A stretch of 64,000 nt of DNA from a virus. Taxonomy: Duplodnaviria > Heunggongvirae > Uroviricota > Caudoviricetes. The notes under the pieces were generated by a model. That model did no database searches, had not been told where the DNA came from, and worked only from the letters and a program-made list of their open reading frames with translations. The stretch is taken from the IMG/VR virus record IMGVR_UViG_2718218304_000001, positions 32,001 to 96,000 of that record, one strand, 5' to 3'. A program made the translations under genes and the position numbers. Below are positions 1 through 64,000 of this stretch, one piece after another. Numbering within the stretch: the first letter of the stretch is position 1; each line of letters begins with the position of its first letter.

Positions 1-123
1 TCCCATGATGGTTTCCTTATTAAGTTGCTTCAGTGAAATCATTTTCACAAATCAGATAAGGCAGAAAACAAATTGTTATCGGGTATAAGAAAATGGCGCG
101 GTTTACGCGCCATTTAAAGAGGA

Positions 124-519
124 TTAAGCGAATACGCTTTCAGGGATTAAGGTGTCGGCAGGAATGCCAGAGGTAATGCGCAGACCGTACTGGCCAATCC
201 AGGTGGTGCTGGTGTTCAGGCTGGAGGCGAATACGGTGTTAACCATATTCATCATGGTTTCAAACACCTCTTCATCAACCTGGCGGAAGTAGCTCTCGAT
301 TTTCAGCAGCAGCGGGTCAGTTGCATCGAGAATGGACTGGTATTGAGTCGCGTACTCGCCGTCGGAGTCATCACCTTTACGCACGATCGTACTGGCCTGG
401 ACTTCGGCACCAGTTTCGGTGTTGTACGTAACAACGGTGATTTTTGCCACATTCTTACCTTCGGCGGTTTCAGAGGCATAGTAAACATCAACTGTCAGTT
501 TTTCGCGTTTAACGGTCAT
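124..519 (-). CDS. hypothetical acidic protein (start refined to internal Met)
   Basis: ORF track 124..585; the upstream part overlaps a promoter-like palindrome, and GGAGAG sits 7 nt before the ATG at 519 (protein starts MTVKREKL). No recognisable domain. Confidence 0.4.
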   Translation of the reverse strand: MTVKREKLTVDVYYASETAEGKNVAKITVVTYNTETGAEVQASTIVRKGDDSDGEYATQYQSILDATDPLLLKIESYFRQVDEEVFETMMNMVNTVFASSLNTSTTWIGQYGLRITSGIPADTLIPESVFA

Positions 520-580
520 TTCACTCTCCGTAGTGTTTTGGTTATTTTTATATTCTATGATAGTAAGTATGTACTTACAA

Positions 581-611
581 TACAAAAAAGCCCCGTAAGG
601 ATGGCGGGGCT
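581..611 (-). terminator. rho-independent terminator (hairpin GCCCCGTAAGGATGGCGGGGC + U-run on minus strand)
   Basis: GC-rich inverted repeat followed by T-run on the minus strand, just downstream of the 646..957 gene. Confidence 0.5.
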
Positions 612-645
612 GTCGTACTGTCGACTAATTACCACTTGCACATTA

Positions 646-957
646 TCAGGCTATTGCCATCACTGATGCTCTCTGAATTTCTTGCTGGGCCACGCGGTTA
701 ACTTCCATCAAAGCCAGTTCGAGCTGATGTTCCGGCCACATTCTTTGAAACGCCATCCAGCCTTTTCCACGCTGGCGACGAACATTCATTACATAACGAG
801 TAAAGGTGTTTTTATCGAAAGACACCGCTGTTTCACGGAACAGACGAATAGAAGTTCCATTGGCAACGATGTCTAGCAAAGTTAATTGAGCAACCAGTGC
901 AGGCTTCTCTTTTCTCTTCTGGTCTTTGTCCAGACCAAGAACCAATGATTTTTTCAT
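646..957 (-). CDS. hypothetical protein
   Basis: ORF track 646..987; start refined to the ATG at 957, which is preceded by GGAG. Motif-1 palindrome lies directly upstream. Confidence 0.35.
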   Translation of the reverse strand: MKKSLVLGLDKDQKRKEKPALVAQLTLLDIVANGTSIRLFRETAVSFDKNTFTRYVMNVRRQRGKGWMAFQRMWPEHQLELALMEVNRVAQQEIQRASVMAIA

Positions 958-1110
958 CACAACTCCGTAAACAACTTGTTTTCTCAATGGCGTAAATAAT
1001 ACCAGTAAGAAAACGGCTACAAAGCATAATGATCAGGTGCATGATCGATATGCAGGTTCCTCCCTGCGGCTATAGAGAAATTAAGCCAGCAATGCTGGCT
1101 TTGGTTGGGA

Positions 1111-1440
1111 TTACGCGAATACTTCAAGAAACTCCTGAACGTCCCAATGCTGGACAAGGTGAAGATAGACCTTAGAAATAACATCATTCTCGCTATCGCA
1201 TGTGAAGTAGTACTTCTGGCTGCGGTTGTATGTGTCCACACAAAATTCGCTCATATCCATAAAGTCAGCATCTTCACCCATGTCGCAAATCATCAAAGCA
1301 GGTGCATCATCACGAGTCATCAGCTCCAGCACCCATCTTGAATTAATCAGAGTGGAAGACCAACCTTCCAGCTCATAGAACTGGTCAAACTCTTTTTGAG
1401 TTAATTTCTTGATTTGGTTGATGTCGATATGTGCAAACAT
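1111..1440 (-). CDS. hypothetical acidic protein
   Basis: ORF track 1111..1461; start refined to the ATG at 1440 with AAGGAT upstream; motif-1 at 1451..1470. Acidic composition, no recognised domain. Confidence 0.35.
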   Translation of the reverse strand: MFAHIDINQIKKLTQKEFDQFYELEGWSSTLINSRWVLELMTRDDAPALMICDMGEDADFMDMSEFCVDTYNRSQKYYFTCDSENDVISKVYLHLVQHWDVQEFLEVFA

Positions 1441-1799
1441 AAAGCAATCCTTAAACAACATGTTTTCTTGATGGTGTTATTATCGCAATAACGCACAGGT
1501 GAAAAAGGATTTTATTCCGGTGAATGTGGTTTTGGCAGTGAGTTTTCAGGTTCAGTACCGAGTACACTTTTTACATTATTCTGATTTAGTGGCCGAAGGT
1601 GGCTGGTGGGCAGAATAATCCTCTCCCCGAAAACCTACTGAAATCGATTGTGACCCGTTGGCTGTCTGGCACAATTACGCTGTAACTGGGCATTCAGAGG
1701 GAATCCAGCGGTAAGTAAGTTCGCCTGCACGTGAGCGCCTCTCTTCTTCCCGCACATTACAGGTGGATAGCCGCAACTCTCCCTCTCGCTATACCGGTA

Positions 1800-1940
1800 C
1801 TCCACCGTTCCTGAACCGGCATCGAGCCTTCTCCCGAAATCCACACAGGCAACTCGACCGTTTCCCTGAAAACCTCCAGCCGTTCCCCGAAGGCAACCCA
1901 GCCGTTTCTGTAGCGGGATGCAACTTTTCCCTGTATGGAC
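1800..1940. repeat. array of ~6 imperfect direct repeats at ~22-bp spacing (core CCGTT(T)CCC(Y)GAAA)
   Basis: Read directly: ccgttcctgaacc, ccttctcccgaaatcc, ccgtttccctgaaaacc, ccgttccccgaaggcaacc, ccgtttctgtagcggg at ~22-bp intervals; a related unit near 1626. Confidence 0.45.
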
Positions 1941-1989
1941 CGAAGGCTGACCGTAGGGGTGTTACGGGGGATAAAATCAGGAGTTGAAT

Positions 1990-2020
1990 AAATACGAAAA
2001 AGGAGGCGACACCCCTCCTT
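1990..2020 (-). terminator. rho-independent terminator on minus strand (AGGAGG-loop-CCTCCT + U-run)
   Basis: Inverted repeat aggaggcgacacccctcct; on the minus strand it is followed by TTTTTCGTATTT. Confidence 0.5.
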
Positions 2021-2039
2021 CCCTCCCCACTTATACATA

Positions 2040-2860
2040 CCTGGCTTCTTCGCTATACATGTTGTGTTTTCTTCGTGTTTTATCTGTCTCAACCTCTCTA
2101 TAGGCGTTAATGCTCACCCCTTCCAGAACGTTCTATACGGCGACTATTTCTGTTGGTGAATTGGGCGTGTTGTTCTCTCTGTCGGTGTAAATGGTTTCGT
2201 TCGTTTTGCGGTGGTTCTTCTGTGGGGTGTTCTCGTCGTTTTGGTGATTGTTCTTCTCCGTCTATGGAGTAATGGCAGGTGGGCGATTCCTTTCGTTATT
2301 GTGTTTGAGTTGTTTGTCTGGAGTGTGTGAAAGGCTTTTGTAGTTATTCGTGTATTGGGTAATGGCGTTTCCCGTGATTGTTATGTTTCGTGTCTTTTGG
2401 GATTGAGAGAAACCTTGCGGTTACAGGCTTCGTTGGGGTTTCAGCGGTTCAGGTGTTTCTTCGCTGTTTGGGTAATGGCGTGTCGTGGGTATCGCGCGTA
2501 TGAATGTTTTCGGATTGCCTGTGAAAGTTAGGTTGGTTGTCCGGTAGCCTGGGAAGAAGAGGTGGGTCTTTTCGGTAGCCTGCCATAAAGAGGTTGGTTG
2601 TTTTGGGGAATGGCATATGTGTTATTTAGTTGTTTTGTTATGCCTGAAAATAAGTTGTTTATATGGTTGTGTAACGCAACGGGAACGATTTTGAGCGTGT
2701 GTTTTTGTTGGTAGTGTGTTGGATCGTCTGTGGTGAAAATTGGACGCTGTGGCGCTGTCTGCTGCGTAGAATTACGGGTATAAGCAGTGATGTGTGAAAA
2801 CGTCAATTTTTTAGACCAAATCGGGTGAAAGCGTTGACGTTTCGTTGATCTGTTATTCAG
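2040..2860 (-). other. ORF-free region with strong strand skew (plus strand G+T rich, minus strand C+A rich) and repeated GGGTAATGGCG-like units
   Basis: No credible ORF; the track ORF 2528..2884 is low-complexity. Bounded by a motif-1 copy at 2861..2890 and the minus-strand terminator at ~2000. Confidence 0.4.
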
Positions 2861-3015
2861 TTGTTTTCTTATTGGTATAAACAACGTTAACCTATTGATA
2901 TTTAAAGGTGTGATTGCAGGTATGGAAGGAGAGTAGTGGCGATCAACGGATTCTTATAGAAAAGAATCAAATTGTGACCGCCATTATCAACTGATTGATT
3001 TGTTTACTTGTGTAG

Positions 3016-3414
3016 TCAGTTCTCGAAATGAATAGGGTCAACGTAATGCCGCTCACCGCTTTTACCATTACACAGCACTGTAACTTTCGCCTTTTCACTC
3101 CAGGCTGAGTATAGAAAGTTCCCATCAGGTTGAACATGGTAACGAGAGAAGTAAACATCGCCGACTGAGGCGTCGAACATGTTCCTATCTTTTTCACTTT
3201 GGGCAAGCGAGATGGATATCACCGAATTCCCATTTGGGGAAACGATTTTAAATTTATTCCCTATATCCATAACAATATTGTAACCAGGTAATTGCTTGTG
3301 TGTTTCCGGATCTATTTTCATGCATCGTGGGTACACGATAGTGTTAGGCTCTTCAACTGGCGTGGCATTAGCAGAAAGCACAAAAAATATTAGTGCCAAT
3401 GGTGCATATTTCAT
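3016..3414 (-). CDS. secreted hypothetical protein (N-terminal signal peptide)
   Basis: ORF track; N-terminus MKYAPLALIFFVLSANA is signal-peptide-like. Confidence 0.4.
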   Translation of the reverse strand: MKYAPLALIFFVLSANATPVEEPNTIVYPRCMKIDPETHKQLPGYNIVMDIGNKFKIVSPNGNSVISISLAQSEKDRNMFDASVGDVYFSRYHVQPDGNFLYSAWSEKAKVTVLCNGKSGERHYVDPIHFEN

Positions 3415-3708
3415 TTATCCCTCACAATTTCCAATTTTCCAGACCATCGTCTATTTCAGCGTCAGGGTGGAATTGTACCGCATCAAATCCTACATCGAGC
3501 ACCTTTCGAATGTTCTTGATGGTTTGCTATGTGACACCGTAATCACGCAGCTTTTCTTCCCTCCCCTGACTCCCCCATACTCCGTTTCTGTACCCAATTG
3601 AGTCCGAGATCGTATGGTGCTCGAAACAGATATTTGGTAGACACTCAGAGTCATGCTGTGTAACGAGGGTAGGGCTACTAACTGTCGTCTTATACAATTT
3701 GGTGAGTT

Positions 3709-3957
3709 TCAGCATTTTACCACCCCGTTCGGAAACAACTCATTCGCCGTAGTTGATATAACCTCCCAATTAACGCCGACATCAGCGTTATGGCATTGTC
3801 TGATTTTTTGCATCACCTGTACGCATTGTTCATCAGTGAGATCTGTCCTTACTTCAGCAATATCTTCTTTGTGCCACATAACCATGAGTAAGGGTTCGTC
3901 TTCTGGATAGTTTTTCAGTTTCTCGATGATTTCTTTTGCTGTTCCAAACATCTTCAT
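3709..3957 (-). CDS. hypothetical acidic protein
   Basis: ORF track; GGAG before the ATG; motif-1 copy immediately upstream (3961..3980). Confidence 0.4.
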   Translation of the reverse strand: MKMFGTAKEIIEKLKNYPEDEPLLMVMWHKEDIAEVRTDLTDEQCVQVMQKIRQCHNADVGVNWEVISTTANELFPNGVVKC

Positions 3958-4059
3958 CTCCTAAACAATTTGTTTTCTTATATGACTTATTATCTCAATC
4001 AACAAAAGGTAGAAAACAAATTGTTTTAGAGTTTGTTAAAGTCAGAAGGGGTTGTGTCT

Positions 4060-4090
4060 ATATGAAAATGCCCAGCGTATTGCTGGGCAT
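4060..4090 (-). terminator. metG terminator hairpin (GCCCAGCGTATTGCTGGGC)
   Basis: Inverted repeat followed by a U-rich tract on the minus strand, directly after the metG stop. Confidence 0.55.
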
Positions 4091-4110
4091 TGTGAAGAAT
4101 GGTTGCTTAA

Positions 4111-6144
4111 TTACTTAACCTGGTGGCCAGGTTTAGCACCGACATCCGGGCTTAACAGGAAGATATCTTTCCCGCCAGGGCCAGCAGCCATCACCATGCC
4201 TTCGGAGATACCGAAGCGCATTTTACGCGGAGCCAGGTTAGCCACCATAATGGTGTGACGACCAATCAGTGCCTGTGGGTCTGGATAAGCAGAACGAATG
4301 CCGGAGAAGACATTGCGTTTTTCACCGCCGAGATCCAGCGTCAGGCGTAGCAGTTTGTCAGAACCTTCTACAAACTCTGCGTTTTCAATCAGCGCCACGC
4401 GCAGGTCAACTTTGGCGAAGTCGTCAAAGGTGATAGTTTCCTGAATCGGGTCGTCAGCCAGTGGGCCAGTTACCGGTGCGGCTGTGGCTTTCACTTCTTC
4501 TTTGGATGCTTCCACCAGTGCTTCAACCTGCTTCATATCGATGCGGTTATACAGTGCCTTGAACGGATTCACTTTATGGCCCAGCAGCGGTTGCTGGATA
4601 CCATCCCAGGTCAGTTCTGTATTCAGGAATGCTTCTGCACGTTCAGTCAGTTTCGGCAGTACCGGCTTCAAGTACGTCATCAGCACGCGGAACAGGTTAA
4701 TGCCCATAGAGCAAATCGCCTGCAGATCGGCATCGCGTCCTTCCTGCTTCGCCACCACCCACGGAGCCTGTTCATCGACATAGCGGTTAGCCAGGTCAGC
4801 CAATGCCATGATTTCACGGATAGCTTTACCAAATTCGCGGCTTTCCCATGCTTCACCAATCACTTCAGCAGCATCAGTGAAGGTTTTATACAGTTGCGGG
4901 TCAGCCAGTTCGCCTGCCAGCACACCGTCAAAACGCTTATTGATAAAGCCCGCGTTACGGGACGCCAGGTTAACCACTTTGTTAACGATATCGGCATTCA
5001 CACGCTGAACGAAATCCTCCAGGTTGAGATCGATATCATCAATACGCGAAGAGAGTTTCGCAGTGTAGTAGTAACGCAGGCTGTCAGCGTCAAAATGATT
5101 CAGCCAGGTGCTGGCTTTAATAAAGGTGCCGCGAGACTTGGACATCTTCGCGCCGTTCACCGTCACATAGCCATGAACAAACAGGTTGGTCGGCTTGCGG
5201 AAGTTGCTGCCTTCCAGCATGGCAGGCCAGAACAGGCTGTGGAAGTAAACAATATCTTTACCGATGAAGTGGTACAGCTCGGCGGTGGAGTCTTTCTTCC
5301 AGTATTCATCGAAGCTGGTGGTATCGCCGCGCTTGTCGCACAGATTCTTGAAGGAACCCATGTAGCCAATCGGCGCGTCCAGCCAGACGTAGAAATATTT
5401 GCCCGGCGCGTTCGGAATTTCAAAACCGAAGTAAGGCGCATCGCGGGATATATCCCACTGTTGCAGGCCGGATTCAAACCATTCCTGCATTTTGTTCGCC
5501 ACCTGCTCCTGCAACGCGCCGCTGCGGGTCCATGCCTGCAACATTTCGCTGAAAGAAGGTAGATCAAAGAAGAAGTGTTCGGAATCACGCATTACCGGGG
5601 TAGCGCCAGAAACCACCGATTTCGGCTCGATCAATTCAGTCGGGCTATATGTTGCGCCGCAGACTTCACAGTTATCGCCGTATTGATCTGGCGCTTTACA
5701 TTTCGGGCAGGTGCCTTTTACAAAACGATCCGGCAGGAACATGCCTTTTTCCGGGTCGTACAACTGAGAGATAGTGCGGTTTTTAATAAAACCGTTCTCT
5801 TTCAGGCGAGTATAGATAAGCTCAGACAACTGACGGTTCTCTTCGCTGTGCGTCGAGTGATAGTTGTCATAGCTGATGTTAAAGCCTGCGAAATCAGTCT
5901 GGTGTTCCTGACTCATTTCGCCAATCATCTGCTCCGGTGTGATACCAAGCTGCTGTGCTTTCAGCATGATCGGCGTACCGTGGGCATCGTCGGCACAGAT
6001 GAAATTAACCTCGTGGCCGCGCATTCGCTGGTAACGAACCCAGACATCAGCCTGGATGTGCTCCAGCATATGGCCGAGGTGGATTGAGCCGTTAGCGTAC
6101 GGCAGCGCGCACGTCACCAGAATTTTCTTCGCGACTTGGGTCAT
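4111..6144 (-). CDS. metG: methionyl-tRNA synthetase
   Basis: Translation starting [29 protein letters not shown] matches E. coli MetG over its full 677 aa as I recall it; the ORF-track start at 6273 is an upstream in-frame extension. Confidence 0.95.
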
Positions 6145-6301
6145 AGTAGGCATTACTTCTTTGTAGTGAAAAGGGGCTTGATAGTAACAAAATGGCCTTA
6201 TGTCTGCCATGTGATAACAGCATTTCTCATAAATGATTAAATGTCGTAGCTGGAGTACACTACAAGGCGACAATTGCGCAAATTAAAATAAAGGAGACGG
6301 G

Positions 6302-7402
6302 ATGAGCGAGTCCAAATCGCCGGATGCCCTGAGAGCAATGGTAGCCGGTACGCTGGCTAATTTTCAGCACCCAACCCTGAAACACAACCTGACTACGCTT
6401 AAAGCGTTACACCATGTTGCGTTGATGGATGACACACTGCATGTCGAACTAATCATGCCTTTCGTGTGGAATAAGCCTTTTGAAGACCTGAAAGAGCAAT
6501 GTAGTGGTGATCTGCTCCGTATCACTGGCGCAAAGGCTATTGACTGGAAGCTGTCGTACAACATTGCCACGCTTAAGCGCGTCAAAAACCAACCAGGCAT
6601 TAATGGCGTTAAGAACATTATCGCCGTCAGCTCAGGCAAGGGCGGCGTGGGTAAATCCTCCACGGCGGTAAACCTGGCACTGGCGTTGGCTGCTGAAGGT
6701 GCGAAAGTTGGTATTTTGGATGCCGATATCTATGGTCCATCAATTCCAACCATGCTGGGCGCGGAAAACCAACGTCCAACCTCACCGGACGGTACTCACA
6801 TGGCACCTATCATGTCTCATGGCCTGGCAACCAACTCTATTGGTTATCTGGTCACCGACGACAATGCAATGGTGTGGCGTGGACCGATGGCCAGCAAGGC
6901 GCTGATGCAGATGTTGCAGGAAACTCTATGGCCTGATCTGGACTATCTCGTTCTCGATATGCCGCCGGGCACTGGTGATATTCAGTTGACGCTGGCGCAG
7001 AACATTCCTGTAACTGGTGCGGTTGTGGTAACTACGCCGCAAGACATCGCGCTGATCGATGCGAAGAAAGGCATTGTGATGTTCGAAAAAGTCGAAGTGC
7101 CGGTACTGGGTATCGTCGAAAACATGAGTGTGCATATTTGCAGTAACTGCGGTCATCACGAGCCAATTTTTGGCACCGGTGGCGCACAGAAACTGGCCGA
7201 GAAATACAACACGCAGTTGTTAGGCCAAATGCCACTTCATATCTCTCTTCGTGAAGATCTGGATAACGGAACACCAACCGTTATTAGTCGTCCAGATAGC
7301 GAATTTACGGCTATTTATCGTGACCTCGCAGATCGCGTTGCCGCCCAAATGTATTGGCAAGGTGAAGTAATACCTGGCGAAATCGCATTCCGCGCAGTGT
7401 GA
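6302..7402 (+). CDS. apbC: Fe-S cluster carrier ATPase ApbC/Mrp
   Basis: Contains GKGGVGKS P-loop and CxxC; near-identical to E. coli Mrp/ApbC from memory. Confidence 0.95.
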   Translation: MSESKSPDALRAMVAGTLANFQHPTLKHNLTTLKALHHVALMDDTLHVELIMPFVWNKPFEDLKEQCSGDLLRITGAKAIDWKLSYNIATLKRVKNQPGINGVKNIIAVSSGKGGVGKSSTAVNLALALAAEGAKVGILDADIYGPSIPTMLGAENQRPTSPDGTHMAPIMSHGLATNSIGYLVTDDNAMVWRGPMASKALMQMLQETLWPDLDYLVLDMPPGTGDIQLTLAQNIPVTGAVVVTTPQDIALIDAKKGIVMFEKVEVPVLGIVENMSVHICSNCGHHEPIFGTGGAQKLAEKYNTQLLGQMPLHISLREDLDNGTPTVISRPDSEFTAIYRDLADRVAAQMYWQGEVIPGEIAFRAV

Positions 7403-7404
7403 TA

Positions 7405-7428
7405 AAAGGCGGTGCATTGCACCGCCTA
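7405..7428. terminator. bidirectional terminator hairpin between convergent apbC and the UmuD-like gene
   Basis: Inverted repeat ggcggtgcattgcaccgcc flanked by A/T runs. Confidence 0.5.
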
Positions 7429-7438
7429 ATCAGTTCTC

Positions 7439-7828
7439 CTACATCACGGGACAATCATCAAACTCGCCACTTCTTGCGTCGTTGATAATGTGAGTGATCA
7501 CACCAAACACGGCATTGCTGCCCGTGCATCCATCGTCATCCTTTGGCAATGCTTCCTTCTTACCGGTTCTTAAATCCTCCAGATGCTGACGTGGGTACTT
7601 CCGGTATCTTTTTACGCGATATTCCCCATCCAGAGCGCATACAAGCAGAGAACCATCAACCGGGGTAAGTGAGGAATCGACCACCAGCAATGCACCCTGT
7701 AATATTCCCTCACGATGATGACTATCAGCTGCCCTCATGAAGTAGGTCGCTGAAGGATGTCTAATTATCTGCTGATCAAGAGAAATACGGCTCTCAGCAT
7801 AATCCGCCGCAGGAGAAGGGAAGCCCAT
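7439..7828 (-). CDS. UmuD'-like S24 peptidase domain protein (lacks UmuD N-terminal arm; no umuC partner)
   Basis: MGFPSPAADYAE...HPSATYF...LLVVDS...DGEYRVKR aligns with UmuD from its Cys24-Gly25 cleavage site onward; Ser (ADSH) and Lys (RVKR) of the catalytic dyad are retained. Confidence 0.6.
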   Translation of the reverse strand: MGFPSPAADYAESRISLDQQIIRHPSATYFMRAADSHHREGILQGALLVVDSSLTPVDGSLLVCALDGEYRVKRYRKYPRQHLEDLRTGKKEALPKDDDGCTGSNAVFGVITHIINDARSGEFDDCPVM

Positions 7829-7926
7829 AGCGTTTTCACCTCAGAGTACTGTTTATCCATACAGTATACATTAAAGATGCTTGAAGTGTGCAATAGCGCG
7901 ATGCTTTGCGCTCGTCTGGTGGCGCG

Positions 7927-8178
7927 TTATTTTTTGGCTATATCTTCTTTCTGATATACCGGATCGTTTCCTTTTGGCAGCAGGAGGCTTAACTGCCGGT
8001 AGTGCCGTAGCCGTTCCATGAAATAGGTGCGCAGGTTCTCAGGTTGCTCACGGGCTACCTGTTCCGCTATGACGGGTATGTTCAATCGCTCTTTGTAGGC
8101 AACCCCCCTGGCAGCCAGGTCAACGTTAACTTTATTCCTTTCTTCCTGGCTTTTGGCTGCTATGTTCCAGTTGCTCAT
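7927..8178 (-). CDS. hypothetical protein
   Basis: ORF track only; no recognisable motifs. Confidence 0.2.
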
Positions 8179-8530
8179 GTTTAAGGCTCACATTTCCAGA
8201 TGGTATTCTGAACACCCGTACCAGGCGCAAGATGAGGGTTAGCGTTCGCGCTATGCAGATATACAGCTTTAGACTTTCCGTATTGCTGACAGGCTTTATC
8301 TGCGTTTTTTGGCAGGCTATCCAAGCCAATACCAGCCATCGAACTGGATGCTAACCTTTTCACCGTCATTGTATTGCACCATCGCACACCCAGACATAGC
8401 TAAAATCGCACCGACAATACCGCTTTTCCAAAAAGCTCTAATTAGGTCATTCGTTACCTAATGTCCGAACTGCTAAAGCATCCAAGTTGCTGTAGAATCA
8501 CATCCAATTACTTAAACCTGAAATAAGTGG

Positions 8531-10093
8531 ATGAAAATGACAAGTATTCAACAACGTGCAGAGCTTCATCGCCAGATCTGGCAAATTGCTAACGATGTCA
8601 GGGGTTCAGTCGATGGATGGGATTTTAAGCAGTACGTTTTGGGCGCGCTTTTTTACCGTTTTATCAGCGAAAATTTTTCCAGTTATATTGAAGCCGGTGA
8701 TGACAGTATCTGTTATGCGAAACTGGATGACAGCGTAATTACTGATGACATTAAAGACGATGCCATCAAAACTAAAGGCTACTTCATCTACCCCAGTCAG
8801 CTTTTCTGCAACGTAGCTGCGAAAGCAAATACTAATGACAGACTGAATGCAGATTTAAACAGCATCTTCGTTGCTATCGAAAGTTCTGCTTACGGTTATC
8901 CTTCAGAAGCTGACATCAAAGGTTTGTTTGCTGATTTCGATACCACCAGTAACCGCCTGGGTAACACCGTTAAAGATAAAAATGCCCGCTTGGCTGCGGT
9001 TCTGAAAGGGGTTGAAGGGCTAAAACTTGGTGACTTCCATGAACATCAGATTGACCTGTTCGGTGACGCCTATGAGTTCCTGATTTCTAACTATGCGGCG
9101 AATGCCGGTAAGTCCGGCGGCGAGTTCTTTACACCGCAGCACGTCTCTAAGCTGATTGCACAACTGGCTATGCACGGGCAGACCCACGTTAACAAAATCT
9201 ACGACCCGGCAGCAGGCTCCGGTTCGCTGTTGTTGCAGGCGAAAAAACAGTTTGATGACCATATCATCGAAGAAGGTTTTTTTGGTCAGGAAATCAACCA
9301 TACGACCTATAACCTGGCGCGTATGAACATGTTTTTGCACAACATCAACTACGACAAGTTTGATATCAAGCTGGGTAATACACTGACTGAGCCGCACTTC
9401 AGAGATGAAAAACCGTTTGATGCCATCGTTTCTAACCCGCCGTATTCGGTGAAATGGATTGGCAGCGATGACCCGACGCTGATTAACGATGAACGTTTTG
9501 CCCCGGCTGGCGTTCTGGCCCCCAAATCCAAAGCTGACTTTGCGTTTGTATTACATGCGCTGAACTATCTTTCGGCCAAAGGTCGCGCTGCGATTGTCTG
9601 CTTCCCAGGCATTTTTTACCGTGGCGGCGCGGAGCAGAAAATCCGTCAGTATCTGGTCGACAATAACTATGTCGAAACCGTGATTTCACTGGCACCGAAT
9701 CTGTTCTTTGGCACCACTATTGCCGTCAATATTCTGGTGCTGTCTAAACATAAAACGGATACCAAAGTTCAGTTTATTGATGCCAGCGAACTGTTCAAAA
9801 AAGAGACTAACAACAACATTCTGACCGATGCTCATATCGAACAGATTATGCAGGTATTTGCCAGCAAGGAAGATGTTGCTCATCTGGCGAAATCTGTTGC
9901 GTTTGAGACTGTTGTCGCGAATGACTATAACCTGTCGGTGAGCAGCTATGTGGAAGCGAAAGATACTCGCGAAATTATCGATATCGCTGAGCTGAATGCT
10001 GAGCTGAAAACCACGGTCAGCAAAATCGACCAGTTGCGTAAAGATATTGATGCGATTGTTGCTGAGATTGAAGGTAGCGAGGTACAGGCATGA
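8531..10093 (+). CDS. hsdM: type I restriction-modification methyltransferase subunit HsdM (type IC, EcoR124I-like)
   Basis: NPPY motif ([10 protein letters not shown]) and AdoMet-binding DPAAGSGS; sequence matches my recollection of EcoR124I HsdM. Confidence 0.9.
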
Positions 10094-11337
10094 GCGAGCT
10101 GAGTTATCTGGAAAAACTGCTGGATGGGGCTGAGGTTGAGTGGGTAGCATTAAATAAATTAGCAACTTTTTTAAAAGGGAAGTCTTTACCTAAAGAAAAA
10201 ATAACTCCAGATGGCAATAGATATTGTATTCATTACGGTGAGCTTTTCACTCATTATGGTCCCATAATTGACAAAGTATGCTCAAAAACAAACCAAGCAA
10301 TCAATGAGTCAATTCTATCTGAAAAAAATGATGTTCTAATGCCAACGTCAGACGTTACACCAAGAGGTTTGGCTACAGCTAGTTGCATTCAAGAAAGTGG
10401 CGTTATTTTAGGCGGCGATATTTTGATTATTAGATGCTCTGGTGTTGATGGTAGATATCTAAGTAATTTCATAATAAATAACAAAAAAAAGATATTGCAA
10501 ATGGTTAAAGGTTCTACTGTTTATCATTTGTATGCTAAAGATATAGGTAAATTACTTATCCCCATCCCTTGCCCCAACAACCCGGAAAAGTCGCTGGCTA
10601 TCCAGTCTGAAATCGTCAGGATTCTGGATAAATTTACTGCACTTACCGCTGAGCTTACCGCTGAGCTTAGCATGCGTAAAAAACAATACAACTACTATCG
10701 CGACCAGTTGTTGAGTTTTAAAGAGGGTGAGGTTGAGTGGAAAGCTTTGGGGGAAATTGGTGAAGTTCGTATGTGTAAACGAATCCTAAAATCACAAACA
10801 TCTTCTGAGGGAGAGATTCCATTTTATAAAATTGGGACATTTGGTAAGGAACCCGATTCCTATATATCTAGAAAACTATTTAATGAATTTAAAGAAAAAT
10901 ATAGTTATCCTAAAGTTGGCGAAGTATTGATTTCTGCCAGTGGGACCATCGGCAGGACTGTTATATTTGATGGTAGGGAATCATATTTCCAGGATAGCAA
11001 TATTGTCTGGATTGAAAATAATGAAAAAATAGTTTTAAATAAATATTTATTCTATTTCTATAAAATAGCAAAATGGGGAATATCTGAAGGTGGAACTATT
11101 AAAAGACTTTATAATGATAACTTAAGAAAACTTATGATACCAGTACCATTTCCTGATTCTCCTGAAAGATCGCTAGTTGAACAACAAAAAATAGTGAAAT
11201 TACTGGATAAATTTGATGCTTTGACCAATTCCATCACCGAAGGTCTTCCGCGTGAAATCGAGTTGCGCCAGAAACAATACGAGTACTATCGTGATTTACT
11301 GTTCAGTTTTCCCAAACCTGAAACTATCAGTAACTAA
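10090..11337 (+). CDS. hsdS: type I R-M specificity subunit HsdS (type IC)
   Basis: ATGA start/stop overlap with hsdM; two AT-rich target-recognition domains around a conserved central region with a TAELTAEL repeat. Confidence 0.85.
10642..10668 (+). repeat. 12-bp tandem repeat x2 (CTTACCGCTGAG) in the hsdS central region, encoding TAEL-TAEL
   Basis: Read directly; this repeat number is known in the EcoR124I/II family to set the spacer length of the recognition site. Confidence 0.8.
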
Positions 11338-11458
11338 TTGACCATTGCTACCGACCGGATCACCTTAACATCCGGTCTATATAGAGACTATTTTTTACAC
11401 GCCGGAAGTCGCCCTTAAAGCCCTTCCGGCCCTTGCCAGACGGCACAAAGGATGCGCT

Positions 11459-14400
11459 ATGACTCATCAGACACACACCATTGCTGAATCCAATAACTTT
11501 ATCGTTCTTGATAAGTACATCAAAGCCGAGCAAACAGGCGACAGCTACCAGAGCGAATCGGACCTGGAACGTGAACTGATTCAGGATCTGCGGAATCAGG
11601 GCTATGAATTTATTTCCGTAAAATCTCAGTCGGCGATGCTGGCCAACGTTCGGGAACAGCTTCAGAACCTCAATGGTGTGGTGTTTAATGACAGCGAATG
11701 GCGGCGTTTCACGGAGCAGTATCTGGATAACCCGAGCGATGGCATCCTGGATAAGACCCGTAAAATCCATATCGACTATATTTGCGACTTTATTTTTGAT
11801 GACGAGCGTCTTGAGAACATCTATTTGATAGATAAAAAGAATCTCATGCGCAACAAGGTGCAGATTATCCAGCAGTTTGAACAGACGGGTTCTCATGCTA
11901 ACCGTTATGACGTCACGATCCTGGTTAATGGCTTACCGCTGGTACAAATCGAACTGAAAAAGCGCGGCGTGGCGATTCGTGAGGCCTTTAACCAGATACA
12001 TCGTTACAGCAAAGAGAGTTTTAACAGCGAAAATTCTCTGTTTAAGTATCTGCAACTGTTTGTCATTTCCAACGGCACCGATACCCGTTACTTTGCCAAC
12101 ACGACAAAGCGCGATAAAAACAGTTTTGACTTCACCATGAATTGGGCGAAATCAGACAACACGCTGATTAAAGACCTCAAAGACTTTACCGCCACCTTTT
12201 TCCAGAAACATACCCTGCTTAATGTCTTAGTGAACTACAGCGTATTCGATGTTAGCCAAACGCTACTGGTGATGCGACCGTACCAGATTGCCGCCACTGA
12301 GCGCATTCTGTGGAAAATTAAGAGTTCCTTTACAGCGAAGAACTGGTCAAAACCGGAAAGCGGTGGGTATATCTGGCACACTACCGGTTCAGGTAAAACC
12401 CTCACCAGCTTTAAAGCCGCGCGTCTGGCAACAGAGCTGGACTTTATTGATAAAGTCTTCTTCGTGGTCGACAGGAAAGACCTCGATTACCAGACCATGA
12501 ATGAATATAAGCGTTTTTCGCCAGACAGCGTCAACGGCTCGGAAAATACCGCAGGTCTTAAACGCAATCTGGATAAGGACGATAACAAAATTATCGTCAC
12601 CACTATTCAGAAACTTAATAACCTGATGAAAGCAGAAAGCGACCTGCCTGTATACAATCAGCAAGTGGTGTTTATATTTGATGAATGTCACCGCAGCCAG
12701 TTTGGAGAAGCGCAGAAAAACCTGAAGAAGAAATTCAAACGCTATTATCAGTTTGGTTTTACCGGCACACCTATTTTCCCGGAAAACGCCTTAGGCTCAG
12801 AAACGACCGCCAGCGTATTTGGTCGTGAATTGCATTCGTATGTAATTACCGATGCGATTCGTGATGAAAAAGTGCTCAAATTCAAGGTGGACTACAACGA
12901 TGTGCGGCCACAGTTTAAATCTTTAGAGACAGAAACCGACGAGAAAAAACTGAGTGCGGCTGAAAATCAGCAGGCATTTCTTCATCCCATGCGTATACAG
13001 GAAATTACGCAATATATTCTGAATAACTTCCGCCAGAAGACCCACCGTACTTTCCCAGGTTCCAAAGGCTTTAATGCCATGCTGGCAGTGAGTAGCGTGG
13101 ATGCCGCGAAAGCCTATTACGCGACGTTTAAACGGTTACAAGAGGAAGCAGCTAATAAATCGGCTACCTATAAACCGCTGCGTGTTGCAACAATCTTCTC
13201 CTTTGCCGCCAATGAAGAACAAAATGCCATTGGTGAAATTTCCGATGAAACTTTTGATACCAGCGCAATGGACAGCAGTGCTAAAGAGTTTCTTGACGCT
13301 GCAATTCGTGAGTATAACAGCTATTTTAAAACTAACTTCAGCACCGACAGTAACGGTTTTCAGAACTACTATCGTGATTTAGCCCAACGGGTTAAAAATC
13401 AGGATATCGATCTGTTAATTGTCGTTGGGATGTTTTTAACCGGCTTCGACGCTCCAACATTGAACACGCTATTCGTCGATAAAAACTTGCGTTTTCACGG
13501 CCTGATGCAGGCATTCTCCCGTACCAACCGCATTTATGACGCTACTAAAACCTTCGGTAACATCGTCACTTTTCGGGATCTGGAACGCTCAACCATTGAT
13601 GCCATAACGCTGTTTGGTGATAAAAATACTAAAAATGTGGTGTTAGAAAAGAGTTATGCTGAGTATATGGAAGGCTTTACAGATGCTGCCACTGGTGAAG
13701 CTAAACGCGGCTTTATGGCAGTAGTTTCAGAACTGGAACAACGGTTCCCTGACCCTGCCAGTATTGAAAGTGAAAAAGAGAAGAAAGACTTCGTAAAACT
13801 GTTTGGTGAATACCTGCGTGCCGAGAACATCCTGCAAAACTATGATGAATTTGCCACGCTGAAAGCCCTGCAACAAATCGATCTTAGCGATCCTGTTGCG
13901 GTAGAAAAATTCAAAGCAGAACATTATGTGGATGATGAAAAGTTCGCTGAATTGCAAACAATTCGTCTCCCTGCTGAACGCAAGATTCAGGATTATCGTT
14001 CTGCCTATAACGATATTCGCGACTGGCAGCGCCGTGAGAAAGAAGCTGAGAAAAAAGAGAAATCAACCACTGACTGGGATGACGTAGTTTTTGAGGTCGA
14101 TTTGCTGAAGTCTCAGGAAATAAACCTGGATTATATCCTTGGACTGATTTTCGAACACAACAGACAAAATAAAGGCAAGGGCGAAATGATCGAAGAGGTC
14201 AAACGCTTAATTCGTTCAAGCCTGGGGAACCGGGCGAAAGAGGGCCTGGTGGTCGATTTTATTCAGCAAACGAACCTGGATGATTTACCAGACAAAGCCA
14301 GTATCATTGAGGCATTCTTTACGTTTGCTCAACGCGAACAGCAACGTGAAGCAGAAGCATTGATAAAAGAAGAAAATCTCAATGAAGAGGCGGCGAAACG

Positions 14401-14575
14401 CTATATTCGCACGTCTTTAAAACGCGAATACGCCACCGAAAATGGCACAGAATTAAACGAGACATTACCAAAACTTAGTCCGTTAAACCCGCAATATAAA
14501 ACGAAAAAACAGACCGTTTTCCAGAAAATCGTCACGTTTATTGAAAAGTTCAAAGGAGTAGGTGGGCAGATATAG
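11459..14575 (+). CDS. hsdR: type I R-M restriction subunit HsdR (helicase-nuclease)
   Basis: 1038 aa; Walker A TGSGKT and DECH box; only a 120-nt gap after hsdS. Confidence 0.9.
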
Positions 14576-14633
14576 TGTATTAATCTGAACCAGATCTGGC
14601 AGACATCTGTGCAAATTGCAGATAGCTGTCAGA

Positions 14634-15110
14634 TCAAACCATCGTAGGGATGTTTGTATCCACTTTGAACTCAGGTACACCAACGAACTCTTTAACCTTC
14701 ATCTGGTAGCCGGTTCTGTCAGTTTTGATGACTTCCTGTTTGCCCTCTATAAACTGCTCACGCCACTCGTCGCGACGGGAAGCTGGCATGATCAGCAAAA
14801 CGTTAGTCATATCCGTGACCTTCCTCCAGTACTCGGCCCAAATATTCTGTTTCACCCATTCCAGATCGACTTTATCCAGCCAAGCTCGATTCAAACGTGA
14901 GCGTTCTTCATCTGGTCGATGGTTCAGTTGCAGCAGGCGATTAATCATGTTGTGGCGTTCGTCGCCATAAACGAAGTCGTGAACCTGATACATGAAGGCG
15001 ATCTCTTTCTCGCACTCGGCTACGATTTCGTGGATGACGTTCATTTCCTGACGATAATCGATAGCAGTGTTTGAGTTGGTATCGTCGATGATGGAAAGAG
15101 CTGTATTCAT
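14634..15110 (-). CDS. hypothetical protein, convergent with hsdR
   Basis: ORF track; normal GC; no recognised domain. Confidence 0.35.
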   Translation of the reverse strand: MNTALSIIDDTNSNTAIDYRQEMNVIHEIVAECEKEIAFMYQVHDFVYGDERHNMINRLLQLNHRPDEERSRLNRAWLDKVDLEWVKQNIWAEYWRKVTDMTNVLLIMPASRRDEWREQFIEGKQEVIKTDRTGYQMKVKEFVGVPEFKVDTNIPTMV

Positions 15111-15213
15111 AATTGCACCATTAAGAAAAGATTTGTTTAATAGTGCAATTATTTCAAAAATGAAAAGGTGCTAAATAGAAATTAACAGGCAATCCTTTAA
15201 ATAAAGGTATTTG

Positions 15214-15828
15214 CTAATCATACTTTGAGGTATTTATAACCAGGATTTTGTTTGTATAAATCTTCTTAATATCCCATGTGACATTACCGGAATACCATTG
15301 ACCGTTATATACTTGGTTTCCAGTTGCACCGGTCATAGTTACATAGACAGGTCTGTCGTAATCGGTTCGTCTATAGTTATAAACCCCAACCATAGCAGGC
15401 ATTACTGCGCACGGATACCCCATATCTATTGTAAATTGTGGGTCAGTAATAGTGATAAGTTTTGCATCAAGGGGCATCATCTCACCGTGATACACCATTG
15501 CGCCTGCGCTGTTATACATGGCAATGCCATAGCCAGAATGTGGTAACACCATATCAGAAAAAGCATAAACTGTTATTGTTCCGGGGCTACCATTTACCTG
15601 ATGCAATCTGAGAGCATTGTATCCGTTACTATGTTCATGAATAAACATCATGTTCGCCTTATTGCTGCTTTTTATGAAGAAAAAGCATGATTTGTTTGAT
15701 GGGATTGATGTTTGAAAAACAGAACCTTTAGATGTAGACATTGTCCCTTTATTAATCAGATTTTGCGGAGTAAATTCAGGACTCATCCACAAACTTCCAT
15801 CTGATTGAGTAATTGACATCCCGAACAT
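15214..15828 (-). CDS. hypothetical Asn/Tyr/Gly/Thr-rich protein (AT-rich gene; start refined)
   Basis: The track start at 15885 is a non-ATG (TTG) codon preceded by an in-frame stop; the ATG at 15828 lies 2 nt after the stop of the upstream ORF. Confidence 0.35.
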   Translation of the reverse strand: MFGMSITQSDGSLWMSPEFTPQNLINKGTMSTSKGSVFQTSIPSNKSCFFFIKSSNKANMMFIHEHSNGYNALRLHQVNGSPGTITVYAFSDMVLPHSGYGIAMYNSAGAMVYHGEMMPLDAKLITITDPQFTIDMGYPCAVMPAMVGVYNYRRTDYDRPVYVTMTGATGNQVYNGQWYSGNVTWDIKKIYTNKILVINTSKYD

Positions 15829-15830
15829 AA

Positions 15831-16112
15831 TTATCCCCAGTATGTGTATATGTAAGAACCAAGCCCCGTATATAAATTTGACCAACTAACCGTATTTCCA
15901 TTAATAGTAACATTTGGAACAGGTAAATTGATGTAGTTGTCGTTGTTAAGAGGCATTAATGACCACACGGCATGTAGTGATTTACCCGGTGGCGGATTAG
16001 AGTACGTCTTAGAGCCTGATGACGCCGTAAATCGATCAAGAAAAAAAATAGGTGTAAGGAAGCCAGTAACGTTAATTCCTTTATTGTTGTAAATCCCTGT
16101 ACCGTATGCCAT
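15831..16112 (-). CDS. hypothetical Asn/Tyr-rich protein (AT-rich gene)
   Basis: ORF track; its stop is 2 nt from the next start, consistent with translational coupling. Confidence 0.35.
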   Translation of the reverse strand: MAYGTGIYNNKGINVTGFLTPIFFLDRFTASSGSKTYSNPPPGKSLHAVWSLMPLNNDNYINLPVPNVTINGNTVSWSNLYTGLGSYIYTYWG

Positions 16113-16166
16113 TTTTCACCCTTGTTTTTATCAACACAATATGGCCGATCATGCGGCCATATCAGA

Positions 16167-16736
16167 TCAATTAGAGCTTTGAAAGACTTTGTGTGGTTGT
16201 GTTGCGAGGTTATGTCGATGGCTTAACTCACGCATCATGTCTTCAAGGCGACTCTTTGTGTCGTCGAGTTGGTCGGCCATTGCTCCCAAAAGCTGACGAA
16301 CGGCCATCGGATCATCGCTGTTTAGTGATGGCATTTTATAACCCGCCTGAGAAGACATAAGATTGAACGCAGACATCAACATCGTTAGAGAGGATTTAAG
16401 CCCAGCAATTTCACGATCTTTGCTGGCAATAATCGCCTCACTCTTGTTAGTGTCATCAGTTCGTTGAGTCTCGCTCACCATATCCAAAGTCGCCTGCAAC
16501 TTATCAGCGCGCTCTTTTTCAGCAAGATAATGAACACCGAAATGATGTGCTAAAGCTACAACCTGAGTTGGCTCTTCAAAGGTGGACTCAAAATTAAGTG
16601 CTGTAACCACTCTCTCAAATATGGAAACGTCTTCTATTCCTCGAAGAATGGCTAACATTTTGACCAGTTCATTAGCATCCATTTCTTCGAATAAGGCGTT
16701 TTGTTCATCAGCTATCGCTTTGCATTTCTTGCACAT
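16167..16736 (-). CDS. hypothetical protein
   Basis: ORF track; motif-1 and AGGAAAAACAC-ATG context upstream. Confidence 0.4.
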   Translation of the reverse strand: MCKKCKAIADEQNALFEEMDANELVKMLAILRGIEDVSIFERVVTALNFESTFEEPTQVVALAHHFGVHYLAEKERADKLQATLDMVSETQRTDDTNKSEAIIASKDREIAGLKSSLTMLMSAFNLMSSQAGYKMPSLNSDDPMAVRQLLGAMADQLDDTKSRLEDMMRELSHRHNLATQPHKVFQSSN

Positions 16737-17033
16737 GTGTTTTTCCTAATGCTTAAACAAGTTGTTTTCTTATTGGCTTTATTGTGATGTGGCATAAAAG
16801 GGGAGCAAGCTAAACGTAAAGGTGCAAACTCTCTATTTCGGTCAACGAAACACAAGGGCCATTTGGCCCTTGTCATTAACACGTTGCTTTACGGACTAGC
16901 GGATAAGCGAAGTAGATCGCCAGACCAATGAGGACGCCATCAGAAATGACAGACATCATCTTTCCCGTAAAATCCACCAACACCGCTATCACCAGAAGAG
17001 CAATGACGGTCACAAGCCGGAATCTCTCAAGCA

Positions 17034-17459
17034 TTAGAGATAAGCATCCAGTGACAACTGAAGCGCCTGGGCGATCTTTTTCAGCGCCTGCTCTTCTGGT
17101 TCATCAATGCCGTCCTGGTCGGCAATATCAAGGCACAGACACAGTACATCTACTGCATCATCAGTCCCGGCCACATCCGCCAGCTCACGTAAAGCCTGGG
17201 CATTAGCACGGCGCGGTGAGGCTTCGTATTGAGCGCGGATATTGGCGCTCATCTGGGCAATCTCACCAGCAAAAGGAGAAAATGCAGGCAGAGCTGCAAT
17301 TGTTTTCTCAAGAATGGAAATTTCTTTTGCATCGCATGTACCGTTGGCATAGGAGATCATGTACCCGCCCCACACGGTGGCTTCAACCGCATCACGGTTC
17401 TCCATTTTTTTGACTTCGATAACAGCTTTACGAGTTTTCTTTTTGAAGAAACCTAACAT
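17034..17459 (-). CDS. TerB-like (tellurite-resistance TerB family) domain protein
   Basis: Acidic helical protein with TerB-like pattern (..DAKEISILEKTIAAL..DVLCLCLDIADQDG..EEQALKKIA); motif-1 upstream. Confidence 0.45.
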   Translation of the reverse strand: MLGFFKKKTRKAVIEVKKMENRDAVEATVWGGYMISYANGTCDAKEISILEKTIAALPAFSPFAGEIAQMSANIRAQYEASPRRANAQALRELADVAGTDDAVDVLCLCLDIADQDGIDEPEEQALKKIAQALQLSLDAYL

Positions 17460-17552
17460 GTGTTTTCCTTTTGCTATTTGTCAAAACAAATTGTTTTCTG
17501 GTTACATAAATTGCTTACGCAAAGACGGTCAATGCATATGCACTAACAACCG

Positions 17553-17741
17553 TCAGAAATAACCAAGTACCGAACCGACTGGAAAAATAAAAATCCCAAC
17601 TACACGAGCCAAGGTCATGCCAGCCTGAAACTGGAGATCACCTGAGCAAACGAGTTTTATAATGTTGGATACCCAACCGGCGGCCATGAGAGCCAGAATT
17701 GCCAGCCAAATTTTCCCAAAGTGATTTGAAAGCCAGTTCAT
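17553..17741 (-). CDS. small membrane protein (2 predicted TM helices)
   Basis: 62-aa hydrophobic ORF with stop/start overlap to the upstream gene. Confidence 0.3.
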   Translation of the reverse strand: MNWLSNHFGKIWLAILALMAAGWVSNIIKLVCSGDLQFQAGMTLARVVGIFIFPVGSVLGYF

Positions 17742-17750
17742 ACAACCACC

Positions 17751-18245
17751 TTAGTCACAACATGATCCTGAGTAACTGGATGAACTTGAGGTATCGCATC
17801 CACCGTCATCCCATCCAGAGTGACAGGACGCTCTACTGGAGTGGTGGTAATTGTCGTCGACGGAGGTGTGGTGATGGATGAACCCGGCATCAAAAGGCTC
17901 TGGCCGGCTGGAACGGCTACCGTCGCCAGTGAAACTATAATGAGAACGTAGGCCATTGGTTTCAGCCTCTTTCTTTGAAAATTTTCCATTCGAACTGTCC
18001 TTGTTGTTTTTCTCCTTCACTAAAGGCCGTGTACTTTTCGCTTCGCGTGAAGAACCAGAGGCAACAATCGCCCCCACGTTCGCAACAACTGACGCTTGAT
18101 TATCTAAACGTTCATTCAGCAACCGAACGGTAGTCTCTAGTTCATCAAGACGTGACATAACACGACCGCTAAACAATTCGGCCAAAATTTGACGTAAAGA
18201 ACGAGGACGTTTAGTTGCAGAAGTGAAATAGGTTTGACGTGCCAT
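17751..18245 (-). CDS. hypothetical protein (C-terminal half low-complexity; overlapping alternative ORF 17738..17989 encodes a signal-peptide protein)
   Basis: Two overlapping frames; the N-terminal ~85 aa look protein-like; cannot be resolved by eye. Confidence 0.25.
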   Translation of the reverse strand: MARQTYFTSATKRPRSLRQILAELFSGRVMSRLDELETTVRLLNERLDNQASVVANVGAIVASGSSREAKSTRPLVKEKNNKDSSNGKFSKKEAETNGLRSHYSFTGDGSRSSRPEPFDAGFIHHHTSVDDNYHHSSRASCHSGWDDGGCDTSSSSSYSGSCCD

Positions 18246-18393
18246 GTGGACTCCATCCAGTGTCAGAAAGAGTTGCGGCTGGCGATCGCCAGCCGCCTTT
18301 CTCGTTCCATCCTGGAACTGTGTCTTACCGACACATTGTCATCCTGACGCTGATAAGATACATGATTTAAAATGATAGGTAAACACTTACTTA

Positions 18394-18984
18394 CTACTTG
18401 TTATAAACAAAACCAATATCTTTCTTGTGAGGCATATCTGCTGCTGAAAAAGCTGCGATCTTCGCGAGTCGATCACATATTTCATTTTCACGATGCCCGG
18501 CGTGACCTTTAACCCACTTCCAGCGAACATTATGTCGACTTGCGGCCTCATCCAGACGCTTCCACAGATCAACATTCTTTACCGGTTTTTTGTCAGAAGT
18601 CATCCATCCATTGCGTTTCCACCATTTCATCCACTGTGTCATGCCGTTTTTCAGATACTGGCTATCAGAGTACAAAATAACGTTGCATGGATATTTCAAA
18701 CGCTCCAGCCCGATAAGTGCCCCCATCATCTCCATGCGGTTATTGGTGGTGCTATGAAAACCATCTGAGAACTCGCGTTCCTCACCACCATACTGGAGAA
18801 CTATACCGTAACCGCCCGGGCCACCCGGATTTTTAAGGCAAGAGCCATCACTGAAGATTTTCACGGTTTTAAGCTGGGGATTGAACTCTACGACAGGCGT
18901 TGTGGAATTGGTGCGGGGAGAATTTTTGTTTTTGTCATTTTTGCGAGTTTTTGCTTGCGATCGGGCTGGTGTCTTCGTCGTCAT
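18394..18984 (-). CDS. ribonuclease HI
   Basis: VKIFSDGSC...NNRMEMMGA...DSQYL...[15 protein letters not shown] closely parallels E. coli RnhA; start refined to the ATG at 18984 with GGAG upstream. Confidence 0.85.
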
Positions 18985-19570
18985 ATAAACTCCTGAATCA
19001 AGCGCCGCGCCGATTTTTTTTTCCTCGCGCGTGCGCACACGCGTGCGTGTTAATAATTATTAAAATAAACAAATTACTTCCCAGAACAGGTTTTTATAAA
19101 CCTGAACTGAACGAACGAAGTGAGTGAAGTTCACCTCGAACGAAGTGAGAGGTTGTCTTTTCAGGTAATACTCTCCCAGGGAGGTGAGTACAAAATTTCC
19201 TCACCAACCTGGTCGTTTCATAACCTGAAAAGTTATGACCTAAGTCTACTGCCAGCTTAGGCTTGGGAAGTTATGGATGACAGCACCCCAGAACCGAGAT
19301 CTTCCCACACTTTATGAAGGGGAGTACTGGATTCAACCTCTCGAAACACCCCAGACTCGACAATCATAAAGTGACCCTTGTCTCTGCTCACTTTGGTTCC
19401 CCCTTCCCCAACCCCTAAACGGTGCCGGTTCTACGCTGGTAGTGAGCTTTTTTAAACCTGACGCCAGTGACGCTTACCCCCACCCATCAGGTCGAGCCTC
19501 CAGTCTACGACTGGAAACTATCAGATCTTAGCACTTACAATTCACTTTATGAATAGTTTGTACTTATCTA

Positions 19571-19825
19571 TCATTTCGATTGATTATTTTTTCGACCATG
19601 TAGTTGAACATTCAAGGCAAACACCTCGTTGATCAACTCACCTAAAAGCTGTTCAACAAGTTCGCGATGCTCCCCAAGATGCAAGCACTTAATTGCCCAT
19701 TCGTACAAGTTGAAAGCCTGCTCACGATCTTTCATCATTTCACGAGCCTGGGCCAGAAAATCGCTCTCTACGAGCGCAACGACATTAGTCGGGTATGACA
19801 TGTTGGTTTCCTTAAAGTGGTTCAT
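19571..19825 (-). CDS. hypothetical small protein
   Basis: ORF track only. Confidence 0.3.
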   Translation of the reverse strand: MNHFKETNMSYPTNVVALVESDFLAQAREMMKDREQAFNLYEWAIKCLHLGEHRELVEQLLGELINEVFALNVQLHGRKNNQSK

Positions 19826-19987
19826 AAAATCGATTTTAAAGCGTCTGGGAAGGGGTTCTAGTGGATTCTGTAGTGGTGTTCAGGTCTGGGAGTCTCTGAT
19901 ATAAAACAGCCTGCTTCCGTATATTAATAATTAATATGTAGTTATTTATATATACAGAAGCAGGCTAATTACAGACGCCAGAACAAA

Positions 19988-20581
19988 CTAAGCAGCCTTC
20001 TTTGATTGTCTTTTTTTCCTGATCACATTCGCAGGATCATACCCTCCCAGACTTTTCATGACGTCCAAAGGGATCTTGCTTATAGAGTGCCCAGCGTCCT
20101 GACAGAATCCTCGAAAAACAACGAGCATACTGCCACCTGGGTTGATGTTTACTTCTACCTGACCCAGATTTACGTCAGGCTCGACAAACGCTACGCGGCC
20201 ACCAGACAGAATAATCGTCTCATTCGCACACTCTGTTGCACGCTCATACCACTTTGTATCTAGGGATTGAGGAATTAGCATCACTGTTGTAACTCCGCGA
20301 GCCTGCTCACGTATAGCCGCATCAATCCAGGGGTAGATTTTGGAGTAGGGTGGATTGAGGAAGGCAATTGTACCTGGCTGTCCCCATTCAGATTTCAAAG
20401 CATCACGCTCAACGCCTATGAAATTAGGCAGCTTTGCATTGTCCTTGTTGCAGGCAACGTCAACATCAAATGTCACTCCAAGATAACGTTGAATGGCAGA
20501 AAACAGCCAGTCAGGTGTTCTCCAGAGGTCACGAAGAGAGTTGTCACGCTTTCGCTGTTTGATTTTTTCGGCTGCAATCAT
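19988..20581 (-). CDS. phage-type DNA N6-adenine methyltransferase (Dam-like)
   Basis: FLNPPYS catalytic motif in a ~190-aa protein, typical of small phage Dam methyltransferases. Confidence 0.7.
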   Translation of the reverse strand: MIAAEKIKQRKRDNSLRDLWRTPDWLFSAIQRYLGVTFDVDVACNKDNAKLPNFIGVERDALKSEWGQPGTIAFLNPPYSKIYPWIDAAIREQARGVTTVMLIPQSLDTKWYERATECANETIILSGGRVAFVEPDVNLGQVEVNINPGGSMLVVFRGFCQDAGHSISKIPLDVMKSLGGYDPANVIRKKRQSKKAA

Positions 20582-20640
20582 CTTCTTTCTCGATAGGTAA
20601 GTAAATACCTATTTTTGCATTTGATTTTATGTCTGGCAAT

Positions 20641-20690
20641 CAAATAAAACGCGCCAGAAATGCAAACGAGAAGCTCTCTGGCGCGTTTTT
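20641..20690 (-). terminator. terminator hairpin (AAACGCGCCAGA...TCTGGCGCGTTT)
   Basis: Long inverted repeat plus U-run on the minus strand downstream of the 20765..21574 gene. Confidence 0.5.
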
Positions 20691-20764
20691 GTGGTGCTGG
20701 GTATGTGATTGGCTTACCCAGTACTATAAAGCTCTCTATGGGCTTTATTTTAAGTAGGGGAACG

Positions 20765-21574
20765 TCATCCAATAGTGTACTCCGCGACAAACTTCTTAAC
20801 GATCGGTGATTCTTCGTTCAATGTTAGATTTCCACCGTCTCTAACGGCAATTCCTGTCGCTGGAAATACAGCCATCATTTGCCCAGCCTGAGTTGACGCA
20901 GTGTTAAGCGGATACGGTTTTTCTGGATTGCTCATTAAAGCAATCTTAATACTATTACTTGTAGCCTTCTTTTCTGTGAGAAGGTGTCTCATGGAAATTA
21001 CCGTGTAAACACTAATATCTGGACCTCCGCTAAACCAATTAAGAAGGTTTAATATCTTATCCTTTGCTTTGACAGGCGCGTTATCGTAAGCGTCTAAGAA
21101 AATATCTTTTTCTAAGCCCGCTTTATTGAAAAACGAATCATCTTTATCACTTAAAGTAAAACGAGGACCTCTTGCAGTACGAGCTTTTTTATTTGTATTG
21201 CTATCATTTGACTGTTGAACTTTTAATTCATCATTAACCTCAACACACTCTTCAACCTCAATAAATCCCAATTGTTCTGGCTCGTTTTCGGCAGCTTCAA
21301 CACTTTCAGCGTTAATTACGTTTATAGGCTCATGCGCTAACTCCAACTCATTTAAAGCAGAGCTGAAATCACCTGCTTTTTCTTCATTGAAAAGTTCTTC
21401 GGCAACATCATCAGAACTCATGGCTACGCCAGCATCTAGGCCGAGCAGCAGATCGTCAATATCATCAGTATTTTCAACCTGTGCAGCTTTTTTTACTGGT
21501 TCATCAAGTGATTGCAACATGGCTGTCAGCTCGTCCAGATCATCATTTGTCATTACATTTTCAACCGAACTCAT
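20765..21574 (-). CDS. hypothetical acidic protein
   Basis: ORF track; Asp/Glu-rich N-terminal half. Confidence 0.4.
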   Translation of the reverse strand: MSSVENVMTNDDLDELTAMLQSLDEPVKKAAQVENTDDIDDLLLGLDAGVAMSSDDVAEELFNEEKAGDFSSALNELELAHEPINVINAESVEAAENEPEQLGFIEVEECVEVNDELKVQQSNDSNTNKKARTARGPRFTLSDKDDSFFNKAGLEKDIFLDAYDNAPVKAKDKILNLLNWFSGGPDISVYTVISMRHLLTEKKATSNSIKIALMSNPEKPYPLNTASTQAGQMMAVFPATGIAVRDGGNLTLNEESPIVKKFVAEYTIG

Positions 21575-21732
21575 GTAAGTCTCCTTCTGTTTGGTTACAT
21601 TTGCGTTTCGATGGCTGCATTTTGACTAAACCTATCAGGCGGAAAAGTATTAAATACAGGCAGAAAATGATTGAAAGGCGACTGTTCTTTAAAAAAAAGC
21701 CTACTTTAAACTTTTTAAAGTAGGCTTTTGTT

Positions 21733-22290
21733 TTACACAATTTCAGAGGGTAATTTAAAAAATCCGTACTTATTACGTGCCTTAAAGAAGCATTGCATCA
21801 TTAAGTTTGTGTCATATAAGGCACTATGTGCTTTGGCATGATCGTATATAAAGCCAAGAGAGAAGGCCAACTCTTCAAGGCGGGGACGTTTACCGTCTTC
21901 TGTGGCCCACAATCCCGATAACATAGTATCTATAACAGGAACTTCTGGCAGTCTTACTCCATACCCTGAAAACTCGTGTCGAATAAATGGTATATCAAAT
22001 GCTTCGCCGTTATGAGCAACCCACACACTACATGCCCCCATATAAGCGCCAATTTCGCTGGCATGATTTGACAACAAAGGTTCAGCTGCGAGCTGTTCCA
22101 ATGAAATGCCATGAACGGCTTGAGCTTTCGGATCTATGTTTCTGCGAGGGTTAAAACGCATCTCCAGACTATCAATATGTCTCTGTGTCTCCAGTTCATA
22201 GCGGGTAATTGCGATTTCAATAATTTTATGACCAGCAAGGAAATCCAGTCCCGTAGACTCGATATCGATGCCTGCAACAATCGTTGTCAT
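21733..22290 (-). CDS. DEDDh 3'-5' exonuclease (DnaQ/epsilon-like)
   Basis: Exo I DIESTG, Exo II HNGEAFDIPF, Exo III HSALYDT. Confidence 0.7.
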   Translation of the reverse strand: MTTIVAGIDIESTGLDFLAGHKIIEIAITRYELETQRHIDSLEMRFNPRRNIDPKAQAVHGISLEQLAAEPLLSNHASEIGAYMGACSVWVAHNGEAFDIPFIRHEFSGYGVRLPEVPVIDTMLSGLWATEDGKRPRLEELAFSLGFIYDHAKAHSALYDTNLMMQCFFKARNKYGFFKLPSEIV

Positions 22291-22299
22291 CAGAACTCC

Positions 22300-22719
22300 T
22301 TACAACTTCTTAGCGCCCTTAAGTAGTGCGCTACGTACAAATTGAGCCGCTTTTTTCAAAGTTTCTTCACTGGTTTCACAGACAATCGGATCTTTCCACT
22401 TACCTGACACAGTGTTGAGAATATTGATTTGGTTGCTATCCAGACAAACAGAGATATAAAGCACTGTGCCACCAGCCAGCATCAAATGCATAGGAAACAG
22501 AGGCTTTTTACTGCCTTCACTGAACTGAGACATGGCGATGTTAATGGCTTCACCCACTTGTGTACCAACAAGCCCCTGCGCAGTTTCGAATATGGCACGA
22601 ATAGCCAGACGAGCCTCTCGATCGCTCATAAGCGACCGGGAATGTTCGTCCGCTACACGAATCAAAGCCTCTGTTGTTTTCCGATCCAGTTCATCTTCAA
22701 GCAACATTTCACTAAACAT
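22300..22719 (-). CDS. hypothetical protein
   Basis: ORF track only. Confidence 0.3.
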   Translation of the reverse strand: MFSEMLLEDELDRKTTEALIRVADEHSRSLMSDREARLAIRAIFETAQGLVGTQVGEAINIAMSQFSEGSKKPLFPMHLMLAGGTVLYISVCLDSNQINILNTVSGKWKDPIVCETSEETLKKAAQFVRSALLKGAKKL

Positions 22720-22780
22720 TTTTTATCCTTAACCCATTTTGAGAGTTTTATTGTCGCAATGTCGAAGAGGCGAACAATTT

Positions 22781-23425
22781 CTAATGAACGGTCACTCGGC
22801 CACAGAACCGGTTTTCTATCTTTTCTACAGCGTTATCTAGCATTCTCATCACTGATCTGGCTCTTGCTTCAACCGTGCGATATCGGTTGGAAACGACGAA
22901 GGTTTGCAGATCTCCCCTTTGCGGATGCAGGTGAATTTTTGTCAGTTCCCCGCACATCAACGCATCAATACGAGCGACATACAGACGGTCTAATGATGCT
23001 CGTTGTGATCGCAAGTAATCTCGCTCTGAGAGAGCGACTCCCGGGCGTAAGCCAGCAATGGCGTTAAAGTTTGAAATAGCAGTTTTGTGGCAAAACTTTT
23101 CGATATCGAGGGCTAACTCAATACACCGATCTTCATTTGTATGGCCGACCAAATCCAACGTGTAGGCCATAACATCAGCAGGTGTGCGATCGATAACAAA
23201 GCCTTCAACACCACGCGTAAGTAGCTCTATATGCTTTGCTATTTCCATTTGAATCTGAAGCCGCTCATATAGAGGCATAGAATCACCTACTCGAACACCG
23301 AGGCGGCTCATCAAACTTCCGACACCAGCATCCACGTAAGGGATTCCGTAATGTTTGTCGATATATTTAGCCAGGGTTGTTTTCCCACTGCCCTGAGCAC
23401 CAGTGATCCCAATCCGGTAATCCAT
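22781..23425 (-). CDS. P-loop NTPase, putative nucleotide kinase
   Basis: Walker A GAQGSGKTT near the N-terminus; sits among nucleotide-metabolism genes. Confidence 0.45.
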   Translation of the reverse strand: MDYRIGITGAQGSGKTTLAKYIDKHYGIPYVDAGVGSLMSRLGVRVGDSMPLYERLQIQMEIAKHIELLTRGVEGFVIDRTPADVMAYTLDLVGHTNEDRCIELALDIEKFCHKTAISNFNAIAGLRPGVALSERDYLRSQRASLDRLYVARIDALMCGELTKIHLHPQRGDLQTFVVSNRYRTVEARARSVMRMLDNAVEKIENRFCGRVTVH

Positions 23426-23901
23426 TACGACCTTCTGTATACGATCTGCGAAAAGCCAGGCTCTTCCTCGCTGGCTCGTTGGGTATAAGCTGTTTCAACA
23501 GGCACAAAGCCTAAGTTACGCATCATGCTTGCCGGGAAGAATGCATCGGCGTTTGGTACATCAACGCCGATGTGGGAGAGCCAAATCTCTTCAACATGCG
23601 GCATGAATAGCGAGTAAATTTGTTCCCCGCCAATCACCCACACAGGCTCTGGTAATCGCAACACATCATCCACACCAGCAAGGTAGAATCCATTTGGTAC
23701 AAAGCCATGAGAGCGCGTCAAAACGAGGTTATGACGCTCTGGAAGAGGGCGTTTGAGACTTTCCATCGTTTTACGTCCCATAACGACAGTGGCGTTTTTG
23801 GTGAGTCTCTTAAATAGCTTCAGATCGGTAGAACAACGCCAGGGGAGTTCATTCGCTATGCCGATCTCATAGTTACGGCCAACAGCAGCGATCATCTTCA
23901 T
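23425..23901 (-). CDS. dihydrofolate reductase
   Basis: MKMIAAVGRNYEIG..LPW..VVMGRKT..LP.R.N.VLTR...WVIGGEQIY follows the FolA family pattern. Confidence 0.8.
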   Translation of the reverse strand: MKMIAAVGRNYEIGIANELPWRCSTDLKLFKRLTKNATVVMGRKTMESLKRPLPERHNLVLTRSHGFVPNGFYLAGVDDVLRLPEPVWVIGGEQIYSLFMPHVEEIWLSHIGVDVPNADAFFPASMMRNLGFVPVETAYTQRASEEEPGFSQIVYRRS

Positions 23902-24311
23902 TTGCTCACCTCATAGATGACCGGTCGATGGTGAGAGTCGGCTAAAGCGGCACGGAGTCGAGGATCGTGCACCAGCGCAGCGATAAGCAGATCGCCTTTA
24001 TGCTCCGCTAATGTGCGCTTAATATGCTTCTCATAACTGGTGCCATTCGGTACGAGATGAAGCCAGTCATAATCAACGCCAAAATCTTTCAGCCATCGTT
24101 TAGTTGGCGCTTCAAGAGTTTCAGAGCGGCTACTGATAAGCACCACTTCAGCCCCTGAGCGAGCAAAACCACGCAACATACGGCTGGTGGGGAAAATGAG
24201 TTCATCACCGGCAATGAGCTGGCCTGCATCCGCGTCAGATACTGATTTACGATGGCTGGCATTTGCCAGCACACCTTCAATTTCGCATAAGACATACATA
24301 CCTCTTGCCAT
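23898..24311 (-). CDS. hypothetical protein (possibly HAD-like fold, catalytic motif not evident)
   Basis: Start refined to the ATG at 24311, one nt after the thyA stop. Confidence 0.25.
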   Translation of the reverse strand: MARGMYVLCEIEGVLANASHRKSVSDADAGQLIAGDELIFPTSRMLRGFARSGAEVVLISSRSETLEAPTKRWLKDFGVDYDWLHLVPNGTSYEKHIKRTLAEHKGDLLIAALVHDPRLRAALADSHHRPVIYEVSK

Positions 24312-24312
24312 A

Positions 24313-25443
24313 TCACACCGCCACTGGAACCTTGATCCACGGTAGAGGGTCATAGCCAAGAATTAAAACCTCGTCCCATTTGAAATCATCCAACTCTGAC
24401 CATTCATGAGGGAAAATAACGACCGGATCTGAATGCTCTGGAGCCTGTCGCTTCATTAGCTCACACACACCTTCCATGTGGTTGTTGTACAAATGCACGT
24501 CAAAGCCAAAATGCACAAATGCACCGGCCATGTGACCCGTAATCTTCGCGAGAAAATGAGTGAGAATGCCATAGCCAGCAATATTGAATGGCATACCAAC
24601 AAAAGTGTCTACGCTACGCTGTACGAGGCAGGAGTTGAGGATGCGTTTGGGGATTCCAAGTTCATCCAGTTCAGCTTCAGTAACACTGCCGTCCATCTCC
24701 AGATCGTATAGCATCTTGGTGTAGATAGACTCGTAACCGAGGCGACTGTGTTGAAGACCAATGTCAGTTGCCATCGTTAAACGGGTTTCAAAATCCAGCT
24801 CACGACTCCACAAAGAGAAGACAAAGTGGCAAGGTGGCAGTTTCATATCCTCAAGCTCGCCTACGTTCCATGCGTTAAGCATGATGCGACGATCGGTAGG
24901 GTTCGTGCGCAGTGTATCGACAATACGCTGTAGCTGATCGATTTCACGGGACAGCACTACGCGATCTTCACTGATACCCAGGTATCCCTCGACTTTGTAC
25001 CCGCGTTCACGGAAAGTATCGATCTTGCTCAGATATTCACTATGGCTCACGATGCGGGTATCTTCCCATCGACGCCACTGCTTACCGTAAACCGGCCCCA
25101 AATCGCCATTCTCATCGGCCCATGCATCCCAAATCTTAACGCCGTTATCCTTGAGAAATTGGATGTTGCCCGTGCCTTTCAGATACCACTCAAGTTCGAC
25201 AAGTAGTGGCTTAAGATTTACCGCCTTTCCAGAAATAAGCGGCACAGTCCCACCAGTAAGCATGTAGTAAGAGGGAACGTAGCAGGTGCTTAAAGTACCA
25301 GTGCCTGTGCGATCATCAGCCTGCACGCCGCTTTTAAGCACCGTCTCAATAACTTTTGCATACGATGCGTTTGTTACCTGACCGTTCGTATGCTCACGAT
25401 TCAAAAGGAGTGACACAAAAACCTCACAAAGATAAGTAACCAC
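24313..25443 (-). CDS. thyA: thymidylate synthase (long form with two internal insertions)
   Basis: DRTGTGT, WADENGDLGPVYGKQWR, NAWNVGEL..PPCH, SVDTFVGMPFNIA, DVHLYNNH, GYDP match ThyA; 376 aa against ~264 in E. coli. Confidence 0.85.
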   Translation of the reverse strand: MVTYLCEVFVSLLLNREHTNGQVTNASYAKVIETVLKSGVQADDRTGTGTLSTCYVPSYYMLTGGTVPLISGKAVNLKPLLVELEWYLKGTGNIQFLKDNGVKIWDAWADENGDLGPVYGKQWRRWEDTRIVSHSEYLSKIDTFRERGYKVEGYLGISEDRVVLSREIDQLQRIVDTLRTNPTDRRIMLNAWNVGELEDMKLPPCHFVFSLWSRELDFETRLTMATDIGLQHSRLGYESIYTKMLYDLEMDGSVTEAELDELGIPKRILNSCLVQRSVDTFVGMPFNIAGYGILTHFLAKITGHMAGAFVHFGFDVHLYNNHMEGVCELMKRQAPEHSDPVVIFPHEWSELDDFKWDEVLILGYDPLPWIKVPVAV

Positions 25444-25493
25444 TTATTCATTGCGTGAGTTTACATTTATTGAGAGAACAAGACCAGACAGAT

Positions 25494-25520
25494 AAAAAAA
25501 TGGTGGCCATAGGCCACCAA
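25494..25520 (-). terminator. rho-independent terminator (TGGTGGCCATAGGCCACCA + U-run)
   Basis: Perfect hairpin flanked by A7 on the plus strand (U7 on the minus strand). Confidence 0.55.
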
Positions 25521-25587
25521 AAACGAATAGTTGTTTCAGAAATTTAACGCGCCAATGCAATATACACAGATAGATAACTACCTACAA

Positions 25588-26457
25588 TTATTTTTTGAAC
25601 ATTCCGTACATTGCTGAGGCTTTAGCTTGCTCAACAAAGGAGGATAAATCGACATCACTATAGGTTGGAGACTTCAGAATCTTTCCATCGGAAATTCGAA
25701 AACCGATCATCTTATCGGTGCCATCAGCATGGCGAAATCCCAGGTCAGAAGAGTCGTATTTGCAGTTGGCCACAGCATGGCGACGCTCTTCGGCATCTGC
25801 AGGCCATAATTTTGTCATGTTGGACCGATGAATTTCGCCAACCAGCTCGACGACATTGATACCGAGGAAATCAGCCAGTCGATAGGTCATCATGCACGCC
25901 ACATAGATTTTGTTCATTACACGGCGCAGTTCCTGAATCAGTTCAGAATCCTTAACAGTCTTGTTCTCAAGTTTATCTGCCAGCTCTTCGAGCATATATG
26001 ACGCCTCACGAGCTTCCTGAAATGGCATTGCCATATCATCGAAAACAGTGTTACCAGGCACAAAAATTGTCTGCATAAAGCGATCAATGCTCTGTTCCTG
26101 CGTGTAATAGGTCATGCCGGTAGAAATACCACCTTTGATGGCGACCATCGTACCAACACCAACGTATAAAAAGTCGGCCATTGCATCCAGCAGTTGCTCA
26201 ATATCCCCATTCATTGCAGCTGGAATACCTTCCACTACAGCTTCTTCATGAATCAGGCTTGCACGGAGACGAAGCAGCTCTGGTGTCGGCATAACGCGTC
26301 TCGGATGCTGGAAGAGTTCATGAAACTGATCGACCATCTTGTAAATACTTTCAGTAGCTACACCATGACCTTCATGCAACTCATATGGTTCTGGCTTAAA
26401 TCCAATGAGACGATCGGTGGCAAGTTTCAGGTGGTCAGTCAGTTTGGTAAAGTTCAT
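25588..26457 (-). CDS. MazG-like nucleotide pyrophosphohydrolase (tandem domains, tentative)
   Basis: EExxE-type acidic helices (IHEEAVVEG, LEELADKLE); tentative. Confidence 0.4.
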   Translation of the reverse strand: MNFTKLTDHLKLATDRLIGFKPEPYELHEGHGVATESIYKMVDQFHELFQHPRRVMPTPELLRLRASLIHEEAVVEGIPAAMNGDIEQLLDAMADFLYVGVGTMVAIKGGISTGMTYYTQEQSIDRFMQTIFVPGNTVFDDMAMPFQEAREASYMLEELADKLENKTVKDSELIQELRRVMNKIYVACMMTYRLADFLGINVVELVGEIHRSNMTKLWPADAEERRHAVANCKYDSSDLGFRHADGTDKMIGFRISDGKILKSPTYSDVDLSSFVEQAKASAMYGMFKK

Positions 26458-26534
26458 GCTAGTTTTGTTCCTTCTTAATTCTTGTGATCCATTGTGGCCC
26501 AGCGTTGCCAGGCCACATAATGCTTTGTATCGGT

Positions 26535-27677
26535 TTACAGGTCTGCAAACTGGCTTAGAGAAGCCTTATCCACGGTAGAATCGATCTGACCTACCAGATA
26601 TGTGCTTTGCTCTGCCTCTTGTGGCGCAATTTGCAGTGTGTCGGTTAACAACCACTTGTTCATCCAGACCAGCGGATCAGTGGTAACTTCTGGAAATAAA
26701 GCCTTCAGGCCAAGACGATTCATAGCCAGATTGGTGCGGTATTTTACATAGGTTTTGAGAATATCCGCGTTTAAACCAATCATCGAACCGTCTTTGAAGA
26801 GATAGTCTGCCCAGTTCATTTCTTGTTCGGCGACTGATTTCATGGTGTCGTAAATGACGTTTTCTTCATCAGCAGCAATCTCTTTCCACAATAAACCTTC
26901 GCGACCGGTACGCATGAAGCGGATCATGCGTTCAGTTCCTTCGCAATGCAGAGCTTCATCACGGGCAATAAAGCGCATAATTTTGGTGTTACCCTCAAGC
27001 AACTTCCGTTCACCAAAGGCAAACGTACATGCAAAACTTACGTAGAAACGGATCGCCTCAAGCGCATTAATGGACACCAACGTGCGGAAAAGCTGACGAT
27101 GCAAAGGGTATGGCTCCCAGCCATATTCATTTACGTACAGACGCTCAAATTCCTTCTCACCTAACGACTGGCGCTCGCAGGTCATCCCATAAAGCCTGTC
27201 ATATTCAGCAGAGATACTGATCGCTCGGTTGATGATTTCTTCATCCGTAACAATACCGTCAAAAACAATGCTCGGATCGTCCACCATGCCACGAATAATG
27301 TGGGTGTAGCTGCGGCTATGGATAGTCTCAGAGAAAGACCACGTTTCAACCCACGTTTCCAGTTCAGGAATAGAGATAAGCGGCAGAAGCGTTGCATTTG
27401 GGCTACGTCCCTGAACTGAATCGAGTAACGTTTGATAACGGAGATTGCTCAGAAAAATGTGACGTTCGTGGTCCCGCAGCTTCGTGTTGAAGTCGATACG
27501 ATCACTCGAAATATCAACTTCTTCCGGCCGCCAGAAGAAAGACAATTGACGTTCAATCAACTTTTCAAAATCACGGTATTTTTGCTGATCGTAACGTGCC
27601 ACGTTGACAGATTGTCCGAGGAACATAGGCTCTTTGGTTGCATCATTAGCACCCAAACGGAACGTTGAATATGACAT
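26535..27677 (-). CDS. nrdB: ribonucleotide reductase class Ia beta subunit
   Basis: 380 aa with a diiron/tyrosyl-radical subunit pattern; directly downstream of nrdA. Confidence 0.85.
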
Positions 27678-27783
27678 GTGTTTTTCCTTTTTCTTTTTTA
27701 GTGCGTTTAAACAAGTTGTTATCTTATGTGTTTAAACAAGGCTTACAAATCAAAGAGAAGGTGGGGATATCCCCCACCATATG

Positions 27784-30099
27784 TCAGATTTTGCAGGCTC
27801 CGTCGCACTCATCTTCTGGCTCGACGGCTACAGCTTGCGTCAGTGGATTCTGCGGTTCGTCGTCATCACGCTTTCCTGCCCCATCTCTGGTGTTGTGGTA
27901 GTAAAGCGTTTTAACTCCCATCTTGTAGGCGAGAAGCAAATCTGACAGTAGCGTCATCATTGGGACTTTATCGCCTTCAAAGCGAGAAGGGTCATAGTTG
28001 GTATTGGCTGAAATAGCCTGGTCAAAGAACTTCTGGATGATCGCCACCTTTGTCAGATAGCCGCGGTTGTCCGGCATATCCCACAGGTATTCATACTGTT
28101 CCTTCAGTTTTTCAAACTCAGGCACGACCATCTTAACGATGCCGTCCTTAGAAGATTTCACCGACACCGGGCCACGAGGCGGTTCGATGCCGTTGGTGGA
28201 ATTAGTGATCTGGCTGGAAGTCTCGCATGGCATTTGTGCCGTCAGTGTGGAGTTGCGAAGGCCGTATTTTGCAATACGTTCACGCAGTTCTTCCCACGGC
28301 ATCTTTAACTCAAAGTTGGTTTCGCCACTTTCGTCTAATGAAGAACGGTAATGGTCGATCGGCAACTGACCAATTGCGTACTTGGTCTGCTCAAACCAGT
28401 CACACTCACCTTTTGCTTCAGCAAGTCGGCAGCTGGCATCAAGAAGGTAATACTGGATAGCTTCGAACGTTTCATGCACCAGTTTATTGTCAGCGGTATC
28501 AGAATAACGAACGCCATTCTTTGCCAGGTAATAAGCAAAGTTGGTTACACCAATTCCCAAGCTACGACGAGCTTTGGCAGGCACTTCGGCTGCCTCCATC
28601 GGATAGTCTTGATAATCCAGTAACGAATCCAGTGCAGCAACGGCATAGAACGCCACCTCTTTAAGAGACTCCAGTGAACGGATGGCTCCGAGGTTAAAAG
28701 CGGATAAAGTGCATAGCGCGATCTCACCGTTCGGGTCGTCGGTAAATGCCAGTGGACGAGTGGGTAGAGTGATCTCCATGCACAGGTTTGACTGGCGAAC
28801 AGGTGCAAGAGCAGGAATGAAAGCGCCATGCTCGTTAATATGATCGACGTTCGCAATATAAATTCGGCCCGTGGACGCTCGTTCCTGCATCAGAGATGAG
28901 AACAGCTCAATGGCAGGTACTGACTTCTTGCGAATTGAATCATCGGCTTCGTATTTATGGTACAGCTTTTCAAACAGATCCTGGTCTGTGAAGAAGGCTT
29001 CGTACATATCAGGCACATCATGCGGGCTGAACAGAGTGATGTTCTCGCTTCTGACGAGTCGACGGTACATTAGACGGTTACTCATGACGCCGTAATCAAG
29101 ATGGCGAACGCGGTTTTCATCAATACCACGGTTATTTTTCACCACCAGCAGACTTTCAACTTCAAGATGCCAGATCGGGTAAAACGCTGTTGCTGCGCCA
29201 CCACGAACACCACCTTGCGAGCAAGATTTAACAGCAGTCTGGAAATGCTTCAGGAATGGAATAACTCCGGTATGGGTGGCTTCACCATTGCGGATCTCAC
29301 TGCCCAGCGCACGGATACGGCCAAAACCAATACCAATTCCAGCACGACGTGAAACGTAGTCGATAATTGCGGCTGAAGCTGCACTAATCCCTTTCAGACT
29401 ATCGCCAGACTCAATCAGCACACAACTGGAGAACTGACGGGTTGGAGTACGGACGCCGGCCATGATTGGTGTGGGCAGAGACAGTTTGAACGTACTTGTA
29501 ACGTCATAGAAACCTTTGACCATCTCCATACGTGTTTTGCCCGCGCAGTCGTCTTCCCAATTCTGGAACAGACACATGCCCACCAGCATATAGATATGTT
29601 GCGGGCCTTCGTGAATCTCACCAGTAACACGGTTTTGAACGAGGTATTTGCTTTGCAACTGCACCGTAGCTGCATAGCCAAAAAGATCGTCACGTTTCGG
29701 CTTAATGTAATTGCCGAGTTCTTCGATCTCTTCAAACGAATAATGTGTCAGCAAATCCTTGTCATAAACGCCCTTGTTAACGTTCTTGACAATGTGTTGG
29801 TAGAAGTTCGGATAGTCGTAACGACCGAAGGCATCTTTGCGGATTTTAAAAATGTTCAGGCGGGCAGCCACCTGTGAGTAATTTGGTGCTTCTGGTGAGA
29901 TCAAATCAGCGGCAGATTTAACCAAAGCCTCATGCAACTGGCTGGTGGTAATCCCATCAAAAATGCTGGCCGCAGCTCCCATTGCTACAGCGGATGCGCT
30001 TACACCACGAATGCCTTCTACGCCATACATTACGACGCGGTTGTATTTTTCTTCGGATAACGGCTCTGTTTGGCCGTTACGTTTTACGATGCTTATCAT
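27784..30099 (-). CDS. nrdA: ribonucleotide reductase class Ia alpha subunit
   Basis: 771 aa; N-terminal ATP-cone and a C-terminal Cys pair (CDGACKI). Confidence 0.9.
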   Translation of the reverse strand: MISIVKRNGQTEPLSEEKYNRVVMYGVEGIRGVSASAVAMGAAASIFDGITTSQLHEALVKSAADLISPEAPNYSQVAARLNIFKIRKDAFGRYDYPNFYQHIVKNVNKGVYDKDLLTHYSFEEIEELGNYIKPKRDDLFGYAATVQLQSKYLVQNRVTGEIHEGPQHIYMLVGMCLFQNWEDDCAGKTRMEMVKGFYDVTSTFKLSLPTPIMAGVRTPTRQFSSCVLIESGDSLKGISAASAAIIDYVSRRAGIGIGFGRIRALGSEIRNGEATHTGVIPFLKHFQTAVKSCSQGGVRGGAATAFYPIWHLEVESLLVVKNNRGIDENRVRHLDYGVMSNRLMYRRLVRSENITLFSPHDVPDMYEAFFTDQDLFEKLYHKYEADDSIRKKSVPAIELFSSLMQERASTGRIYIANVDHINEHGAFIPALAPVRQSNLCMEITLPTRPLAFTDDPNGEIALCTLSAFNLGAIRSLESLKEVAFYAVAALDSLLDYQDYPMEAAEVPAKARRSLGIGVTNFAYYLAKNGVRYSDTADNKLVHETFEAIQYYLLDASCRLAEAKGECDWFEQTKYAIGQLPIDHYRSSLDESGETNFELKMPWEELRERIAKYGLRNSTLTAQMPCETSSQITNSTNGIEPPRGPVSVKSSKDGIVKMVVPEFEKLKEQYEYLWDMPDNRGYLTKVAIIQKFFDQAISANTNYDPSRFEGDKVPMMTLLSDLLLAYKMGVKTLYYHNTRDGAGKRDDDEPQNPLTQAVAVEPEDECDGACKI

Positions 30100-30140
30100 G
30101 TATCACCAAATAAAGAGGGCCACTAAATATAGTGGCCCAT

Positions 30141-30170
30141 GTTAATAGATAAGTACTTACCTATCAATGA
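30141..30170 (-). promoter_or_regulatory. sigma70-like promoter overlapping a palindrome (TTGATA-17 bp-TAACAT) upstream of nrdA
   Basis: Minus strand reads TTGATAGGTAAGTACTTATCTATTAACAT; member of the motif-2 family. Confidence 0.4.
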
Positions 30171-30172
30171 AA

Positions 30173-30742
30173 TCAAATGAGAGACTTAAGAACATCGCGC
30201 ACCTGGCGGAACTGATCTGTTTGCATACCGGTATGGATGGCAGCCACCGCATCAGCCAAATGTTCGTTTTTGTTCACGAGAACATCCTGTCCAGATTGCT
30301 TACGACGCAGCCACGGTGCTTTAGGGTGTTTTTTCGTAGCCCACTGGATAATCTCTTCTTTCGATGTAGTAAGTTTATTGCCGACAAAATGCTTGATTTC
30401 GTTTGGAGTAACCTGGATCAATGGCTTATCCACACACGCAAGTACACCGATACAAATACCGTAAGACGTCTGCGAACGAGAGTTTTGGCTCCCAACCGGT
30501 AGCTCACAAAAAACCATATTTGCCTTATCAATGATTGGCTTCGCAACACGCCATATTTCACTGGCGCGGCGCAGATCGTCACTGTTCACACGAACGGTCT
30601 TTTTGTTACTCCCCGCTTTAGTCTCAACAAGAGTAAGGCCGTGAATCTCAAGTTCGTCCGTTTCAAGGTCTAAAGTGCCCACAGCAAGCCCAAAGTTGCT
30701 CATAGAGGGATCAACACCAACTACGCTGATTTTTTTACTCAT
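30173..30742 (-). CDS. RuvC-like Holliday junction resolvase
   Basis: N-terminal VVGVDPS acidic motif and RNase-H-like pattern. Confidence 0.5.
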   Translation of the reverse strand: MSKKISVVGVDPSMSNFGLAVGTLDLETDELEIHGLTLVETKAGSNKKTVRVNSDDLRRASEIWRVAKPIIDKANMVFCELPVGSQNSRSQTSYGICIGVLACVDKPLIQVTPNEIKHFVGNKLTTSKEEIIQWATKKHPKAPWLRRKQSGQDVLVNKNEHLADAVAAIHTGMQTDQFRQVRDVLKSLI

Positions 30743-30751
30743 ATAGTCTCC

Positions 30752-31495
30752 TTACCATGTTCCCCATATAGGGTTTTCCAATAATCTCGCCTCCAACGAA
30801 TTGGCTACTATTGCCGTTTGCAACGTTGGTTGGGGATAGTTTGCAAAGTCTGAATACTCATTTTCCTGCGTGACACGTTTATCTACGGCATGTTTAACGC
30901 CACTTGCTATGAAATGACGCATGATGCCCAACAGCCTCCGACTGTCTGCACTATCGTTTGCTAAAACATGAGGGAGCTGAAGTTCGATTTCTACCATTTC
31001 TCCATACTTACCAACAAACTGTAGTTTGTCCGCACTGTACTTTTTATCCCTCCTTTGGATAAGGAAACCAGTAAAAGCATCACCTGGCGATGCCAAACTA
31101 TCCACCCGCTTATTGGCAAGTCGAATAAGGTTCGTGAAAGCCATACAGAGATGCGCATCCATTGCCCCAAAGAACCCTTCGCTATCAATGTTAAGATCTT
31201 CAGTTTCATGGGTTGCGATAAACCCAGGCCCGACGTTGGGGAGATATCCCCCCTCAACAAAAGGATTAATCAGGATCGGCGCAATACATCCAGGTGGTAG
31301 TGATTTCAAACTTTGCATCAATGGTGTCTCGGATATTAGACCAAGCAACGCGGCGAATTGCACTCCGTCAATATTGTTGCTGCCCCACAGAATACGTGGA
31401 GCCGCACCATTGGAGGTATGCCCATTGATCAGTTTTATCGACTGCATCACTGCAAATACCTGCAAAAACTGCGAGCGGCTTAATTTAAACGACAT
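30752..31495 (-). CDS. hypothetical protein
   Basis: ORF track only; within the recombination gene block. Confidence 0.3.
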   Translation of the reverse strand: MSFKLSRSQFLQVFAVMQSIKLINGHTSNGAAPRILWGSNNIDGVQFAALLGLISETPLMQSLKSLPPGCIAPILINPFVEGGYLPNVGPGFIATHETEDLNIDSEGFFGAMDAHLCMAFTNLIRLANKRVDSLASPGDAFTGFLIQRRDKKYSADKLQFVGKYGEMVEIELQLPHVLANDSADSRRLLGIMRHFIASGVKHAVDKRVTQENEYSDFANYPQPTLQTAIVANSLEARLLENPIWGTW

Positions 31496-33401
31496 AGCTG
31501 CGCCCCTCTTTAACTTCCAGCGTAATAGTTTCCCGGAACCACGACTTCATCTCTTTATGGGAGATAATCAGCACAGTACCTCGCTCGCGAGCTTTGGACT
31601 CCAGAATACCCATGAGGCGTTCAAGACCGGCTGTATCGAGTGCATCGTCAATTTCGTCGCCGATAAACAAATCGATGTTTTTACTCGCCCGGTTACTAAC
31701 CAGATCCTGCAATGCCAAAGAACACGCAATGCGAACCTTCCGCTTCTCACCACCAGAGAGGGTTTGGAACGACTTACTTGAACCTTTCTTCTGCACACTA
31801 ATGTTGAATTTGTCGCGATACTCACCTTTTTTAGTGACATCCATCGTCGACCACTCAGCAGTAATATTCCCGTCAGACAACGTATTGAGATACTCGGCAG
31901 TGCGTGTATTCAGGAAAGGCGTAACAGACGTCAAAATATGAGAACGCACCCCGGCAGGAGAGTAGACCTGACGAGCTTTTTCCAATAGCAACGTTTGTTC
32001 CTGAATAGCCTTCAACTCATCTTTTAAGGACTTGAAGGTAGACTTACTGGATACCAGGTTATCTTCGTGTCTGGCGATAAGAGCAATAAACGGATTAATC
32101 TCTTTTGATATACGATCGACCTCAGTACGAGCACGAGTCACAAGAGACTCAATAGCAACAACCTCCTTCTCACGATGACGCAAAGATGAGAGTTGTTTCG
32201 TAAGCTCTTCAATCCGGGCAATGATAGCCGTTACATCAGGTGTCGTTTTAACAAGGGCAGACTCAATGCTTAACGCTTTCTCAAGATTCGTTTTGTGTTT
32301 AGCCATTGCCTCTGCAAGTGTCTTCGCCTGACCAATTTCCTGACGTGCTTGTTCAATGAAATTCTCCTTCACCGTTGATAGATCTTCTTCGCAGTAGGCT
32401 TTGCCACAAGTAGGGCATGGTGATCCCACTTTAGTACCAACCTCTTCTGCTTTGGTCTTAAAATTACGCGCGCGGTTCATTGCATCAGCCTGACTATTTT
32501 CTGTAGCTTTGATGCTTGCCCGAATATCAGTTATCGCACCACGAACTTTGAGCAACTTGGCGTCATGTTCTTCTTTTGAGGCTAACTTTTTGCGCTCACT
32601 TTCGATTGCCTTCTCGGTATCACGTATCTGTTCGGGAAGAGTGCGGATCTCAAGTTCAACTTCCGTTAACTCAACTTCGGCACTGGCCAGCCCAGCCAGG
32701 GCATCGTCATAACGTTTAGAACGCTCTTGCTCCCATGATTCAGAGGAGGCTTTCGCTGACTCAATTTCTGACTGTGTTGCCTCAATGGTCGAGATTGTCG
32801 ACTCCAATTTGGTTTTAACCACATCCATACGTGCGGCAGCTGCATTAGCTCGCTCACGAGCAATAGCGTAGGCGCGTGTCAGTCTGTCAACGCCAGCGGC
32901 TTCTTCTACGATGGTTTTGAGGTTTTTGTCGGACATTCCAGGTAAATCTGGCATAGCTTCTTGGCTCGCATAGATGGAAGCCATGAAAACCTCTTTAGAT
33001 GCACCGATCAGACGCTCGACGAACTCCTGCGTCAGCGCATCTTTGCCTTTCGTCATATCGCCATCTTCACCACGAACGATAAGACGATTTTTGAACTCTT
33101 TGTGTTTACGGTGACGAATGATTGCGTATCTCTTGCCTTCATCCTCGATGGTTACTGCAACACGACAGTTCTTTTCATGGTCGGTAGACAACACATCGTC
33201 ACCCTTCACACCATGAGCTGTTTCGCCATAAAGACACCACATCAGGCTATTCATTAGAGTTGACTTTCCAGAGCCATTACTTGATGCGGAACTATCATCA
33301 CTATTAACACCCTGAATGAGCACTAAACCACGCTGATCTAACTCGACCTCCGCGCTGGCGATAGCCATAAAATTCTCAACCTGGAGCTTTAAAAACTTCA
33401 T
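31485..33401 (-). CDS. SbcC/Rad50-like ATPase (recombination nuclease subunit)
   Basis: N-terminal Walker A GVNSDDSSASSNGSGKST, long coiled-coil middle, C-terminal LSGGE signature. Confidence 0.8.
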   Translation of the reverse strand: MKFLKLQVENFMAIASAEVELDQRGLVLIQGVNSDDSSASSNGSGKSTLMNSLMWCLYGETAHGVKGDDVLSTDHEKNCRVAVTIEDEGKRYAIIRHRKHKEFKNRLIVRGEDGDMTKGKDALTQEFVERLIGASKEVFMASIYASQEAMPDLPGMSDKNLKTIVEEAAGVDRLTRAYAIARERANAAAARMDVVKTKLESTISTIEATQSEIESAKASSESWEQERSKRYDDALAGLASAEVELTEVELEIRTLPEQIRDTEKAIESERKKLASKEEHDAKLLKVRGAITDIRASIKATENSQADAMNRARNFKTKAEEVGTKVGSPCPTCGKAYCEEDLSTVKENFIEQARQEIGQAKTLAEAMAKHKTNLEKALSIESALVKTTPDVTAIIARIEELTKQLSSLRHREKEVVAIESLVTRARTEVDRISKEINPFIALIARHEDNLVSSKSTFKSLKDELKAIQEQTLLLEKARQVYSPAGVRSHILTSVTPFLNTRTAEYLNTLSDGNITAEWSTMDVTKKGEYRDKFNISVQKKGSSKSFQTLSGGEKRKVRIACSLALQDLVSNRASKNIDLFIGDEIDDALDTAGLERLMGILESKARERGTVLIISHKEMKSWFRETITLEVKEGRSYVV

Positions 33402-33630
33402 ATAACACCTCTGATACCGTGTGTTAGCTTTTGGCCTTCTTTCAATCTGAACTCCGTATGCGCCGGGAAGGATCTGCGCCTCAATACGCCTTTTCTTGTT
33501 AACCTTCCAAGATAAAACGCTACGGGATTTCCTTGTGGCGGGTAGGGCTTGTGAAACATCACCGTCTGGCCTCGTTCAAGTCTTTTCATCGTGATGGCAA
33601 AGTCTCGAAAGCTCCCATAACGACTTTGCT

Positions 33631-34716
33631 TCACACAGCCTCCGAACTCTCCGCTTCGGTGAGGATTTCCTGACACAAAATATCCAATTTGCTCAGATCA
33701 AATCCGCCGTCAGTATCGTGGACAATCTTGCAATAAGCAGATACCGACTCTCCCAGGCTATCGATTTTGCTGGTTTCAGTTGTGCTGGCTGTCCCTTCCA
33801 TCATTGATGACTTACGGATGAAGTTGCACACGACACCTTTTGCACCCATTGTTTTGAGGATGTTCTGGTACTTAATGCCTTCTTCATCGTTCTCAATTAC
33901 GGCGCGGAAACGCACGTAGTTGCCGCGAATTTGGTCATCAGCAACATCATCTTCCAGGTTAATGAATTTAGGCGCACTGGTTTCGTAGTGACTGAAACTG
34001 CCGTCCGGGTTTACGATCATGTAGCCAGCCAGAGATCCAACATCTCCCCAATTTTGATGAGTCAGTGCACCGACACTGATAACTCCAGGAATGACCTCTT
34101 TGTGGTTGTGGTAATGCCCACTAAGCACGAGACGAAAGCCGATATCCTTTAACTCCTGCGCATCGATACCGACGTCAGGCATTGTTGGAATGGCTTTGTT
34201 AATGGATGTATGGATAACAACGTCATGATTATCACCTTCTACGCTCTTACGTAATGCTTTCAGATCGCTGATAAGCTCCGCATGATTGTTACGCCAGCTA
34301 ATCAGGTGGACAGTCACATCACCAATTTTTATTGAGTGTGGGCGCTTGCCACATACGATTACCACGCCGATAGAACTCAGCGATGCTGCTGCGTTGGCGC
34401 TATATACTGAATCGTTGGTTTCAAGATCGTGATTACCGGCCAGCATTACTACTGTCAGATCAAGCTCGTTGATAATCCACTTGTACGTTTCAGTTACGTA
34501 ATGCAAAACAGAAGGGGACACAGTTCCTCGGACGTGAAATGTATCACCGGCAACCAACATGTACTTACAACCGGCCTTCTTCATGGCGATGGCTGCTTCT
34601 TTCGTTGCTTCCAACTGTATTTCAAGTCTGGAGTTAAGCCCCTCAGCGTTCGTCGTGGAGAACGCATCCCATTTGTGGTAGTGGCAGTCAGAAATGACGC
34701 CGTATGGCAAAGTCAT
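33631..34716 (-). CDS. SbcD/Mre11-like nuclease (calcineurin-like phosphoesterase)
   Basis: Metallophosphatase motifs (GDTFH, GNHD) at the N-terminus; upstream of the SbcC-like gene. Confidence 0.75.
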   Translation of the reverse strand: MTLPYGVISDCHYHKWDAFSTTNAEGLNSRLEIQLEATKEAAIAMKKAGCKYMLVAGDTFHVRGTVSPSVLHYVTETYKWIINELDLTVVMLAGNHDLETNDSVYSANAAASLSSIGVVIVCGKRPHSIKIGDVTVHLISWRNNHAELISDLKALRKSVEGDNHDVVIHTSINKAIPTMPDVGIDAQELKDIGFRLVLSGHYHNHKEVIPGVISVGALTHQNWGDVGSLAGYMIVNPDGSFSHYETSAPKFINLEDDVADDQIRGNYVRFRAVIENDEEGIKYQNILKTMGAKGVVCNFIRKSSMMEGTASTTETSKIDSLGESVSAYCKIVHDTDGGFDLSKLDILCQEILTEAESSEAV

Positions 34717-34970
34717 GTGTTTTTCCTTTGTGGTTATTTTGATACAAATTCTAAGAGCAATGAGGAGGTAAACAACTATGCATAACGGTATGTTAGGAAT
34801 GAAACGAGCGCCTTAATATACAAAATTTATAAGTAAGTATATACCTATTTATCGTGGCGCAACTTTGCTTGTCTGTATGACTAAAAATAAGACAGGATCA
34901 CTGTAGAACGCTATGAGAGCTATTTTGAGGGGGCGTAGATTCTATCTACGCCAATATACGATCTGGAGGG

Positions 34971-35615
34971 TTACAGCGCGTCAGTGGGCTTTTTACGCGC
35001 TGCGTTTATGCTTATGACGCCAGCTTTTGGACGTGGGTCAACAAGGTTAAGCTCTTCTTCACTGTGGTATTCGAGGTCGAACTCACGTTTTACATGTCTG
35101 ATGTAGATTGCGGTGAGCAGGCTATCTTTGGTCAGAAAGTGTCCGTAGGATTTGCGGATCACTTCTTCTACCTTCTCGATTTTCTCACCACCCATACAGA
35201 GATGATTAAACCGGCTGTGTTTCCGCAACATTTCGTCTACTGGGCCTGAGTAAACCTTGTCTACTTTCCCAAAACGGATGATTTTCCCTGTGTCTGCGGA
35301 TACGAGGCAAATCAGCTTGTCTGGTGATAAACGATCTCGCCACGTCACACCTGAACGGAGTGTGTTGAAGTAGGGAGCATCCAATCCGATGATCGGTTTA
35401 CGAAATGCGAGTAATGGAACGTACCTGATGCAACTGTTTAAATGAAAATTCACACCAGCCTTATCAAGTTTAATTCTGGTTTCGTAGATCGGGCACTTTG
35501 CCGCTATACCGCAGATGTCACAAAGCAACTTCTGCTTATTCAGGTTGGAATTTGATTCGATAGTGTAGGAGCCGTCTTCAAGACGACGAACCCAGCGCGT
35601 GCGTTTTAGATCCAT
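34971..35615 (-). CDS. hypothetical protein
   Basis: ORF track only. Confidence 0.3.
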   Translation of the reverse strand: MDLKRTRWVRRLEDGSYTIESNSNLNKQKLLCDICGIAAKCPIYETRIKLDKAGVNFHLNSCIRYVPLLAFRKPIIGLDAPYFNTLRSGVTWRDRLSPDKLICLVSADTGKIIRFGKVDKVYSGPVDEMLRKHSRFNHLCMGGEKIEKVEEVIRKSYGHFLTKDSLLTAIYIRHVKREFDLEYHSEEELNLVDPRPKAGVISINAARKKPTDAL

Positions 35616-35814
35616 ATGTCATTTTTCTGTGATTGTTAGCCGAGGCAACGATAACCCACCAGGTGCGCCGAAGGTAGTAAATGCCTGTTTTAATTATTCA
35701 CATATCCACAGGATAGATCCTAATAAAGAGATCCATAGATAGATCCTTGTATAGATCAAATAAGATCCCCGATCGCTGTAAGCCGCGCCACGACTGGTCT
35801 GAAGCCATGTTCAT

Positions 35815-35925
35815 GTATGCTGTCAGCGGTAATTGATAGTCTGTCAGCGGTTCACCGTATGCTGCCAACTGTTTTTGGTATTCTGTCAGCGGCAAATCAA
35901 GTATGCTGTCAGCGGTTGAATGACA
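35815..35925 (+). repeat. upstream iteron cluster (~5 copies, consensus TATGCTGTCAGCGGT)
   Basis: Direct repeats read in sequence immediately 5' of the rep start. Confidence 0.7.
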
Positions 35926-35936
35926 AAGGTGTCCAC

Positions 35937-37031
35937 ATGTCCACAAAAAATAAAAAAGGTAAAAATAACAAAGAAGTAGAAGATAATCTCGACAACTTTG
36001 AAGAAGGTTCCCTTGAATTGTACACAGGGGAACTTGTCCCTAATAGCAACAATACAGTCCAACCAATTGCGTTGATGCGGCTGGGATTGTTCGTGCCCAC
36101 GCTCAAGGGGACAAAATACAGCAAGCGTAACAAGCCAAATGAGATCGATGCTTCAAAGGAGCTTGTCCAGCTCGAAGTAGCCCGTTCTGAAGGCTATTCC
36201 GATATCAAGATAACCGGTCCTCGTCTCGACATGGATCATGATTTCAAAACGTGGGTGGGCGTTGTGCGTTCGCTGGCAGAATACGGCGAACCTAATGGTC
36301 GTGTCGAGTTAAGCATCACGAAATTTGCGAAGTTTTGTGGCTATCCATCGTCACAGATCCGCAAAACACTCCGCGACCGGCTTACAAACAGTCTTTTGAA
36401 GATCATGCGTACAACTCTGTCTTTCCAGAGAACGTATGAAGAAAAGAACGTCGACGGCTCTAACAAGATCTCGCTTCTGATGGTGCACCTCATCAATAGC
36501 GTGGACTACAACGAGCAGAAAGATACGGTGGTGTTCTATGCAGAACCGAAGCTGGCCGAACTATATCGCTTTGACCATAAGGTTCTTTTGCAGTTAAAGG
36601 TTATCAATAAGCTACCACGCAAAGAAACAGCACAGGCTCTGTACACCTTCATCGAAAGTCTTCCAACCAAGCCTGCGCCGGTATCGCTTGCTCGATTGCG
36701 TGCGCGACTCAATTTGAGTAGCAGGAATGTCAGCTCGCAGAATCAGACTATACGTAACGGCTTAAAAGCTCTCCAAGATTTGGGCTATCTCGAATACAGC
36801 GAGATTAAGCGTGGGCGGTCGATCTATATCCAGATTCACAGCCGCAATCCAAAACTTAAAGTCGCACCGCCAAAACCTGAAGACATCGAACCCAAAAAAC
36901 CAGATGAGAAAGCCGGGGAAATTGATGCTAAACAGAACATTATCAACAAGATAACTGAACTTTCGCAGAATTTGACGCCTGAAAATATCAAGATGATTGA
37001 GATCCTTTCCAATAGTCTCAAACTGCTTTGA
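35937..37031 (+). CDS. plasmid-type replication initiator (Rep), iteron-binding
   Basis: Basic N-terminus; flanked on both sides by iteron arrays (P1 RepA-like organisation); start refined to the ATG at 35937 after AAAGGTG. Confidence 0.6.
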   Translation: MSTKNKKGKNNKEVEDNLDNFEEGSLELYTGELVPNSNNTVQPIALMRLGLFVPTLKGTKYSKRNKPNEIDASKELVQLEVARSEGYSDIKITGPRLDMDHDFKTWVGVVRSLAEYGEPNGRVELSITKFAKFCGYPSSQIRKTLRDRLTNSLLKIMRTTLSFQRTYEEKNVDGSNKISLLMVHLINSVDYNEQKDTVVFYAEPKLAELYRFDHKVLLQLKVINKLPRKETAQALYTFIESLPTKPAPVSLARLRARLNLSSRNVSSQNQTIRNGLKALQDLGYLEYSEIKRGRSIYIQIHSRNPKLKVAPPKPEDIEPKKPDEKAGEIDAKQNIINKITELSQNLTPENIKMIEILSNSLKLL

Positions 37032-37032
37032 T

Positions 37033-37560
37033 ATGCTGTCAGCGGTGAAATGTATGCTATCAGCGGCTATTTTTCTGAAAAGTATGCTGTGAACGGTTAA
37101 AGATATGCTACCAGCGGTATAGTGAGATGAACGTATGCTGTGGGCGGTAAATCATCTATCACCACTCAATGCTCTTTTATACCTCCCCAGTGGTTACTAA
37201 CCTCGAAGAGTGCATTCCATATAGGTTTGCGCTCACTAACATTCTATTCCCATTGCGCTGATTGCTTGTAGTGAAAGGCATTTATTGCCTGCTGCTCCCT
37301 GATAGAACGTATGCTGTCAGCGGTGTTTTATTGAGGAATTTTTGTTTGGATATGCTATCAGCGGTAATTAATGGTATATGTCAGACCTTCGTATGCTGCC
37401 AGCGGTAATTTTGTTCTGGTTATACCCATACCGGTACACATTATTCATGCAATGTCTTAAGTATGCTGTCAGCGGTAAAAAATCGAGTAAAGTATGCTGT
37501 GAGCGGTGAGATAGACTCTCGATATGCTATCAGCGGTAGTTGATTGTGTATGCTGTTAGC
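37033..37560 (+). repeat. downstream iteron array (~12 copies of (G/A)TATGCTGTCAGCGGT with variants)
   Basis: Copies near 37033, 37053, 37085, 37105, 37133, 37310, 37352, 37393, 37462, 37491, 37521, 37546. Confidence 0.75.
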
Positions 37561-37610
37561 GGTGACGACTATGAAATATGACTGCGGCACGTTCCGCAGT
37601 CAGTTTGCAT

Positions 37611-37823
37611 TTAGTGTATTTTCTTTAACAGACCCCAAAGTGTTCCGGCTTTTGTAGTCAGTTTTCCTGTTTCTGGATCGTACATACGCCATTCACGCCG
37701 CTGGTGGACGATATACCCATCTTCACGTTCCAGACGCTCAAGAATGCCAGACTGCTTGAAACCCTTAGCACGCCAGTATCCGCTTGTTTTCTCGATTTCC
37801 AGACCTGCCAGTGTTAATGCCAT
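37611..37823 (-). CDS. hypothetical small protein
   Basis: ORF track; stop/start overlap with the upstream gene. Confidence 0.3.
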   Translation of the reverse strand: MALTLAGLEIEKTSGYWRAKGFKQSGILERLEREDGYIVHQRREWRMYDPETGKLTTKAGTLWGLLKKIH

Positions 37824-38158
37824 TATCCAACCTCCTTGCAGTCATCGAAAAGGTAGCTTTGCTGAGAAGCGTGAACGCCATAGAAGCCCTTGTATTTGTT
37901 GTATACGAAGTGGTCTTCTCCGACGCCGGTTAATTTGCCATTACGGTTTGTGAGATATGGGGATGACAATACTCGATCGTCACGCACAACATAGAACTGG
38001 TCGCCGCTGTCTACGACCATCGCTCCATATGGTGCTTTTATGACGTCGGTAAGAGCGCCATTCTTAACGTCGGCTACAGACATTTCACACTGATAAACAG
38101 TGGTGTCGGCCACAACGATCGAGGAAAGGAACAACAGAGCGAATGGGATGGCCTTCAT
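37823..38158 (-). CDS. secreted hypothetical protein (signal peptide)
   Basis: N-terminus MKAIPFALLFLSSIVVA. Confidence 0.4.
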   Translation of the reverse strand: MKAIPFALLFLSSIVVADTTVYQCEMSVADVKNGALTDVIKAPYGAMVVDSGDQFYVVRDDRVLSSPYLTNRNGKLTGVGEDHFVYNKYKGFYGVHASQQSYLFDDCKEVG

Positions 38159-38334
38159 GCTGCCACCTCTTTGATTACATCAAATGCTGAATTAAATACG
38201 AGCACGATAGCCAAAGCGTTTATGACTACGTCGTTCACCGGGGAAAAGACTTTACGAATGACACCGGTGAAAATGCAGTCGATGACAAAAGCTATTGAAA
38301 CGATGAGTAACAAGTATTCAATAAAAATCTTCAT
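38158..38334 (-). CDS. small hydrophobic membrane protein (58 aa; below the ORF-track cutoff)
   Basis: Translated by hand: MKIFIEYLLLIVSIAFVIDCIF...; ATGA overlap with the downstream gene. Confidence 0.3.
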
Positions 38335-38373
38335 GATAGGTAGATACTAACTTATATAAATTTTACTATAAAC

Positions 38374-38649
38374 TCACTCAAAAGTGCTGATGCTTAAAAT
38401 ACGCTCAAGATGTGCGGCATCTTCATCACTGATTTGTTGAGTCTCTTCTACGTACCAACAGTTGCCGTTATGCCAACAAACACCATCATCATCAACTATC
38501 ACTGAAACAGCGTCATGACCTGTATATTCAACGAGAATACGCTGGATCAGCGCGTCAGTTTCTTCGTCGTTAAGGCCATCAGCTTTGACCATAAAAAGCG
38601 GAAACACGTCATAGACAGTGCTGGTAACGATTCGAACTAAAACTCTCAT
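38374..38649 (-). CDS. hypothetical protein
   Basis: ORF track only. Confidence 0.3.
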   Translation of the reverse strand: MRVLVRIVTSTVYDVFPLFMVKADGLNDEETDALIQRILVEYTGHDAVSVIVDDDGVCWHNGNCWYVEETQQISDEDAAHLERILSISTFE

Positions 38650-38704
38650 GTGTTTTTCCTTTTGTGGTTAGTGTTTACTTATTTTGTTAGTTATGAATAG
38701 GCGA

Positions 38705-39130
38705 TCAATCTTCTTGTTTAGGGAAAAACTGTTCAATAACTCTGTCAACGGCTGTGTCTATATGGAGTAGATGCCACACAACCATATCTTTGCTTCCCAT
38801 GCCTTGTGTGAATATCACGTCATACTTACGCCATGCGCAGTGGAACCAATATGCTGAGTCATCAATTGGTAAATCCTCTCCCGCCTCTTTGAAGTATTTC
38901 AGCAGCATTGCCTGCTCTGCCGTTGGCGTTGGACCTATTTCCTGAGCGTACATACGGATGAATCGCTGCCAGTCTGTCTCGTCGGGGGTTGGATCTGGTG
39001 GGGTCATTTCTGCGATAGCGTTTCGTAGCTGATGCGCCCAATCAGGTTCAGGAAAGCCTTTTGCTACTTCATCATCAATAACATCCAGAGCCACGTTTGC
39101 GGCATCGTAGAGTTTCTTAATAGCTGTCAT
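38705..39130 (-). CDS. hypothetical protein
   Basis: ORF track; motif-1 and AAGGAT immediately upstream. Confidence 0.35.
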   Translation of the reverse strand: MTAIKKLYDAANVALDVIDDEVAKGFPEPDWAHQLRNAIAEMTPPDPTPDETDWQRFIRMYAQEIGPTPTAEQAMLLKYFKEAGEDLPIDDSAYWFHCAWRKYDVIFTQGMGSKDMVVWHLLHIDTAVDRVIEQFFPKQED

Positions 39131-39209
39131 GTTTTCTTATCCTTTTAAACAAATTGTTTTCTTAATAAGATAATTGCGATAAAAAAGGCGTCCTGTGGAC
39201 GCCTTGTGT

Positions 39210-41549
39210 TTACTCTTCTACTGACTCGGTGGGGTTGTCTTTTGCTCTTCGGTCGTCGATTGCCTGCAAAGCCGCAATGATTTCAGCCAGTGGCTTCTCC
39301 CGATACATCTCGACGATCTGCGATTTGGTGTATTTCTTGTCACCAATTTCAACTCGCCCGCTGGCGTTCTTTGGCAGGTATCCTTCTTCCAGCATGTACT
39401 CGACGAGCGATTCGATAACGTCGAGGCCACGAGTAGGATCGAAGTAGAATTTCCAGGTGCATTTGCCATACGGTGGTGCAACTTTGTTTTTGATGCATTC
39501 TGCGCCTACGTCCTGGCCGATCTTCTCTTTACCATCCTTCATCACCGATGCACCAAGACGGATACGTACAGAAGCGTAGAACTTCGGTGAATCTCCACCT
39601 GGCGACGTAGTAGGGTCGCCAAACATTACACCGATTTTTGTGCGAACCTGATTCAAGAAGATGATGCAGGCGTTGTATTTGCGTGCCCACAAAGCCAGAG
39701 TAGGGAAGTTCGCACTCGTCGCACGAGCCAGTGCCGTATTGTCGTTCATGTTTAGCTGATCTTTGTCTTTGGCAGTGCCTTCAGCCATCTTTTCGAACTT
39801 CTCGGCTTTGGAGTTCGGAACCATAGACGCAAGAGAGTCAGCCACGATACAGATAGGTGCTGATTCGGGGATAAGCTCTTCATCACGAACCAATTTAAGT
39901 ATTGTGCCGATCAACTCTACAGAGTCTTCGAAGGTATCTGGCTGCTTGTATACCCACTGACCGTCGTCTTCGTCGGCGTTCAGTCCGTTCGCTACCGCCA
40001 GACCAACGTCGAAACTGTTTTCGTGGTCAAGGAATACGGCCAGACCATCCTGTTTTTGTGCTGACACCATCGCAGCCGTCGCGAGGAATGTGTTGTGGCT
40101 GATAATCCCGTTAGACCAGAAAGAGTGTGTTTCCGGCATCGCTACGTCGAACGTTGGTGCTTCACCTTCCTCAATAGCCACGACTTCGTCGTAGAACAAG
40201 TTAGAGTCAATTACCGCTGCCAGTTGTGCAAACAGATGCTCGTTAAAACGATTCTTTCTGCCAATGAAGGAGACATAGATTTCTCGCAGTTTGTCTATTC
40301 CGACACGATCGCCGCGGCCAATAACGTGATCTACCAGAACGTAGTCTTTACGAGAGGTCTTGGTGAGTGACTCGTAGAGTGATTTCACTAAGCCGCTGAT
40401 GTGCGGAACGTAGCCTAAATAAGTGCGGTCAAAACTAATGTCCCGTTTGGTTGCCACTGCTAAACGAGCCGGAGACTCGAACCCAATCGTTGACAGGAAA
40501 AGGTCGTAGTTAGAGCCACTGAATGACAGCCGGTAATATATGTTTTTATAACCTGCGACGTGTTTTTCAGAGATAGTTGACGTAATCCCCAGATTCAGGA
40601 GCATGAGGCGAATTTGCTGTAGCAGCAGCCCACTCGCGCTCACAACCTCAATGCAGCGACCATCATTGACGTGGCATTCCAGCTCAAAGTAGCCGCGAAG
40701 GAATGCAATTTGAGCCTCGCTATTGGCGCGACGCACACTCAACGGAACCTGCTTGCCAGCAGCTTTCTCATACTCCAGACCATATTCTTTAAAAAGCAGC
40801 GAACGCACCTCTTTGCTAAACAGCACATGGTCTTCCGAGCCGTTATGTTTTCTCGTAACTGGCATCTTGTCTGATACCAGCGAAATGAGGCGGTAGTACT
40901 CATCCTTGATGAAAGGATCTGTGTTAGAAAAATTCACTGAATTTTCAGAGGCCACGTATCCGTCAGCAATTAAATAGCCCATCAGTTTTGCGATATTGGC
41001 ATCCAGGTGCTGATCGCCGAATTGATGTGTGCCAACCATTGAAGGAATCGTGTCGCCTACACTGATTTTTTCAGCATGTCGCCAGACGACATTACCTAAG
41101 TCGTCAACCACACGGATTGGGTGACGGAACGTAGCCTCGATATAACCGCCTGATGCCAGCTTAATACGCTTGAATTTGCGACGGTTGTTCCATGTCAGGT
41201 GTGAGGTCTTCTCTATCACGCCATTTTCATTGATGAGTCCAACGTTATGCTCTACATCGCGAGTAGTGCATGTCGCTTTGTACCCTTCAATCTCAAACAA
41301 CTCTTTCACTGTTACCATTCCACGCTCCGTCAGCAGCATGGTGTCTGCGGTAACACATTTCCCCGCGCTTGGTGGCCCGAATACTTCTACGATACGACCA
41401 CATGGGAAACCGCCATCGTAACGACCGGAAATAGCTTTGTTTAACGGAGGAAAGCCTGTGTCAATCCAATGAGTTACTTTCTGAATTTCGTCGTTGCTAC
41501 CGATTTTCTTTTTCAGAGCAAGTGCCAGTGCGGATTTTCCTTTTGCCAT
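39210..41549 (-). CDS. RecA/UvsX-like recombinase interrupted by an intein
   Basis: Exteins total ~357 aa and read GRIVEVFGPPSAGK|T...FLNQVRTKIGVMFGDPTTSPGGDSPKFYASVRIRLG, paralleling RecA (GRIVEIYGPESSGKTT...[32 protein letters not shown]). Confidence 0.8.
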   Translation of the reverse strand: MAKGKSALALALKKKIGSNDEIQKVTHWIDTGFPPLNKAISGRYDGGFPCGRIVEVFGPPSAGKCVTADTMLLTERGMVTVKELFEIEGYKATCTTRDVEHNVGLINENGVIEKTSHLTWNNRRKFKRIKLASGGYIEATFRHPIRVVDDLGNVVWRHAEKISVGDTIPSMVGTHQFGDQHLDANIAKLMGYLIADGYVASENSVNFSNTDPFIKDEYYRLISLVSDKMPVTRKHNGSEDHVLFSKEVRSLLFKEYGLEYEKAAGKQVPLSVRRANSEAQIAFLRGYFELECHVNDGRCIEVVSASGLLLQQIRLMLLNLGITSTISEKHVAGYKNIYYRLSFSGSNYDLFLSTIGFESPARLAVATKRDISFDRTYLGYVPHISGLVKSLYESLTKTSRKDYVLVDHVIGRGDRVGIDKLREIYVSFIGRKNRFNEHLFAQLAAVIDSNLFYDEVVAIEEGEAPTFDVAMPETHSFWSNGIISHNTFLATAAMVSAQKQDGLAVFLDHENSFDVGLAVANGLNADEDDGQWVYKQPDTFEDSVELIGTILKLVRDEELIPESAPICIVADSLASMVPNSKAEKFEKMAEGTAKDKDQLNMNDNTALARATSANFPTLALWARKYNACIIFLNQVRTKIGVMFGDPTTSPGGDSPKFYASVRIRLGASVMKDGKEKIGQDVGAECIKNKVAPPYGKCTWKFYFDPTRGLDVIESLVEYMLEEGYLPKNASGRVEIGDKKYTKSQIVEMYREKPLAEIIAALQAIDDRRAKDNPTESVEE
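40092..41357 (-). mobile_element. intein (422 aa) with LAGLIDADG homing endonuclease, inserted in the P-loop of the RecA-like gene
   Basis: Starts with Cys right after GPPSAGK, ends ...IISHN followed by Thr; internal LMGYLIADGYV and FLRGYFELECHV blocks. Confidence 0.75.
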
Positions 41550-41551
41550 GA

Positions 41552-41824
41552 TCAGGCTCCTTTTGTTTCGTTGATTCGTTTTAAAGCGGCGGATTCGTCG
41601 AATACAATCGCATCGTGATTAAGGAGTCTGGATACACGAGCGAGGATTTTTACGACCTGCTCGCTGACTAATCCAAACTCGCGATCTGTCGCTTTCATTC
41701 CGGCAGCGCCTAGAATTGACGGCAGTGCGATGACAGCGTACTCACCGTGATAAAAGACAATCTCTTTTGCCAGTTGGGTGGGGGTGGTTGTAGCGCCATT
41801 AATAATCGATTTAAGCATTAGCAA
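41552..41824 (-). CDS. hypothetical protein
   Basis: ORF track only. Confidence 0.3.
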   Translation of the reverse strand: MLMLKSIINGATTTPTQLAKEIVFYHGEYAVIALPSILGAAGMKATDREFGLVSEQVVKILARVSRLLNHDAIVFDESAALKRINETKGA

Positions 41825-42813
41825 TACCTTTCGAATGGAAGAACAAACACTTCAAGGTCTTCAAGGAACGAACGGAAATTCAGCTCGTAGCACAGTTGCT
41901 CGAATGCTTTCACGTCACGATTGCCTTTGATTGTTTCGATTTCGGTAGGCGGAAACTTCGTCTCAATCAGGTTCATTAGCGTGATGTTTCTCTTGAACGC
42001 TTCGAGCATTCGACAGCCTGTTTTCTCGTTGAAGGCATTCTTCGCTAGTTTGTTGAAGGCGGTCTTATGGCGTCCTTTGTCAACCACGATTGAGCCGTCG
42101 TTGATGCCGCGTACCATCGTTGCGACACTTCCCCATTCATGCAGCAGCTCTTTCGCACCGCCAGCACCAATGCCACCAACACCGCTAATGTTGTCCGATT
42201 TATCGCCTTGTAATGCTTTTGCTTCCAAAAATGCGCGAGGAGTAGCGAATCCTGTCAGCTCCGCAAATTGCTCAAAATTAACCTGCTTGTTTTTGGCGTC
42301 TTCGCGCAGGCTTACCCAGCTTACGTTTTCGCGAACTAACTGAAGCCAGTCGCTATCGCCTGTTAACAGATAGATGTGTTCAACGGTTGGCTGCGGTGCC
42401 ATGCGGGATACCAGCAGCCCGGCCAGATCATCCGCTTCTGCATCTTTTGCAATGAGTTGGGTAACTCCAAGCGCGGTCATCATTTTGAGGATGTATGGCT
42501 TCTGGATAGCAAAGCCTTCCTTCATCTTTTTCATATCAGGATCGTCGTCGCGATTTGCCTTGTAGTCCGGGTAAAAGTCGCGACGCTTGTCACTAAATCC
42601 ATCCCAAAGAATCATAGGTCGGGCATGGAGGATGGAGGCATAACGACGGACGTTCTTAACAAAGCCGAAAGCAGCCTGTACTTCCATTTCGCCGTTGTGC
42701 AATTTGTCAGATTGTTGGTGGTAATAACCCAGGCTATTGCCATCTACGAAGAGATAATTCACCGGTACATTCCTTCCAAAAAGTAAGGCGTCCGTAGACG
42801 CCTTACTGGTCAC
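41818..42813 (-). CDS. 5'-3' exonuclease / flap endonuclease (PIN-like)
   Basis: FVDGNSLGYY, LTGDSDWLQL, LQGDKSDNISGVGGIG motifs. Confidence 0.8.
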   Translation of the reverse strand: MTSKASTDALLFGRNVPVNYLFVDGNSLGYYHQQSDKLHNGEMEVQAAFGFVKNVRRYASILHARPMILWDGFSDKRRDFYPDYKANRDDDPDMKKMKEGFAIQKPYILKMMTALGVTQLIAKDAEADDLAGLLVSRMAPQPTVEHIYLLTGDSDWLQLVRENVSWVSLREDAKNKQVNFEQFAELTGFATPRAFLEAKALQGDKSDNISGVGGIGAGGAKELLHEWGSVATMVRGINDGSIVVDKGRHKTAFNKLAKNAFNEKTGCRMLEAFKRNITLMNLIETKFPPTEIETIKGNRDVKAFEQLCYELNFRSFLEDLEVFVLPFERYC

Positions 42814-42822
42814 GTAATGGGA

Positions 42823-43851
42823 TTACAGAGAGTCCAGCTCTCTCAGTAGGTCATCCAGACCTTCATCTTCCGTCGCAGATGCGGTTGCTACAGATGTCGC
42901 TGCGACTGCTTCAGACTCTTTGACTGATACGGCAACGGCAGCGGAACTTGCCTCTGGTTTAAATTCAGTTTCAACGGCACGGAGGATTTCTTCATCAACC
43001 AGACTGGTTGGTTCAGAAGCCGGTGTGTGCGCGGTTGCTACAGCCGTCGCTCCTTCTGTATGACCAGTGACAGAGCCAAATCCAGGTAGTGCCGCAGCCG
43101 ATGTTTTCGCGGTTGAGGAAATTGCTGGTGCAGATGCTGCGGCAGTTGGTGCAGCGATGCCAATCAGACGACCCATAGTGCGAACTGTCGACAGAAGACG
43201 AGTTTCATCAGCCTGATTTGCGTATGCGATCAGATCATGCTGGGTGTTCCAGAATTTATCTTCGATATCGCCTTTGTAGACTTTACGCTTAGGCGAGACG
43301 TCATATTTGGTATCGCGACCAGAGCCAGTACGTTTAATCAGGAATGCGTAGCCTTCCTCTTTGCTCAGTGGATTGCCGATATCATCAGCGATGTCTTCGG
43401 TGATTGCTTTGCAGATATCATCGAATACAGTAGACGGCAGCTCGATTAACTGGCATTTCTCAGCATCTGCGAAATCCTCACGAGCAGAAAGAATGCCGTT
43501 GACCAGGTAGCGAGGAGTGGCACGCATTTGACCGATGCGTTCTTCCATTGCTTTGTTACCCTTGTGACGAGCGCGACCTTCCATCACCATTTCGCATAGC
43601 TGACAAGCGCGACCATGAGTATGTTGCTCACAAATATAAGCGATGGTTGCTTCTTTACCTTCCTCGTTCTGATACTTAACGTAGTGCATACCGAAAGTCT
43701 GGAAGAACTTACCGTTTGGGTCGTCCTTATTCGGGAAGATACGGATATAGTTGACGCCATCTTTTAAGCGAGTCAGATCAACGTTGTTACCACGTTTGGC
43801 GGCAATGTCTTCACGAGTTTTGTTAAGCAAATCAAGTAATGTCTTAGACAT
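42823..43851 (-). CDS. ssDNA-binding protein, T4 gp32-like (putative Zn site, acidic C-tail)
   Basis: C..H.H...C..C cluster (YICEQHTHGRACQLC) and a C-terminal acidic tail (EDEGLDDLLRELDSL). Confidence 0.5.
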   Translation of the reverse strand: MSKTLLDLLNKTREDIAAKRGNNVDLTRLKDGVNYIRIFPNKDDPNGKFFQTFGMHYVKYQNEEGKEATIAYICEQHTHGRACQLCEMVMEGRARHKGNKAMEERIGQMRATPRYLVNGILSAREDFADAEKCQLIELPSTVFDDICKAITEDIADDIGNPLSKEEGYAFLIKRTGSGRDTKYDVSPKRKVYKGDIEDKFWNTQHDLIAYANQADETRLLSTVRTMGRLIGIAAPTAAASAPAISSTAKTSAAALPGFGSVTGHTEGATAVATAHTPASEPTSLVDEEILRAVETEFKPEASSAAVAVSVKESEAVAATSVATASATEDEGLDDLLRELDSL

Positions 43852-43968
43852 GTGTTTCTCCTTGTTGTGATTTGGCCGATGGCGCTATGCGCGTTGGGCT
43901 TTCGTTCATTCGTGGCTCTTTCGAGCTGTTAAATGATAGATCAGCACTTACTTATTATCTATCAAAAA

Positions 43969-44400
43969 TCAACGGGGAGTAATAAAGCGTTCAGAGCCTA
44001 ATCGCTCTAATTCAACGATGGCCATCTTTGACGCCTGAACGATCATGTCTCTGCGATGCGAAAAGGCGGCGACAGCATGTTTGTATATGTCTGCGATGTG
44101 CCGTGCTTCATCCAACTTCTGCCGTTTAGACAGATACTGTGGGTTTGTTTTAACCTTAGCGTCCAGTACAGACTCGTTGAACTTAATGCCGTTCATACTC
44201 AAGTTCTTACGCTCTGTGTCGTATAGCTTTGCTTCAACAGCTTCAAGGTTAAGTTTTGCCTCTGCGACATCTCGATCTGCCTGCGCTAGTTTTGACCCAT
44301 ACTCCATTAAAAGCCGTGGCTGTTTACGCCATACTTCCTCAAGGTTGTCGCGGTCGAACTCCAGATCGGCCATGATTTTAGAAAAAATATCAGTGTTCAC
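43969..44400 (-). CDS. hypothetical protein
   Basis: ORF track only. Confidence 0.3.
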   Translation of the reverse strand: MNTDIFSKIMADLEFDRDNLEEVWRKQPRLLMEYGSKLAQADRDVAEAKLNLEAVEAKLYDTERKNLSMNGIKFNESVLDAKVKTNPQYLSKRQKLDEARHIADIYKHAVAAFSHRRDMIVQASKMAIVELERLGSERFITPR

Positions 44401-44654
44401 TCTAATAGGTTCCTACTTATAAAATCTGTATCAATTATATCAAACAGAGAACGGGTTTATGGCGTCATGTCAACTTTGTTCAGGGGAAAATATTGAGATC
44501 ACCGAAGATAATTAGTTGTCTTATTTTGGTAAGCTGTGCTGACCATCTTTAGGTCACATACATGAGATGGATGGGGGTGTGGCATGAACGGATGAAATTC
44601 AGTCGCCGTTGACAGATGTCAACACTGTGAATAGAATACTATTATCGGAGGCGA

Positions 44655-44879
44655 ATGAAGCAACATCCGAATAAGCATATTCAAGCAGCCATTGACTATG
44701 CATTAAGTAAAGGCTGGATCTGGGTAGCAGCTGGTGGTGCTGCACATTGTTTTTGCAGACTGCGATGCGGTAATCCAGAAGGTGAACACAAAACTCACCA
44801 AATGAGCGTATGGTCGACTCCGGGTAATCCCGAAAACCATGCCAAACAGATCAAACGAATGGTTGATCGTTGTAAATGA
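44655..44879 (+). CDS. putative HicA-like toxin (tentative)
   Basis: 74 aa; GW...GGAAH...KQIKR pattern loosely resembles the HicA/YcfA family; the only plus-strand pair in a minus-strand block. Confidence 0.3.
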   Translation: MKQHPNKHIQAAIDYALSKGWIWVAAGGAAHCFCRLRCGNPEGEHKTHQMSVWSTPGNPENHAKQIKRMVDRCK

Positions 44880-44903
44880 TTTCAAGGCGGCATTAGCCGC
44901 CTT

Positions 44904-45503
44904 TTGCAGAAACTGTCCAACTATCTTCAAAGGAAAACTATGGCGCTTTATAACTTCACTCTGACGCTCTCAGGCGTATCGTATGAGACGGAAGGACTGG
45001 AAGACGCGCTGTACCAAAACGGCTGTGACGATGCGCTAATTTGCGCATATGGAAACTCCGTCTATGTAGAATTTGACCGCGAAGCACAATCACTTGATGC
45101 AGCTATCGCATCTGCGGTCGACAATATTGAATCAGCCGGTATCGGTGCAATTGTTGAATCCGTCGACTCGGCTCTTGTGGGCTTAAGCGATATCGCGGAA
45201 CTGACAGACCTGTCTCGCCAGGCAGTGGCGTTGCTCAAAGACGGTAAGCGCGGAAGCGGCGACTTCCCTTGCCCTGTACAACGCATAAAAGGCCAGTCTC
45301 CTCTCTGGGATTGGGCTGATGTGGCTGAATGGCTCATGAATAACGGACGACTTAAAGAGGGCGATCAAATTGTCCAAAATGCCCGAACTTTGAGTAAATG
45401 GAATCTGGCGCTTCGAAACAGCGTCTCGAAAGATTTCAACGAAATAGAGCAAATTGCGGAGAAACTGATTAAACGCCGCAAAGATATTGCGAAATGCGCA
45501 TAA
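44904..45503 (+). CDS. putative HicB-like antitoxin with C-terminal DNA-binding region (tentative)
   Basis: N-terminal HicB-like segment, then an HTH-like LSRQAVALLKDG..; 24-nt gap after the upstream small gene. Confidence 0.35.
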   Translation: MQKLSNYLQRKTMALYNFTLTLSGVSYETEGLEDALYQNGCDDALICAYGNSVYVEFDREAQSLDAAIASAVDNIESAGIGAIVESVDSALVGLSDIAELTDLSRQAVALLKDGKRGSGDFPCPVQRIKGQSPLWDWADVAEWLMNNGRLKEGDQIVQNARTLSKWNLALRNSVSKDFNEIEQIAEKLIKRRKDIAKCA

Positions 45504-45832
45504 TGATGCCCGCCAATTGGCGGGCATCTGTTCTCTGTAAAGGTGTCTGGCATCGTCTGGTTCGTTAACGTTTACTAAACCAATGGTGACAAAAATTAGT
45601 TATCTTTGAAAAATAAAGGTTGCATGAAAAGAAGGGGTATGCGTTAATAGCATCGTTGGTTTGCAAGACAGACCTTATGTAAGCAGTTTTAGTAAAGCAG
45701 TCTCAGTTCAGTGTTATCTTCTGATTTCCCTTCTTCGTGAGTCTCCTCCTTAAGTGCCTAAGTAAGTCCCAATCTATACAGATCAAATTCTCGCCGCACT
45801 ATGTGGCTCACAAAATTAAGAAGGTAATATCT

Positions 45833-46048
45833 ATGTCTAATAAAATGACTGGTTTAGTAAAATGGTTTAACTCTGATAAAGGCTTTGGCTTTATTTCTCC
45901 TGCTGATGGCAGTAAAGATGTTTTTGTACATTTTTCGGCAATTCAGAGTAATAATTTCCGCACTTTGGAAGAAGGCCAGCAGGTCGAATTCTCTATCGAG
46001 AATGGGGCTAAAGGCCCAGCAGCAGCAAATGTCGTTGCTCTAAGCTGA
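45833..46048 (+). CDS. cold-shock protein, CspA family
   Basis: [23 protein letters not shown]...VFVHFSAIQ; start refined from the track (45737) to the ATG at 45833, preceded by AAGG and a long 5' leader. Confidence 0.85.
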
Positions 46049-46326
46049 TTCAACGCTGATGATCCTCATTTCTACAATAACGAAGACGGTGTAAGCCTGA
46101 GTGGATAGATTTGTAGGATTGTACAAGTTGAATAAATTAGCATGGTAAGGCCATGCTAATTAAATCGACACAACGGCCAGTTTATTCCATAAAAGTGAAT
46201 TGCCCATTGTGGCGAAATGCGGGGTTGCCGCATGAATAGTCAAAGGCAGAAGCTAACTGCCGGCATGGCAAAACAAAGTGCGTAAGAGGAGTGACTTCCT
46301 CAACAAGCGCCATAATTCTTTATAAA

Positions 46327-46350
46327 CCCGCCAACAGGCGGGTTTTCTTT
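46327..46350 (+). terminator. rho-independent terminator (CCCGCCAACAGGCGGG + TTTTCTTT)
   Basis: Perfect hairpin plus T-run between the csp gene and the 3' end of the polymerase gene. Confidence 0.6.
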
Positions 46351-46351
46351 A

Positions 46352-49300
46352 TTACTTATTTATTGTCTCCGCGATATCAGCCAGAATGGCCTCCAGTCGC
46401 TCTCCTTCTTCCGGTCGGAAGTACAGGATATTCGGGTTAAATCCGTAGAAGACGGTTGCATCAAGCTCTGGGAAGTACTCCTTACGACCAATCAGATCTG
46501 ATGGTTTACTCTTATTGTTAAATAGTGCGGTTGAACGACTACCACACGTCAAAATGTAGGTTGGTCGTACAAGATTAATTTCTTCCCGCATAAAGTCTGT
46601 GAACTGGCCTATCTCGTCTTTGGTATAGTCTTTCTCTTTGTCCTTAACCTTCTTACAAACACCCGTGACATAAAGATCGCCCATGCGCAGATCTCCAACT
46701 GTCAGTAGTTTTGCCTTAAAGTCGTCGTATCCGTTCTCCATGAAGTAGCCGGTACGAGCGTCATTGCCGTTCGCATTGTCCAGAATGATCATGATTTTGG
46801 GTTTAATACCAATAGTCGGGCGTATCAACTCCTCACCCAAGCCCATTTCATCCGCCATACGTGTCATGAGTACGTTGATTTCGGCAGAACGCTTAGGATT
46901 CATTTCGAACGGACGTGATGCTTTAACAGCGTCAATGATGAGATTGCCCATCAGCTCAGCCTGGTCGCGCAGTCGTTCAGGATCAGTTGCTGGCAGACTG
47001 CCTGGCTCAATTGACGCAAAAGCCCCTACTTTATGAAGCGACTCGCGTACACGACTGTTACATGCACGCTTCTCGACCGCTTCATCGAATTGTGCCACTG
47101 ACTCGAATTTGCCACCAACTTTCTCACGCGCACGCATAATTGCCTGACAACCATTTTCAGAACAGCCTTTCACAGCAGAGAATGGCGCATACAGTGCCTG
47201 ACTGCCGTCTTCGAGTGTGCGGATCTCAATTCGGTTAGATGACACATTAACGTCTGGTGGCAATACGCGAATGCCATAGGTCAGCGCATCCTTCACCAGC
47301 CCCTGATGCTTATCCTCGCCCAGAATGGTGAGCGCAGCTGCGAAGAACTCAGCAGGGTAGTGCGTCTTTAGCCACATAGACTGATAACTGATTAAAGAAT
47401 AAGCAACGGAGTGTGATTTATTGAAGGCATATCCACCGAACTTCTCAAAGGCGTCCCATATTTCTTGGGCTTTTTCCTTACTGAGACCTTCTTGTTCAGA
47501 GACGATCTCCACGTAGTCTATGCCGTCACTAATAGCCTCGCTGTAGCTTCTACGCTTACCGTCTGAGCAATCCAGTTTTGCGTGTTTGTGAACCTCTACA
47601 GTACCTCCATTTTTGAGTGACAGTGTCACCCAGCCTGCTTGTGCTCGTTCTACAAAATCGCTGCCGATCGCTTTCATCTTATCCATGTTCTTTTTACCGA
47701 TAGCGGAACGCAGAGCGTCTGCTTCGGCCATAGAGAACCCGGCAAGTACTCGGGAACTTTGCATGATTTGTTCCTGATAGAGCAAAACACCATTAGTCTC
47801 CCGGGTGACTTCCTCAAGACGCGGATGAATTGAATGTGGAGCCATGAAGCCTTTGGCCACGGAGACATAGTCGTCCAACATGCCGGATTGGATCGGGCCA
47901 GGTCGGAAGAGTGCGGTCGTGGCGACAACGGTTTTAAAGCTCATTGGCTCAATGCCACCGCCTAGATCTTTAAGCAGCTTGCGCATGGGGCCGGACTCCA
48001 GCTGGAATACGCCCTGTGTATACCCTGCAGCAAAACCATCCAGCACCTTGCGATCTTCAAGAGAAATGGCATCAAGATTGATATCTTCACCTGTGTTCTC
48101 TTTTATGTAGCGTTTTGCACTATCGAGCAAATCGAGAGTTGCCAGGCCAAGCACGTCCAGCTTAATTAGGCCCATAGCCTCGCAGTAACGCTTATCAAAT
48201 GCGATACAACGCGCGTCACCACGGCGCTCAACCGGTGTACGTTCTGTCAGAGGAACACCTGCTACAATCATCCCTGCCGCATGTCTACCAAAGCCACGCA
48301 TAAGGCTTTGTAACTTGCAGGCTGCATTGAATGCATCAGGATATTTTGTTGCGTATTTGTCGAGACTTGCCAGTTGTTCGCGCAGCTCTTCCAATGGAAG
48401 GCTATCATCCTCGACGTTCTTCAGTTCTTTTGATACCGCCATATCTGCGGACTCCACACCATAAATACGAGCGGTGTCACGTAGTGCAGAGGCTGCGCCC
48501 AGGTAGGTGAAGTTCGGAATGCCTGCAACGTAATCTTCGCCGTAGCGTTCATTCAGATACTCGATCACCTCATGGCGACGTGCCTGGCTGAAGTCCAAAT
48601 CCGCATCTGGCAAGTCGAGACGCTCAGGGTTGATGAAACGTTCAAACAGAAGACCGTGACGGATAGGGTCGACGTTGGTTATGCCTATGCACCATGCCAC
48701 CAAAGAGCCAGCGGAGGAACCACGACCAGGCCCGACAGGAATGCCAGTTTCACGGCTGTGATTCATCAGATCGCGTACCATCAGGAAGTAACCACAAAAT
48801 CCCAGGCGAGTAAGCGTGTCCATTTCGTACTTAAGTCGCTCAACATAAACCCTGTTCTCAGAAGCCGGTGGTGTGTATCCAAACTCTTTTGTGGTAAGAC
48901 GTTTACGCAGCCCTGCAACAGCCAGTTTCATCAGCGTTGCAGGTTCGTCGTCTGCCATCTTGGGCAGTGCTGGTGGCAATTCATGCCAGCGCCATGTACA
49001 GGCTTCGATAATGGAGTCCTGCGTTGTTGAGGCCATTGCAGCTGTTACCGGCACATCCATGCGAACGGAGAAGGCTTTAAGCGCCTCAAGGAGATGGCGG
49101 CGACCATTGACGGCGTTATCTCGCTGGTGGGGTATACGCAGACGATGCGGCTGGTCGATTTTTATGTTGTTCGTAACCATGTGCGCAATGTCTTTAATGT
49201 CTGCATCGTCGATCGATTCGTAATAAGCGGGATAGAACGCTACTGGCTCTATTTTCAGTGCGCTGGCTACTTTCATCGCTCGGACGTTAATCTGGTCGTA

Positions 49301-49858
49301 GAATGGGGTAGGGTGCGGATAAACCACGCTATAGAAGTTGTCTTTCCCGCCCGCTGTAATCAGTGAGCTTATGATTTTTGCAAAATCGTTGCGTTGGAAC
49401 ACGCTACCGATGTCGGAAGTGAGCAGGATGATGTTGCCTTTGGCATATGTAGAAACCAACTGTTCGAGCGAGAGACGCGGTACAAAGTAGAACTGTTCTC
49501 GTGTGTTGGCCACCGTCATTAGTTCGCAGATGTCGCGATATCCTTGCTCATTTTTAATTAGAGCGGTAAACGAGTAGTTACGTCCCCGCTCTAATGATTC
49601 CATACATCTCATAGATTCTTTAGCAAGTTTAGCCCGGTGCTCGTATGTGGGATCATCAACGATATTTAGTTTCACACCACAAATAACCGCCATGTCGTCA
49701 CCAGCGGCACGTTGTAGTGGAATAACACTCGCAATATTCATGCTATCTGCTGAAATTACAGCGGTGTAGCCAGCTTCTCTGGCAATCTTCACCGCGTTTT
49801 CTGCTTTTAGAGCCGACTCCCCAAGTGAGAAGTCAGTTCGAACCATCAGTGCTTTCAT
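46352..49858 (-). CDS. DNA polymerase III alpha-type (DnaE-like) replicative polymerase with PHP domain
   Basis: GPGRGSSAGSLVAWCIGIT and FNKSHSVAYSLISYQSMWLK signatures; the C-terminal ~190 aa does not resemble the host DnaE C-terminus. Confidence 0.85.
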   Translation of the reverse strand: MKALMVRTDFSLGESALKAENAVKIAREAGYTAVISADSMNIASVIPLQRAAGDDMAVICGVKLNIVDDPTYEHRAKLAKESMRCMESLERGRNYSFTALIKNEQGYRDICELMTVANTREQFYFVPRLSLEQLVSTYAKGNIILLTSDIGSVFQRNDFAKIISSLITAGGKDNFYSVVYPHPTPFYDQINVRAMKVASALKIEPVAFYPAYYESIDDADIKDIAHMVTNNIKIDQPHRLRIPHQRDNAVNGRRHLLEALKAFSVRMDVPVTAAMASTTQDSIIEACTWRWHELPPALPKMADDEPATLMKLAVAGLRKRLTTKEFGYTPPASENRVYVERLKYEMDTLTRLGFCGYFLMVRDLMNHSRETGIPVGPGRGSSAGSLVAWCIGITNVDPIRHGLLFERFINPERLDLPDADLDFSQARRHEVIEYLNERYGEDYVAGIPNFTYLGAASALRDTARIYGVESADMAVSKELKNVEDDSLPLEELREQLASLDKYATKYPDAFNAACKLQSLMRGFGRHAAGMIVAGVPLTERTPVERRGDARCIAFDKRYCEAMGLIKLDVLGLATLDLLDSAKRYIKENTGEDINLDAISLEDRKVLDGFAAGYTQGVFQLESGPMRKLLKDLGGGIEPMSFKTVVATTALFRPGPIQSGMLDDYVSVAKGFMAPHSIHPRLEEVTRETNGVLLYQEQIMQSSRVLAGFSMAEADALRSAIGKKNMDKMKAIGSDFVERAQAGWVTLSLKNGGTVEVHKHAKLDCSDGKRRSYSEAISDGIDYVEIVSEQEGLSKEKAQEIWDAFEKFGGYAFNKSHSVAYSLISYQSMWLKTHYPAEFFAAALTILGEDKHQGLVKDALTYGIRVLPPDVNVSSNRIEIRTLEDGSQALYAPFSAVKGCSENGCQAIMRAREKVGGKFESVAQFDEAVEKRACNSRVRESLHKVGAFASIEPGSLPATDPERLRDQAELMGNLIIDAVKASRPFEMNPKRSAEINVLMTRMADEMGLGEELIRPTIGIKPKIMIILDNANGNDARTGYFMENGYDDFKAKLLTVGDLRMGDLYVTGVCKKVKDKEKDYTKDEIGQFTDFMREEINLVRPTYILTCGSRSTALFNNKSKPSDLIGRKEYFPELDATVFYGFNPNILYFRPEEGERLEAILADIAETINK

Positions 49859-50042
49859 GTGTTTTTACCTTTATGGTTTTTTTGATTTTGTCATTGGGGA
49901 AGCCTACGAACTTCCCATACATCGAAATCGCAACTTCTTTTGCTGATTGGTGACAATCGGGCTTGTCTGGACATACCAGACAAGCCTTACCAGTTTCAGA
50001 AGCCGCGATAAGAGAGCCGAAACATCCTTTACGCACGATCAA
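49833..50042 (-). CDS. small Cys-containing hypothetical protein
   Basis: 69 aa with several Cys; overlaps the polymerase start by 26 nt. Confidence 0.25.
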   Translation of the reverse strand: MIVRKGCFGSLIAASETGKACLVCPDKPDCHQSAKEVAISMYGKFVGFPNDKIKKTIKVKTHESTDGSN

Positions 50043-51274
50043 CCAAATATTTTTTGAACAACTTCACGAGCCGCTTGTGCAGAAGCTGAAGGGAGTTTGT
50101 TAATGAAAGAACGCTCAATACCTGTCACAAAGTCGCCTCGCATCATTCCAATCTTGGCCGACAACAAAAGTTCACGAGGGCCAATTGGCTGACTGATAAG
50201 GTGTTCTTCGTATCCATCGCGAACGATACCGGCAAACTTAACCATCTTTTCTGCGTATTCATCCACGATGCCGGCATTTATCAACATGTTGATCTCTGCC
50301 TCTTTGCTCATGTATTTCACATTCGAAACGATGCCAAAACGCGAAAAGTTCGCGGCGTTCTGGATGTTTGTACCCTGGTACAAGCCGGTTTCATCACCAG
50401 ATCCGTTCGTGTTGCCAGTGCCAATGAAAGCAAACCGGTCATGCGGAGTAATGCGACGCCATTCTGGAGTCGCCTCTTTGATGACCAACGCTTCACCTTC
50501 CAGCACTGGCTGATACACGCCAAGAATCTGTGGAAACGCAAAGTCGTATTCATCCGCGAGGTAAACCCAGCCATGCTTCATTGCGAGCGCAAGCAAGCCA
50601 GGCTCGAAATACGTAGAGCCATCACGCGCCAGAATTTGCCCCGTAACATGTGCCTCTTCCATTGATGCTGTATGTTGGGCACGGATCAACGGACGATTGA
50701 GCAAAGCACATAGCTGTGTAGGCAATGTCGATTTGCCTGTTCCTGCATGACCCCACAAATAGCCAGGTATGCCAAGTTCAAGCATCATGAAAATATCTTT
50801 GATCAGTTCGAAGTCGCCATATACGTAGCCCTTCTTCACTTCTGGAACGAACTCTGGATACGGCGTATTGACGTTGACGCTAACCATGAGCGGCGTCCCA
50901 CGTTTTGTTCCGAGTTCTTCCACCGTTACGTTTAGCAGTTCGTGAGCTGCGACCAGATCTGTCTTGTACTCAACTGTGCCTGTGTAGCCAGGGCTACTGG
51001 TCAAGCCAGAAGATTTGGCCATTTCGCTTTTTTGCTCGGCACGTTTAGCTTGAATTGCATCAAGTGCCTTTTTCGATAGCGTTGGTTCATCTGGAAACTG
51101 CGTTGTGTACATTTTCAGTACGGTGTCAGGATCGGCATCTTTTACTGACTCAGGAATGCCCTCGCAATTACCATTGGCTACATGGGACTTAAAATAGTGA
51201 AATGATTTGCCGCACCACTTGCAAACAAGGTAATCAGAATGATTTTTTTCATTTTGCAGTGCAGTAGTCGTCAT
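50039..51274 (-). CDS. MoxR/CobS-like AAA+ ATPase with N-terminal Cys motif
   Basis: Walker A GHAGTGKST, Walker B-like YLADEYD. Confidence 0.6.
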   Translation of the reverse strand: MTTTALQNEKNHSDYLVCKWCGKSFHYFKSHVANGNCEGIPESVKDADPDTVLKMYTTQFPDEPTLSKKALDAIQAKRAEQKSEMAKSSGLTSSPGYTGTVEYKTDLVAAHELLNVTVEELGTKRGTPLMVSVNVNTPYPEFVPEVKKGYVYGDFELIKDIFMMLELGIPGYLWGHAGTGKSTLPTQLCALLNRPLIRAQHTASMEEAHVTGQILARDGSTYFEPGLLALAMKHGWVYLADEYDFAFPQILGVYQPVLEGEALVIKEATPEWRRITPHDRFAFIGTGNTNGSGDETGLYQGTNIQNAANFSRFGIVSNVKYMSKEAEINMLINAGIVDEYAEKMVKFAGIVRDGYEEHLISQPIGPRELLLSAKIGMMRGDFVTGIERSFINKLPSASAQAAREVVQKIFG

Positions 51275-51369
51275 GCGTTTTTCCTTTGTTCTCTAATGAG
51301 CGTTCAACTTCTTATATAAATATACCATTAACTATCGTAAGTAGTTACTTATCATCAAGGCTGTTTTAT

Positions 51370-53478
51370 TCACTTCAAAATGATACGAGATAGTTCAGTA
51401 ACTACAGATGAACCAAGACTATCAACGCTCGTTACCAGGGCATGATTTGAGTAAAATCTCTCCGGTGCGTCAGTCATGATGCCAATTGCCATCAAATCAA
51501 TGTCAGTCTGCGTTTCAATTTGCTTCGCAACCGAACGCAAATGAGCGTCAAAACCTCTCCCAACAGCCCACGGCTCGCCATCGCTCAGAACAAGCATGAT
51601 CTTCCTGTCCTCCATGCGACCGGAAAATAACGATGCAAGGCTGGCTATGCTTTCACCATCCACGTTATTAAGAAGTGGGAATGTGTAGCCTACGCACCCC
51701 ATACGTGAGCGAACTTCGCGAGAATTTACCTTTTCATTCCAATTTTTGATGATAGGTAGCATTAAAGATTCAAAGCGAGAGAACTCATACTTGACAGCCT
51801 TAAGTTCTCCTGCCGCCATATGACTACCAAATGTAGTGAAGCCGGTGATAATGTTGGGAACATTTATTCGATCAAGGGCATCGGCGATGGTATATGCACT
51901 TGCAAGAGCCAATTGTATCGTTATACCCCTCATTGAACCTGATAAATCAATCACTTGTTGAACACAGGCGTTAACGGCTTTAGATTCTTCTTTTTTACGA
52001 AACACGCGATCATCATTCATTGCTAATCTGTAGATACTAGAACCATGAATGCGCCCCCGACGCTGGCCCGGTATAAACTGAACTCTGTTTCTGCTTGCTA
52101 TTGCTCGCTCCAGGTCTTTTGCCAGCGTCGACGAAACACCTGACGAAAGATGCTTTTCAATATATTTGTCGAAGAGCTGGTTGCCTTCAGGAACGATGCG
52201 ATAGCGGCTGATTGGACATCCTCCTAAATCAATATCGGAGAATGTTTTAATAAGCCGTTTGATATGGGCTTCTGCCTGATCAATCGAGCCGATGAAGTCG
52301 TATGAGCGATTGTATGGCCTGTATTCGCTTTTCGAGCTTTCTGTTAACTCGCTTTTAATCGTTTCGGATAGAGCATCTTCTGTCATGCCTCCGACTTCAT
52401 CTTCTATGCTATCCAGCTCCTCTAAAGCCTCTTCCAGACTCATTTTTGACGGAGTTGGGATATCTGAAGAGCCGTCTTCTGTCGTTTTTCTTTTTTCGTG
52501 GTCAGCGGTAAATGATTCTGACACCGCGTTATCAGAAGCATCAGAATCTGATACCTCTTTATCATTTTCTGTATCATCGAATATTGTTTCTGATGATTCA
52601 GAATTATCTGAATCATCATCGTCGTTATTATCATGTTTGTGCTTACTGTGTGATTCTGATTTGATAGATTTGTGATTATCTAACGCTGAGGGTGTCTCAT
52701 GATCTTCGTTGTCTTCATTGTTTTCTCCAGAGGCATCCGTCTGGTCAGCGTCTGAAGGATCGGAAGTTTTTCCCGGAGCTGACTCCTTACCTTTGCTTTC
52801 ACTTTCACTGTCTTTGAGGATCTTAGCTATGATCGCAGCCACCTTTACACAATCCTCGGTGCAAGACATGTTACGCACGGCCACATCGATACCATGTTCT
52901 TTTAATAATGAAATTGGTTTCTCAATGACAGGCCAATATTCATCCATGAAATCTACGAACGGTGCTTGGCCATCCCAGGCTCTTACAACCGGACAGAGAA
53001 AGAAGTTTAGAAAAAGCGCGCGCTGATCTTTGCCACAATAAGCAATAGCCTCTGAAGCCTTTGGTTTAAAGACTTTTTCGATTATAAGGCGCTGAGTTGC
53101 CATCAGATTACGTCTTGTTCCGTTAAAGACCTGACCCATTTTTCGCTCGATGAACACGTCTTCTAAGGCATTCCATAGCGACCAGGAAGGAACGCGTCCT
53201 TTTTCTCTCATTTTGTTGGACACACGAATATCGGTAAACAAAATGTGAGCAACCTCATGATCGAGAAATCCGCGCACAGCATTCATCAATGCCGGTGTTG
53301 CGTTATCCGGGATTGATGGGATGTTTACGAGAATTGGCTCTCCATCATCGTTATAGCGTACATAAGCGTCGTCCCCTCGTTCTGCAACAGGGATGTTTTT
53401 ACCTGAAAGGAGAGCGACTACTCGTTTTACACTGTCACGGAAGTCCTGAACCTCTTTGATGGAACGTTTTTTAGACAT
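51370..53478 (-). CDS. CobT-like protein with C-terminal von Willebrand A domain and acidic low-complexity linker
   Basis: MIDAS-like DLSGS motif near the C-terminus; long Asp/Ser/Glu-rich middle segment. Confidence 0.55.
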   Translation of the reverse strand: MSKKRSIKEVQDFRDSVKRVVALLSGKNIPVAERGDDAYVRYNDDGEPILVNIPSIPDNATPALMNAVRGFLDHEVAHILFTDIRVSNKMREKGRVPSWSLWNALEDVFIERKMGQVFNGTRRNLMATQRLIIEKVFKPKASEAIAYCGKDQRALFLNFFLCPVVRAWDGQAPFVDFMDEYWPVIEKPISLLKEHGIDVAVRNMSCTEDCVKVAAIIAKILKDSESESKGKESAPGKTSDPSDADQTDASGENNEDNEDHETPSALDNHKSIKSESHSKHKHDNNDDDDSDNSESSETIFDDTENDKEVSDSDASDNAVSESFTADHEKRKTTEDGSSDIPTPSKMSLEEALEELDSIEDEVGGMTEDALSETIKSELTESSKSEYRPYNRSYDFIGSIDQAEAHIKRLIKTFSDIDLGGCPISRYRIVPEGNQLFDKYIEKHLSSGVSSTLAKDLERAIASRNRVQFIPGQRRGRIHGSSIYRLAMNDDRVFRKKEESKAVNACVQQVIDLSGSMRGITIQLALASAYTIADALDRINVPNIITGFTTFGSHMAAGELKAVKYEFSRFESLMLPIIKNWNEKVNSREVRSRMGCVGYTFPLLNNVDGESIASLASLFSGRMEDRKIMLVLSDGEPWAVGRGFDAHLRSVAKQIETQTDIDLMAIGIMTDAPERFYSNHALVTSVDSLGSSVVTELSRIILK

Positions 53479-53576
53479 GGCTAATCCTTTGTTATGAAAA
53501 CAAATTATTTACTAGTGTGTTTAATGTAGCACTGCGCGAACAGGGAACTAAGCCATTCGCGCAGGGAGAAGAGGGG

Positions 53577-53789
53577 TTAACAGATTCTGACGGCTAAAGA
53601 CCAGGAGCCGGTATTGAGAAGCGTGAAGCGTTTGTTGTTAAGTTCGAATATAAAGCCAGTTGTGTCATTCACACCAACCTGAATCTGCTCATTCGGTAGA
53701 TCGGTGAGGATGTCAGCTACACACTCATCAGCTAATTTCTGTACGTGTCCGATCTCAAGAGCGATTAGGCTGGAAATAGTGGTGTTCAT
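53577..53789 (-). CDS. hypothetical small protein
   Basis: ORF track only. Confidence 0.3.
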   Translation of the reverse strand: MNTTISSLIALEIGHVQKLADECVADILTDLPNEQIQVGVNDTTGFIFELNNKRFTLLNTGSWSLAVRIC

Positions 53790-54040
53790 TCAATCAATCC
53801 ATTCTAACTTATACTATGGTAAGGAATACTACTAAAATTTGTATCAATACTGAATACATTCATATCATATGCAAGTTGATTTTCTTACCTGTTTTGGGCT
53901 AATTTTTCTCCGTGCAATGGCCTTTAACCGGTCTTTTAAGTGCCTATCGAAAAAAATGATAATAGCTTTACAACCCTAACCTTTGATGTAATATCGGTAA
54001 GCACTTACCAGAGAGAATTGAACGCGCAAAGGTTGTAACC

Positions 54041-54427
54041 ATGTCTGATAACAAGATTGAATTTATAGAAAGTCGCTACGCTGCTTTTATCGCAGGGTTG
54101 ATTGAATCCTCACCTATGAGTCAGGCCCAAATAGCCAGACTTATTGGTTATAAAAATGCCAACAACCTTTCTTTAATTAAAAGTGGCAAAATTCCTTTGC
54201 CTATCGATAAGGTTCGTCCGTTGGCGCTGGCGCTGGGTATTGAGCCAAGTCGTCTTATGATGATGGTGCTGGAAGAACGCCAACCTGAACTCGCAGCATT
54301 TTTATACAAAGAAGGCACCGCTCCTCTTAACGAGGACGAAAAACAGGTTCTTGCTGCATATAACGAGCGATTCGGTAAAGAGAAAGGCGCATCACAAAAG
54401 GTTGTTGAGGCCATAAAGTCTCTATGA
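54041..54427 (+). CDS. helix-turn-helix (XRE-like) DNA-binding regulator
   Basis: MSQAQIARLIGYKNANNLSLIKSGK is HTH-like; convergent with the recombinase gene. Confidence 0.5.
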   Translation: MSDNKIEFIESRYAAFIAGLIESSPMSQAQIARLIGYKNANNLSLIKSGKIPLPIDKVRPLALALGIEPSRLMMMVLEERQPELAAFLYKEGTAPLNEDEKQVLAAYNERFGKEKGASQKVVEAIKSL

Positions 54428-55525
54428 AAAATTTACACGAATAAGCTCTGTTGATAGACGATCTCCCTTGAATTTGTGGTCAATTTCGTCTAAATCCGGT
54501 TGCTCTACGATTGATGCGATGTACGTCGAGAAACTTTCTAAGGCGTCTCGCATCTCGTCCATATAATCGTGCCGGTCGTAGACTCGATCTATCCCCTCAA
54601 GACTGTGGTTCATGATTTTGCGTGATACCTCCTGGCTTATGCCTAATGCTGGGAAGTAACTACGCGCAGTACGGCGCAAGTCTCGGGGTGTAAATGGCTC
54701 AAGCTCCATCAGTTCTGGTCGTTCCAGAATACGACGTAATGCCTGGGCTATTGCCACTTTAGACATAGGAAGGTCTTTCCCGATTTTTTTATTCGAAGGC
54801 ACGAGCCACTGGCTGTCTTTACCATATTCGAACAACTCTTCAATACAAGTGCGCATTAATGAGCTTAAAGGCAGAGAATGCTCACGGGCAGATTTGTTCC
54901 TCTTGCCTTGATTCCAAACCCCACGCTTAAGATTGAACTCACTTTTTTTAGCCCGCAGTACTTCGTCAGGTCGTCTTGCGGATACAAGACATAGCCTGGC
55001 AGCCCATTTTGTACCAGCACACACATTGAAGTAGTCCCATATATTCCAGAACACCCATACCTCTGCGTCGGTCAGCTTCCGCTCGCGAGGTGTGGGCTTT
55101 GCGCCACCGGCAACTTTGTTAAGTGACATATCGTTTAACGGTGACACGTCTATCATCCCCTGGAAGGCGCACCAGCTAAGGAACTGCTTCATCAGAGAGA
55201 AAACGCGGCGGCCCATAACAATTTTGCCATCCAGTATTAGTGGGTTGACCAGTTGGTTCACCATGAACCTATTAATGTCACTTACTTTTACATCGGCAAT
55301 GTGCGGCAAAACATGTATCAAAATACAATGAACAGCGATCTCTGGCCGACGTCTGGTTATCAGCAGAGATAAGCGAGTGAATAACATGAATGCGTCCGAG
55401 AATCTCATGTCATTGCTAACCTGCGAGATCATAACGGCCTGCATTTGAGATGCTCTTTCGAGATACTCTATCGCCTCTTTTGAGGTGTTCTCCGCAGCGC
55501 GTGCTCTGTCAAAGCTATTTTTCAT
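54422..55525 (-). CDS. tyrosine site-specific recombinase (integrase or resolvase)
   Basis: C-terminal catalytic region with RDLRRTA...MNHS...RVYDRHDY (R..H..R..Y). Confidence 0.8.
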   Translation of the reverse strand: MKNSFDRARAAENTSKEAIEYLERASQMQAVMISQVSNDMRFSDAFMLFTRLSLLITRRRPEIAVHCILIHVLPHIADVKVSDINRFMVNQLVNPLILDGKIVMGRRVFSLMKQFLSWCAFQGMIDVSPLNDMSLNKVAGGAKPTPRERKLTDAEVWVFWNIWDYFNVCAGTKWAARLCLVSARRPDEVLRAKKSEFNLKRGVWNQGKRNKSAREHSLPLSSLMRTCIEELFEYGKDSQWLVPSNKKIGKDLPMSKVAIAQALRRILERPELMELEPFTPRDLRRTARSYFPALGISQEVSRKIMNHSLEGIDRVYDRHDYMDEMRDALESFSTYIASIVEQPDLDEIDHKFKGDRLSTELIRVNFS

Positions 55526-55623
55526 ATGACAATCACCGAGTTACGCCGATGTACTGTATAAGTAAACAGTATATTAGGCATAGATTCTTATAGGATCAAG
55601 AGTAAAAGTAACTCATTTTTACT

Positions 55624-55656
55624 AATGATTCCATACATAGTAGGTATGGAATCATT
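55624..55656. promoter_or_regulatory. lox-like recombination site candidate: perfect 13-bp inverted repeat around a 7-bp spacer
   Basis: AATGATTCCATAC-ATAGTAG-GTATGGAATCATT, ~100 bp upstream of the recombinase start. Confidence 0.5.
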
Positions 55657-55735
55657 TTGACGTTGTTTTTTGAATTTTAAGGGAAATGGGAGTGAGTTTG
55701 GTGGGAATAAAAACGGCTCCTGTGAGCCGTTAAAA

Positions 55736-55981
55736 TCAGAGGGTGCTGACGTATGCAGCCAGTTCTGTGTATCCGCCAATCGGCTGGCCATCGATCAGCA
55801 CCTGGGGGATAGTCTCTACCGGTTTACCAACAATTTCACTTAGTTTTTCCTTGTCGATACCGGCAGTGGTGATGTCGATGTACTCATAATCACCGTAGCC
55901 ATGTCCCTTTAGTTGCTTCGCCAGCTCGACCGCACGTTTGCAGTATGAGCAGTTATCTCGTCCGTAGATAGTGATCGTCAT
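55736..55981 (-). CDS. glutaredoxin-like protein
   Basis: CSYC active-site motif near the N-terminus of an 81-aa protein. Confidence 0.65.
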   Translation of the reverse strand: MTITIYGRDNCSYCKRAVELAKQLKGHGYGDYEYIDITTAGIDKEKLSEIVGKPVETIPQVLIDGQPIGGYTELAAYVSTL

Positions 55982-56328
55982 TGCTTTGCCTCATGCCACT
56001 TTTGCTTCAGGAGATAGCCTTCCAGGGGCCAGATTTGATCGATAGCATCTTTTCGAGCGTACTCGCGACCAACATCAAAGTTGAAGATTTCTGGTCTTAC
56101 GCACGCAGATTTTCCCGTTACGGTATATCCATTTTTGAGAACCATAACGCAGAACGTTAAGAGTTTTAACGACTCATGACCTTTGTCGATATCTGTTTTT
56201 GAATTGTAAACAGAGATGAAGTTATCCCCGTGGCTGGCATCATATGCAGTGAAATAATGTTCACTTTGAATGAGTTGTTCAATGTGTTCAGGGGTGACTT
56301 TTAGTGGTGTGTTATCTTTGCTGGTCAT
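55978..56328 (-). CDS. hypothetical protein
   Basis: ORF track; stop/start overlap with the glutaredoxin-like gene. Confidence 0.3.
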   Translation of the reverse strand: MTSKDNTPLKVTPEHIEQLIQSEHYFTAYDASHGDNFISVYNSKTDIDKGHESLKLLTFCVMVLKNGYTVTGKSACVRPEIFNFDVGREYARKDAIDQIWPLEGYLLKQKWHEAKQ

Positions 56329-56549
56329 TATTTCTTCCTACAAAGTTCGTAGACTTGACTCTTTCAGTTGCAAAAAAGGGGCCGAAGCCCCTTTGAATTT
56401 TGCGCTGAAAAAAAGTGTTGCTAGGATGTTAGCAAGCTATGGTTAAGAACGTCTGCCGTAATTGTCTATCACAGCGTTGAGCGGTCTGGTTTATGTTAGC
56501 GGAGTCTTAATCTGGGTGATTAAAAGGCCAAACCGCTCAACGCTGTGTC

Positions 56550-56636
56550 TGGCGGAGAGTAATGGAATCGAACCATCATCGCTTGCGCAATGGGACGGTT
56601 TTCAAGACCGCTTGAGCACCATGCTCCCTACTCTCC
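56550..56636 (-). tRNA. tRNA-Ser (anticodon UGA), long variable arm
   Basis: Hand-folded: acceptor GGAGAGT/ACTCTCC, anticodon loop CUUGAAA, T-loop TTCGATT, encoded CCA; D-arm is atypical. Confidence 0.5.
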
Positions 56637-56956
56637 AGCTATTGTGATGGTCGGTGCTGAACTCCGACACAGGGTTGTAGCAAGCCCCGCAAAGCGCGCA
56701 CTACTGTAGTTGCGGCACATCAGCCTGTGCATTCATCACAACGGTAAGATCACTACCTTTCGACCAGTCATTGTGCACATGAACGACGATTAACCGTAAT
56801 GATCTTATCGTTGTGTTGTGAAGCCAGATGCTTATCTTCTGGTTGCTTCAAAGAGCTGCACTTCCTCACAACGGTAAGAGCACTGGTCTGACTCTATCGA
56901 TTTACGGGCTTGTGGGTCAGTATCGCCGATTCGCCCAATGCTCTTACCTGTTGTGT

Positions 56957-57032
56957 TGGTGCCGGTTAACGGGATCGAACCGCTGACATCCTGCTTACAA
57001 GGCAGACGCTCTACCAACTGAGCTAAACCGGC
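56957..57032 (-). tRNA. tRNA-Thr (anticodon UGU)
   Basis: Hand-folded: acceptor GCCGGTT/AACCGGC, D-arm GCTCAGTTGGTAGAGC, anticodon loop CUUGUAA, T-loop TTCGATC, CCA. Confidence 0.7.
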
Positions 57033-57036
57033 AATT

Positions 57037-57123
57037 TGGTGGGGAGTGATGGAGTCGAACCACCCGAGTCGCAATGACAGTAGATTTACAGTCTACCCCG
57101 CTGCCCCTACGGACTAACTCCCC
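57037..57123 (-). tRNA. tRNA-Tyr (anticodon GUA), long variable arm
   Basis: Hand-folded: acceptor GGGGAGT/ACTCCCC, anticodon loop CUGUAAA, T-loop TTCGACT, CCA. Confidence 0.6.
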
Positions 57124-57128
57124 TAAAT

Positions 57129-57203
57129 TGGCGATGGTGGGTGGATTCGAACCACCGACCAGTTGGTTAACAGCCAACTGCTCTACCGCTGAGCTACACC
57201 ATC
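57129..57203 (-). tRNA. tRNA-Asn (anticodon GUU)
   Basis: Hand-folded: acceptor GATGGTG/CACCATC, D-arm GCTCAGCGGTAGAGC, anticodon loop CUGUUAA, T-loop TTCGAAT, CCA. Confidence 0.7.
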
Positions 57204-57981
57204 AATTCAGCACTGCCAGTATTTATTACTCAACAGTGCCAATCGCGACGGTTTAGTTTCTGCCAGGAAACGCACCGCTACTTGCACTTTTCGTTAGTGC
57301 CAGACGCTTTCGACTTCGCTCAATAGTAGAAGGCAAAATCTTTAAGTAGATGATGTTTCTGAGGACAGCACCTACTTTGTAATTTATACAATGTGATGTA
57401 TGGAATCATTTGTTGTGAAAACAGGCACCAATGGCAACAGTGGTTAAACCTACACAACAATCCTGTCTTCACAACGTTGAGGCCACTACTCCGATTGAAT
57501 GTTTGCCCAACATGTTACATATCAACGCTCGCCGGTATCTCTGTGAATAGAACCTTAGAATTGATAAAAATGTAATGGCCTCAACGTTGTGTGCTGGCTA
57601 ACCATACCAGCCGGGCTACGTCGCCGCTTTTTAACCCAGTATAAACGACATAATTGAACAAAATGACGTAACAGGATGGGCGGTCAGTGGCTAAGAATCC
57701 GGGAGTCATATGGAGTTGAAAATATACCAACCGCCCATTCTGTTACTTCATCGGAGGGAACATGAATGTTCCCTCCTGCGTTCTGCAATCACACTCGCTC
57801 AGTGTGTCCCATTTCGGTAACGAGGCTGGAAACTGACCTCGCTGGTGTTTGGCTTATTAGGCTACTGCCAGATAGACTTCTTCGTTTGCACTTGTATTTA
57901 AGTTCAAACAGTCGCGTCTCAACGAAAACAAAGTCATCTTATACATAAAAGATAAGTAAGTAAATACTTATCACCATGTTT

Positions 57982-58272
57982 TTATTCGGTTGTGACTTTT
58001 TTGATCAAGGCCACTCTACGACTAGGTGTTCTTGTGATGGTGGCAGTGAATCGTTTCGCTTGGATAGTAATGGTTTCGTTCTCCTTAAGTTGCCCGTAGC
58101 GAGTTTCCACCAGGGTGCCAAGACGCCACAGACCATCATCGATACGTTTATGACTGGCAAATTTAATCAGCAGCAGTTTTACGACTAACTGACCTACGTA
58201 AAAGGCGAATGCGACTCCGGCCGCTAAGAAATAGGTGGCCAACCACCAGTCCCAAGAAGTTAAATTGCTCAT
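57982..58272 (-). CDS. membrane-anchored hypothetical protein
   Basis: N-terminal hydrophobic helix (WWLATYFLAAGVAFAFYVGQLVV). Confidence 0.35.
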   Translation of the reverse strand: MSNLTSWDWWLATYFLAAGVAFAFYVGQLVVKLLLIKFASHKRIDDGLWRLGTLVETRYGQLKENETITIQAKRFTATITRTPSRRVALIKKVTTE

Positions 58273-58417
58273 TTTCTAACCTTTGTTTCATGAACTACCC
58301 GATACACACGCTTTCCGATGCACAGTGTTTTGGTTTTAAGTTCCTGCTTAATTAAATCACGACAGATGCCGAAGCCGATAAGGAAGCCACCCATAAAAGC
58401 TAATGAGATGTATGGAA

Positions 58418-58633
58418 TCATTTTAACGCTCCTGATTCTACTAATTGCTGTAGCAATACTTTCCCTTTATCAGTTAACTGGTAGTTGGCCGAACACCACG
58501 TTTCAGAAACGTTTGCAACCAACCCTAACCGCTCTAACTTAGCTCGCGTTTTAGGCTTCCAGTACTCAGGGAACTCCGGCCACTTACTTATTTCATGAAG
58601 CGTTTCTTTCTCCCGTTTACTTAATACGATCAT
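58418..58633 (-). CDS. hypothetical small protein
   Basis: ORF track; stop/start overlap with the ligase gene. Confidence 0.3.
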   Translation of the reverse strand: MIVLSKREKETLHEISKWPEFPEYWKPKTRAKLERLGLVANVSETWCSANYQLTDKGKVLLQQLVESGALK

Positions 58634-59952
58634 TCTTTATCTCCGATTCGATCTTCGGTATCGCGTAAGCAACGCGGCCATTTCAGTCGTGGGTGGCGTA
58701 AGCTGCCATCCGGCGTTTTCTCGTGACAATGAACCTCGACAATACGACCACGGTACTTCTCTTTGTTGTTCCAGATCTCGTCCAGATATTTATGCTTAAT
58801 GCCGCTCGCACGAACAATCACACCGTTTTCAAGGCGAATAACAATTTTTCCAAGCGTGTTGGCAAAACCAGAGTCCGGGTCGCCAGGCTCAAAGTCGATA
58901 ATTTCACCATCTTCTGAATCTTCGTCTTTTAACTTCCACCAGCTGCGGGTACGTTTAAACTCGTAAACAGAGTTCGGATCTTTGCCCATCTCCCCTTCTT
59001 CGTTATCGTCCAGGCGTTTCATGAAGCGTTCGATGAAGTCTTCGTGGCTATGGATGATGTAGAACGGATGAAGGTGGATATCTTGCGCATAATCTTCCAC
59101 GCAAGTGTTGCGGAACAACGCCACCAGCATAGCCAGGCGCTCTTTCAGCTTCATACCGGTCTTCAGGTACTCTTTGCTTTTTGCTTGAGCACGCCACTCC
59201 GGTAAGAAGAAATCGAAAATGTGGTAAACGGCACCAATGGCTTTCACGTTCTTCTTACGAAGCGCCGACACTGACTGGTTGAATGTACCTGCAGTGCCCT
59301 CTCCATCGAAGAAGATGTGATTGAAGCCGGAGAGTCTGCCCCGCTCCAGCATGGCTGGTTTAAGGTGATCGAGTGACGTAATCGGATTGCCGGTGCGCGT
59401 CAGGAAATTGACCTCACCCTCGTCCACGATGACTTCGCAGATAACCCGGAGACCATCGAGTTTGAGACTGCCGATCATTGGCCACTTGGCCTTTGGATTT
59501 GGTTTAAATGGGTATTTGTCGCCTTTCTCCTTGTACGGAGACGCCAGCTGTACCTCAAACTTCGGAATTGGGTTTTTGAACACCTTGTTGCACAGGCTGA
59601 TGCCGACACCGGCTTTCGGATCTTTCAGCAGGAAGCGACGAAACACGTCCTGCCCGTCAGCGCACATCGAGGCAACGAGTGATTCGACAGCAGCAATAGC
59701 GATGTTCCCGGTCAGTTCGCGCGCTGCCAGCTTCTCCAGCAGATCTACTACCTTCTGGTCGCTGGGTACGGAAGTATCGAGTGGCTCGGCCACTTTGTAC
59801 TTCTTCACACCGAATCGAATGAATGGATTGAGCATTAGCGAGACCATGCTCTGTTCAAATTCATCCAGATTGGCCAGCGCCTCTTTCTTGGCGTTGGTTC
59901 CCATCGTTTTAATAGCATCCAGCTTGTGCTTTAGGGCGATCAGTTTTTCCAT
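58630..59952 (-). CDS. ATP-dependent DNA ligase
   Basis: Adenylation motif I KLDGLR (SLKLDGLRV) in a 440-aa protein. Confidence 0.8.
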   Translation of the reverse strand: MEKLIALKHKLDAIKTMGTNAKKEALANLDEFEQSMVSLMLNPFIRFGVKKYKVAEPLDTSVPSDQKVVDLLEKLAARELTGNIAIAAVESLVASMCADGQDVFRRFLLKDPKAGVGISLCNKVFKNPIPKFEVQLASPYKEKGDKYPFKPNPKAKWPMIGSLKLDGLRVICEVIVDEGEVNFLTRTGNPITSLDHLKPAMLERGRLSGFNHIFFDGEGTAGTFNQSVSALRKKNVKAIGAVYHIFDFFLPEWRAQAKSKEYLKTGMKLKERLAMLVALFRNTCVEDYAQDIHLHPFYIIHSHEDFIERFMKRLDDNEEGEMGKDPNSVYEFKRTRSWWKLKDEDSEDGEIIDFEPGDPDSGFANTLGKIVIRLENGVIVRASGIKHKYLDEIWNNKEKYRGRIVEVHCHEKTPDGSLRHPRLKWPRCLRDTEDRIGDKE

Positions 59953-59958
59953 TAGTGT

Positions 59959-60462
59959 TTAACCTCCATCGGTCGCTCGGGAGTTTTCATGTGTTTTCTT
60001 TGGTTGCTTCTTCAATGAGTGCCGCGTACACGTCAGTGATCGACGCCAGTGAATCGGTGGGCTTGGTTTCGGATTTAGCAGGTTCTGTTTTCTTCGTGCG
60101 ATGAATAAGACTGTCAATTGTCGCGGAGTTTCGCTTCCGGGGGGCGTTCTGGCATGGTCGTTTTGCTCTTCCACTTCTTTGATAAGTGAAGACATATCGA
60201 TGAAGTAGAGCTGTTCGCCTTTGCGGATCTCTTCGACCATCATTTTCAGTGCCTGACATTTACCAGCAGCAATAGCCGCAGCACAGGACTGGAACGATGT
60301 AGCCGGGAGACGTTTTTCTTTATAGGCGAGGATCGTGTGTTGGCAGACTGTATAGCTGCAATGAGCCTCATGGCCGTTGAGCTTCACTTCCGGGCAGCGC
60401 AGCGAATAACCGTTGTTTCCGGAGATAGACGGGATTTTCGACAAATCTGTTCTTGTGGACAT
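59959..60462 (-). pseudogene. Cys/His-rich hypothetical gene with a frame break at a C6 homopolymer
   Basis: The N-terminal ~105 aa look protein-like, then the frame turns into a Pro/Arg-rich tail; a +1 shift at the G6 run 60139..60144 (C6 on the coding strand) joins a well-formed C-terminus ending at 59987. Confidence 0.35.
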
Positions 60463-60542
60463 GCTTCTAACCGTAATCTTGTACTTACTTATTAATCGCA
60501 GTTTAAAGAAGCCCCACGAGGGGCTAAATGTTTTATCGAGGC

Positions 60543-61355
60543 TTACCAGGTCGCCCAGCCAGTCATTTTGTCCTGAGCAGCTTCGAACCGGTATGGGTCC
60601 AGTAAATCGTTGGCATGGTGGACGGCGTAGGATTTGGCTTCTTGTTTAATCATGGGTAATTCGTTGGCCAGACGAGCCACTTGCCCTGCAAAACTGGCGA
60701 GTACTCCGTCACATGCCTGACCCGCGTCGACAATGATGCGCACCAGGTCTAAGTCGCTGCGGCACATATCGCAGATAATGCCGTATTCCACCTCACGAAT
60801 GCGCTCAACGGCTTTTTTGATATCGCCACTGACCACCAATTCCAGCAAACCAGGTGGAGTTGTCAGATCTGTTACGCGCTCGGTAACTTCAGACTGTTCG
60901 ACAATACTCAGGAACGCCGCGATGGACGGGTCATCCGCCACACCAGCTCTGACTTTGAGCGTGCGAAGAGTTGCGTCGACAATATCCTCAAACCGTTCAC
61001 CTTCATCGCACACAGTCTGATTGGTGTAGACAGTCTGATTAGTGTAGACAATGCGACCGTCGTACCATGCACCGGTACTCACTTCGACCGTTGCGTCTTT
61101 CATCTCGCGAGAGAACGCCACAAGTGCCGCGCGTTTCTGCTTAACACCTGGCAACTCCGGGGACTCTCCAAAACGAACCCAGACCTGCATGTATTTCGAG
61201 CCTTCCGAAAGAGGTGCGGCGCTCACGGACGTGGCGATATGCTCCAGCGCAGTTTGGATCGCCTCGTCGATAATCTTCTGGCGCTCTTCTGTATCAATTT
61301 CTACGCCGGATTTGTCGATGATGTCGCAGACTAACTTCTGAAATTCTTCTTTCAT
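60543..61355 (-). CDS. hypothetical protein containing an 18-bp tandem duplication (VYTNQT x2)
   Basis: ORF track; tandem repeat read at 61013..61048. Confidence 0.4.
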   Translation of the reverse strand: MKEEFQKLVCDIIDKSGVEIDTEERQKIIDEAIQTALEHIATSVSAAPLSEGSKYMQVWVRFGESPELPGVKQKRAALVAFSREMKDATVEVSTGAWYDGRIVYTNQTVYTNQTVCDEGERFEDIVDATLRTLKVRAGVADDPSIAAFLSIVEQSEVTERVTDLTTPPGLLELVVSGDIKKAVERIREVEYGIICDMCRSDLDLVRIIVDAGQACDGVLASFAGQVARLANELPMIKQEAKSYAVHHANDLLDPYRFEAAQDKMTGWATW

Positions 61356-61449
61356 AGCAACTCCTGACTAACAGATGAAAGTATTCTTTCAGAAAAATAA
61401 GTAAGTATCTACTTATTATATCGGGCGCAATAGTCTGCTATACGAAGAA

Positions 61450-61830
61450 GCCAGGCGTAAAAACCACTCGGATGCACATCCAGCACCCGACAAAGCAGTC
61501 GGACAGGCCAGCAATGGGTGTTGTCACGGATAAAGGCGTACCTCAGTCGGACAGCTTTGCGAAGTACGCCGCGCTTTTTTTAATATGTCCCGTTCGTCGG
61601 TAACCCGCTTCAGCTCTTTCTGGAGACGGCGGATCTCGGCCTGAGCATCTGACTGTTCTTTATTAGTGGAAGAATCCGGACCGTACTTCTTTATCCAGGA
61701 GTAAAGGCTGTGGGTGGTGATATCGAGACGTGTTGCAACGCTGGCAACAGAATAACCGCGATCAACAACCTGTTTGACTGCTTCAATTTTTAAACTCTTC
61801 GGGATAACGCTTACCGCTCATGGGCACCTC
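61450..61830 (-). mobile_element. IS3-family insertion sequence remnant (orfA frameshifted, orfB cut after ~40 codons)
   Basis: Minus strand encodes MSGKRYPEEFK then a frame break at an A5 run, continuing IEAVKQVVDRGYSVASVATRL...RRLQKELKRVTDERDILKK; an A7G slippery-type heptamer; orfB-like RYAFIRDNTHCWPVRLLCRVLDVHPSGFYAW ends near 61445. Confidence 0.55.
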
Positions 61831-62027
61831 TCTTTAAGTCATCTTAAATGACTCTGAGGTGTCTATTAAACCTGTGGCGATTCAATACACTAAATCAATA
61901 AGTTGGTAGCATTACCGATGAATTTGACAATTTAAACTAAAAAATAAACTACGAAGTAATTTTAATGTTATGTTTCCATATACATGGTATACTGTCCCCA
62001 TGAATATCCAGACAGTTGGTTACAGCG

Positions 62028-63013
62028 CCTGCTGGGCAAAAAAACCATGGAAAACGAGCTGCTGAAAGAAGCCGTTGAATATGGCCGACAAAAAAAGTGG
62101 ATAGCGCACGTGCCCTTGTTGCCGGAGGATGGTGAATGAGCCTTGTCAGTCGTTGCCTCCGGGTCTCACGTGCGCAACTGCATGCCATGGCCCGTCGGTC
62201 GAAGGGCTGGCAGGATCGTCGGTGCAAGCGCAAGCCTGATGATACTGAAGCGCTGGCTCGTATCCATACCGTTATCGACGATCTGCCCACCTATGGTTAT
62301 CGTCGTGTATGGGTACTGCTGCGCAGACAATCAGAAACTGACGACATGGCGGTGATCAATGCCAAACGCGTATACCGCATCATGCGTCAGAATGCGCTGC
62401 TGCTTGAGCGTAAACCGGCAATACCGCCCTCGAAGCGGGCGCATAGAGGGAAAGTGGCCGTTGGAGAAAGTAACCAGCGGTGGTGCTCCGACGGCTTCGG
62501 GTTCAGCTGTGATAACGGTGAAAAACTGCGGATCACGTTCGCGCTGGACTGTTGCGAGCGCGAGGCACTTCACTGGGCAGCAAGTACCGGTGGATATGAC
62601 AGTGAAACCGTGCAGGACGTCATGCTGGGTGCAGTAGAGCGTCGCTTCGGTAACAGGCTGCCGACATCCCCCGTTGAGTGGCTGACAGACAACGGTTCAG
62701 CCTACCGTTCTCATCAGACGCGTCAGTTCGCCAGAATGGTAGGACTGGAGCCAAAACATACGGCGGTACGTAGTCCAGAAAGCAACGGAATGGCGGAGAG
62801 CTTCGTGAAAACGATGAAGCGCGACTACATCAGTATCATGCCAAAACCTGACGGGTTAACAGCGGCAAAGAACCTTGCGGAGGCCTTCGAACATTACAAC
62901 GAATGGCATCCGCACAGTGCACTGGGATATCGTTCTCCACGGGAATATCTGCGGCGGCGAACCAGTAATGGGTTAAGCGATAAAAAGTGTCTGGAAATAT
63001 AGGGGCCAATCCA
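62028..63013 (+). mobile_element. IS2-like insertion sequence, 5'-truncated
   Basis: Only the last ~36 codons of the orfA equivalent remain ([24 protein letters not shown]...); full orfB; right end TGGATTGGCCCCTATATTTCCAGACA matches the IS2 terminal repeat as I recall it. Confidence 0.75.
62136..63002 (+). CDS. insD: IS2-type transposase OrfB (DDE)
   Basis: 288 aa, highly similar to IS2 InsD from memory (NQRWCSDGF...LTDNGS...[15 protein letters not shown]). Confidence 0.8.
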
Positions 63014-63143
63014 CATGGAAATGTTTTTGATTAAAATAAAAAATATTCTTTTATATTGCTCTATCATTTTTATTTTTAGTAATTTATTAGCAAGAGATTG
63101 CGATCTCTTTTTTAGTTAAAGCAAATTAGTTAAGGATTAGTCT

Positions 63144-63695
63144 ATGAAACGTTCAATTATTGCGGCTACTGTATTAGCATCTCTTTTTATGAGCGCAGGA
63201 TCATTTGCAGCAGAAGGGAGTACAGAGGGTCAGTTAACTATTAACGGTAAAGTCACAGAGACTACATGTCAGTTCCTGAGCGGTAGTGAGAATACAACAA
63301 TTTCGATGAGCGAAATTGGTCGTGATCAATTTGAAAATGTAGAAGTTGGCTCCCCCGTTACCACTTATTCAAATACAACATCTTTACCACTAAAAGTTAA
63401 ATGTCCCGGAGAAAAAAAACCAAGAATTACCTTCTCCAGCACCCAATTTGAAGGAACGGGTTCAAATGTTACTCGCAATACTGGTGATGCTAGCGGTGTC
63501 GGTTTCGCTGTTTTTTTGGGGAAAGGTACTGATTCTAGCAAGCGGATTTCTGGTAATAGTCCTATTGAGTTAACATCAGCTACTAATAATGGTGAATATG
63601 AGTTGCATTTTACGGCGCAATACGCAAAAGCAGCTGATGATGTGAGTACTGGCGAAGTTAGTTCTGCGATAACAATGACCGTTGTAACAGATTAA
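63144..63695 (+). CDS. yehD: fimbrial major subunit (YehD-like, chaperone-usher pilin)
   Basis: Signal peptide MKRSIIAATVLASLFMSAGSFA and a pilin-like C-terminus; position matches the yeh operon next to mrp-metG in E. coli K-12. Confidence 0.6.
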   Translation: MKRSIIAATVLASLFMSAGSFAAEGSTEGQLTINGKVTETTCQFLSGSENTTISMSEIGRDQFENVEVGSPVTTYSNTTSLPLKVKCPGEKKPRITFSSTQFEGTGSNVTRNTGDASGVGFAVFLGKGTDSSKRISGNSPIELTSATNNGEYELHFTAQYAKAADDVSTGEVSSAITMTVVTD

Positions 63696-63750
63696 CATGA
63701 TGTTTATCGGCGGCTTCGGTCGCCGATTTTCAATCGCAAGGATTGTTATC

Positions 63751-64000
63751 ATGAAAAAATTAATAGCCTTCTTACTAACCGTAACGGTCCCATCTGCGTG
63801 GGGCGGTGTCTATATTTACGGCACTCGCGTTATTTATCCGGAACAGAAAAAAGAGATTGCAGTTCAGTTAATGAATGAAGGTGAGCGTAGTGCTCTTGTT
63901 CAGTCGTGGATTGATGATGGCGATGCCAGCCTTCCTCCGGAAAAGATTAGTGTACCTTTTGTGCTGACTCCACCGGTAGTTCATGTTAGTAAGGGTGAAG
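63751..64000 (+). CDS. yehC: periplasmic fimbrial chaperone (PapD-like, YehC-like), 3'-partial at window end
   Basis: MKKLIAFLLTVTVPSAWGGVYIYGTRVIYPEQKKEIAVQLMNEG is a PapD-like N-terminus; runs off the window. Confidence 0.6.
   Translation, partial: MKKLIAFLLTVTVPSAWGGVYIYGTRVIYPEQKKEIAVQLMNEGERSALVQSWIDDGDASLPPEKISVPFVLTPPVVHVSKGE

Follow-up and report, generated by a model that had tools for sequence, protein, structure and literature searches.

A probable large structured RNA gene in the SSU5-like phage-plasmids of Enterobacteriaceae

We analyzed a stretch of 64,000 nucleotides of viral DNA (hereafter the window) that belongs to an SSU5-like phage-plasmid, with 98% identity to Escherichia phage Cyrano and 88% to Salmonella phage SSU5. 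Phage Cyrano is the pLF82 phage-plasmid. The segment under study is a gap between genes, at 19100-19545, which an E. coli plasmid matches at 100% identity. The genes around it (methyltransferase, 76-aa ORF, gap, RNase HI) all lie on the minus strand, with the following features:

18394..18984, minus strand: RNase HI gene (Pfam RNase_H, 2e-45), downstream of the RNA described below; context only
19014..19063, no strand assigned: conserved block downstream of and outside the RNA, with an AT palindrome, a GC-rich palindrome and a T9/A9 tract
19026-19050, no strand assigned: GC-rich alternating palindrome, occurring once in the window
19050-19063, no strand assigned: AT-rich palindrome TTAATAATTATTAA, with one further loose copy at 19924
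19571..19801, minus strand: 76-aa ORF (phrog_5343), upstream of the RNA and syntenic with it; context only
19988..20581, minus strand: Dam-like adenine methyltransferase gene, a gene neighbour

The product of the 76-aa ORF matches no Pfam family and, among PHROGs, an uncharacterised one; its AlphaFold model (pLDDT 79) predicts a three-helix protein, for which fold searches retrieved no PDB match and no resemblance to Rop. The ORF occurs in 726 plasmids of PLSDB and falls into 29 protein clusters overall. Elsewhere the element carries T4-like replication and recombination genes (UvsW, UvsY, gp32-like, a RecA-type recombinase, primase and Pol III alpha); ~17 kb from the locus lies a RepA replicon of IncFIB type. 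The recombinase is annotated RecA in Cyrano.

The initial annotation had described the gap as ORF-free, GC-rich, endowed with direct and inverted repeats and minus-strand G-runs and preceded by a promoter-type palindrome, and had proposed that it is a structured non-coding RNA or a DNA-level signal. The lack of a credible ORF between the RNase HI gene and the 76-aa ORF is real: ORFs inside the gap span only 25-46 aa, none keeps its position or frame across subtypes, and the alignment of relatives places 1-2 nt indels within them. A tRNA/tmRNA scan returned nothing in the gap. The 13-bp direct repeat CGAACGAAGTGAG is likewise present at 19112 and 19137, as are the inverted repeats (including GGTGAG/CTCACC and CTCCC/GGGAG), which correspond to helices of a conserved RNA fold. 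The richness in GC was overstated, with 48.7% in the gap versus 45.9% in the whole window, and the palindromes are not at the upstream end; instead, they sit 3' of the minus-strand element, by the start of the RNase H gene. On this wrong side a palindrome cannot drive the element, and neither one acts as a recurrent promoter motif, since the GC-rich palindrome is unique and the AT-rich one has a single loose extra copy. The block that holds them (19014..19063) may be a control region of the variable downstream genes; its motif GCGCGAG(G/A)(G/A)AAAA is kept in distant relatives, also where betT stands for rnhA.

A coding function would require that one of the mini-ORFs is a small protein gene, and the obvious candidate is the 44-aa ORF at 19391..19257 on the minus strand, which exists and is annotated in Cyrano as CYRAN_81, a gene listed among the expressed "morons" (PMC9928086). 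This reading is scarcely credible, for the 44-aa ORF is missing or frame-shifted in 6 of 11 subtypes (Klebsiella, L075, L086, L082, L078 and L080), conservation is even over the three codon positions and the substitutions in helices are compensatory. In fact, CYRAN_81, annotated as a protein, is the sole prior trace of the RNA.

The map that we propose for this RNA, read on the minus strand, is as follows:

19525..19553, minus strand: predicted sigma-70 promoter, with a -35-like TTCATA at 19553-19548, a 17-nt spacer and an extended -10, TGc-TAAGAT, at 19533-19525
19062..19519, minus strand: predicted transcript of ~455 nt, both ends estimated, +/- about 10 nt
19498..19516, minus strand: P1, 5'-terminal hairpin of 8 bp, from the fold; variable sequence, structure kept
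19456..19492, minus strand: P2, long hairpin with a GGGUGGGGG run; five compensatory pairs
19387..19446, minus strand: P3 domain, a CUCACU/AGUGAG helix around strand ACCAGCGUAGAA, hairpin P4 and strand GGGGAAGGGGGAACCAAAG
19427-19409, minus strand: P4 hairpin, inside the P3 domain; 2 compensatory pairs, with 3 more in P3 itself
19409-19391, minus strand: purine-rich strand GGGGAAGGGGGAACCAAAG within the P3 domain
19236..19376, minus strand: central domain, H8-H13, from fold and covariation; includes H9 and H10, the latter with a GAGG loop
19373-19364/19317-19308, minus strand: H8; 7 of 10 pairs compensatory
19307-19301/19270-19264, minus strand: H11; 3 of 7 pairs compensatory
19288-19284/19279-19275, minus strand: H12
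19262-19253/19248-19238, minus strand: H13; 5 of 10 pairs compensatory
19157..19232, minus strand: H14/H15 domain, a long stem (19232-19220/19169-19157) with the cap CCAGG..GGUGAG-loop-CUCACC..CCUGG (19212-19176)
19112..19149, minus strand: two 13-bp direct repeats, in RNA sense CUCACUUCGUUCG twice, which flank and form hairpin H17
19138-19131/19123-19116, minus strand: H17 hairpin, made by the direct repeats
19111-19080, minus strand: 3' hairpin UUCAG..CAGGUUU-loop-AAACCUG..CUGGG; two compensatory pairs
19079-19061, minus strand: U-rich tail after the 3' hairpin, with it the probable 3' end or terminator

Several lines of evidence argue for this fold. The minus strand has a minimum free energy of -164.4 kcal/mol (z = -4.7), and the opposite strand, at -138.2, is 26 kcal/mol worse; many invariant G-U pairs also fit the minus strand, and for both reasons we assign the RNA to it. 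RNAalifold, applied to 51 distinct close copies, yielded 134 pairs with 99.8% of cells paired and 10 compensatory pairs, versus 1-3 in slid controls. Distant copies were obtained via homologues of the small 76-aa ORF, namely L086 (90% identity to the window element), L082 (82%), L080 (69%) and six loci at 68% (L078, L079, L081, L191, L178 and L240), and the structure found for the close set was then projected onto 16 aligned sequences, these copies included, down to 68% identity. Here 93.1% of cells are paired (36-48% when slid). Compensatory pairs number 34; sliding the structure left 4-8, and shuffling gave a mean of 20.9, none of 500 shuffles attaining the observed count. Two sequences were kept out of the covariation counts, namely the bisulfite-like C-to-T assembly L083 and the chromosomal copy L087, which is degenerate. 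The L078 type is represented by about 40 plasmid records. Thus, ~15 helices are maintained by compensatory mutations. Support is best for P2, P3, P4, H8, H11, H12, H13 and H15, and poor in distant copies for the 3' third of the fold, made up of H14, H16, H17 and the long-range H6/H7. Two pseudoknots are suspected, one between the GAGG loop (19340-19337) and CCUC within 19153-19147, the other between CCAG (19439-19436) and CUGG in the loop of H13.

Individual elements differ in how they are conserved. P1 occurs as at least five different sequences, every one a hairpin, with 3 of 6 aligned pairs compensatory, and in P2 the ACCUGAU/GUCAGGU pairing becomes GUCUGGU/ACCAGAC, AUCUGAU/AUCAGAU or GCAGAU/GUCUGC in other subtypes. 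The H14/H15 domain was recovered both as an inverted repeat and in the fold: H15 is paired in 97% of cells, with 2 compensatory pairs; H14 shows no variation among close relatives but only 89% pairing in distant ones. The single strands of the P3 domain are invariant or nearly so, even at 68% identity, and the invariant junction and loop strands of the RNA are UACCAGCG, GGGGAAGGGGGAACCAAAG, GAUCUCGGUUCUGGGG, CUGGCAGUAGA and AACCUCUCACUUCGUUCGAGG. Two short motifs, UUCUGGG and CGUUCG, each recur in the RNA and are both conserved. The direct repeat, on the other hand, is not a defining feature, since a 68%-identical subtype has H17 and the second repeat copy deleted, with only two CGUUCG left.

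The same data bear on the idea that the segment works as DNA, whether by forming a G-quadruplex, as a site of recombination or packaging, or as an array bound by proteins. G-runs and repeats are certainly there, and the element borders a region of gene-cassette exchange. The minus-strand G-runs, GGGTGGGGG at 19485-19477 and GGGGTTGGGGAAGGGGG at 19415-19399, are present as first described; the capability for G-quadruplex formation attributed to them does not hold, for a quadruplex calls for at least four conserved tracts of at least three G within a short span, the longer run (19415-19399) makes three tracts, and in relatives the runs are altered to GGGTGGAGG, CGGGGAGAGGGAGAA and GGGUGGAGG. In the RNA, the G-tracts belong either to helices or to single-stranded segments that are conserved. 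Given, in addition, that the compensatory changes and G-U pairs are strand-specific, with pairing that works on one strand only, that the region has no repeated binding-site arrays and that the segment is transcribed as a discrete unit, a DNA-level signal is very improbable and largely refuted by covariation. We conclude that the gap is very probably a structured non-coding RNA gene, the other possibility raised at the outset; covariation, G-U pairs that fit one strand, the conserved promoter and the published expression data all speak strongly for it.

Conservation is pronounced. The block is 90-100% conserved in 685 PLSDB plasmids from Klebsiella, Escherichia, Enterobacter, Salmonella, Citrobacter, Cronobacter and others, and the gap is also conserved in 12 phage records; it is present in 230 of 5426 complete E. 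coli genomes (~4%), where RefSeq annotates nothing. Column identity reaches 0.92-0.999 in the conserved block (19500-19101) versus 0.66-0.87 in the flanks. In comparisons of the window with SSU5 or with the elements of Citrobacter or Klebsiella, identity is 92-98% for the RNA core and, at the DNA level, 74-76% for the methyltransferase gene and 75-78% for the small ORF; the RNA thus evolves several times slower than the adjoining protein genes. Among close relatives, recombinational spread of one allele could explain part of this extreme conservation. Neither of the refuting observations named in the initial annotation was made: the region is conserved as well as transcribed, and relatives have no homologous protein-coding gene at the position.

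The RNA is found as one copy per element. A covariance model built on the central domain (R1) matched the window exactly once; the remainder of the Cyrano genome, the Moellerella relative and the L084-type locus gave no match. The Moellerella plasmid shows the same synteny and lacks the RNA, which is therefore not indispensable to every relative. When 185,579 species genomes were scanned by motif, two matches proved true, both in Kluyvera. The other matches, including a chromosomal coding gene in Escherichia, were chance. Overall, the module of RNA and 76-aa ORF is limited to a narrow clade of Enterobacteriaceae. In L084 and L085 the slot holds a different, well-folded sequence (z = -6.9), which is unrelated to the RNA by nhmmer and covariance model and absent from the plasmid, phage and IMG/VR collections.

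How, then, is the RNA produced? Host RNA polymerase is predicted to start near 19519, from the conserved extended -10. Across 11 aligned sequences, some from relatives at 68% identity, the TA..AT and the T of the TG are invariant and the G nearly so. The -10 has been seen as TAAGAT, TAAAAT, TAGAAT, TAACAT and TAATAT; a simple promoter scan missed the site because its score, 8 of 12, is under the cut-off. A discrete RNA would be stabilised by the 5' hairpin and by the 3' hairpin with its U-tail. As an intrinsic terminator this 3' structure is not canonical, given that the U-run begins 6 nt past the stem, and the terminator scan made no call.

Transcription of the region is borne out by published RNA-seq of the Cyrano lysogen. 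CYRAN_81 lies inside the element, and in the LF82 lysogen it is listed as a "moron" 12-fold above background (PMC9928086). After overnight growth in LB, the fpkm values are 9.5 for CYRAN_80, 117 for CYRAN_81 and 8.4 for CYRAN_82, the RNase H gene (PMC9928086, Table 1 and S1 Table), and at 6 h in macrophages the log2 fpkm is 10.3 for CYRAN_81 and about 5 for CYRAN_80 and CYRAN_82; the profiles of that study are strand-resolved, and it does not state whether the gene counts are strand-specific (PMC9928086). From these values the element segment stands 12-40 times above both neighbours, is highest in macrophages and shows a ~14-fold drop of signal from the RNA into the next gene. The published peak, Cyrano 78657-78791, falls within the conserved block. 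Thus, the RNA has its own, non-coding transcription unit, with a conserved promoter, an RNA-seq signal above the flanks, no conserved ORF and ends that are predicted.

A strong signal followed by a drop might also be that of a terminated leader, the RNA then acting in cis on the downstream genes as attenuator, riboswitch or antiterminator. Its orientation is shared with the downstream gene, and a stop signal and a conserved motif stand between the RNA and the next start codon. The downstream gene is, however, interchangeable: RNase HI, directly downstream in the window and many relatives, is swapped in others for betT, for unknown proteins or, as in L086, for a Gabija-like pair on the opposite strand, and the RNA is kept at loci where rnhA is swapped out. 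At the distant loci, none of the downstream genes examined is an RNase H. Moreover, when the RNA rises 11-fold, RNase H expression increases no more than Cyrano genes do in general, and an RNA of 455 nt and ~15 helices, matching no riboswitch family, is far above the size of known leaders. A cis-acting leader is accordingly quite improbable.

The variable neighbourhood also weighs on a role in replication. In such a model, the RNA would be a primer or R-loop origin RNA like ColE1 RNA II or T4 oriF/oriG, a G-rich transcript that stays hybridised to its template, is trimmed by RNase H, whether from the adjacent gene or from the host, and primes the leading strand from its 3' end, serving lytic or extra plasmid replication. 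The appeal of this model lies in the RNase HI gene next to the RNA in the window and many relatives, the T4-like replication and recombination set of the element, the G-rich RNA strand with its purine run, and the AT-rich stretch and conserved GC-rich/polypurine motif 3' of the RNA; ColE1 RNA II is also folded and, at ~550 nt, long. But the adjacency to RNase H is lost in several subtypes, replaced by betT, unknown proteins or Gabija-like genes, and the G-runs are not conserved; our searches found no antisense promoter or RNA I-like partner and no DnaA boxes nearby. Expression is strong in the uninduced lysogen, the typed replicon is RepA/IncFIB, ~17 kb off, and the RNA-seq signal is that of a discrete RNA, mostly ending ahead of the putative origin. 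We therefore regard a primer function, although the main rival, as improbable.

We favour a different explanation, which we hold to be probable on the whole: the gap is an autonomous minus-strand gene for a ~455-nt structured RNA of Enterobacteriaceae SSU5-like phage-plasmids, active in the lysogenic phase. That it acts in trans, in a manner dependent on its fold or on protein, is more tentative, and we put it at slightly under an even chance; it is suggested by the size of the RNA, its invariant junction and loop strands, the lack of long antisense targets and its independence from the downstream gene. While the element persists as a plasmid, in lysogeny, the three-dimensional fold of the RNA would let it work as a scaffold for proteins, as a decoy or in some other way that depends on the fold, and not as a long antisense. 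It may thereby help to maintain the element or contribute to its immunity, defence or anti-defence.

A toxin-antitoxin, abortive-infection, defence or anti-defence system, with the RNA as an antitoxin-like or decoy partner of the 76-aa ORF or of a downstream cargo gene, is a specific sub-case of action in trans. The RNA is expressed in lysogeny alongside the toxin-antitoxin and partition genes of the element, and the succession of promoter, RNA, leaky stop and downstream gene, with a ratio of ~14:1, recalls the type III toxI-toxN arrangement. The locus is at the upstream edge of a cargo hotspot, where relatives carry Gabija-like, Tad2-like and type I restriction-modification genes, and an SSU5-like plasmid reduces plasmid uptake and phage burst in Klebsiella (PMC8969562). 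Against this, the RNA has no ToxI-type tandem array, just two 13-nt repeats, 25 nt apart, that form one hairpin and are lost in relatives (they are absent in the L078 type). Nor does it contain a small hydrophobic ORF that is conserved, a feature of type I systems of the hok/sok kind; the candidates, when translated, are not hydrophobic. The downstream partner is not conserved, and the 76-aa protein, devoid of recognisable fold or family, occurs without the RNA in Moellerella and L084. Overall, we consider a system of this sort unlikely.

Returning to the autonomous RNA that we favour, one may go further and see in it the founding member of a new large structured RNA class, a core, lysogeny-expressed component of a clinically widespread phage-plasmid lineage that would work through its tertiary fold as an RNP, a decoy or possibly a catalyst, for immunity, defence or maintenance, in a slot that is itself an exchangeable "RNA cassette"; the latter notion comes from L084 and L085, which carry an unrelated and equally well-folded RNA in its place. 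We regard this extension as conceivable, on balance rather doubtful, and would say as much of the proposal that the function of the RNA is of a new type.

The RNA may nonetheless matter beyond its own locus. SSU5-like phage-plasmids are common in clinical Enterobacteriaceae, where they are carriers of resistance genes and influence virulence and the uptake of DNA, and the RNA is found in ~4% of complete E. coli genomes and ~700 sequenced plasmids. Conserved above any neighbouring protein gene, on in the dormant state and induced in macrophages, it is an obvious candidate regulator. Published annotation is corrected as well, since CYRAN_81 is not a protein "moron", and annotators gain a family ready for a covariance model. 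The short list of large structured orphans is extended by one more bacterial RNA of at least 400 nt with strong covariation.

To which known RNAs does it compare? Its helices covary, and no Rfam 15 family matches it. With all 4227 covariance models of that release, which include GOLLD, ROOL, OLE, raiA, C4, 6S, CsrB, RNase P, tmRNA, RNAI and riboswitches, the whole window gave at the gathering threshold only cspA and three tRNA matches, elsewhere; at E <= 10, the region 18900-19700 gave four chance matches of 15-21 bits, versus thresholds of 45-56, and the loci of five relatives gave nothing relevant. Likewise, no earlier description was found in Rfam, RefSeq annotation or the literature searchable by sequence strings or keywords.

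Small regulatory RNAs offer partial likenesses. Non-coding RNAs transcribed from their own promoter in a lysogenic plasmid-prophage are also seen in the c4 RNA of P1/P7, the CI RNA of P4 and the CA RNA of N15, which measure ~70-200 nt and act on a nearby operon through short stretches of antisense pairing. The RNA described here is, in contrast, ~455 nt long, finds no complementary target of at least 12 nt in the rest of the 64-kb window and is not matched by the Rfam C4 model. Short seed pairing with host mRNAs is possible; of the features of Hfq-type sRNAs, a 3' hairpin and a U-rich tail are present in non-canonical form. ColE1 RNA II resembles it as a long folded transcript with a G-rich segment, and an RNase HI gene and a gene for a small helical protein adjoin the RNA here. 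However, neither the RNase H linkage nor the G-run is conserved and the replicon is RepA/IncFIB; as for an RNA I-like antisense, RNAI did not match, and the only promoter-like site on the plus strand (19512-19541) points away from the RNA. Protein-sequestering RNAs such as 6S and CsrB/RsmZ are abundant, stable and regulated by condition, and work through shape or repeated motifs, which may be compared with the recurring UUCUGGG and CGUUCG; the RNA differs from them in matching neither family and in having no evident array of GGA loops or 6S-like mimic of an open promoter.

In biology the likeness is with the immunity RNAs of P1, P4 and N15, in kind with the large orphan RNAs. GOLLD, ROOL, OLE and raiA run, like the present RNA, to several hundred nucleotides, with numerous helices that covary and junction strands that do not vary, and orphans of the GOLLD/ROOL type are similarly found on prophages and mobile elements, lead no fixed gene and have a function that cannot be deduced from context. 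The differences are that no sequence or structure match to them exists in Rfam and that the RNA is much narrower in distribution, being limited to Enterobacteriaceae. GOLLD reportedly increases in lytic growth, whereas the RNA described here is expressed in lysogeny. The family tests place it in none of the orphan or immunity RNA groups, and it is a new family within a known kind, the large structured orphan RNAs.

The segment immediately 3' of the predicted structured RNA is a cargo hotspot, as seen when the loci of five relatives (L005, L007, L078, L086, and L241) are compared with that of the window. RNase HI occupies this position in the window; the relatives carry betT, unknown proteins of 200-222 aa accompanied by a Tad2-like gene, or a Gabija-like OLD-TOPRIM plus a UvrD helicase, and in Moellerella a type I restriction enzyme is found.

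Palindromic features near the RNA and the small ORF
19014-19063: T9/A9 tract and two palindromes, one GC-rich and one AT
19907-19966: long near-perfect hairpin, arms of ~17 bp (19907-19924 and 19950-19966)

The first lies 3' of the RNA. Its GC-rich palindrome, CGCGCGTGCGCACACGCGTGCGTGT, is of alternating purine-pyrimidine composition and occurs once in the window; the AT palindrome reads TTAATAATTATTAA. The GCGCGAG(G/A)(G/A)AAAA motif of this block is retained in 68%-identical relatives, as well as where betT stands in place of rnhA, and the block may act as a control region for the variable downstream genes. The hairpin has an AT-rich loop including TTAATAATTAAT and is flanked by the methyltransferase gene on one side and the small ORF on the other.

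The slot of the RNA itself can hold another sequence. In two Logan assemblies (SRR28417476 and SRR28417470; L084:2755-3330 and L085), the small ORF is present (70% identical) and RNase H genes follow downstream, as in the window; the ~560 nt between them are unrelated to the window RNA, no similarity to it being detected by nhmmer or by the covariance model of its central domain, and gave no match among PLSDB, INPHARED, and IMG/VR. The fold of this sequence is very strong (z = -6.85), and it may represent a second, distinct structured RNA occupying the same slot.

In the L083 copy of the locus (Logan SRR8137545) almost all C are read as T, the pattern of a bisulfite-converted library; this copy is an assembly artefact and was left out of the counts. 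The patchy, degenerate copy in an E. coli chromosome (L087; CP125919.1, 403964-409140; 74% identity), whose central domain is no longer matched by the covariance model, is probably the decaying remnant of an integrated element.

In the Escherichia phage Cyrano, the 44-aa ORF CYRAN_81 (OV696614.1, 78657-78791) corresponds to window 19257-19391, within the RNA gene. Published as a "hypothetical protein" and a "moron", CYRAN_81 is a spurious ORF, and the expression published under its name belongs to the RNA.

The window also contains RNA features of known type.

Known RNA features of the window
56550-57203, minus strand: cluster of four tRNAs, Ser (tga), Thr (tgt), Tyr (gta), and Asn (gtt)
45655-46073, plus strand: Rfam match to the cspA thermoregulator

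All four tRNAs are called by ARAGORN, three of them being also scored by Rfam. The thermoregulator, a strong Rfam match (185.7 bits), identifies a gene for a cold-shock protein, which the phage-plasmid carries together with the regulatory 5' UTR.

Follow-up and report, generated by a model that had tools for sequence, protein, structure and literature searches.

The replicon of P1 (oriR/incC - repA - incA, K02380) is the classic system with which the locus described here has to be compared. In P1, oriR and RepA serve the plasmid state and the lytic origin is a separate one, and the incA array is formed by nine repeats. Iteron plasmids follow a general mechanism, with control by titration and handcuffing (PMC6312765), and the P1, N15 and SSU5 types of phage-plasmid have been reported to exist exclusively outside the chromosome (PMC9600943). 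In SSU5-like plasmids of Klebsiella a single iteron-regulated replicon has been reported, with a conserved iteron motif located 3' of repA (PMC6735626), and plasmid typing tools list SSU5 replication genes under IncFIB (10.1101/2025.09.12.675607; PMC7969092). Both the SSU5-supergroup phage-plasmids and their replicons, which are of the IncFIB type or of rep_cluster_488, are already known and described in the literature.

The locus treated here lies in a window of 64 kb (the whole stretch of DNA analysed) and is very probably the replicon that maintains a phage-plasmid of the SSU5 supergroup in the plasmid (lysogenic) state, a homologue of P1 oriR-repA-incA with an iteron specificity of its own. 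Judged from the alignments, its kinship with the classic P1 replicon is one of homology and goes beyond analogy. An earlier note on this DNA had proposed a P1-style origin followed by a copy-control array, which is borne out by the RepA homology, by an oriR that can be aligned and by the matching incC/incA layout. The start that it gave for the locus (35815) has to be moved, however: the functional unit begins at about 35694, some 120 bp further left, and includes the DnaA boxes, the GATC cluster and the GC-rich spacer. The features of the locus, in window positions, are the following:

35694..35710, + strand: two tandem DnaA boxes, TTATTCACA and ATATCCACA, with a 1-bp overlap, bordering the origin on its outer side (TTWTNCACA scan, up to 1 mismatch)
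35711..35775, no strand: AT-rich block (GC 32-33%) carrying six GATC (Dam) sites, presumably where the origin unwinds and is sequestered by SeqA
35776..35814, no strand: GC-rich spacer (..GCCGCGCCACGACTGG..; GC 58%) separating the AT-rich region from the iterons
35815..35917, + strand: origin iterons, five direct repeats with a 16-bp core and 21/21/21/23-bp phasing, counterpart of P1 incC
35926..35945, + strand: Shine-Dalgarno-like AAGGTG (35926-35931) and DnaA-box-like 9-mers GTGTCCACA and ATGTCCACA over the rep start codon, read from the sequence
35937..37031, + strand: rep, coding for a 364-aa initiator homologous to P1 RepA but extended at the C-terminus by a tail of about 55 aa (Pfam, BLASTP, PHROG and alignment)
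37031..37149, + strand: control iterons, group 1, five direct copies spaced 21/30/21/30, 1 bp past the rep stop codon
37150..37308, no strand: iteron-free spacer inside the control array, which holds a conserved element (37185-37250)
37187-37203, no strand: motif CCAGTGGTTACTAACCT with the palindrome GGTTAcTAACC, within the conserved element
37309..37564, + strand: control iterons, group 2, seven direct copies spaced 41/41/70/31/30/26 (repeat search)
37579..37602, no strand: GC-rich hairpin of 9 bp that resembles a terminator on either strand, separating the array from a convergent gene (37611-37823)

The rep ORF is intact. A homology search of Rep had been named as a check by the earlier note, and BLASTP matched the protein to P1 RepA with 129/278 identical residues (46%) and an E value of 4e-86, covering residues 20-284 of the 286 in P1 RepA; the family of Rep is settled by this identity. 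The tblastn comparison of Rep with P1 and P7 gave E 2e-64, the match to PHROG 775 had E 4.6e-133, and the Pfam domain Rep3_N (WH1, PF01051) was recognised with E 3.9e-9 and 37.5 bits (cut-off 22.4). The WH2 domain (Rep3_C, PF21205) found no match in Rep at E <=0.01, and in the P1 and SSU5 RepA proteins it is marginal, just under the cut-off; no NCBIfam family was matched by either the window Rep or P1 RepA. Rep is 86% identical to that of the pKPHS1-type replicon ('IncpKPHS1', pKpn group) of Klebsiella SSU5-like phage-plasmids (the Klebsiella relative in what follows) and 48% identical to the Rep of the SSU5-type replicon, found in SSU5, pHCM2, pMT1 and Cyrano. Alignment with the Klebsiella, SSU5, pMT1 and P1 proteins reveals the tail of about 55 residues, predicted to be helical, which P1 RepA lacks and to which the tail of SSU5-type Rep is similar. 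The generic Rep_3 iteron plasmids (F RepE, R6K pi, pPS10 RepA) have in common with this system the Rep3_N (WH1) domain and an iteron-bound initiator, but they are distant, and PDB sequence searches with Rep alone and with a five-member family profile matched no chain even at E 10. A single-sequence AlphaFold2 model of Rep reached a mean pLDDT of 39.6, too poor to read the fold.

The start of rep is probably at 35937, as annotated in Escherichia phage PhiR41_1, and many RefSeq plasmid records have been rotated to begin exactly at this position. PGAP calls a longer gene of 404 aa from 35817, with an ATG inside iteron 1, which is probably an over-extension. In public plasmid records (more than 100) the same sequence is labelled as a RepB-family initiator.

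The order of the parts is shared with P1: tandem DnaA boxes, AT-rich GATC block, GC-rich spacer, five direct iterons phased at about 21 bp, rep, and an array that starts from the rep stop codon. To the left of the iterons the nucleotide alignment follows P1 oriR part by part. The DnaA boxes are matched in the alignment by the P1 site annotated for DnaA binding (K02380, 729-746) and the AT-rich stretch by the Dam-site repeats annotated there, and the window spacer GCCGCGCCACGACTGG is near-identical to the P1 spacer GCCGCGCCACGTCTGG, being conserved in the Klebsiella relative as well. The six GATC sites (35716, 35730, 35742, 35754, 35764 and 35771) form the densest cluster per 80 bp in the whole window, whose average is 4 GATC per kb. 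The five direct iterons, about two helical turns apart between the AT-rich region and rep, have as P1 counterpart the copies 14 to 10 (846-949). At the right end of the origin, GTGTCCACA and ATGTCCACA are weak DnaA-box matches with 2 mismatches each, to which DnaA might bind; the Klebsiella relative has GTATCCACA (1 mismatch) in this place and P1 has CTATCCACA. GC skew shows only a weak flattening near 34-38 kb, with no clear switch at the locus, and an Rfam search of the locus at E <=1 gave no match to any known family of antisense or regulatory RNA.

When both strands of the window were searched for TATGCTGTCAGCGGT with up to 3 mismatches, 21 matches appeared versus 1.38 expected by chance (100 shuffles: mean 1.38, sd 1.15, largest 6). 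The locus accounts for seventeen of them, all on the + strand: 5 precede rep and 12 follow it, which are the numbers that the earlier note had estimated; its iteron variants GCTATCAGCGG, GCTGTGAGCGG and GCTACCAGCGG were all found too. The information profile of the iterons consists of a 16-bp core, R-TATGCTGTCAGCGGT, and a weak A/T tail. Upstream, the copies start at 35816, 35837, 35858, 35879 and 35902. Downstream copies are present as claimed, but they do not fill 37033-37560: they form one group of five (starts at 37032, 37053, 37083, 37104 and 37134) and another of seven (37310, 37351, 37392, 37462, 37493, 37523 and 37549), separated by an iteron-free spacer of about 160 bp, with a step of 176 bp from 37134 to 37310. 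With P1 the repeat has only the T(A/G)TGCTG half in common (TATGCTGTCAGCGGT versus ATGTGTGCTGGAGGGAAA), and the P1-type iteron GATGTGTGCTGGAGGGAAA, the 19-bp repeat of IncY specificity, is absent from 35600-37650 at up to 5 mismatches; an incompatibility specificity other than that of P1 is therefore expected.

The Klebsiella relative has an identical iteron core and five origin iterons with the same phasing, its downstream iterons are all direct, and the Klebsiella plasmid NZ_CP107348.1 contains 14 copies of the same 15-mer as the window iterons. On the other hand, it has 9 downstream iterons instead of 12, a shorter internal spacer and a flanking backbone only about 76% identical to that of the window, and MOB-suite types it as IncFIB and the E. 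coli record as rep_cluster_488. Comparison of both loci gives 91% conservation at iteron positions and 57% in the inter-iteron spacers, with rep 76% identical at the nucleotide level; the iterons are more strongly constrained than the spacers. The number and phasing of the origin iterons are invariant (5 copies, 21/21/21/23) in the window, PhiR41_1 and the Klebsiella relative, whereas the downstream number varies (12, 9 and 9, respectively).

These data bear on the idea that the replicon is a decayed relic with disused repeats, the element being kept by another origin such as a phage DnaB-like helicase and DnaE module. The element does encode its own dnaE, DnaB-like helicase, ligase and RNase H. 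Besides, a consensus scan of the + strand over 35600-35940, which takes in the iterons and the sequence upstream of them, matched no sigma-70-type promoter, and the positions aligned with the annotated -35 and -10 of P1 are, by eye, poor promoter matches. Nevertheless, such a relic is very improbable: the intact rep ORF is 98-100% conserved in more than 110 plasmids, the iterons are more constrained than their spacers, the origin iterons keep their number and phasing, typing of the E. coli plasmid NZ_CP126951.1 yields no other plasmid-type replicon, and P1 offers a precedent for the coexistence of separate plasmid-state and lytic origins.

As regards the control array, it lies directly 3' of rep, the position of incA in P1 (K02380, 1866-2150). 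All 12 control iterons are direct and arranged in two groups, whereas a scan of P1 incA gives a mixed array with 3 direct and 5 inverted repeats. PhiR41_1 lacks three group 2 iterons through an 87-bp iteron-to-iteron deletion. The conserved element inside the array resembles, in inverted orientation, the downstream arrays of SSU5 and pMT1 (local score 43; shuffle mean 19, maximum 29, 0/300). Its motif CCAGTGGTTACTAACCT occurs once in the window, is present in the Klebsiella relative and is absent from P1; the CCAGTGGTCACTAACCT motif lies after the array in the Klebsiella relative and inside it in the window, and the element has been kept in or beside the control array across two unrelated iteron specificities.

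It could be argued that the array is mainly a partition site (centromere) or a platform for another protein, rather than a copy-control region, in view of this non-iteron element, which interrupts the array and is common to SSU5 and pMT1 despite their other iterons, and of the lack of an adjoining par operon, since P1 has parAB-parS directly downstream and the window replicon does not. We regard this as a very unlikely role. The array units share their 16-bp core with the origin iterons and would therefore be expected to bind Rep, and they are placed directly 3' of rep as in incA; moreover, a small ParA-type ATPase locus exists elsewhere on NZ_CP126951.1 and the viable phage PhiR41_1 has lost three copies. 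Somewhat less improbable, although still doubtful, would be an extra layer of control absent in P1, in which the palindromic element CCAGTGGTTACTAACCT and the Rep tail would couple plasmid-state replication to a phage or host factor, for instance at the lysogeny-lysis switch, and an exchange of the 1.79-kb cassette would provide escape from incompatibility.

The SSU5-type replicon occupies the same genomic slot, from an ASCH-like gene to a cra-like gene, and has the same DnaA and GATC origin core as the window. It differs in its iteron (ATCCACTGTAGAGAGTA), in its downstream iterons, which are in both orientations, and in the tandem duplication of origin core and iterons; no SSU5-type iterons were found in the window locus. 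Up to the edges of the cassette, the backbone of Escherichia phage Cyrano matches the window at 96-98% identity; this identity stops at 35803 and resumes at 37594, and window positions 35804-37593 have no blastn-detectable similarity to Cyrano. An iteron-rep-iteron cassette of about 1.8 kb is replaced by an SSU5-type one in an otherwise near-identical backbone, and the exchangeable cassette has its right boundary at the hairpin region, from which the Cyrano alignment continues. The direct-only control iterons, the varying copy number and the exchange for an SSU5-type cassette are minor variations.

The earlier note had also supposed a chromosomal context, in which an integrated plasmid replicon could cause replication interference or mark a recent integration. 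The window does contain many housekeeping-like genes (metG, apbC, nrdAB, thyA, folA-like, rnhA, dnaE, cspG and four tRNAs) and no phage structural genes. However, over its 2,051 bp the locus shows 100% identity to the circular E. coli plasmid NZ_CP126951.1 (108.5 kb, non-mobilizable, rep_cluster_488 as its sole MOB-suite replicon type), whose tail, tape-measure, capsid, portal and terminase genes are at 19.5-47.7 kb, outside the window. E. coli plasmids of the same kind, about 110 kb long, cover 96-100% of the remaining window with 97-99% identity, and three 25-kb stretches, which jointly make up the whole window, are collinear with such plasmids and with phage genomes; window positions 25001-50000 are 98.4% identical to Cyrano over 93% and 78.9% identical to SSU5 over 75%, and the locus is 98.8% identical to PhiR41_1. 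The housekeeping-like genes belong to those same plasmid and phage records, and neighbours such as nrdAB, thyA, metG, dnaE and the tRNAs are typical cargo of the SSU5-related phage-plasmid family. Of 5,426 complete E. coli genomes, 121 contain the replicon, in 186 places, all of them on plasmids and none chromosomal. The host element is extrachromosomal, like that of P1, also a phage-plasmid, and a chromosomal location, refuted for the databases searched, has next to no probability.

For the plasmid-state replicon, a mechanism may be proposed by homology with P1. Rep monomers would bind the five phased iterons (35815-35917) while host DnaA would occupy the boxes at 35694-35710, and both proteins would jointly open the adjacent AT-rich, GATC-dense stretch, where host replication proteins would be loaded. 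This stretch would need Dam methylation and would be sequestered while hemimethylated. Rep bound to the origin iterons would also repress rep, and the twelve downstream iterons (37031-37564) would cut copy number through Rep titration and Rep-mediated pairing ('handcuffing') with the origin iterons. The geometry of this pairing may differ from that of P1 and SSU5, because all the control iterons are direct here and mixed in those replicons.

The locus has little weight as a discovery, since the same sequence is present in more than 100 public plasmid records and the family is in the literature. Its practical value is that of a correct annotation: the window belongs to a phage-plasmid and not to a chromosome, the origin reaches about 120 bp further left, and rep probably starts at 35937 rather than at the 35817 of PGAP. 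Related to this, a modular and exchangeable replicon cassette bears on how these carriers of resistance genes are typed and on their incompatibility. If the doubtful extra control layer did exist, the swap of the 1.79-kb cassette would be a way of escaping incompatibility among co-circulating phage-plasmids.

The replicon studied here belongs to an extrachromosomal element. Its 2,051-bp locus matches NZ_CP126951.1 with 100% identity. This is a circular 108.5-kb plasmid, non-mobilizable, from an avian pathogenic E. coli; its sole typed replicon is rep_cluster_488, and its genes for tail, tape measure, capsid, portal and terminase lie at 19.5-47.7 kb. The window and this plasmid have in common nrdAB, thyA, dihydrofolate reductase, metG, apbC, rnhA, RecA-with-intein and SbcCD-like genes; because of indels they are close but not identical end to end. 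Both window ends are covered to 96-100%, at 97-99% identity, by other ~110-kb E. coli plasmids. The locus shows 98.8% identity with Escherichia phage PhiR41_1, and window 25001-50000 shows 98.4% identity over 93% with phage Cyrano and 79% over 75% with Salmonella phage SSU5. Pfeifer et al. (PMC7969092) describe the SSU5 supergroup of phage-plasmids, to which these relatives belong; plasmid typing tools list the replication genes of its members under IncFIB (10.1101/2025.09.12.675607).

A search of 5,426 complete E. coli genomes found the locus in 121, at 186 places, all of them on plasmids and none on a chromosome. Published work likewise describes phage-plasmids of these types as exclusively extrachromosomal (PMC9600943). 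The earlier note had proposed a replicon embedded in a chromosome, or a recent integration; the collinear plasmids and phages, together with the lack of chromosomal copies, refute this idea. The housekeeping-like genes that hinted at a chromosome are the usual cargo of the SSU5 phage-plasmid family; neither this replicon nor the family that carries it is new.

Other elements of the window include a RecA-like protein of 779 aa (39210-41549, - strand) interrupted by a LAGLIDADG homing-endonuclease (intein-like) insert, named 'LAGLIDADG family homing endonuclease' by PGAP and RecA in phage records. Four tRNA genes (Ser-tga, Thr-tgt, Tyr-gta and Asn-gtt) are clustered at 56550-57203 (- strand), and a cspA thermoregulator (Rfam, 185.7 bits; 45655-46073, + strand) lies upstream of a cspG-like cold-shock gene.

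The open reading frame between the iteron arrays, as given by the ORF lister and by RefSeq/PGAP, is 35817-37031 (404 aa), and its start codon is an ATG within iteron 1. The frame is open from 35817 through the iterons only because these are spaced in multiples of three (21-bp phasing), and the start of this call is probably over-extended. The likely start is 35937, giving 364 aa; AAGGTG lies 5 nt upstream, the PhiR41_1 annotation begins rep at the matching position, dozens of RefSeq plasmid records are rotated so that this is their first base, and the N-termini of the homologues line up here in the protein alignment.

Rep matches Pfam Rep3_N (WH1; 37.5 bits, cut-off 22.4) and PHROG 775 (E 4.6e-133), and the homology search suggested in the earlier note identified it as a homologue of P1 RepA, with 46% identity (E 4e-86) spanning RepA residues 20-284 of 286. 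Identity is 48% with the RepA proteins of SSU5 and pMT1 and 86% with the Rep of Klebsiella pKPHS1-type plasmids. A C-terminal tail of ~55 aa (residues 310-364; window 36864-37028), consisting of a Pro/acidic linker followed by predicted helices, is common to the Rep proteins of the SSU5 supergroup, whereas P1 RepA lacks it. PDB sequence searches for Rep gave no match, an NCBIfam search found no family, and the single-sequence structure prediction had a pLDDT of 39.6.

With up to 3 mismatches allowed, the 15-mer TATGCTGTCAGCGGT has 21 matches in the 64 kb of the window, where dinucleotide-preserving shuffles lead one to expect 1.38 (largest shuffle count, 6). Of the 21, 17 are inside the locus, every one on the + strand. 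A position-by-position count defines the iteron core as 16 bp, R-TATGCTGTCAGCGGT, plus a weak A/T tail. The features of the origin and of the arrays are the following, K02380 being the GenBank record of the P1 plasmid replicon.

Features of the locus (window coordinates)
35694-35710: two tandem DnaA boxes; P1 counterpart, the annotated DnaA site (K02380 729-746)
35716-35774: six GATC sites, within an AT-rich stretch (GC 32-33%); P1 counterpart, the annotated Dam sites
35816, 35837, 35858, 35879, 35902; + strand: five origin iterons upstream of rep, phased at 21/21/21/23 bp
37032, 37053, 37083, 37104, 37134; + strand: control iterons downstream of rep, first group (five)
37310, 37351, 37392, 37462, 37493, 37523, 37549; + strand: control iterons, second group (seven), after a 176-bp step

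Direct reading and a repeat search confirmed the iteron counts and variants noted earlier. The downstream array had been described as filling 37033-37560; its copies exist, but in two groups with an iteron-free spacer of ~160 bp between them. Within rep, at 36271-36285, there is an inverted iteron-like CGCTGGCAGAATACG with 4 mismatches to the 15-mer, probably a chance match.

The origin reaches further to the left than had been noticed: a base-by-base alignment with P1 oriR covers window 35690-35815. The GATC cluster is the densest in the window, the GC-rich spacer GCCGCGCCACGACTGG is nearly the same as that of P1, and the ~110-bp origin-core segment shows 83% identity with many P1-like plasmids. 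Two 9-mers that overlap the rep start weakly resemble DnaA boxes, whereas the Klebsiella relative and P1 have better DnaA boxes at the rep-proximal end of the origin. The GC-skew profile gave no clear origin signal at the locus, and an Rfam search of it matched nothing.

The RepA identity and the oriR alignment thus strengthen the P1-style reading to true homology. Nevertheless, there are differences from P1. The iteron sequence is unlike that of P1, sharing only the half-site T(A/G)TGCTG, and no P1-type iteron was found at the locus. All 12 control iterons are direct and their array is broken by a spacer, whereas the P1 and SSU5/pMT1 arrays have both orientations. Unlike P1, there is no parAB operon directly downstream; NZ_CP126951.1 encodes a small ParA-type ATPase at a distance of ~30 kb, beyond the part that corresponds to the window.

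By homology with P1 (K02380 annotation, PMC6312765 and established P1 knowledge), Rep monomers would fill the five origin iterons and host DnaA would bind the flanking boxes, after which the methylated AT-rich GATC block would open and the host replisome would be loaded. Hemimethylated GATCs would delay re-initiation. Rep sitting on the origin iterons may repress rep transcription; a consensus scan of the + strand upstream of rep found no sigma-70 promoter, which makes autorepression the weakest link of the mechanism. The downstream iterons would titrate Rep and pair with the origin iterons (handcuffing), keeping the copy number low; iteron control in general is described in PMC6312765. A separate set of replication genes on the element encodes DnaE, a DnaB-like helicase, a ligase and RNase H. 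In P1, lytic growth is served by oriL and RepL, and this module presumably plays the same role. A phage N-6-adenine methyltransferase gene lies at about 19204-19797 (- strand; coordinates from a near-identical record). If GATC-specific, the enzyme would parallel P1's own Dam and be relevant to the methylation of the GATC-rich origin.

Between the window and the Klebsiella relative, identity in the origin array is 91% at the 16-bp iteron positions and 57% in the inter-iteron spacers; it is 76% in the origin core and, at nucleotide level, 76% in rep. The deviant third iteron (TATGCTGCCAAC.GT) is kept in place. Origin iteron number and phasing do not differ between the window, PhiR41_1 and the Klebsiella plasmid, whereas the downstream iterons number 12, 9 and 9, respectively. 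In PhiR41_1 an 87-bp iteron-to-iteron deletion, relative to window 37472-37558, takes out exactly three control iterons; PhiR41_1 is an isolated phage, and its array represents natural copy-number variation. Conservation of this kind is evidence that the repeats are functional, and the pattern is as expected if the upstream set were an origin under geometric constraint and the downstream one a dosage element.

The spacer of the control array holds a conserved non-iteron element at 37185-37250, which aligns significantly, inverted, with part of the SSU5 and pMT1 arrays (score 43; shuffles: mean 19, maximum 29, 0/300 reaching 43). Its core motif CCAGTGGTTACTAACCT (37187-37203), unique in the window, holds the 11-bp palindrome GGTTAcTAACC. 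In the Klebsiella relative the motif directly follows the array; it is absent from the P1 replicon.

The 214-aa gene at 34971-35615 (- strand) lies outside the exchangeable cassette and is always divergent from rep, both in the window and in the Klebsiella plasmid, SSU5, pMT1 and Cyrano. It matches PHROG 2105 and has no Pfam match; the Cyrano annotation calls its counterpart an ASCH domain protein.

Identity between Cyrano and the window is 96.4% as far as 35803 and 97.6% from 37594 onwards, whereas blastn finds no similarity within 35804-37593. These 1.79 kb are exactly the iterons, rep and the control iterons; in the same slot Cyrano has a cassette with an SSU5-type RepA (48% identical at protein level), and in SSU5 and pMT1 this slot holds ATCCACTGTAGAGAGTA iterons together with a tandem duplication of the origin. 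In these two, the origin core (DnaA box, GATC block, iterons) is repeated ~375 bp apart upstream of repA (positions 1780-2400 of the SSU5 sequence compared, 1603-2225 of the pMT1 one), in contrast to the single copy of the window. The left breakpoint, just ahead of the first iteron, separates it from the part of the origin used by host factors, and the right one is within a hairpin at 37579-37602, after the last iteron. The window's cassette type is also found on the more distant Klebsiella backbone. The breakpoints and the flanking identity indicate that the specificity cassette moves as one unit between backbones that are nearly identical. This agrees with the literature, in which the phage part is described as conserved and the plasmid part as variable (PMC7969092); plausibly, the swap is driven by incompatibility.

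Follow-up and report, generated by a model that had tools for sequence, protein, structure and literature searches.

The 422-residue insert that interrupts the Walker A loop of a RecA-like recombinase in the DNA analyzed here (a stretch of 64,000 nucleotides; the window) is, with a probability that we put at about 90%, a class 1 intein with an embedded homing endonuclease of the double-motif LAGLIDADG type. The window is an SSU5-like phage-plasmid, and closely related elements carry the same recombinase gene either with the intein or with an empty insertion site that corresponds residue for residue to the predicted spliced product.

Host gene and insertion point

A first, sequence-only reading of the window had described a 779-residue ORF for a RecA/UvsX-type recombinase at 39210..41549 and left its strand unstated; the ORF exists at these limits and lies on the minus strand. 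The features of the host gene are as follows, with the evidence for each in brackets.

39210..41549, minus strand: precursor ORF, intein-containing RecA-like recombinase, 779 aa, 86.7 kDa (ORF list, translation, Pfam, PHROG)
41557..41562, minus strand: Shine-Dalgarno-like AAGGAG, 7 nt 5' of the ATG, putative in function (upstream sequence)
41358..41549, minus strand: N-extein, aa 1-64, ending in GPPSAGK (translation; aligned to GPESSGK of E. coli RecA)
41358..41378, minus strand: Walker A residues GPPSAGK, aa 58-64 (translation)
39210..40091, minus strand: C-extein, aa 487-779 plus stop codon, beginning with Thr+1 and completing the Walker A GKT (translation, RecA alignment)
40089..40091, minus strand: Thr+1 codon ACA (sequence)

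The precursor matched Pfam RecA with 126 bits against a curated cut-off of 27 (E 2.4e-36; best stretch aa 484-703) and the PHROG family 'UvsX-like recombinase' (phrog_97) at 1.2e-83, which bears out the assignment of the host, and it was matched end to end by phrog_9666; a protein identical to it is present in RefSeq as WP_073503563.1. The exteins, predicted to rejoin to about 357 aa, give a product of 357 aa with a computed mass of 39.0 kDa. When this spliced sequence was aligned to E. coli RecA, as the sequence-only reading had proposed, the alignment ran through GRIVEIYGPESSGKT and placed GPPSAGKT opposite GPESSGKT of the E. coli protein, and a PDB sequence search matched it to RecA structures with E values down to ~1e-35 per single-copy chain. 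The profile match and the Walker A motif restored after splicing place the protein among RecA family recombinases. Its profile matches identify it as a phage-type RecA-like recombinase and not as cellular RecA, because it scored 133 bits against TIGR02012 (the bacterial RecA equivalog; curated cut-off 325.3) and matched phrog_97.

The Walker A loop is split as had been described, with GPPSAGK at aa 58-64 followed by Cys65 and, at the far end of the insert, His-Asn at aa 485-486 followed by Thr487, and both the size of the insert (422 aa) and its coordinates (40092..41357) proved exact. The search for intein-less alleles, which the sequence-only reading had set as a test of itself, recovered them with precisely the predicted junction: natural alleles (SSU5, CMS-2020a, and others; n = 7) read GPPSAGKTFLATAAM, identical to the predicted spliced product, and at their junction, GPPSAGK-TFLATAAM, residues are neither added nor missing. 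Thr+1 is encoded by ACA in all 10 intein-plus alleles and by ACG or ACC in all 7 intein-less ones, within a detailed comparison of 17 alleles that form a small, non-random sample from more than 700. Across the empty site, CMS-2020a reads GGG AAA ACG TTC CTT and Klebsiella 1825 reads GGT AAA ACC TTC CTG, and AVS0575 has ACC TTT TTG. The three-family Pfam match of this RecA gene together with the exact intein-less junction is far beyond chance. By its residues, the insertion point is the K|T site of the P-loop, described as a 'classic' intein site (PMC5050341), in agreement with the earlier view of the P-loop as a classic intein target.

Architecture of the intein

40092..41357, minus strand: intein, 422 aa, precursor aa 65-486, 47.7 kDa, running from Cys1 to His421-Asn422 (profiles, PDB search, model)
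41022..41357, minus strand: N-terminal lobe of the Hint domain, approximately intein residues 1-112, with Cys1 and block B; limits approximate (TIGR01445, model, relatives)
40092..40202, minus strand: C-terminal lobe of the Hint domain, approximately intein residues 386-422, with blocks F/G PTFDVAMPETHSFWSNGIISHN (relatives, 4o1r match)

In the profile search that had been suggested for the insert, Pfam Intein_splicing (45.2 bits; curated cut-off 35.8), TIGR01445 intein_Nterm (precursor aa 65-147; 35.5 bits; cut-off 24.5), and Pfam LAGLIDADG_3 (two stretches; 64.8 bits; curated cut-off 22.5; E 8.9e-18) all scored above their cut-offs, and the predicted fold agrees. The intein begins at Cys65 of the precursor (residue 1, block A), which is kept in all aligned relatives; block B, ATFRHP at intein residues 75-80, supplies T76 and H79 in the column where relatives show AT-x-NHP; and the intein ends in H485-N486 before T487 (+1), where relatives read SHN|T or NHN|T/S. 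The splicing residues Cys1, T76xxH79, His421-Asn422, and Thr+1 are thereby conserved in relatives of only 28-45% identity. Threonine is the least reactive of the permitted +1 nucleophiles, a point that counts against our explanation.

A PDB sequence search with the intein matched PI-PkoII, VMA inteins, the DnaB mini-intein, and PI-PfuI, and the C-terminal Hint lobe, which is nearly invariant in distant relatives, resembles the C-terminus of the DnaB mini-intein 4o1r. The AlphaFold model of the intein (pLDDT 79.3, pTM 0.85; low-confidence segments at 134-143, 164-175, and 345-349) has a β-rich N-terminal Hint lobe, and when it was searched by Foldseek the top matches were the TliVMA intein (E 2.6e-19, TM 0.67), PI-PfuI, PI-PkoII, and PI-SceI, with matches to many solved inteins at a probability of 1.00. 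The insert combines the residues of a class 1 intein, a Hint profile and fold, in-frame removal, and intein-less homologues.

The endonuclease domain

40203..41021, minus strand: LAGLIDADG homing-endonuclease domain, approximately intein residues 113-385 (Pfam, PDB alignment, Foldseek)
40959..40985, minus strand: LAGLIDADG motif 1, LMGYLIADG, intein residues 125-133, putative catalytic Asp132 (translation, PI-PkoII alignment)
40674..40703, minus strand: LAGLIDADG motif 2, FLRGYFELEC, intein residues 219-228, putative catalytic Glu227 (translation, PI-PkoII alignment)

Both LAGLIDADG-type blocks anticipated by the sequence-only reading are present, LMGYLIADGYV from precursor aa 189 (intein 125) and FLRGYFELECHV from precursor aa 283 (intein 219). 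The domain is alignable to the endonuclease domains of PI-PkoII and the VMA inteins, with motif 1 aligned to LLGYYVSEG and motif 2 to FLEGYFIGDG of PI-PkoII. Position 8 is acidic in both motifs (D132, E227); the last residue of motif 2 is Cys (ELEC) and not Gly, which counts against our explanation. In Foldseek the domain matched TliVMA, PI-PfuI, PI-PkoII, PI-SceI, and I-DmoI, and profile and fold together identify it as a LAGLIDADG homing endonuclease. The dN/dS ratio is 0.10 over the whole intein and 0.12-0.13 within its endonuclease domain, indicating purifying selection on the latter, and the cores of both motifs are without change among the sampled variants.

Carrier element and distribution

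The carrier is a phage-plasmid and not the chromosome. Among 5,426 complete E. coli genomes the recA locus in question was found in 247 and was plasmid-borne every time; 128 of these loci have an empty site and ~118 carry the intein, a probe centered on the empty site being unbroken in the former and broken at its center in the remainder. None of 119 E. coli intein matches lies on a chromosome. The earlier statement that inteins are uncommon in enterobacterial elements did not hold for this one, since roughly one in two SSU5-like phage-plasmids of E. coli carries it and it occurs in 246 plasmids of eight genera in PLSDB, where alleles of this recA number roughly 720. Resistance genes are found on these plasmids in some lineages.

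A tblastn search of the whole window with the intein recovered only itself and no second copy, and ten other large ORFs of the window (RNR, Pol III alpha, SMC-like, type I R-M, MetRS, and others) were without Hint or endonuclease domains in Pfam. Repeats flanking or within the intein were sought as a sign of transposition or as the cause of an inversion in pYLPI6a; there were no inverted repeats, and direct repeats occurred only at chance level. An HNH insertion that splits Pol III alpha in a relative was rejected as an intein because it is an ORF of its own with stop codons; it had no intron match in Rfam.

Probable lateral spread of the intein

The intein of the window is 98.7% identical to that of Klebsiella phage p4727, compared with 80-82% for the exteins and 65-80% for the adjoining genes, and dS is 0.046 in the intein and 1.95 in the extein. 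Likewise, the K-type intein differs at no more than 4 of 1,266 nt among plasmids of Klebsiella, Enterobacter, Cronobacter, and E. coli CT29, the exteins of which differ at 147-178 of 1,050 nt (14-17%). Every extein lineage contains both intein-plus and intein-less alleles, at an extein identity of 97-99%, and in matched pairs of the two the differences near the junction fall at silent sites only. In p4727/1825 and M21170/CMS-2020a these are confined to -7, -4, and +3; in ET350/pSLy3 they extend from +3 to +126, beyond which the pair is identical except for four sites from -52 to -103 and one at +690. The near-identical inteins in diverged exteins, the silent sites at the junction, and an endonuclease dN/dS of ~0.12 point to a recent lateral spread of the intein between plasmids, which was probably driven by the endonuclease. 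In one intein-less allele, AVS0575, the flank has a haplotype characteristic of intein-plus alleles, which counts against this explanation.

By homing, the free intein (or the precursor) would cleave the intein-less recA of related phage-plasmids sharing the cell, and repair off the intein-plus copy would bring in the 1,266-bp element with a few to ~130 nt of flanking sequence. A segment of foreign type adjoins the intein of the window:

39966..40089, minus strand: foreign (CT29/Enterobacter-type) patch of silent polymorphisms, C-extein +3 to +126, contiguous with the 3' part of the intein (informative sites, parental-segment scan)

In the C-extein, an unbroken run of 28 informative sites of donor type gives way to more than 100 of recipient type, the gene being of E. 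coli-lineage type from +141 on. We had taken this patch as an unambiguous homing footprint and have withdrawn that interpretation: the parental-segment scan places its start within the intein, which makes recombination of two intein-plus alleles just as good an explanation.

The same observation suits an alternative that we regard as unlikely, in which the intein splices with an inactive endonuclease and the patchiness of its distribution and its near-identity on different backbones are due to ordinary homologous recombination among phage-plasmids that share a cell, for which this very recombinase might be responsible. The APEC-type intein is indeed a mosaic of two intein variants, recA exteins (e.g., those of pSLy3 and ET350) are mosaic as well, and decay does occur in this lineage, as the endonuclease has been lost in the distant same-site relatives P0007, P0010, P0013, and P0014. 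Against this alternative, the limits of the exchanged segment lie no more than 9 nt from the intein boundaries in several independent backgrounds, which is unlike random recombination; the constrained endonuclease retains both catalytic acidic residues; and a nearly identical copy is present in roughly half the E. coli alleles and across the eight genera. An endonuclease that is active at present and drives the spread appears the likelier state. A broader scenario, which strikes us as quite improbable, has an actively homing intein sweeping the SSU5-type phage-plasmids of Escherichia, Klebsiella, Enterobacter, Citrobacter, Cronobacter, and others, possibly as a weapon that cuts the recombinase gene of rival phage-plasmids infecting the same cell and/or as a conditional splicing switch for recombinase activity; if true, it would offer a natural intein and homing system within genetically tractable E. 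coli.

Predicted splicing and its consequences for the recombinase

Following the standard class 1 pathway, translation would yield the 86.7-kDa precursor, in which Cys65 would undergo an N-S acyl shift at Lys64-Cys65 and the resulting thioester would be transferred to the side chain of Thr487 (+1). Cyclization of Asn486, assisted by His485, would then release the 47.7-kDa intein, and an O-N shift would leave the 39.0-kDa recombinase with its GPPSAGKT loop intact and a predicted ligated junction peptide of SAGK-TFLATAAMVSAQK. The ATPase site would be unable to form without splicing, and the sequence makes it very probable that splicing does occur.

Compatible with this pathway, and in our analysis very unlikely, is co-option of the intein as a conditional switch responsive to redox state, temperature, metal ions, or ssDNA, which would tie recombination to the lytic or lysogenic state. 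As an analogy, P-loop RadA inteins do splice conditionally, through intein-extein contacts (PMC5790916, PMC4760082), and Cys1 and several other cysteines in the sequence (intein 30, 228, and 235) could be redox-sensitive. About half of the otherwise near-identical plasmids are without the intein, however, so it is not needed for regulation, and its recent spread leaves little time for co-adaptation.

That the insert does not splice, as a tolerated domain insertion or within an inactivated recombinase gene that is now only a homing-endonuclease gene, is suggested by the endonuclease-only name that PGAP gives to most copies, yet it is extremely improbable given that the splicing residues are all present and conserved, that 422 unspliced residues inside the Walker A GKT would abolish ATP binding, that all 11 retrieved full-length intein-plus ORFs are intact, that an older intein variant (dS 0.24 from that of the window) lies in an equally intact gene, and that dN/dS of the exteins is ~0.014. 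A twelfth copy, in E. albertii, has an intact intein in an ORF truncated through a plasmid deletion.

Annotation and significance

Most copies are named in RefSeq only as 'LAGLIDADG family homing endonuclease', so the recombinase gene is hidden in hundreds of plasmid annotations, and PGAP names Enterobacter and Citrobacter copies 'intein-containing recombinase RecA', after the M. tuberculosis type. Membership of that family (NF007072) is ruled out by the insertion site and by a whole-protein score of 100.8 bits against a cut-off of 1024, with the RecA part alone aligning. The literature on inteins and homing endonucleases in SSU5, pHCM2, phage-plasmids, and Klebsiella RecA yielded no publication on this intein, the apparent matches merely citing engineered toxin-inteins. 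The intein is an element of a textbook kind, already in public databases and poorly labelled there, and conceptually it brings nothing new to intein biology.

E. coli, the standard host for intein engineering, is generally regarded as intein-free. By the present counts, ~2% of its complete genomes contain a phage-plasmid with a natural and, to judge from the sequence, probably active intein, and many clinical Klebsiella and Enterobacter isolates likewise carry it. With intein-plus and intein-less alleles at a ratio of ~1:1 on near-identical backbones, these plasmids form a convenient natural system for homing, co-conversion, and gain and loss, and the same alleles could be used to ask whether splicing limits their recombinase.

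Comparison with known inteins

The closest systems are the inteins of Bacillus phage fHSPT3 and the metagenomic sequences P0004-P0014, which are homologous to that of the window (28-45% identity) and occupy the identical position, GxxxxGK|C...HN|T/S, in RecA-family proteins, several with LAGLIDADG_3. They differ in their distant sequence, in belonging to phages of Firmicutes (Herelleviridae) or to uncultured organisms, and, in some cases, in a degenerate or missing endonuclease domain. The RadA inteins of Pyrococcus horikoshii and Thermococcus sibericus likewise interrupt the P-loop, in the ATPase domain of a recombinase of the RecA superfamily (PMC5790916), and the RadA intein Hint fold (4e2t) matched our model in Foldseek. 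They differ in being archaeal mini-inteins that lack a homing endonuclease. Their splicing is conditional and temperature-dependent.

The Mycobacterium tuberculosis RecA intein, PI-MtuI, is also a LAGLIDADG-endonuclease intein inside RecA, but it is chromosomal and actinobacterial and its insertion site differs: the C-extein of the window aligns to 71-253 of the Mtu-type NCBIfam model, and the Mtu site therefore lies ~180 residues downstream. PI-MtuI has Cys+1, whereas the intein of the window has Thr+1. It was the first bacterial intein described, and ~70% of inteins lie within ATP-binding proteins (PMC5050341), among them mycobacteriophage TerL1-a and other 'classic' P-loop inteins; the host protein of TerL1-a is a terminase, and its phages infect actinobacteria. 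PI-PkoII, PI-PfuI, TliVMA, and PI-SceI differ in their hosts (DNA polymerase, RNR, and V-ATPase) and in an identity of 10-21%, yet among solved structures they match best in both sequence and fold, and they have the same two-domain plan, with a LAGLIDADG domain set into a Hint domain.

Identity and layout of the recA insert

The 779-residue ORF that the sequence-only reading had taken for a RecA-like recombinase split by an intein was recovered from the ORF list and by translation on the minus strand, and the 422-residue insert matches the proposed span exactly in translation.

Layout of recA and its insert (source in brackets)
39210..41549, minus strand: precursor ORF, 779 aa, predicted 86.7 kDa (ORF list, translation)
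40092..41357, minus strand: intein, 422 aa, predicted 47.7 kDa, Cys65 to His485-Asn486 (translation)
Precursor aa 58-64, minus strand: Walker A residues GPPSAGK, followed by Cys65 (translation)
Start of C-extein, minus strand: Thr487-FLATAAM, directly after His485-Asn486 (translation)
7 nt upstream of the ATG, minus strand: Shine-Dalgarno-like AAGGAG (sequence reading)

The Cys1, terminal His-Asn and +1 Thr expected at the junctions are Cys65, His485-Asn486 and Thr487, and the rejoined exteins, anticipated at about 357 aa, were computed to be 357 aa with a predicted mass of 39.0 kDa. The finding is real and was read correctly. An HMM search for an intein or Hint domain matched Pfam Intein_splicing (45.2 bits, aa 73-486, past the curated threshold) and the NCBIfam intein N-terminal splicing region (aa 65-147, past its cut-off); Pfam LAGLIDADG_3 matched in two stretches (64.8 bits, past the curated threshold). 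When the insert alone was compared by sequence with solved structures, it matched PI-PkoII, two V-ATPase inteins, a DnaB mini-intein and PI-PfuI. An AlphaFold model, computed from an input alignment with nine relatives (pLDDT 79.3, pTM 0.85), was matched by Foldseek over its full length to the TliVMA intein (E 2.6e-19, TM 0.67), PI-PfuI, PI-PkoII and PI-SceI; matches over the respective domains were to I-DmoI and a large number of mini-inteins, the P. horikoshii RadA intein among them. These lines of evidence agree with the reading of an intein with a LAGLIDADG endonuclease. The set of splicing residues is complete, comprising Cys1, block B T76-x-x-H79, blocks F/G (PTFDVAMPETHSFWSNGIISHN) terminating in His421-Asn422, and Thr+1. 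In the alignment with PI-PkoII, Asp132 and Glu227, one in each LAGLIDADG motif, fall opposite the acidic residues of its motifs. The insert is a conventional class 1 intein carrying a LAGLIDADG endonuclease at a classic site, for which we infer both protein splicing and DNA cleavage.

Host recombinase and insertion site

The host protein scored 126 bits with Pfam RecA (past the curated threshold; best stretch aa 484-703), and "UvsX-like recombinase" is the top function assigned to it from PHROG. Its TIGR02012 score is 133 bits against a cut-off of 325; the protein is RecA-like, not cellular RecA. When the spliced extein was aligned to E. coli RecA, GRIVEVFGPPSAGKT aligned to GRIVEIYGPESSGKT, which places the insertion between Lys and Thr of Walker A, K72 and T73 in E. 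coli RecA numbering.

Intein-less alleles and evidence for mobility

Intein-less alleles, a check set beforehand, were found in Salmonella phage SSU5, Escherichia phage CMS-2020a, two Klebsiella phage-plasmids and three other E. coli plasmids; these proteins of 357-358 aa read GPPSAGK-TFLATAAM at the junction, with no residue added or missing. A 1-kb probe with the empty site in its middle was unbroken in 128 complete E. coli genomes and broke at its centre (positions 497-503) in the other carriers.

Compared with Klebsiella phage p4727, the window has 98.7% identity in the intein, where more than 600 nt match at 100%, against 79.7% and 81.9% for the exteins and 65-80% for neighbouring genes; synonymous divergence is 0.046 for the intein versus 1.95 for the exteins of the same gene. 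Among 17 recA alleles, the extein lineages (E. coli, Klebsiella, SSU5/Enterobacter/Citrobacter/CT29, Cronobacter and mosaics) are mutually 80-87% identical. The E. coli, Klebsiella and SSU5-type lineages, the three in which both kinds of allele were sampled, each contain intein-plus and intein-less alleles with 97-99% extein identity; from Cronobacter a single allele was sampled, which is intein-plus. An intein type shared by the Klebsiella, Enterobacter, Cronobacter and E. coli CT29 plasmids varies at no more than 4 of 1,266 nt, the exteins of those plasmids at 147-178 of 1,050 nt. Near-junction differences in matched intein-plus/intein-less pairs are all silent: p4727/1825 and M21170/CMS-2020a differ there only at -7, -4 and +3, and ET350/pSLy3 differs at 24 sites from +3 to +126 and at four sites from -52 to -103, being identical further downstream except at +690. 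In all 10 intein-plus alleles Thr+1 is encoded by ACA, and in all 7 intein-less alleles by ACG or ACC. A second intein variant, in E. coli 2014C-3307, is 92-95% identical; set against it, the intein gives a dN/dS of 0.10 overall and 0.12-0.13 in the endonuclease domain, and the motif cores are unaltered. Taken together, these results indicate that the intein was gained several times independently, recently and with precision, which is the pattern expected of homing.

The window's own gene is a mosaic, APEC-type over gene nt 12-967, CT29-type over nt 996-1584 (the intein 3' part and C-extein +1 to +126; 44 informative sites) and E. coli-type over nt 1599-2337 (120 informative sites). Because the CT29-type patch begins inside the intein, it may reflect recombination of two intein-plus plasmids rather than a homing event.

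In two E. coli plasmids with an empty site, pAVS0575-B (L019) and the Res13 plasmid (L020), an SSU5-like silent run, ACC TTT TTG GCA ACG, lies exactly there in a haplotype that elsewhere resembles intein-plus MS 145-7. Intein loss via gene conversion, or a target variant that resists the endonuclease, could explain this.

Damaged and divergent copies

The gene is destroyed in E. coli pYLPI6a (L006, 3001-4013), where 1,013 bp from the middle of the intein (window 40267-41279) runs in the opposite orientation to the sequence on either side; no inverted repeat occurs in the window at the breakpoints, and either a genuine rearrangement or a fault in the assembly could account for the inversion. 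In E. coli pHS30-1 (L005, 2092-3383) the last 383 nt of the intein is joined to the C-extein, and three further database hits (H150, H179, H180) retain 243 or 584 nt of the intein end. These remnants adjoin an IS3 transposase on larger cointegrate plasmids and look like degraded copies. E. albertii p3RM15115 (L012, 1189-2958) has an intact, divergent intein (92.9% nt identity); its C-extein alignment ends after precursor residue 590, and this plasmid, a 62-kb derivative, therefore encodes a truncated recombinase.

Phage-plasmid context and distribution

The window belongs to an SSU5-type phage-plasmid of ~110 kb, and its first 20 kb is ~99% identical to E. coli plasmids. The neighbours of recA (a RepB-type initiator, gp32-like SSB, 5'-3' exonuclease and Pol III alpha) match phages Cyrano, PhiR41_1 and SSU5. 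The locus was found in 247-248 of 5,426 complete E. coli genomes, plasmid-borne in every case, and 118 of these carry the intein. In PLSDB the recA region is present in 721 plasmids and the intein in 246: Escherichia 121, Klebsiella 71, Enterobacter 41, Citrobacter 6, Shigella 2, Cronobacter 2, Kluyvera 1, Salmonella 1 and one "uncultured bacterium" record, with 0/63 in Yersinia. One identical-length member of the window ORF's cluster (P0136) is recorded on a 2.72-Mb contig, which would imply chromosomal integration or mis-assembly; no chromosomal copy occurs among the 5,426 genomes.

Other features were seen on these plasmids. Many relatives, including SSU5, carry ~1.14 kb (a small ORF and an SPFH/band-7 gene) between the DUF7238 gene (38705..39130) and recA, a second presence/absence polymorphism adjoining recA; the window (~39131-39209) and the APEC plasmid are without it. 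The window encodes a full-length, metG-like methionyl-tRNA synthetase (4111..6273) and a complete hsdM/S/R type I restriction-modification system (8531..14575), both common to relatives. The Pol III alpha gene (46352-49858, minus strand, 1,168 aa) is intact in the window and split near residue 781 in plasmid pEND_Eco 14033-3 (L022, 1347-2296) by a ~950-bp insertion, flanked by DNA of 89.9% identity on the N-terminal (5') side of the gene and 98.9% on the C-terminal side. This insertion holds a free-standing HNH endonuclease ORF whose own stops reject it as an intein, and it had no intron match in Rfam.

The intein is already in databases under poor names. The exact protein, RefSeq WP_073503563.1 (1,496 members in its 90% cluster), is labelled "LAGLIDADG family homing endonuclease", its PHROG entry, phrog_9666, is annotated "unknown function", and PGAP uses "intein-containing recombinase RecA" for the copies in Enterobacter and Citrobacter. 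Our literature search found no intein in SSU5- or pHCM2-type elements; many subscription papers lay outside it, and an earlier description may exist. What is new is the intein's host and population biology: a widespread enterobacterial phage-plasmid, an intein frequency of roughly 50% in E. coli, and clear signs of recent inter-genus spread.

Comparison with known inteins

The nearest relatives outside this plasmid group are metagenomic RecA inteins (41-45% identity), followed at 31-34% by those that Herelleviridae phages of Bacillus, Staphylococcus, Listeria and Enterococcus carry in their RecA and helicase genes. All RecA-hosted relatives examined, including that of Bacillus phage fHSPT3, occupy the same GK-C...HN-T/S position as the window intein. 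The endonuclease domain is degenerate or missing in some, which fits the usual intein life cycle. Four metagenomic or genomic RecA proteins (P0007, P0010, P0013, P0014) have same-site P-loop inteins with a degenerate or reduced endonuclease domain and represent later life-cycle stages of the same lineage; P0007, found on a contig of 550 kb, is therefore probably a cellular RecA. The RecA intein of M. tuberculosis differs in its insertion site, and the window protein scored 100.8 bits against the cut-off of 1024 of the M. tuberculosis-type NCBIfam model. RecA is known as an intein host from Actinobacteria, Cyanobacteria and Proteobacteria (PMC4760082), and mini-inteins occur in the P-loop of archaeal RadA (PMC5790916); the classic P-loop site lies between Walker A's invariant Lys and its nucleophilic Thr (PMC5050341).

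Follow-up and report, generated by a model that had tools for sequence, protein, structure and literature searches.

The window analyzed here (the whole 64,000-nucleotide stretch of DNA) belongs to a phage-plasmid of the SSU5 group that shares 98% identity with Escherichia phage Cyrano, and it encodes a DnaE-type polymerase with a noncanonical C terminus. Residues 988 to 1168 of this polymerase almost certainly form a family-4 uracil glycosylase (UDG)-fold domain that replaces the OB and tau-binding domains. Judged from the alignments, the hallmarks of a uracil glycosylase are lost in this domain, yet the residues lining its pocket are kept. Our overall reading blends this architecture with a role: we consider it somewhat better than an even prospect that the protein is a phage-plasmid replicase in which a UDG fold stands in place of the OB/tau-binding region and now handles DNA.

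The polymerase retains a DnaE core

The polymerase gene and its domains map to the following positions:

46352..49858, (-) strand: dnaE-type (C-family) DNA polymerase gene, an ORF of 1168 aa plus stop codon (Pfam, PHROG, and Cyrano match)
48959..49858, (-) strand: PHP domain, residues ~1 to 300
47639..48934, (-) strand: palm/thumb and fingers, residues 309 to 740 (DNA_pol3_alpha, DNA_pol3_finger)
47483..47635, (-) strand: ~50-aa beta-rich insertion in the fingers, residues 742 to 792
47006..47275, (-) strand: (HhH)2 duplex-DNA/beta-binding-domain region, residues 862 to 951
46898..47005, (-) strand: linker, residues 952 to 987 (AF2 DSSP and pLDDT, column statistics)
46355..46897, (-) strand: degenerate family-4 UDG-like domain, residues 988 to 1168, where DnaE1 has its OB and tau-binding domains

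The product matches phrog_405 ("DNA polymerase") across its full length, and the gene shares 98.1% nucleotide identity with CYRAN_49 of phage Cyrano, annotated as "DNA polymerase III alpha subunit." A previous reading made from the sequence only had described an element-encoded DnaE with PHP and catalytic core signatures; the peptides it quoted are present in the 1168-aa ORF, and Pfam scans confirm the assignment, with matches to PHP (PF02811, residues 6 to 175, 6.2e-13, above the cut-off), DNA_pol3_alpha (PF07733, residues 309 to 571, 1.3e-73), DNA_pol3_finger (PF17657, residues 574 to 740, 9e-46), and HHH_6 (PF14579, 3.2e-16). The PHP, palm, thumb, fingers, and HhH regions align with E. coli DnaE1 at 31% identity, and the catalytic Asp cluster PDADLDF (D418/D420/D422) and D555 are all invariant in the alignment. 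With the PHP domain, a palm carrying the catalytic Asp residues, fingers, and (HhH)2 all present, the window polymerase is a DnaE-type member of the C family.

Active PHP domains carry an N-terminal HxH motif that provides metal ligands. The first histidine of the window polymerase is H74, and the E. coli sequence HLRVHS aligns with ALMVRT, leaving the N-terminal HxH absent. The PHP domain thus probably lacks exonuclease activity, a likeness to E. coli DnaE1 that extends to the encoding of a separate DEDDh exonuclease. The fingers insertion, which is missing from E. coli DnaE and from the orthologues P0126 and P0114 in the alignment, contains strands at residues 743 to 789 in the AF2 model. 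Some relatives from Klebsiella have the polymerase gene interrupted at the site of this insertion by a homing-endonuclease ORF; in L007, the polymerase is divided into 787-aa and 389-aa genes with a NUMOD4/HNH_3 ORF between them.

The C terminus lacks OB and tau-binding domains

Pfam and NCBIfam scans detect no canonical DnaE domain after residue 951, UDG being the sole match, and alignments to the NCBIfam DnaE equivalogs end at about the same residue, with all scores under their cut-offs. Comparison of the C-terminal profile with residues 911 to 1160 of E. coli DnaE by hhalign found no homology to the OB and tau-binding domains (probability 0.08%). From the hhalign result and the end of the alignments near residue 951, we conclude that the last ~180 to 215 residues are not an OB/tau-binding C terminus, in agreement with the sequence-only reading, which had said as much of the last ~190. 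Likewise, no structural match to OB or tau-binding domains was found for residues 952 to 1168. Compared with E. coli DnaE1, the window polymerase therefore has no OB fold, tau-binding domain, or C-terminal clamp-binding tail.

The linker consists of a helix (residues 960 to 969) followed by an 18-residue low-confidence coil, as judged from AF2 DSSP and pLDDT; the full-length model has a pTM of 0.70. Column statistics on ~80 cluster representatives show that the coil carries a conserved R-x-hydrophobic-x-x-D motif (R982, F984), which differs from the beta-clamp-binding consensus. The internal clamp motif of E. coli DnaE1, 920-QADMF-924, has no clear match in the window polymerase. The only Q-x-x-[LM]-type sequence near its position is 966-QAELM-970, which the model shows as helix and whose aligned counterpart in E. 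coli is RAALM rather than QADMF.

Residues 988 to 1168 adopt a family-4 UDG fold

The domain search of the C-terminal residues identified a degenerate family-4 UDG fold, which the earlier reading had not named. The window polymerase matches the NCBIfam model TIGR00758 (UDG_fam4) with E=2.4e-8, and its orthologues P0126, P0114, P0115, and P0104 (43 to 59% identity) score over the gathering cut-off of the Pfam UDG family PF03167 (48.1 bits and 1.6e-12 for P0126). Searched against the PDB, the domain profile retrieves four crystal structures of family-4 UDGs with E values between 3e-8 and 1.5e-7 (4zbx, 3e-8; 1ui0, 1e-7); the alignments are collinear, and with 4zbx and 1ui0 they extend from motif A to motif B.

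Structure prediction agrees with the profile searches. The AF2 model of the isolated domain (pLDDT 92.6, pTM 0.90) has 4zbx as its best Foldseek match in the PDB (E=9e-12, TM 0.74), with TM0511, Thermus UDGA, and UdgX also among the top matches. Family-4 UDGs and UdgX occupy ranks 1 to 36, and the lower listed matches are mostly other UDG-superfamily enzymes. Among the matches listed, TM scores to family-4 UDGs and UdgX are 0.72 to 0.76 over 163 to 214 alignment columns, at a sequence identity of 16 to 19%. In BFVD, Foldseek finds UDGs of phages as well as A-family polymerases with a fused UDG, SP-15 DNAP and T5-like Gostya9 among them, and positions 469 to 631 of the phrog_17 PolA profile match the domain.

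Glycosylase motifs are replaced and the pocket is conserved

The fold is shared with the family-4 UDGs of Sulfolobus tokodaii (4zbx), Thermus (UDGA, 1ui0), and Thermotoga (TM0511, 1l9g/1vk2) and with UdgX, whereas the GE(A/G)PG, T-N, and HP(A/S) motifs and the Fe-S cysteines of family 4 are missing from the window domain. In place of motif A, GE(A/G)PG, it has 1026-LDNAN-1030, with D1027 at the Glu position. The uracil-reading Asn after strand beta2 (..iTNvvKC..) corresponds to Gly in T1065-G1066, and motif B, HP(A/S), becomes NPN, with N1141-P1142 at the His-Pro position. Residues 985 to 1168 hold only two cysteines, C1068 and C1105, neither of them conserved in the clade; where 4zbx has its cysteines, the aligned residues are K and F.

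These substitutions are common to nearly all of the ~140 sequence clusters. In an alignment of 152 sequences, most of which represent clusters made at 50% identity, the motif-A Glu position is D in 118 (of ~135), E in 6, and N in 6; the Asn position is G, S, A, or T in 137 of the 145 ungapped clade sequences; and the motif-B His position is N, S, or T in 134 of 143 and H in 6. The canonical GEAPG, TN, and HP are almost confined to the weakest matches, which are short stand-alone proteins. The lining of the former base pocket is conserved across the clade, comprising D1027, T1065 (143 sequences), K1069 (136), P1142 (138), and position 1033, which is kept acidic. The domain as a whole is acidic, with a pI of 5.1 (26 K+R, 30 D+E).

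A separate exonuclease and other replication genes

Further replication genes lie elsewhere in the window:

42823..43851, (-) strand: gp32-like single-strand DNA-binding protein (SSB) (Pfam gp32, 1.4e-66)
41818..42813, (-) strand: 5'-3' (flap/FEN-type) exonuclease (Pfam 5_3_exonuc_N, 2e-24; 5_3_exonuc, 5e-12)
39210..41549, (-) strand: RecA-type recombinase split by a LAGLIDADG intein (Pfam RecA, Intein_splicing, LAGLIDADG_3)
35817..37031, (+) strand: RepA-type plasmid replication initiator (Pfam Rep3_N, 5e-9)
21733..22290, (-) strand: DEDDh (DnaQ/epsilon-like) 3'-5' exonuclease of 185 aa, candidate trans-acting proofreader
18394..19038, (-) strand: RNase H (phrog_531 "Rnase H," 3.7e-81)

The DEDDh exonuclease had been correctly recognized in the sequence-only reading. 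It matches Pfam RNase_T (PF00929, 6e-22) and phrog_192, "DNA polymerase exonuclease subunit" (4e-51), and carries the Exo I, II, and III motifs, with DIESTG at residue 9 (D9-I-E11), 93-HNGEAFD-99, and 155-HSALYD-160. Its best NCBIfam matches are Pol III epsilon models, all below curated cut-offs, and the epsilon equivalog alignment covers only profile positions 6 to 167 of 234. In E. coli epsilon, residues ~186 to 243 are described as the segment that binds the alpha PHP domain (PMC2528190); the window exonuclease ends at residue 185 and, unlike epsilon, lacks this alpha-binding tail. An orthologue is present in 24/24 complete phage genomes with a UDG-type DnaE, a co-occurrence that suggests a partnership with the polymerase; because the alpha-binding segment is missing, we infer, rather than observe, a physical association.

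The gp32-like SSB and the FEN-type exonuclease keep their synteny with dnaE in the distant relatives L008 and L009, and the Cyrano counterpart of 35817..37031 carries the annotation "RepA Replication initiation protein." The closest complete relatives encode a primase and a DnaB-like helicase, which lie past the right end of the window, and the relatives' annotations point to a ligase in the element. No sliding clamp or clamp loader was recognized in scans of the window or in the annotation of the near-identical phage Cyrano, an annotation that also lists no DnaX/tau homologue. One "clamp loader" match was rejected: it is a 214-aa P-loop protein (P-loop at residues 8 to 16), encoded in a nucleotide-metabolism cluster, that thymidylate-kinase and AAA_28 kinase families match equally well.

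Distribution and relation to known polymerases

The C-terminal domain is 90.7% identical to that encoded on Y. pestis plasmids of ~96 to 137 kb (e.g., NC_008120.1), which we take to be pMT1-type, and 89.7 to 90.7% identical to its S. enterica plasmid counterparts. The polymerase type occurs in at least 968 PLSDB plasmids, from Klebsiella, Escherichia, Acinetobacter, Enterobacter, Yersinia, and Salmonella, and also in Pseudomonas and Rhizobium phages. The DnaE-UDG architecture is already known since 2014 in SSU5/pMT1/pHCM2-type phage-plasmids: Timinskas et al. (2014) gave PHP-Pol3-(HhH)2-UDG (PF03167), "DnaEX," for Y. pestis and S. enterica plasmids (PMC3919608). The passage of that paper that deals with the UDG variant is a single sentence, with no motif analysis, partner, or function (PMC3919608). 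The window polymerase represents the same SSU5-type lineage in E. coli, with identical architecture and no essential difference. Our literature searches found no biochemical or experimental work on any member of this polymerase type.

UDG-fold domains are also covalently joined to phage replicases of the A family, in which the fused domains are active in SPO1-like and SP15/YerA41/phiLo-like groups, inactive in the N4-like group, and a UDG-like extension in the T5-like group. The loss of catalytic residues in N4-like PolA (bioRxiv 10.1101/2025.03.26.645540) parallels that in the window domain. The UDG domain of SP15-like PolA lies on the 5' template, five nucleotides before the active site (bioRxiv 10.1101/2025.03.26.645540), and the SPO1 and T5 PolA domains have been proposed as intrinsic processivity factors, for which vaccinia D4 is a further precedent (PMC3201878). 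These systems differ from ours in that the polymerase families (A and C) are unrelated, the UDG is N-terminal there and C-terminal here, and our evidence consists of sequence and model. The poxvirus UDG (vaccinia D4/mpox E4), which is credited with scanning the template before the polymerase and with processivity (PMC3201878; bioRxiv 10.1101/2025.03.26.645540), is likewise a UDG-fold protein drawn into a viral replicase. Vaccinia D4, however, is of the family-1 type, retains catalytic activity, and forms a subunit of its own that A20 connects to a B-family polymerase, whereas the window domain is fused, family-4-like, and degenerate.

Possible roles of the UDG-like domain

We propose that the polymerase is the replicative C-family enzyme of an SSU5/pMT1/pHCM2-group phage-plasmid, with its DnaE core retained. 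The UDG-like domain would no longer excise uracil and would act as a pocket-bearing module for gripping or checking the template before the active site, template handling being presumably the job of the OB domain in DnaE1 and of the UDG domain in phage A-family polymerases that carry one. A contribution to clamp-independent processivity may come on top. Because the PHP domain lacks the N-terminal metal ligands, proofreading would fall to the co-conserved 185-aa DEDDh exonuclease, acting in trans; with no C-terminal alpha-binding segment, this protein would have to dock in another way than E. coli epsilon does. From within the window, the element supplies SSB, FEN-type exonuclease, RNase H, recombination proteins, and RepA. 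We put forward the specific DNA-handling role tentatively, at somewhat less than an even chance. Against it, the acidity of the domain (pI 5.1) is unlike that expected of a general DNA-binding or processivity module, the acidic residue conserved in motif A would allow catalysis with another substrate, and the polymerase may use the host beta clamp.

Such catalysis is the core of one alternative, an active glycosylase of changed specificity, acting on another base or on uracil via other residues, that surveys the oncoming template and excises lesions before copying. The motif-A catalytic position has indeed stayed acidic (D in 118 of ~135 sequences), conservation gathers on the pocket loops, and family-2 MUG/TDG enzymes lack the motif-B His yet are active. 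Nearly all members of the fused clade, however, have other residues in place of both the uracil-reading Asn and the motif-B His, the four family-4 Fe-S cysteines are all absent, and a replicative polymerase would be endangered by an abasic site in its template unless it could bypass it, all of which make this reading improbable to us. The A-family precedents point both ways, in that the fused UDG of SP15-like PolA excises dU from the template whereas the N4-like domains have lost their catalytic residues (bioRxiv 10.1101/2025.03.26.645540). The domain could instead serve mainly as a protein-protein dock that replaces the tau-binding domain and would tether the polymerase not to DNA but to element-encoded partners, namely the exonuclease, the gp32-like SSB, and the DnaB-like helicase. 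Its position at the place of the tau-binding domain, its low pI, the lack of a DnaX/tau homologue in the element, the need of a tail-less exonuclease for another docking site, and the 24/24 co-occurrence of exonuclease and polymerase all fit such a dock. We nevertheless consider it unlikely as the main function, since the most conserved residues line the former base-binding pocket and form no obvious surface patch, and the polymerase-fused UDG domains that serve as precedents contact DNA (PMC3201878; bioRxiv 10.1101/2025.03.26.645540).

The sequence-only reading went further and took the polymerase, exonuclease, SSB, and recombinase to imply an autonomous replisome, here understood as one that needs no host replication factor. 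The SSB and the RecA recombinase are real, and the element does carry many replication genes: DnaE, the epsilon-like exonuclease, SSB, FEN, RNase H, RepA, recombination proteins, and, by inference, a ligase, to which the closest complete relatives add a primase and a DnaB-like helicase. A polymerase that has lost the tau-binding domain is also compatible with independence from the host clamp-loader complex. The claim is nonetheless overstated, as neither the window nor the Cyrano annotation contains a recognizable clamp or clamp loader, the only "clamp loader" match is equally kinase-like, and the helicase and primase lie outside the window; full autonomy is doubtful in our view. The most far-reaching form of the DNA-handling reading, which we offer as a long shot, is that the domain is a read-ahead template sensor or grip by which a C-family replicase achieves processivity with neither beta clamp nor tau, with the tail-less exonuclease docking on it in a minimal clamp-independent DnaE replisome.

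Implications

A C-family replicase with its OB and tau-binding domains swapped for a UDG fold is a natural experiment on the roles of those modules, and recruitment of UDG folds to replicases is now seen in A-, B-, and C-family systems. To the 2014 description, our analysis adds the apparent clade-wide loss of catalytic residues with a conserved pocket, the 24/24 co-occurrence of the exonuclease, and the lack of a recognizable clamp or clamp loader. If true, a clamp-independent DnaE replisome would serve a family of phage-plasmids that is very common in enterobacteria and includes the Y. pestis plasmids of ~96 to 137 kb (presumably pMT1), as well as related phages of Pseudomonas and Rhizobium.

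A polymerase without the OB/tau-binding module

The DnaE-type polymerase of the window (46352..49858, minus strand) is encoded by a genuine open reading frame of 1,168 residues, in which the peptides cited by the sequence-only reading are present. A Pfam scan identifies the following domains and no canonical domain after the HhH region (residue 951):

Residues 6-175, PHP
Residues 309-571, Pol III alpha palm (1.3e-73)
Residues 574-740, fingers
Residues 862-951, HhH region

The PHROGs family phrog_405 ("DNA polymerase") matches over the whole protein, and alignments to the NCBIfam DnaE equivalogs end at about residue 951, with every score below the curated cutoff. Alignment of the C terminus to standard DnaE domains, which would contradict the earlier claim that it differs from the OB/tau-binding module found in host DnaE, was sought with hhalign: the C-terminal domain profile shows no relationship to the E. 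coli OB fold and tau-binding domain (DnaE residues 911-1160; probability, 0.08%). Pfam, NCBIfam, and hhalign thus confirm that claim; a MAFFT alignment of the C terminus with E. coli DnaE is forced and uninformative. A regular-expression match resembling the E. coli clamp motif QADMF (966-QAELM-970) is helical in the structural model and aligns with E. coli RAALM, which precedes the actual QADMF motif. The conserved linker motif R982-x-F984-x-x-D does not correspond to any known clamp motif.

Active PHP domains carry HxH metal ligands at their N terminus. These are absent from the polymerase, in which ALMVRT aligns to E. coli HLRVHS and the first histidine is H74. When the N-terminal 301 residues were searched against PDB sequences to map the nine PHP metal ligands, they yielded no more than a partial alignment to the Taq enzyme (residues 86-244), so the prediction of an inactive PHP domain is based on the missing N-terminal histidines.

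The C-terminal domain has a family-4 UDG fold

Independent lines of evidence concur that the polymerase C terminus is a family-4-type uracil-DNA-glycosylase (UDG) fold. The C-terminal fragment alone gives a Pfam UDG match below threshold (0.019), the domain matches NCBIfam TIGR00758 ("UDG_fam4") at an E value of 2.4e-8, and family-4 UDGs are its only matches in a PDB sequence search. Orthologous polymerases (43-59% identity) exceed the Pfam PF03167 gathering cutoff, among them the database protein P0126 (48.1 bits, 1.6e-12). A 13-sequence domain profile finds PDB entries 4zbx, 1ui0, 1l9g, and 1vk2 at 3e-8 to 1.5e-7, and its alignments to 4zbx and 1ui0 cover motif A through motif B. Word-indexed searches with the C-terminal fragment or its profile returned fragments only; homologue diversity was obtained instead from a full-length search and an exhaustive search of representatives.

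AlphaFold2 models residues 975-1168 with a mean pLDDT of 92.6 and a pTM of 0.90. In a Foldseek search of the PDB, family-4 UDGs and UdgX occupy ranks 1-36 (top E value, 9e-12; TM, 0.74-0.76), and UDG families 5 and 2 rank lower, along with a few further entries. Among viral models, Foldseek retrieves UDGs of phages as well as A-family polymerases to which a UDG-like domain is fused (for example, SP-15 and T5-like Gostya9). The full-length model (pLDDT, 82.8; pTM, 0.70) places a helix (residues 960-969) and an 18-residue coil of lower confidence before the UDG-like domain (988-1167).

Profile-to-structure alignments show how the family-4 motifs have changed. Motif A (GEAPG) is 1026-LDNAN-1030 in the polymerase, with D1027 in place of the glutamate; the T-N pair that reads the uracil edge is T1065-G1066; and motif B (H-P) is N1141-P1142. 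Lysine and phenylalanine occupy Fe-S cysteine positions, and the domain's only two cysteines are not conserved. Exhaustive searching of 1.84 billion cluster representatives yielded 140 clusters with the domain, which are either polymerases of about 1,080-1,140 residues carrying it at the extreme C terminus or C-terminal halves of split genes (about 380-400 residues). Cluster representatives and a few close homologues were aligned (n = 152), and the residue pattern is uniform across them.

Table. Residues at UDG motif positions in the 152-sequence alignment
Motif A acidic position (1027): D 118, E 6, N 6
T1065: T 143
Asn position (1066): G/S/A/T 137
K1069: K 136
His position (1141): N/S/T 134, H 6
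P1142: P 138

Canonical GEAPG, TN, and HP motifs occur almost solely in the weakest matches, which are short stand-alone proteins. Together with the counts, this shows that the fused clade has lost the uracil-specific residues but remains constrained at the pocket-lining positions.

Split polymerase genes and the RecA intein

Split versions of dnaE are common, with many C-terminal halves of 380-400 residues among the representatives. In one relative, Klebsiella phage GArcari-2022b (record L007, 297..4549), the gene is divided into frames of 787 and 389 residues. The gene that splits dnaE in some Klebsiella relatives encodes a free-standing NUMOD4/HNH_3 homing endonuclease of 233 residues. The break falls inside a beta-rich fingers insertion of about 50 residues (742-792; window 47483..47635) that neither E. 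coli DnaE nor more distant relatives possess. In the model of the contiguous polymerase, the strand at residues 782-789, which aligns to the C-terminal piece of the split gene, is the last beta-strand of this insertion, suggesting that split DnaE may reassemble through strand complementation. The recombinase of the window is interrupted in a different manner:

39210..41549, minus strand, RecA-type recombinase of 779 residues (Pfam: Intein_splicing 73-486, LAGLIDADG_3 279-356, RecA 484-703)

It owes its length to an intein with an internal LAGLIDADG homing endonuclease; RecA in relatives is intein-free and has 339-341 residues. Some database proteins (P0095, P0108, and P0125) join the N-terminal part of DnaE to a RecA Pfam match and may be recombinant or misassembled fusions.

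A separately encoded exonuclease accompanies the polymerase

The second component proposed from the sequence, a separately encoded DEDDh DnaQ-like exonuclease (21733..22290, minus strand; 185 residues), is borne out by matches to Pfam RNase_T (6e-22) and phrog_192 ("DNA polymerase exonuclease subunit"; 4e-51) and by the presence of all motifs (D9/E11, 93-HNGEAFD-99, and 155-HSALYD-160). Its best NCBIfam matches are Pol III epsilon models, of which it spans just positions 6-167 of 234 in the epsilon profile and so lacks the alpha-binding C-terminal segment. In E. coli, epsilon uses that segment to bind alpha (PMC2528190). Given a PHP domain without N-terminal HxH ligands, a trans-acting proofreader is plausible. 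The gene is flanked by two conserved proteins of unknown function, which are candidate accessory replication factors:

20765..21574, minus strand, 269 residues, phrog_5235 (no match in the Pfam scan)
22300..22719, minus strand, 139 residues, phrog_5373 (PHROGs scan only)

A tblastn search with the UDG-like domain found 25 phage records: 12 SSU5-like (Escherichia, Salmonella, and Klebsiella), 7 Rhizobium phages of the RHEph10 type, 5 Pseudomonas syringae phages of the nickie type, and one 13-kb fragment. An exonuclease orthologue (39-100% identity, among the best matches of the exonuclease) is present in all 24 complete phage genomes with a UDG-type polymerase, each time with about 25-28 kb separating the two genes. 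This co-occurrence supports a putative functional pair.

Replication genes of the window

The window is largely collinear with Escherichia phage Cyrano, an SSU5-like phage-plasmid whose polymerase gene shares 98.1% DNA sequence identity with the one studied here; at its right end, the window shares about 99% identity with pYPE3-114k and other E. coli plasmids. Cyrano's annotation and our scans identify a gp32-like SSB, UvsY, a FEN-type exonuclease, the intein-containing RecA, and RepA, as well as SbcCD, RuvC, RNase H, ligase, RNR, ThyX, DHFR, and MazG. In the closest complete plasmid, a DnaB-like helicase and primase lie just past the right end of the window, after an inserted fimbrial operon. 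A conserved order runs from a CobT-like VWA protein through an AAA_5 ATPase and dnaE to gp32, FEN, and RecA further downstream; it is kept in relatives whose polymerase is only 43-54% identical (records L008 and L009). A functional link of the pair directly upstream of dnaE to replication is possible:

50039..51274, minus strand, AAA_5 (MoxR/CobS-like) ATPase
51370..53478, minus strand, CobT-like VWA protein

An autonomous replisome, as implied by the sequence-only reading, is supported only in part: the SSB, recombinase, and other replication genes are encoded, but helicase and primase lie beyond the window, and a sliding clamp and clamp loader are neither annotated in Cyrano nor detected by scans of the window. 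The one PHROG match to a clamp loader comes from a P-loop protein of 214 residues (22781..23425, minus strand), encoded two genes upstream of the exonuclease, for which phrog_168 ("clamp loader of DNA polymerase"; 4e-11), a thymidylate-kinase PHROG (5e-10), and Pfam AAA_28 are about equally good matches. We rejected it as a clamp loader on the basis of these equal kinase matches, its P-loop at residues 8-16, and its nucleotide-metabolism neighbors (DHFR, PNK, ThyX, MazG, and RNR); the P-loop position and neighbors suggest a nucleotide kinase.

The window also carries the following genes:

8531..14575, plus strand, complete type I restriction-modification system (HsdM, 520 residues; HsdS, 415; HsdR, 1,038)
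62136..63002, plus strand, IS transposase (rve/rve_3/HTH_21)
63144..63695, plus strand, YehD-like fimbrial subunit

The restriction-modification stretch has no counterpart in Cyrano, whose match begins at about 14663. As in pYPE3-114k, the phage-plasmid backbone is interrupted between its ligase and primase/helicase genes by an inserted chaperone-usher fimbrial operon together with a Phd/Doc toxin-antitoxin pair.

A possible role for the UDG-fold domain

Beyond the observed architecture, fold, motif losses, conservation, and co-occurrence, we infer a template-handling role: the UDG-fold domain would take the place of the OB domain in holding or inspecting the template strand, and it may contribute clamp-independent processivity. 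A processivity role has been proposed for the UDG domains of SPO1 and T5 PolA, with vaccinia D4 as a further precedent (PMC3201878). By cryo-EM, the UDG domain of an SP15-like PolA is located on the 5' template at a point five nucleotides in front of the active site, and the UDG domains of N4-like PolA have lost their catalytic residues (bioRxiv 10.1101/2025.03.26.645540), as has the domain described here. Its acidity (pI 5.1) counts against template handling and leaves a simple basic DNA clamp unsupported. In rival readings, the domain could be a still active glycosylase with altered specificity or, located where host DnaE has its tau-binding domain, a protein-docking replacement for it; a third rival is full autonomy of the replisome.

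The UDG-like domain occurs on 968 PLSDB plasmids. Its identity to the counterpart on Yersinia pestis plasmids of about 96-137 kb, presumably of the pMT1 type, is 90.7%, and Salmonella enterica plasmids carry versions with 89.7-90.7% identity; some fragments already carry the NCBI name "uracil-DNA glycosylase." Four records of Acinetobacter baumannii plasmids of about 110 kb (H139-H142) may hold either C-terminal pieces of a split polymerase or stand-alone proteins. In viral C-family polymerases, the part that follows the fingers was noted to possibly "include different structural domains" (Kazlauskas and Venclovas 2011, PMC3201878), and a DnaE architecture bearing PF03167 was described in one sentence by Timinskas et al. 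2014 (PMC3919608), the sole account of the fusion found in our literature search, which turned up neither an analysis of its motifs nor a partner or function. Given that description and the 89.7-90.7% identical Y. pestis and S. enterica domains, the architecture is already known and this polymerase is an ordinary member.
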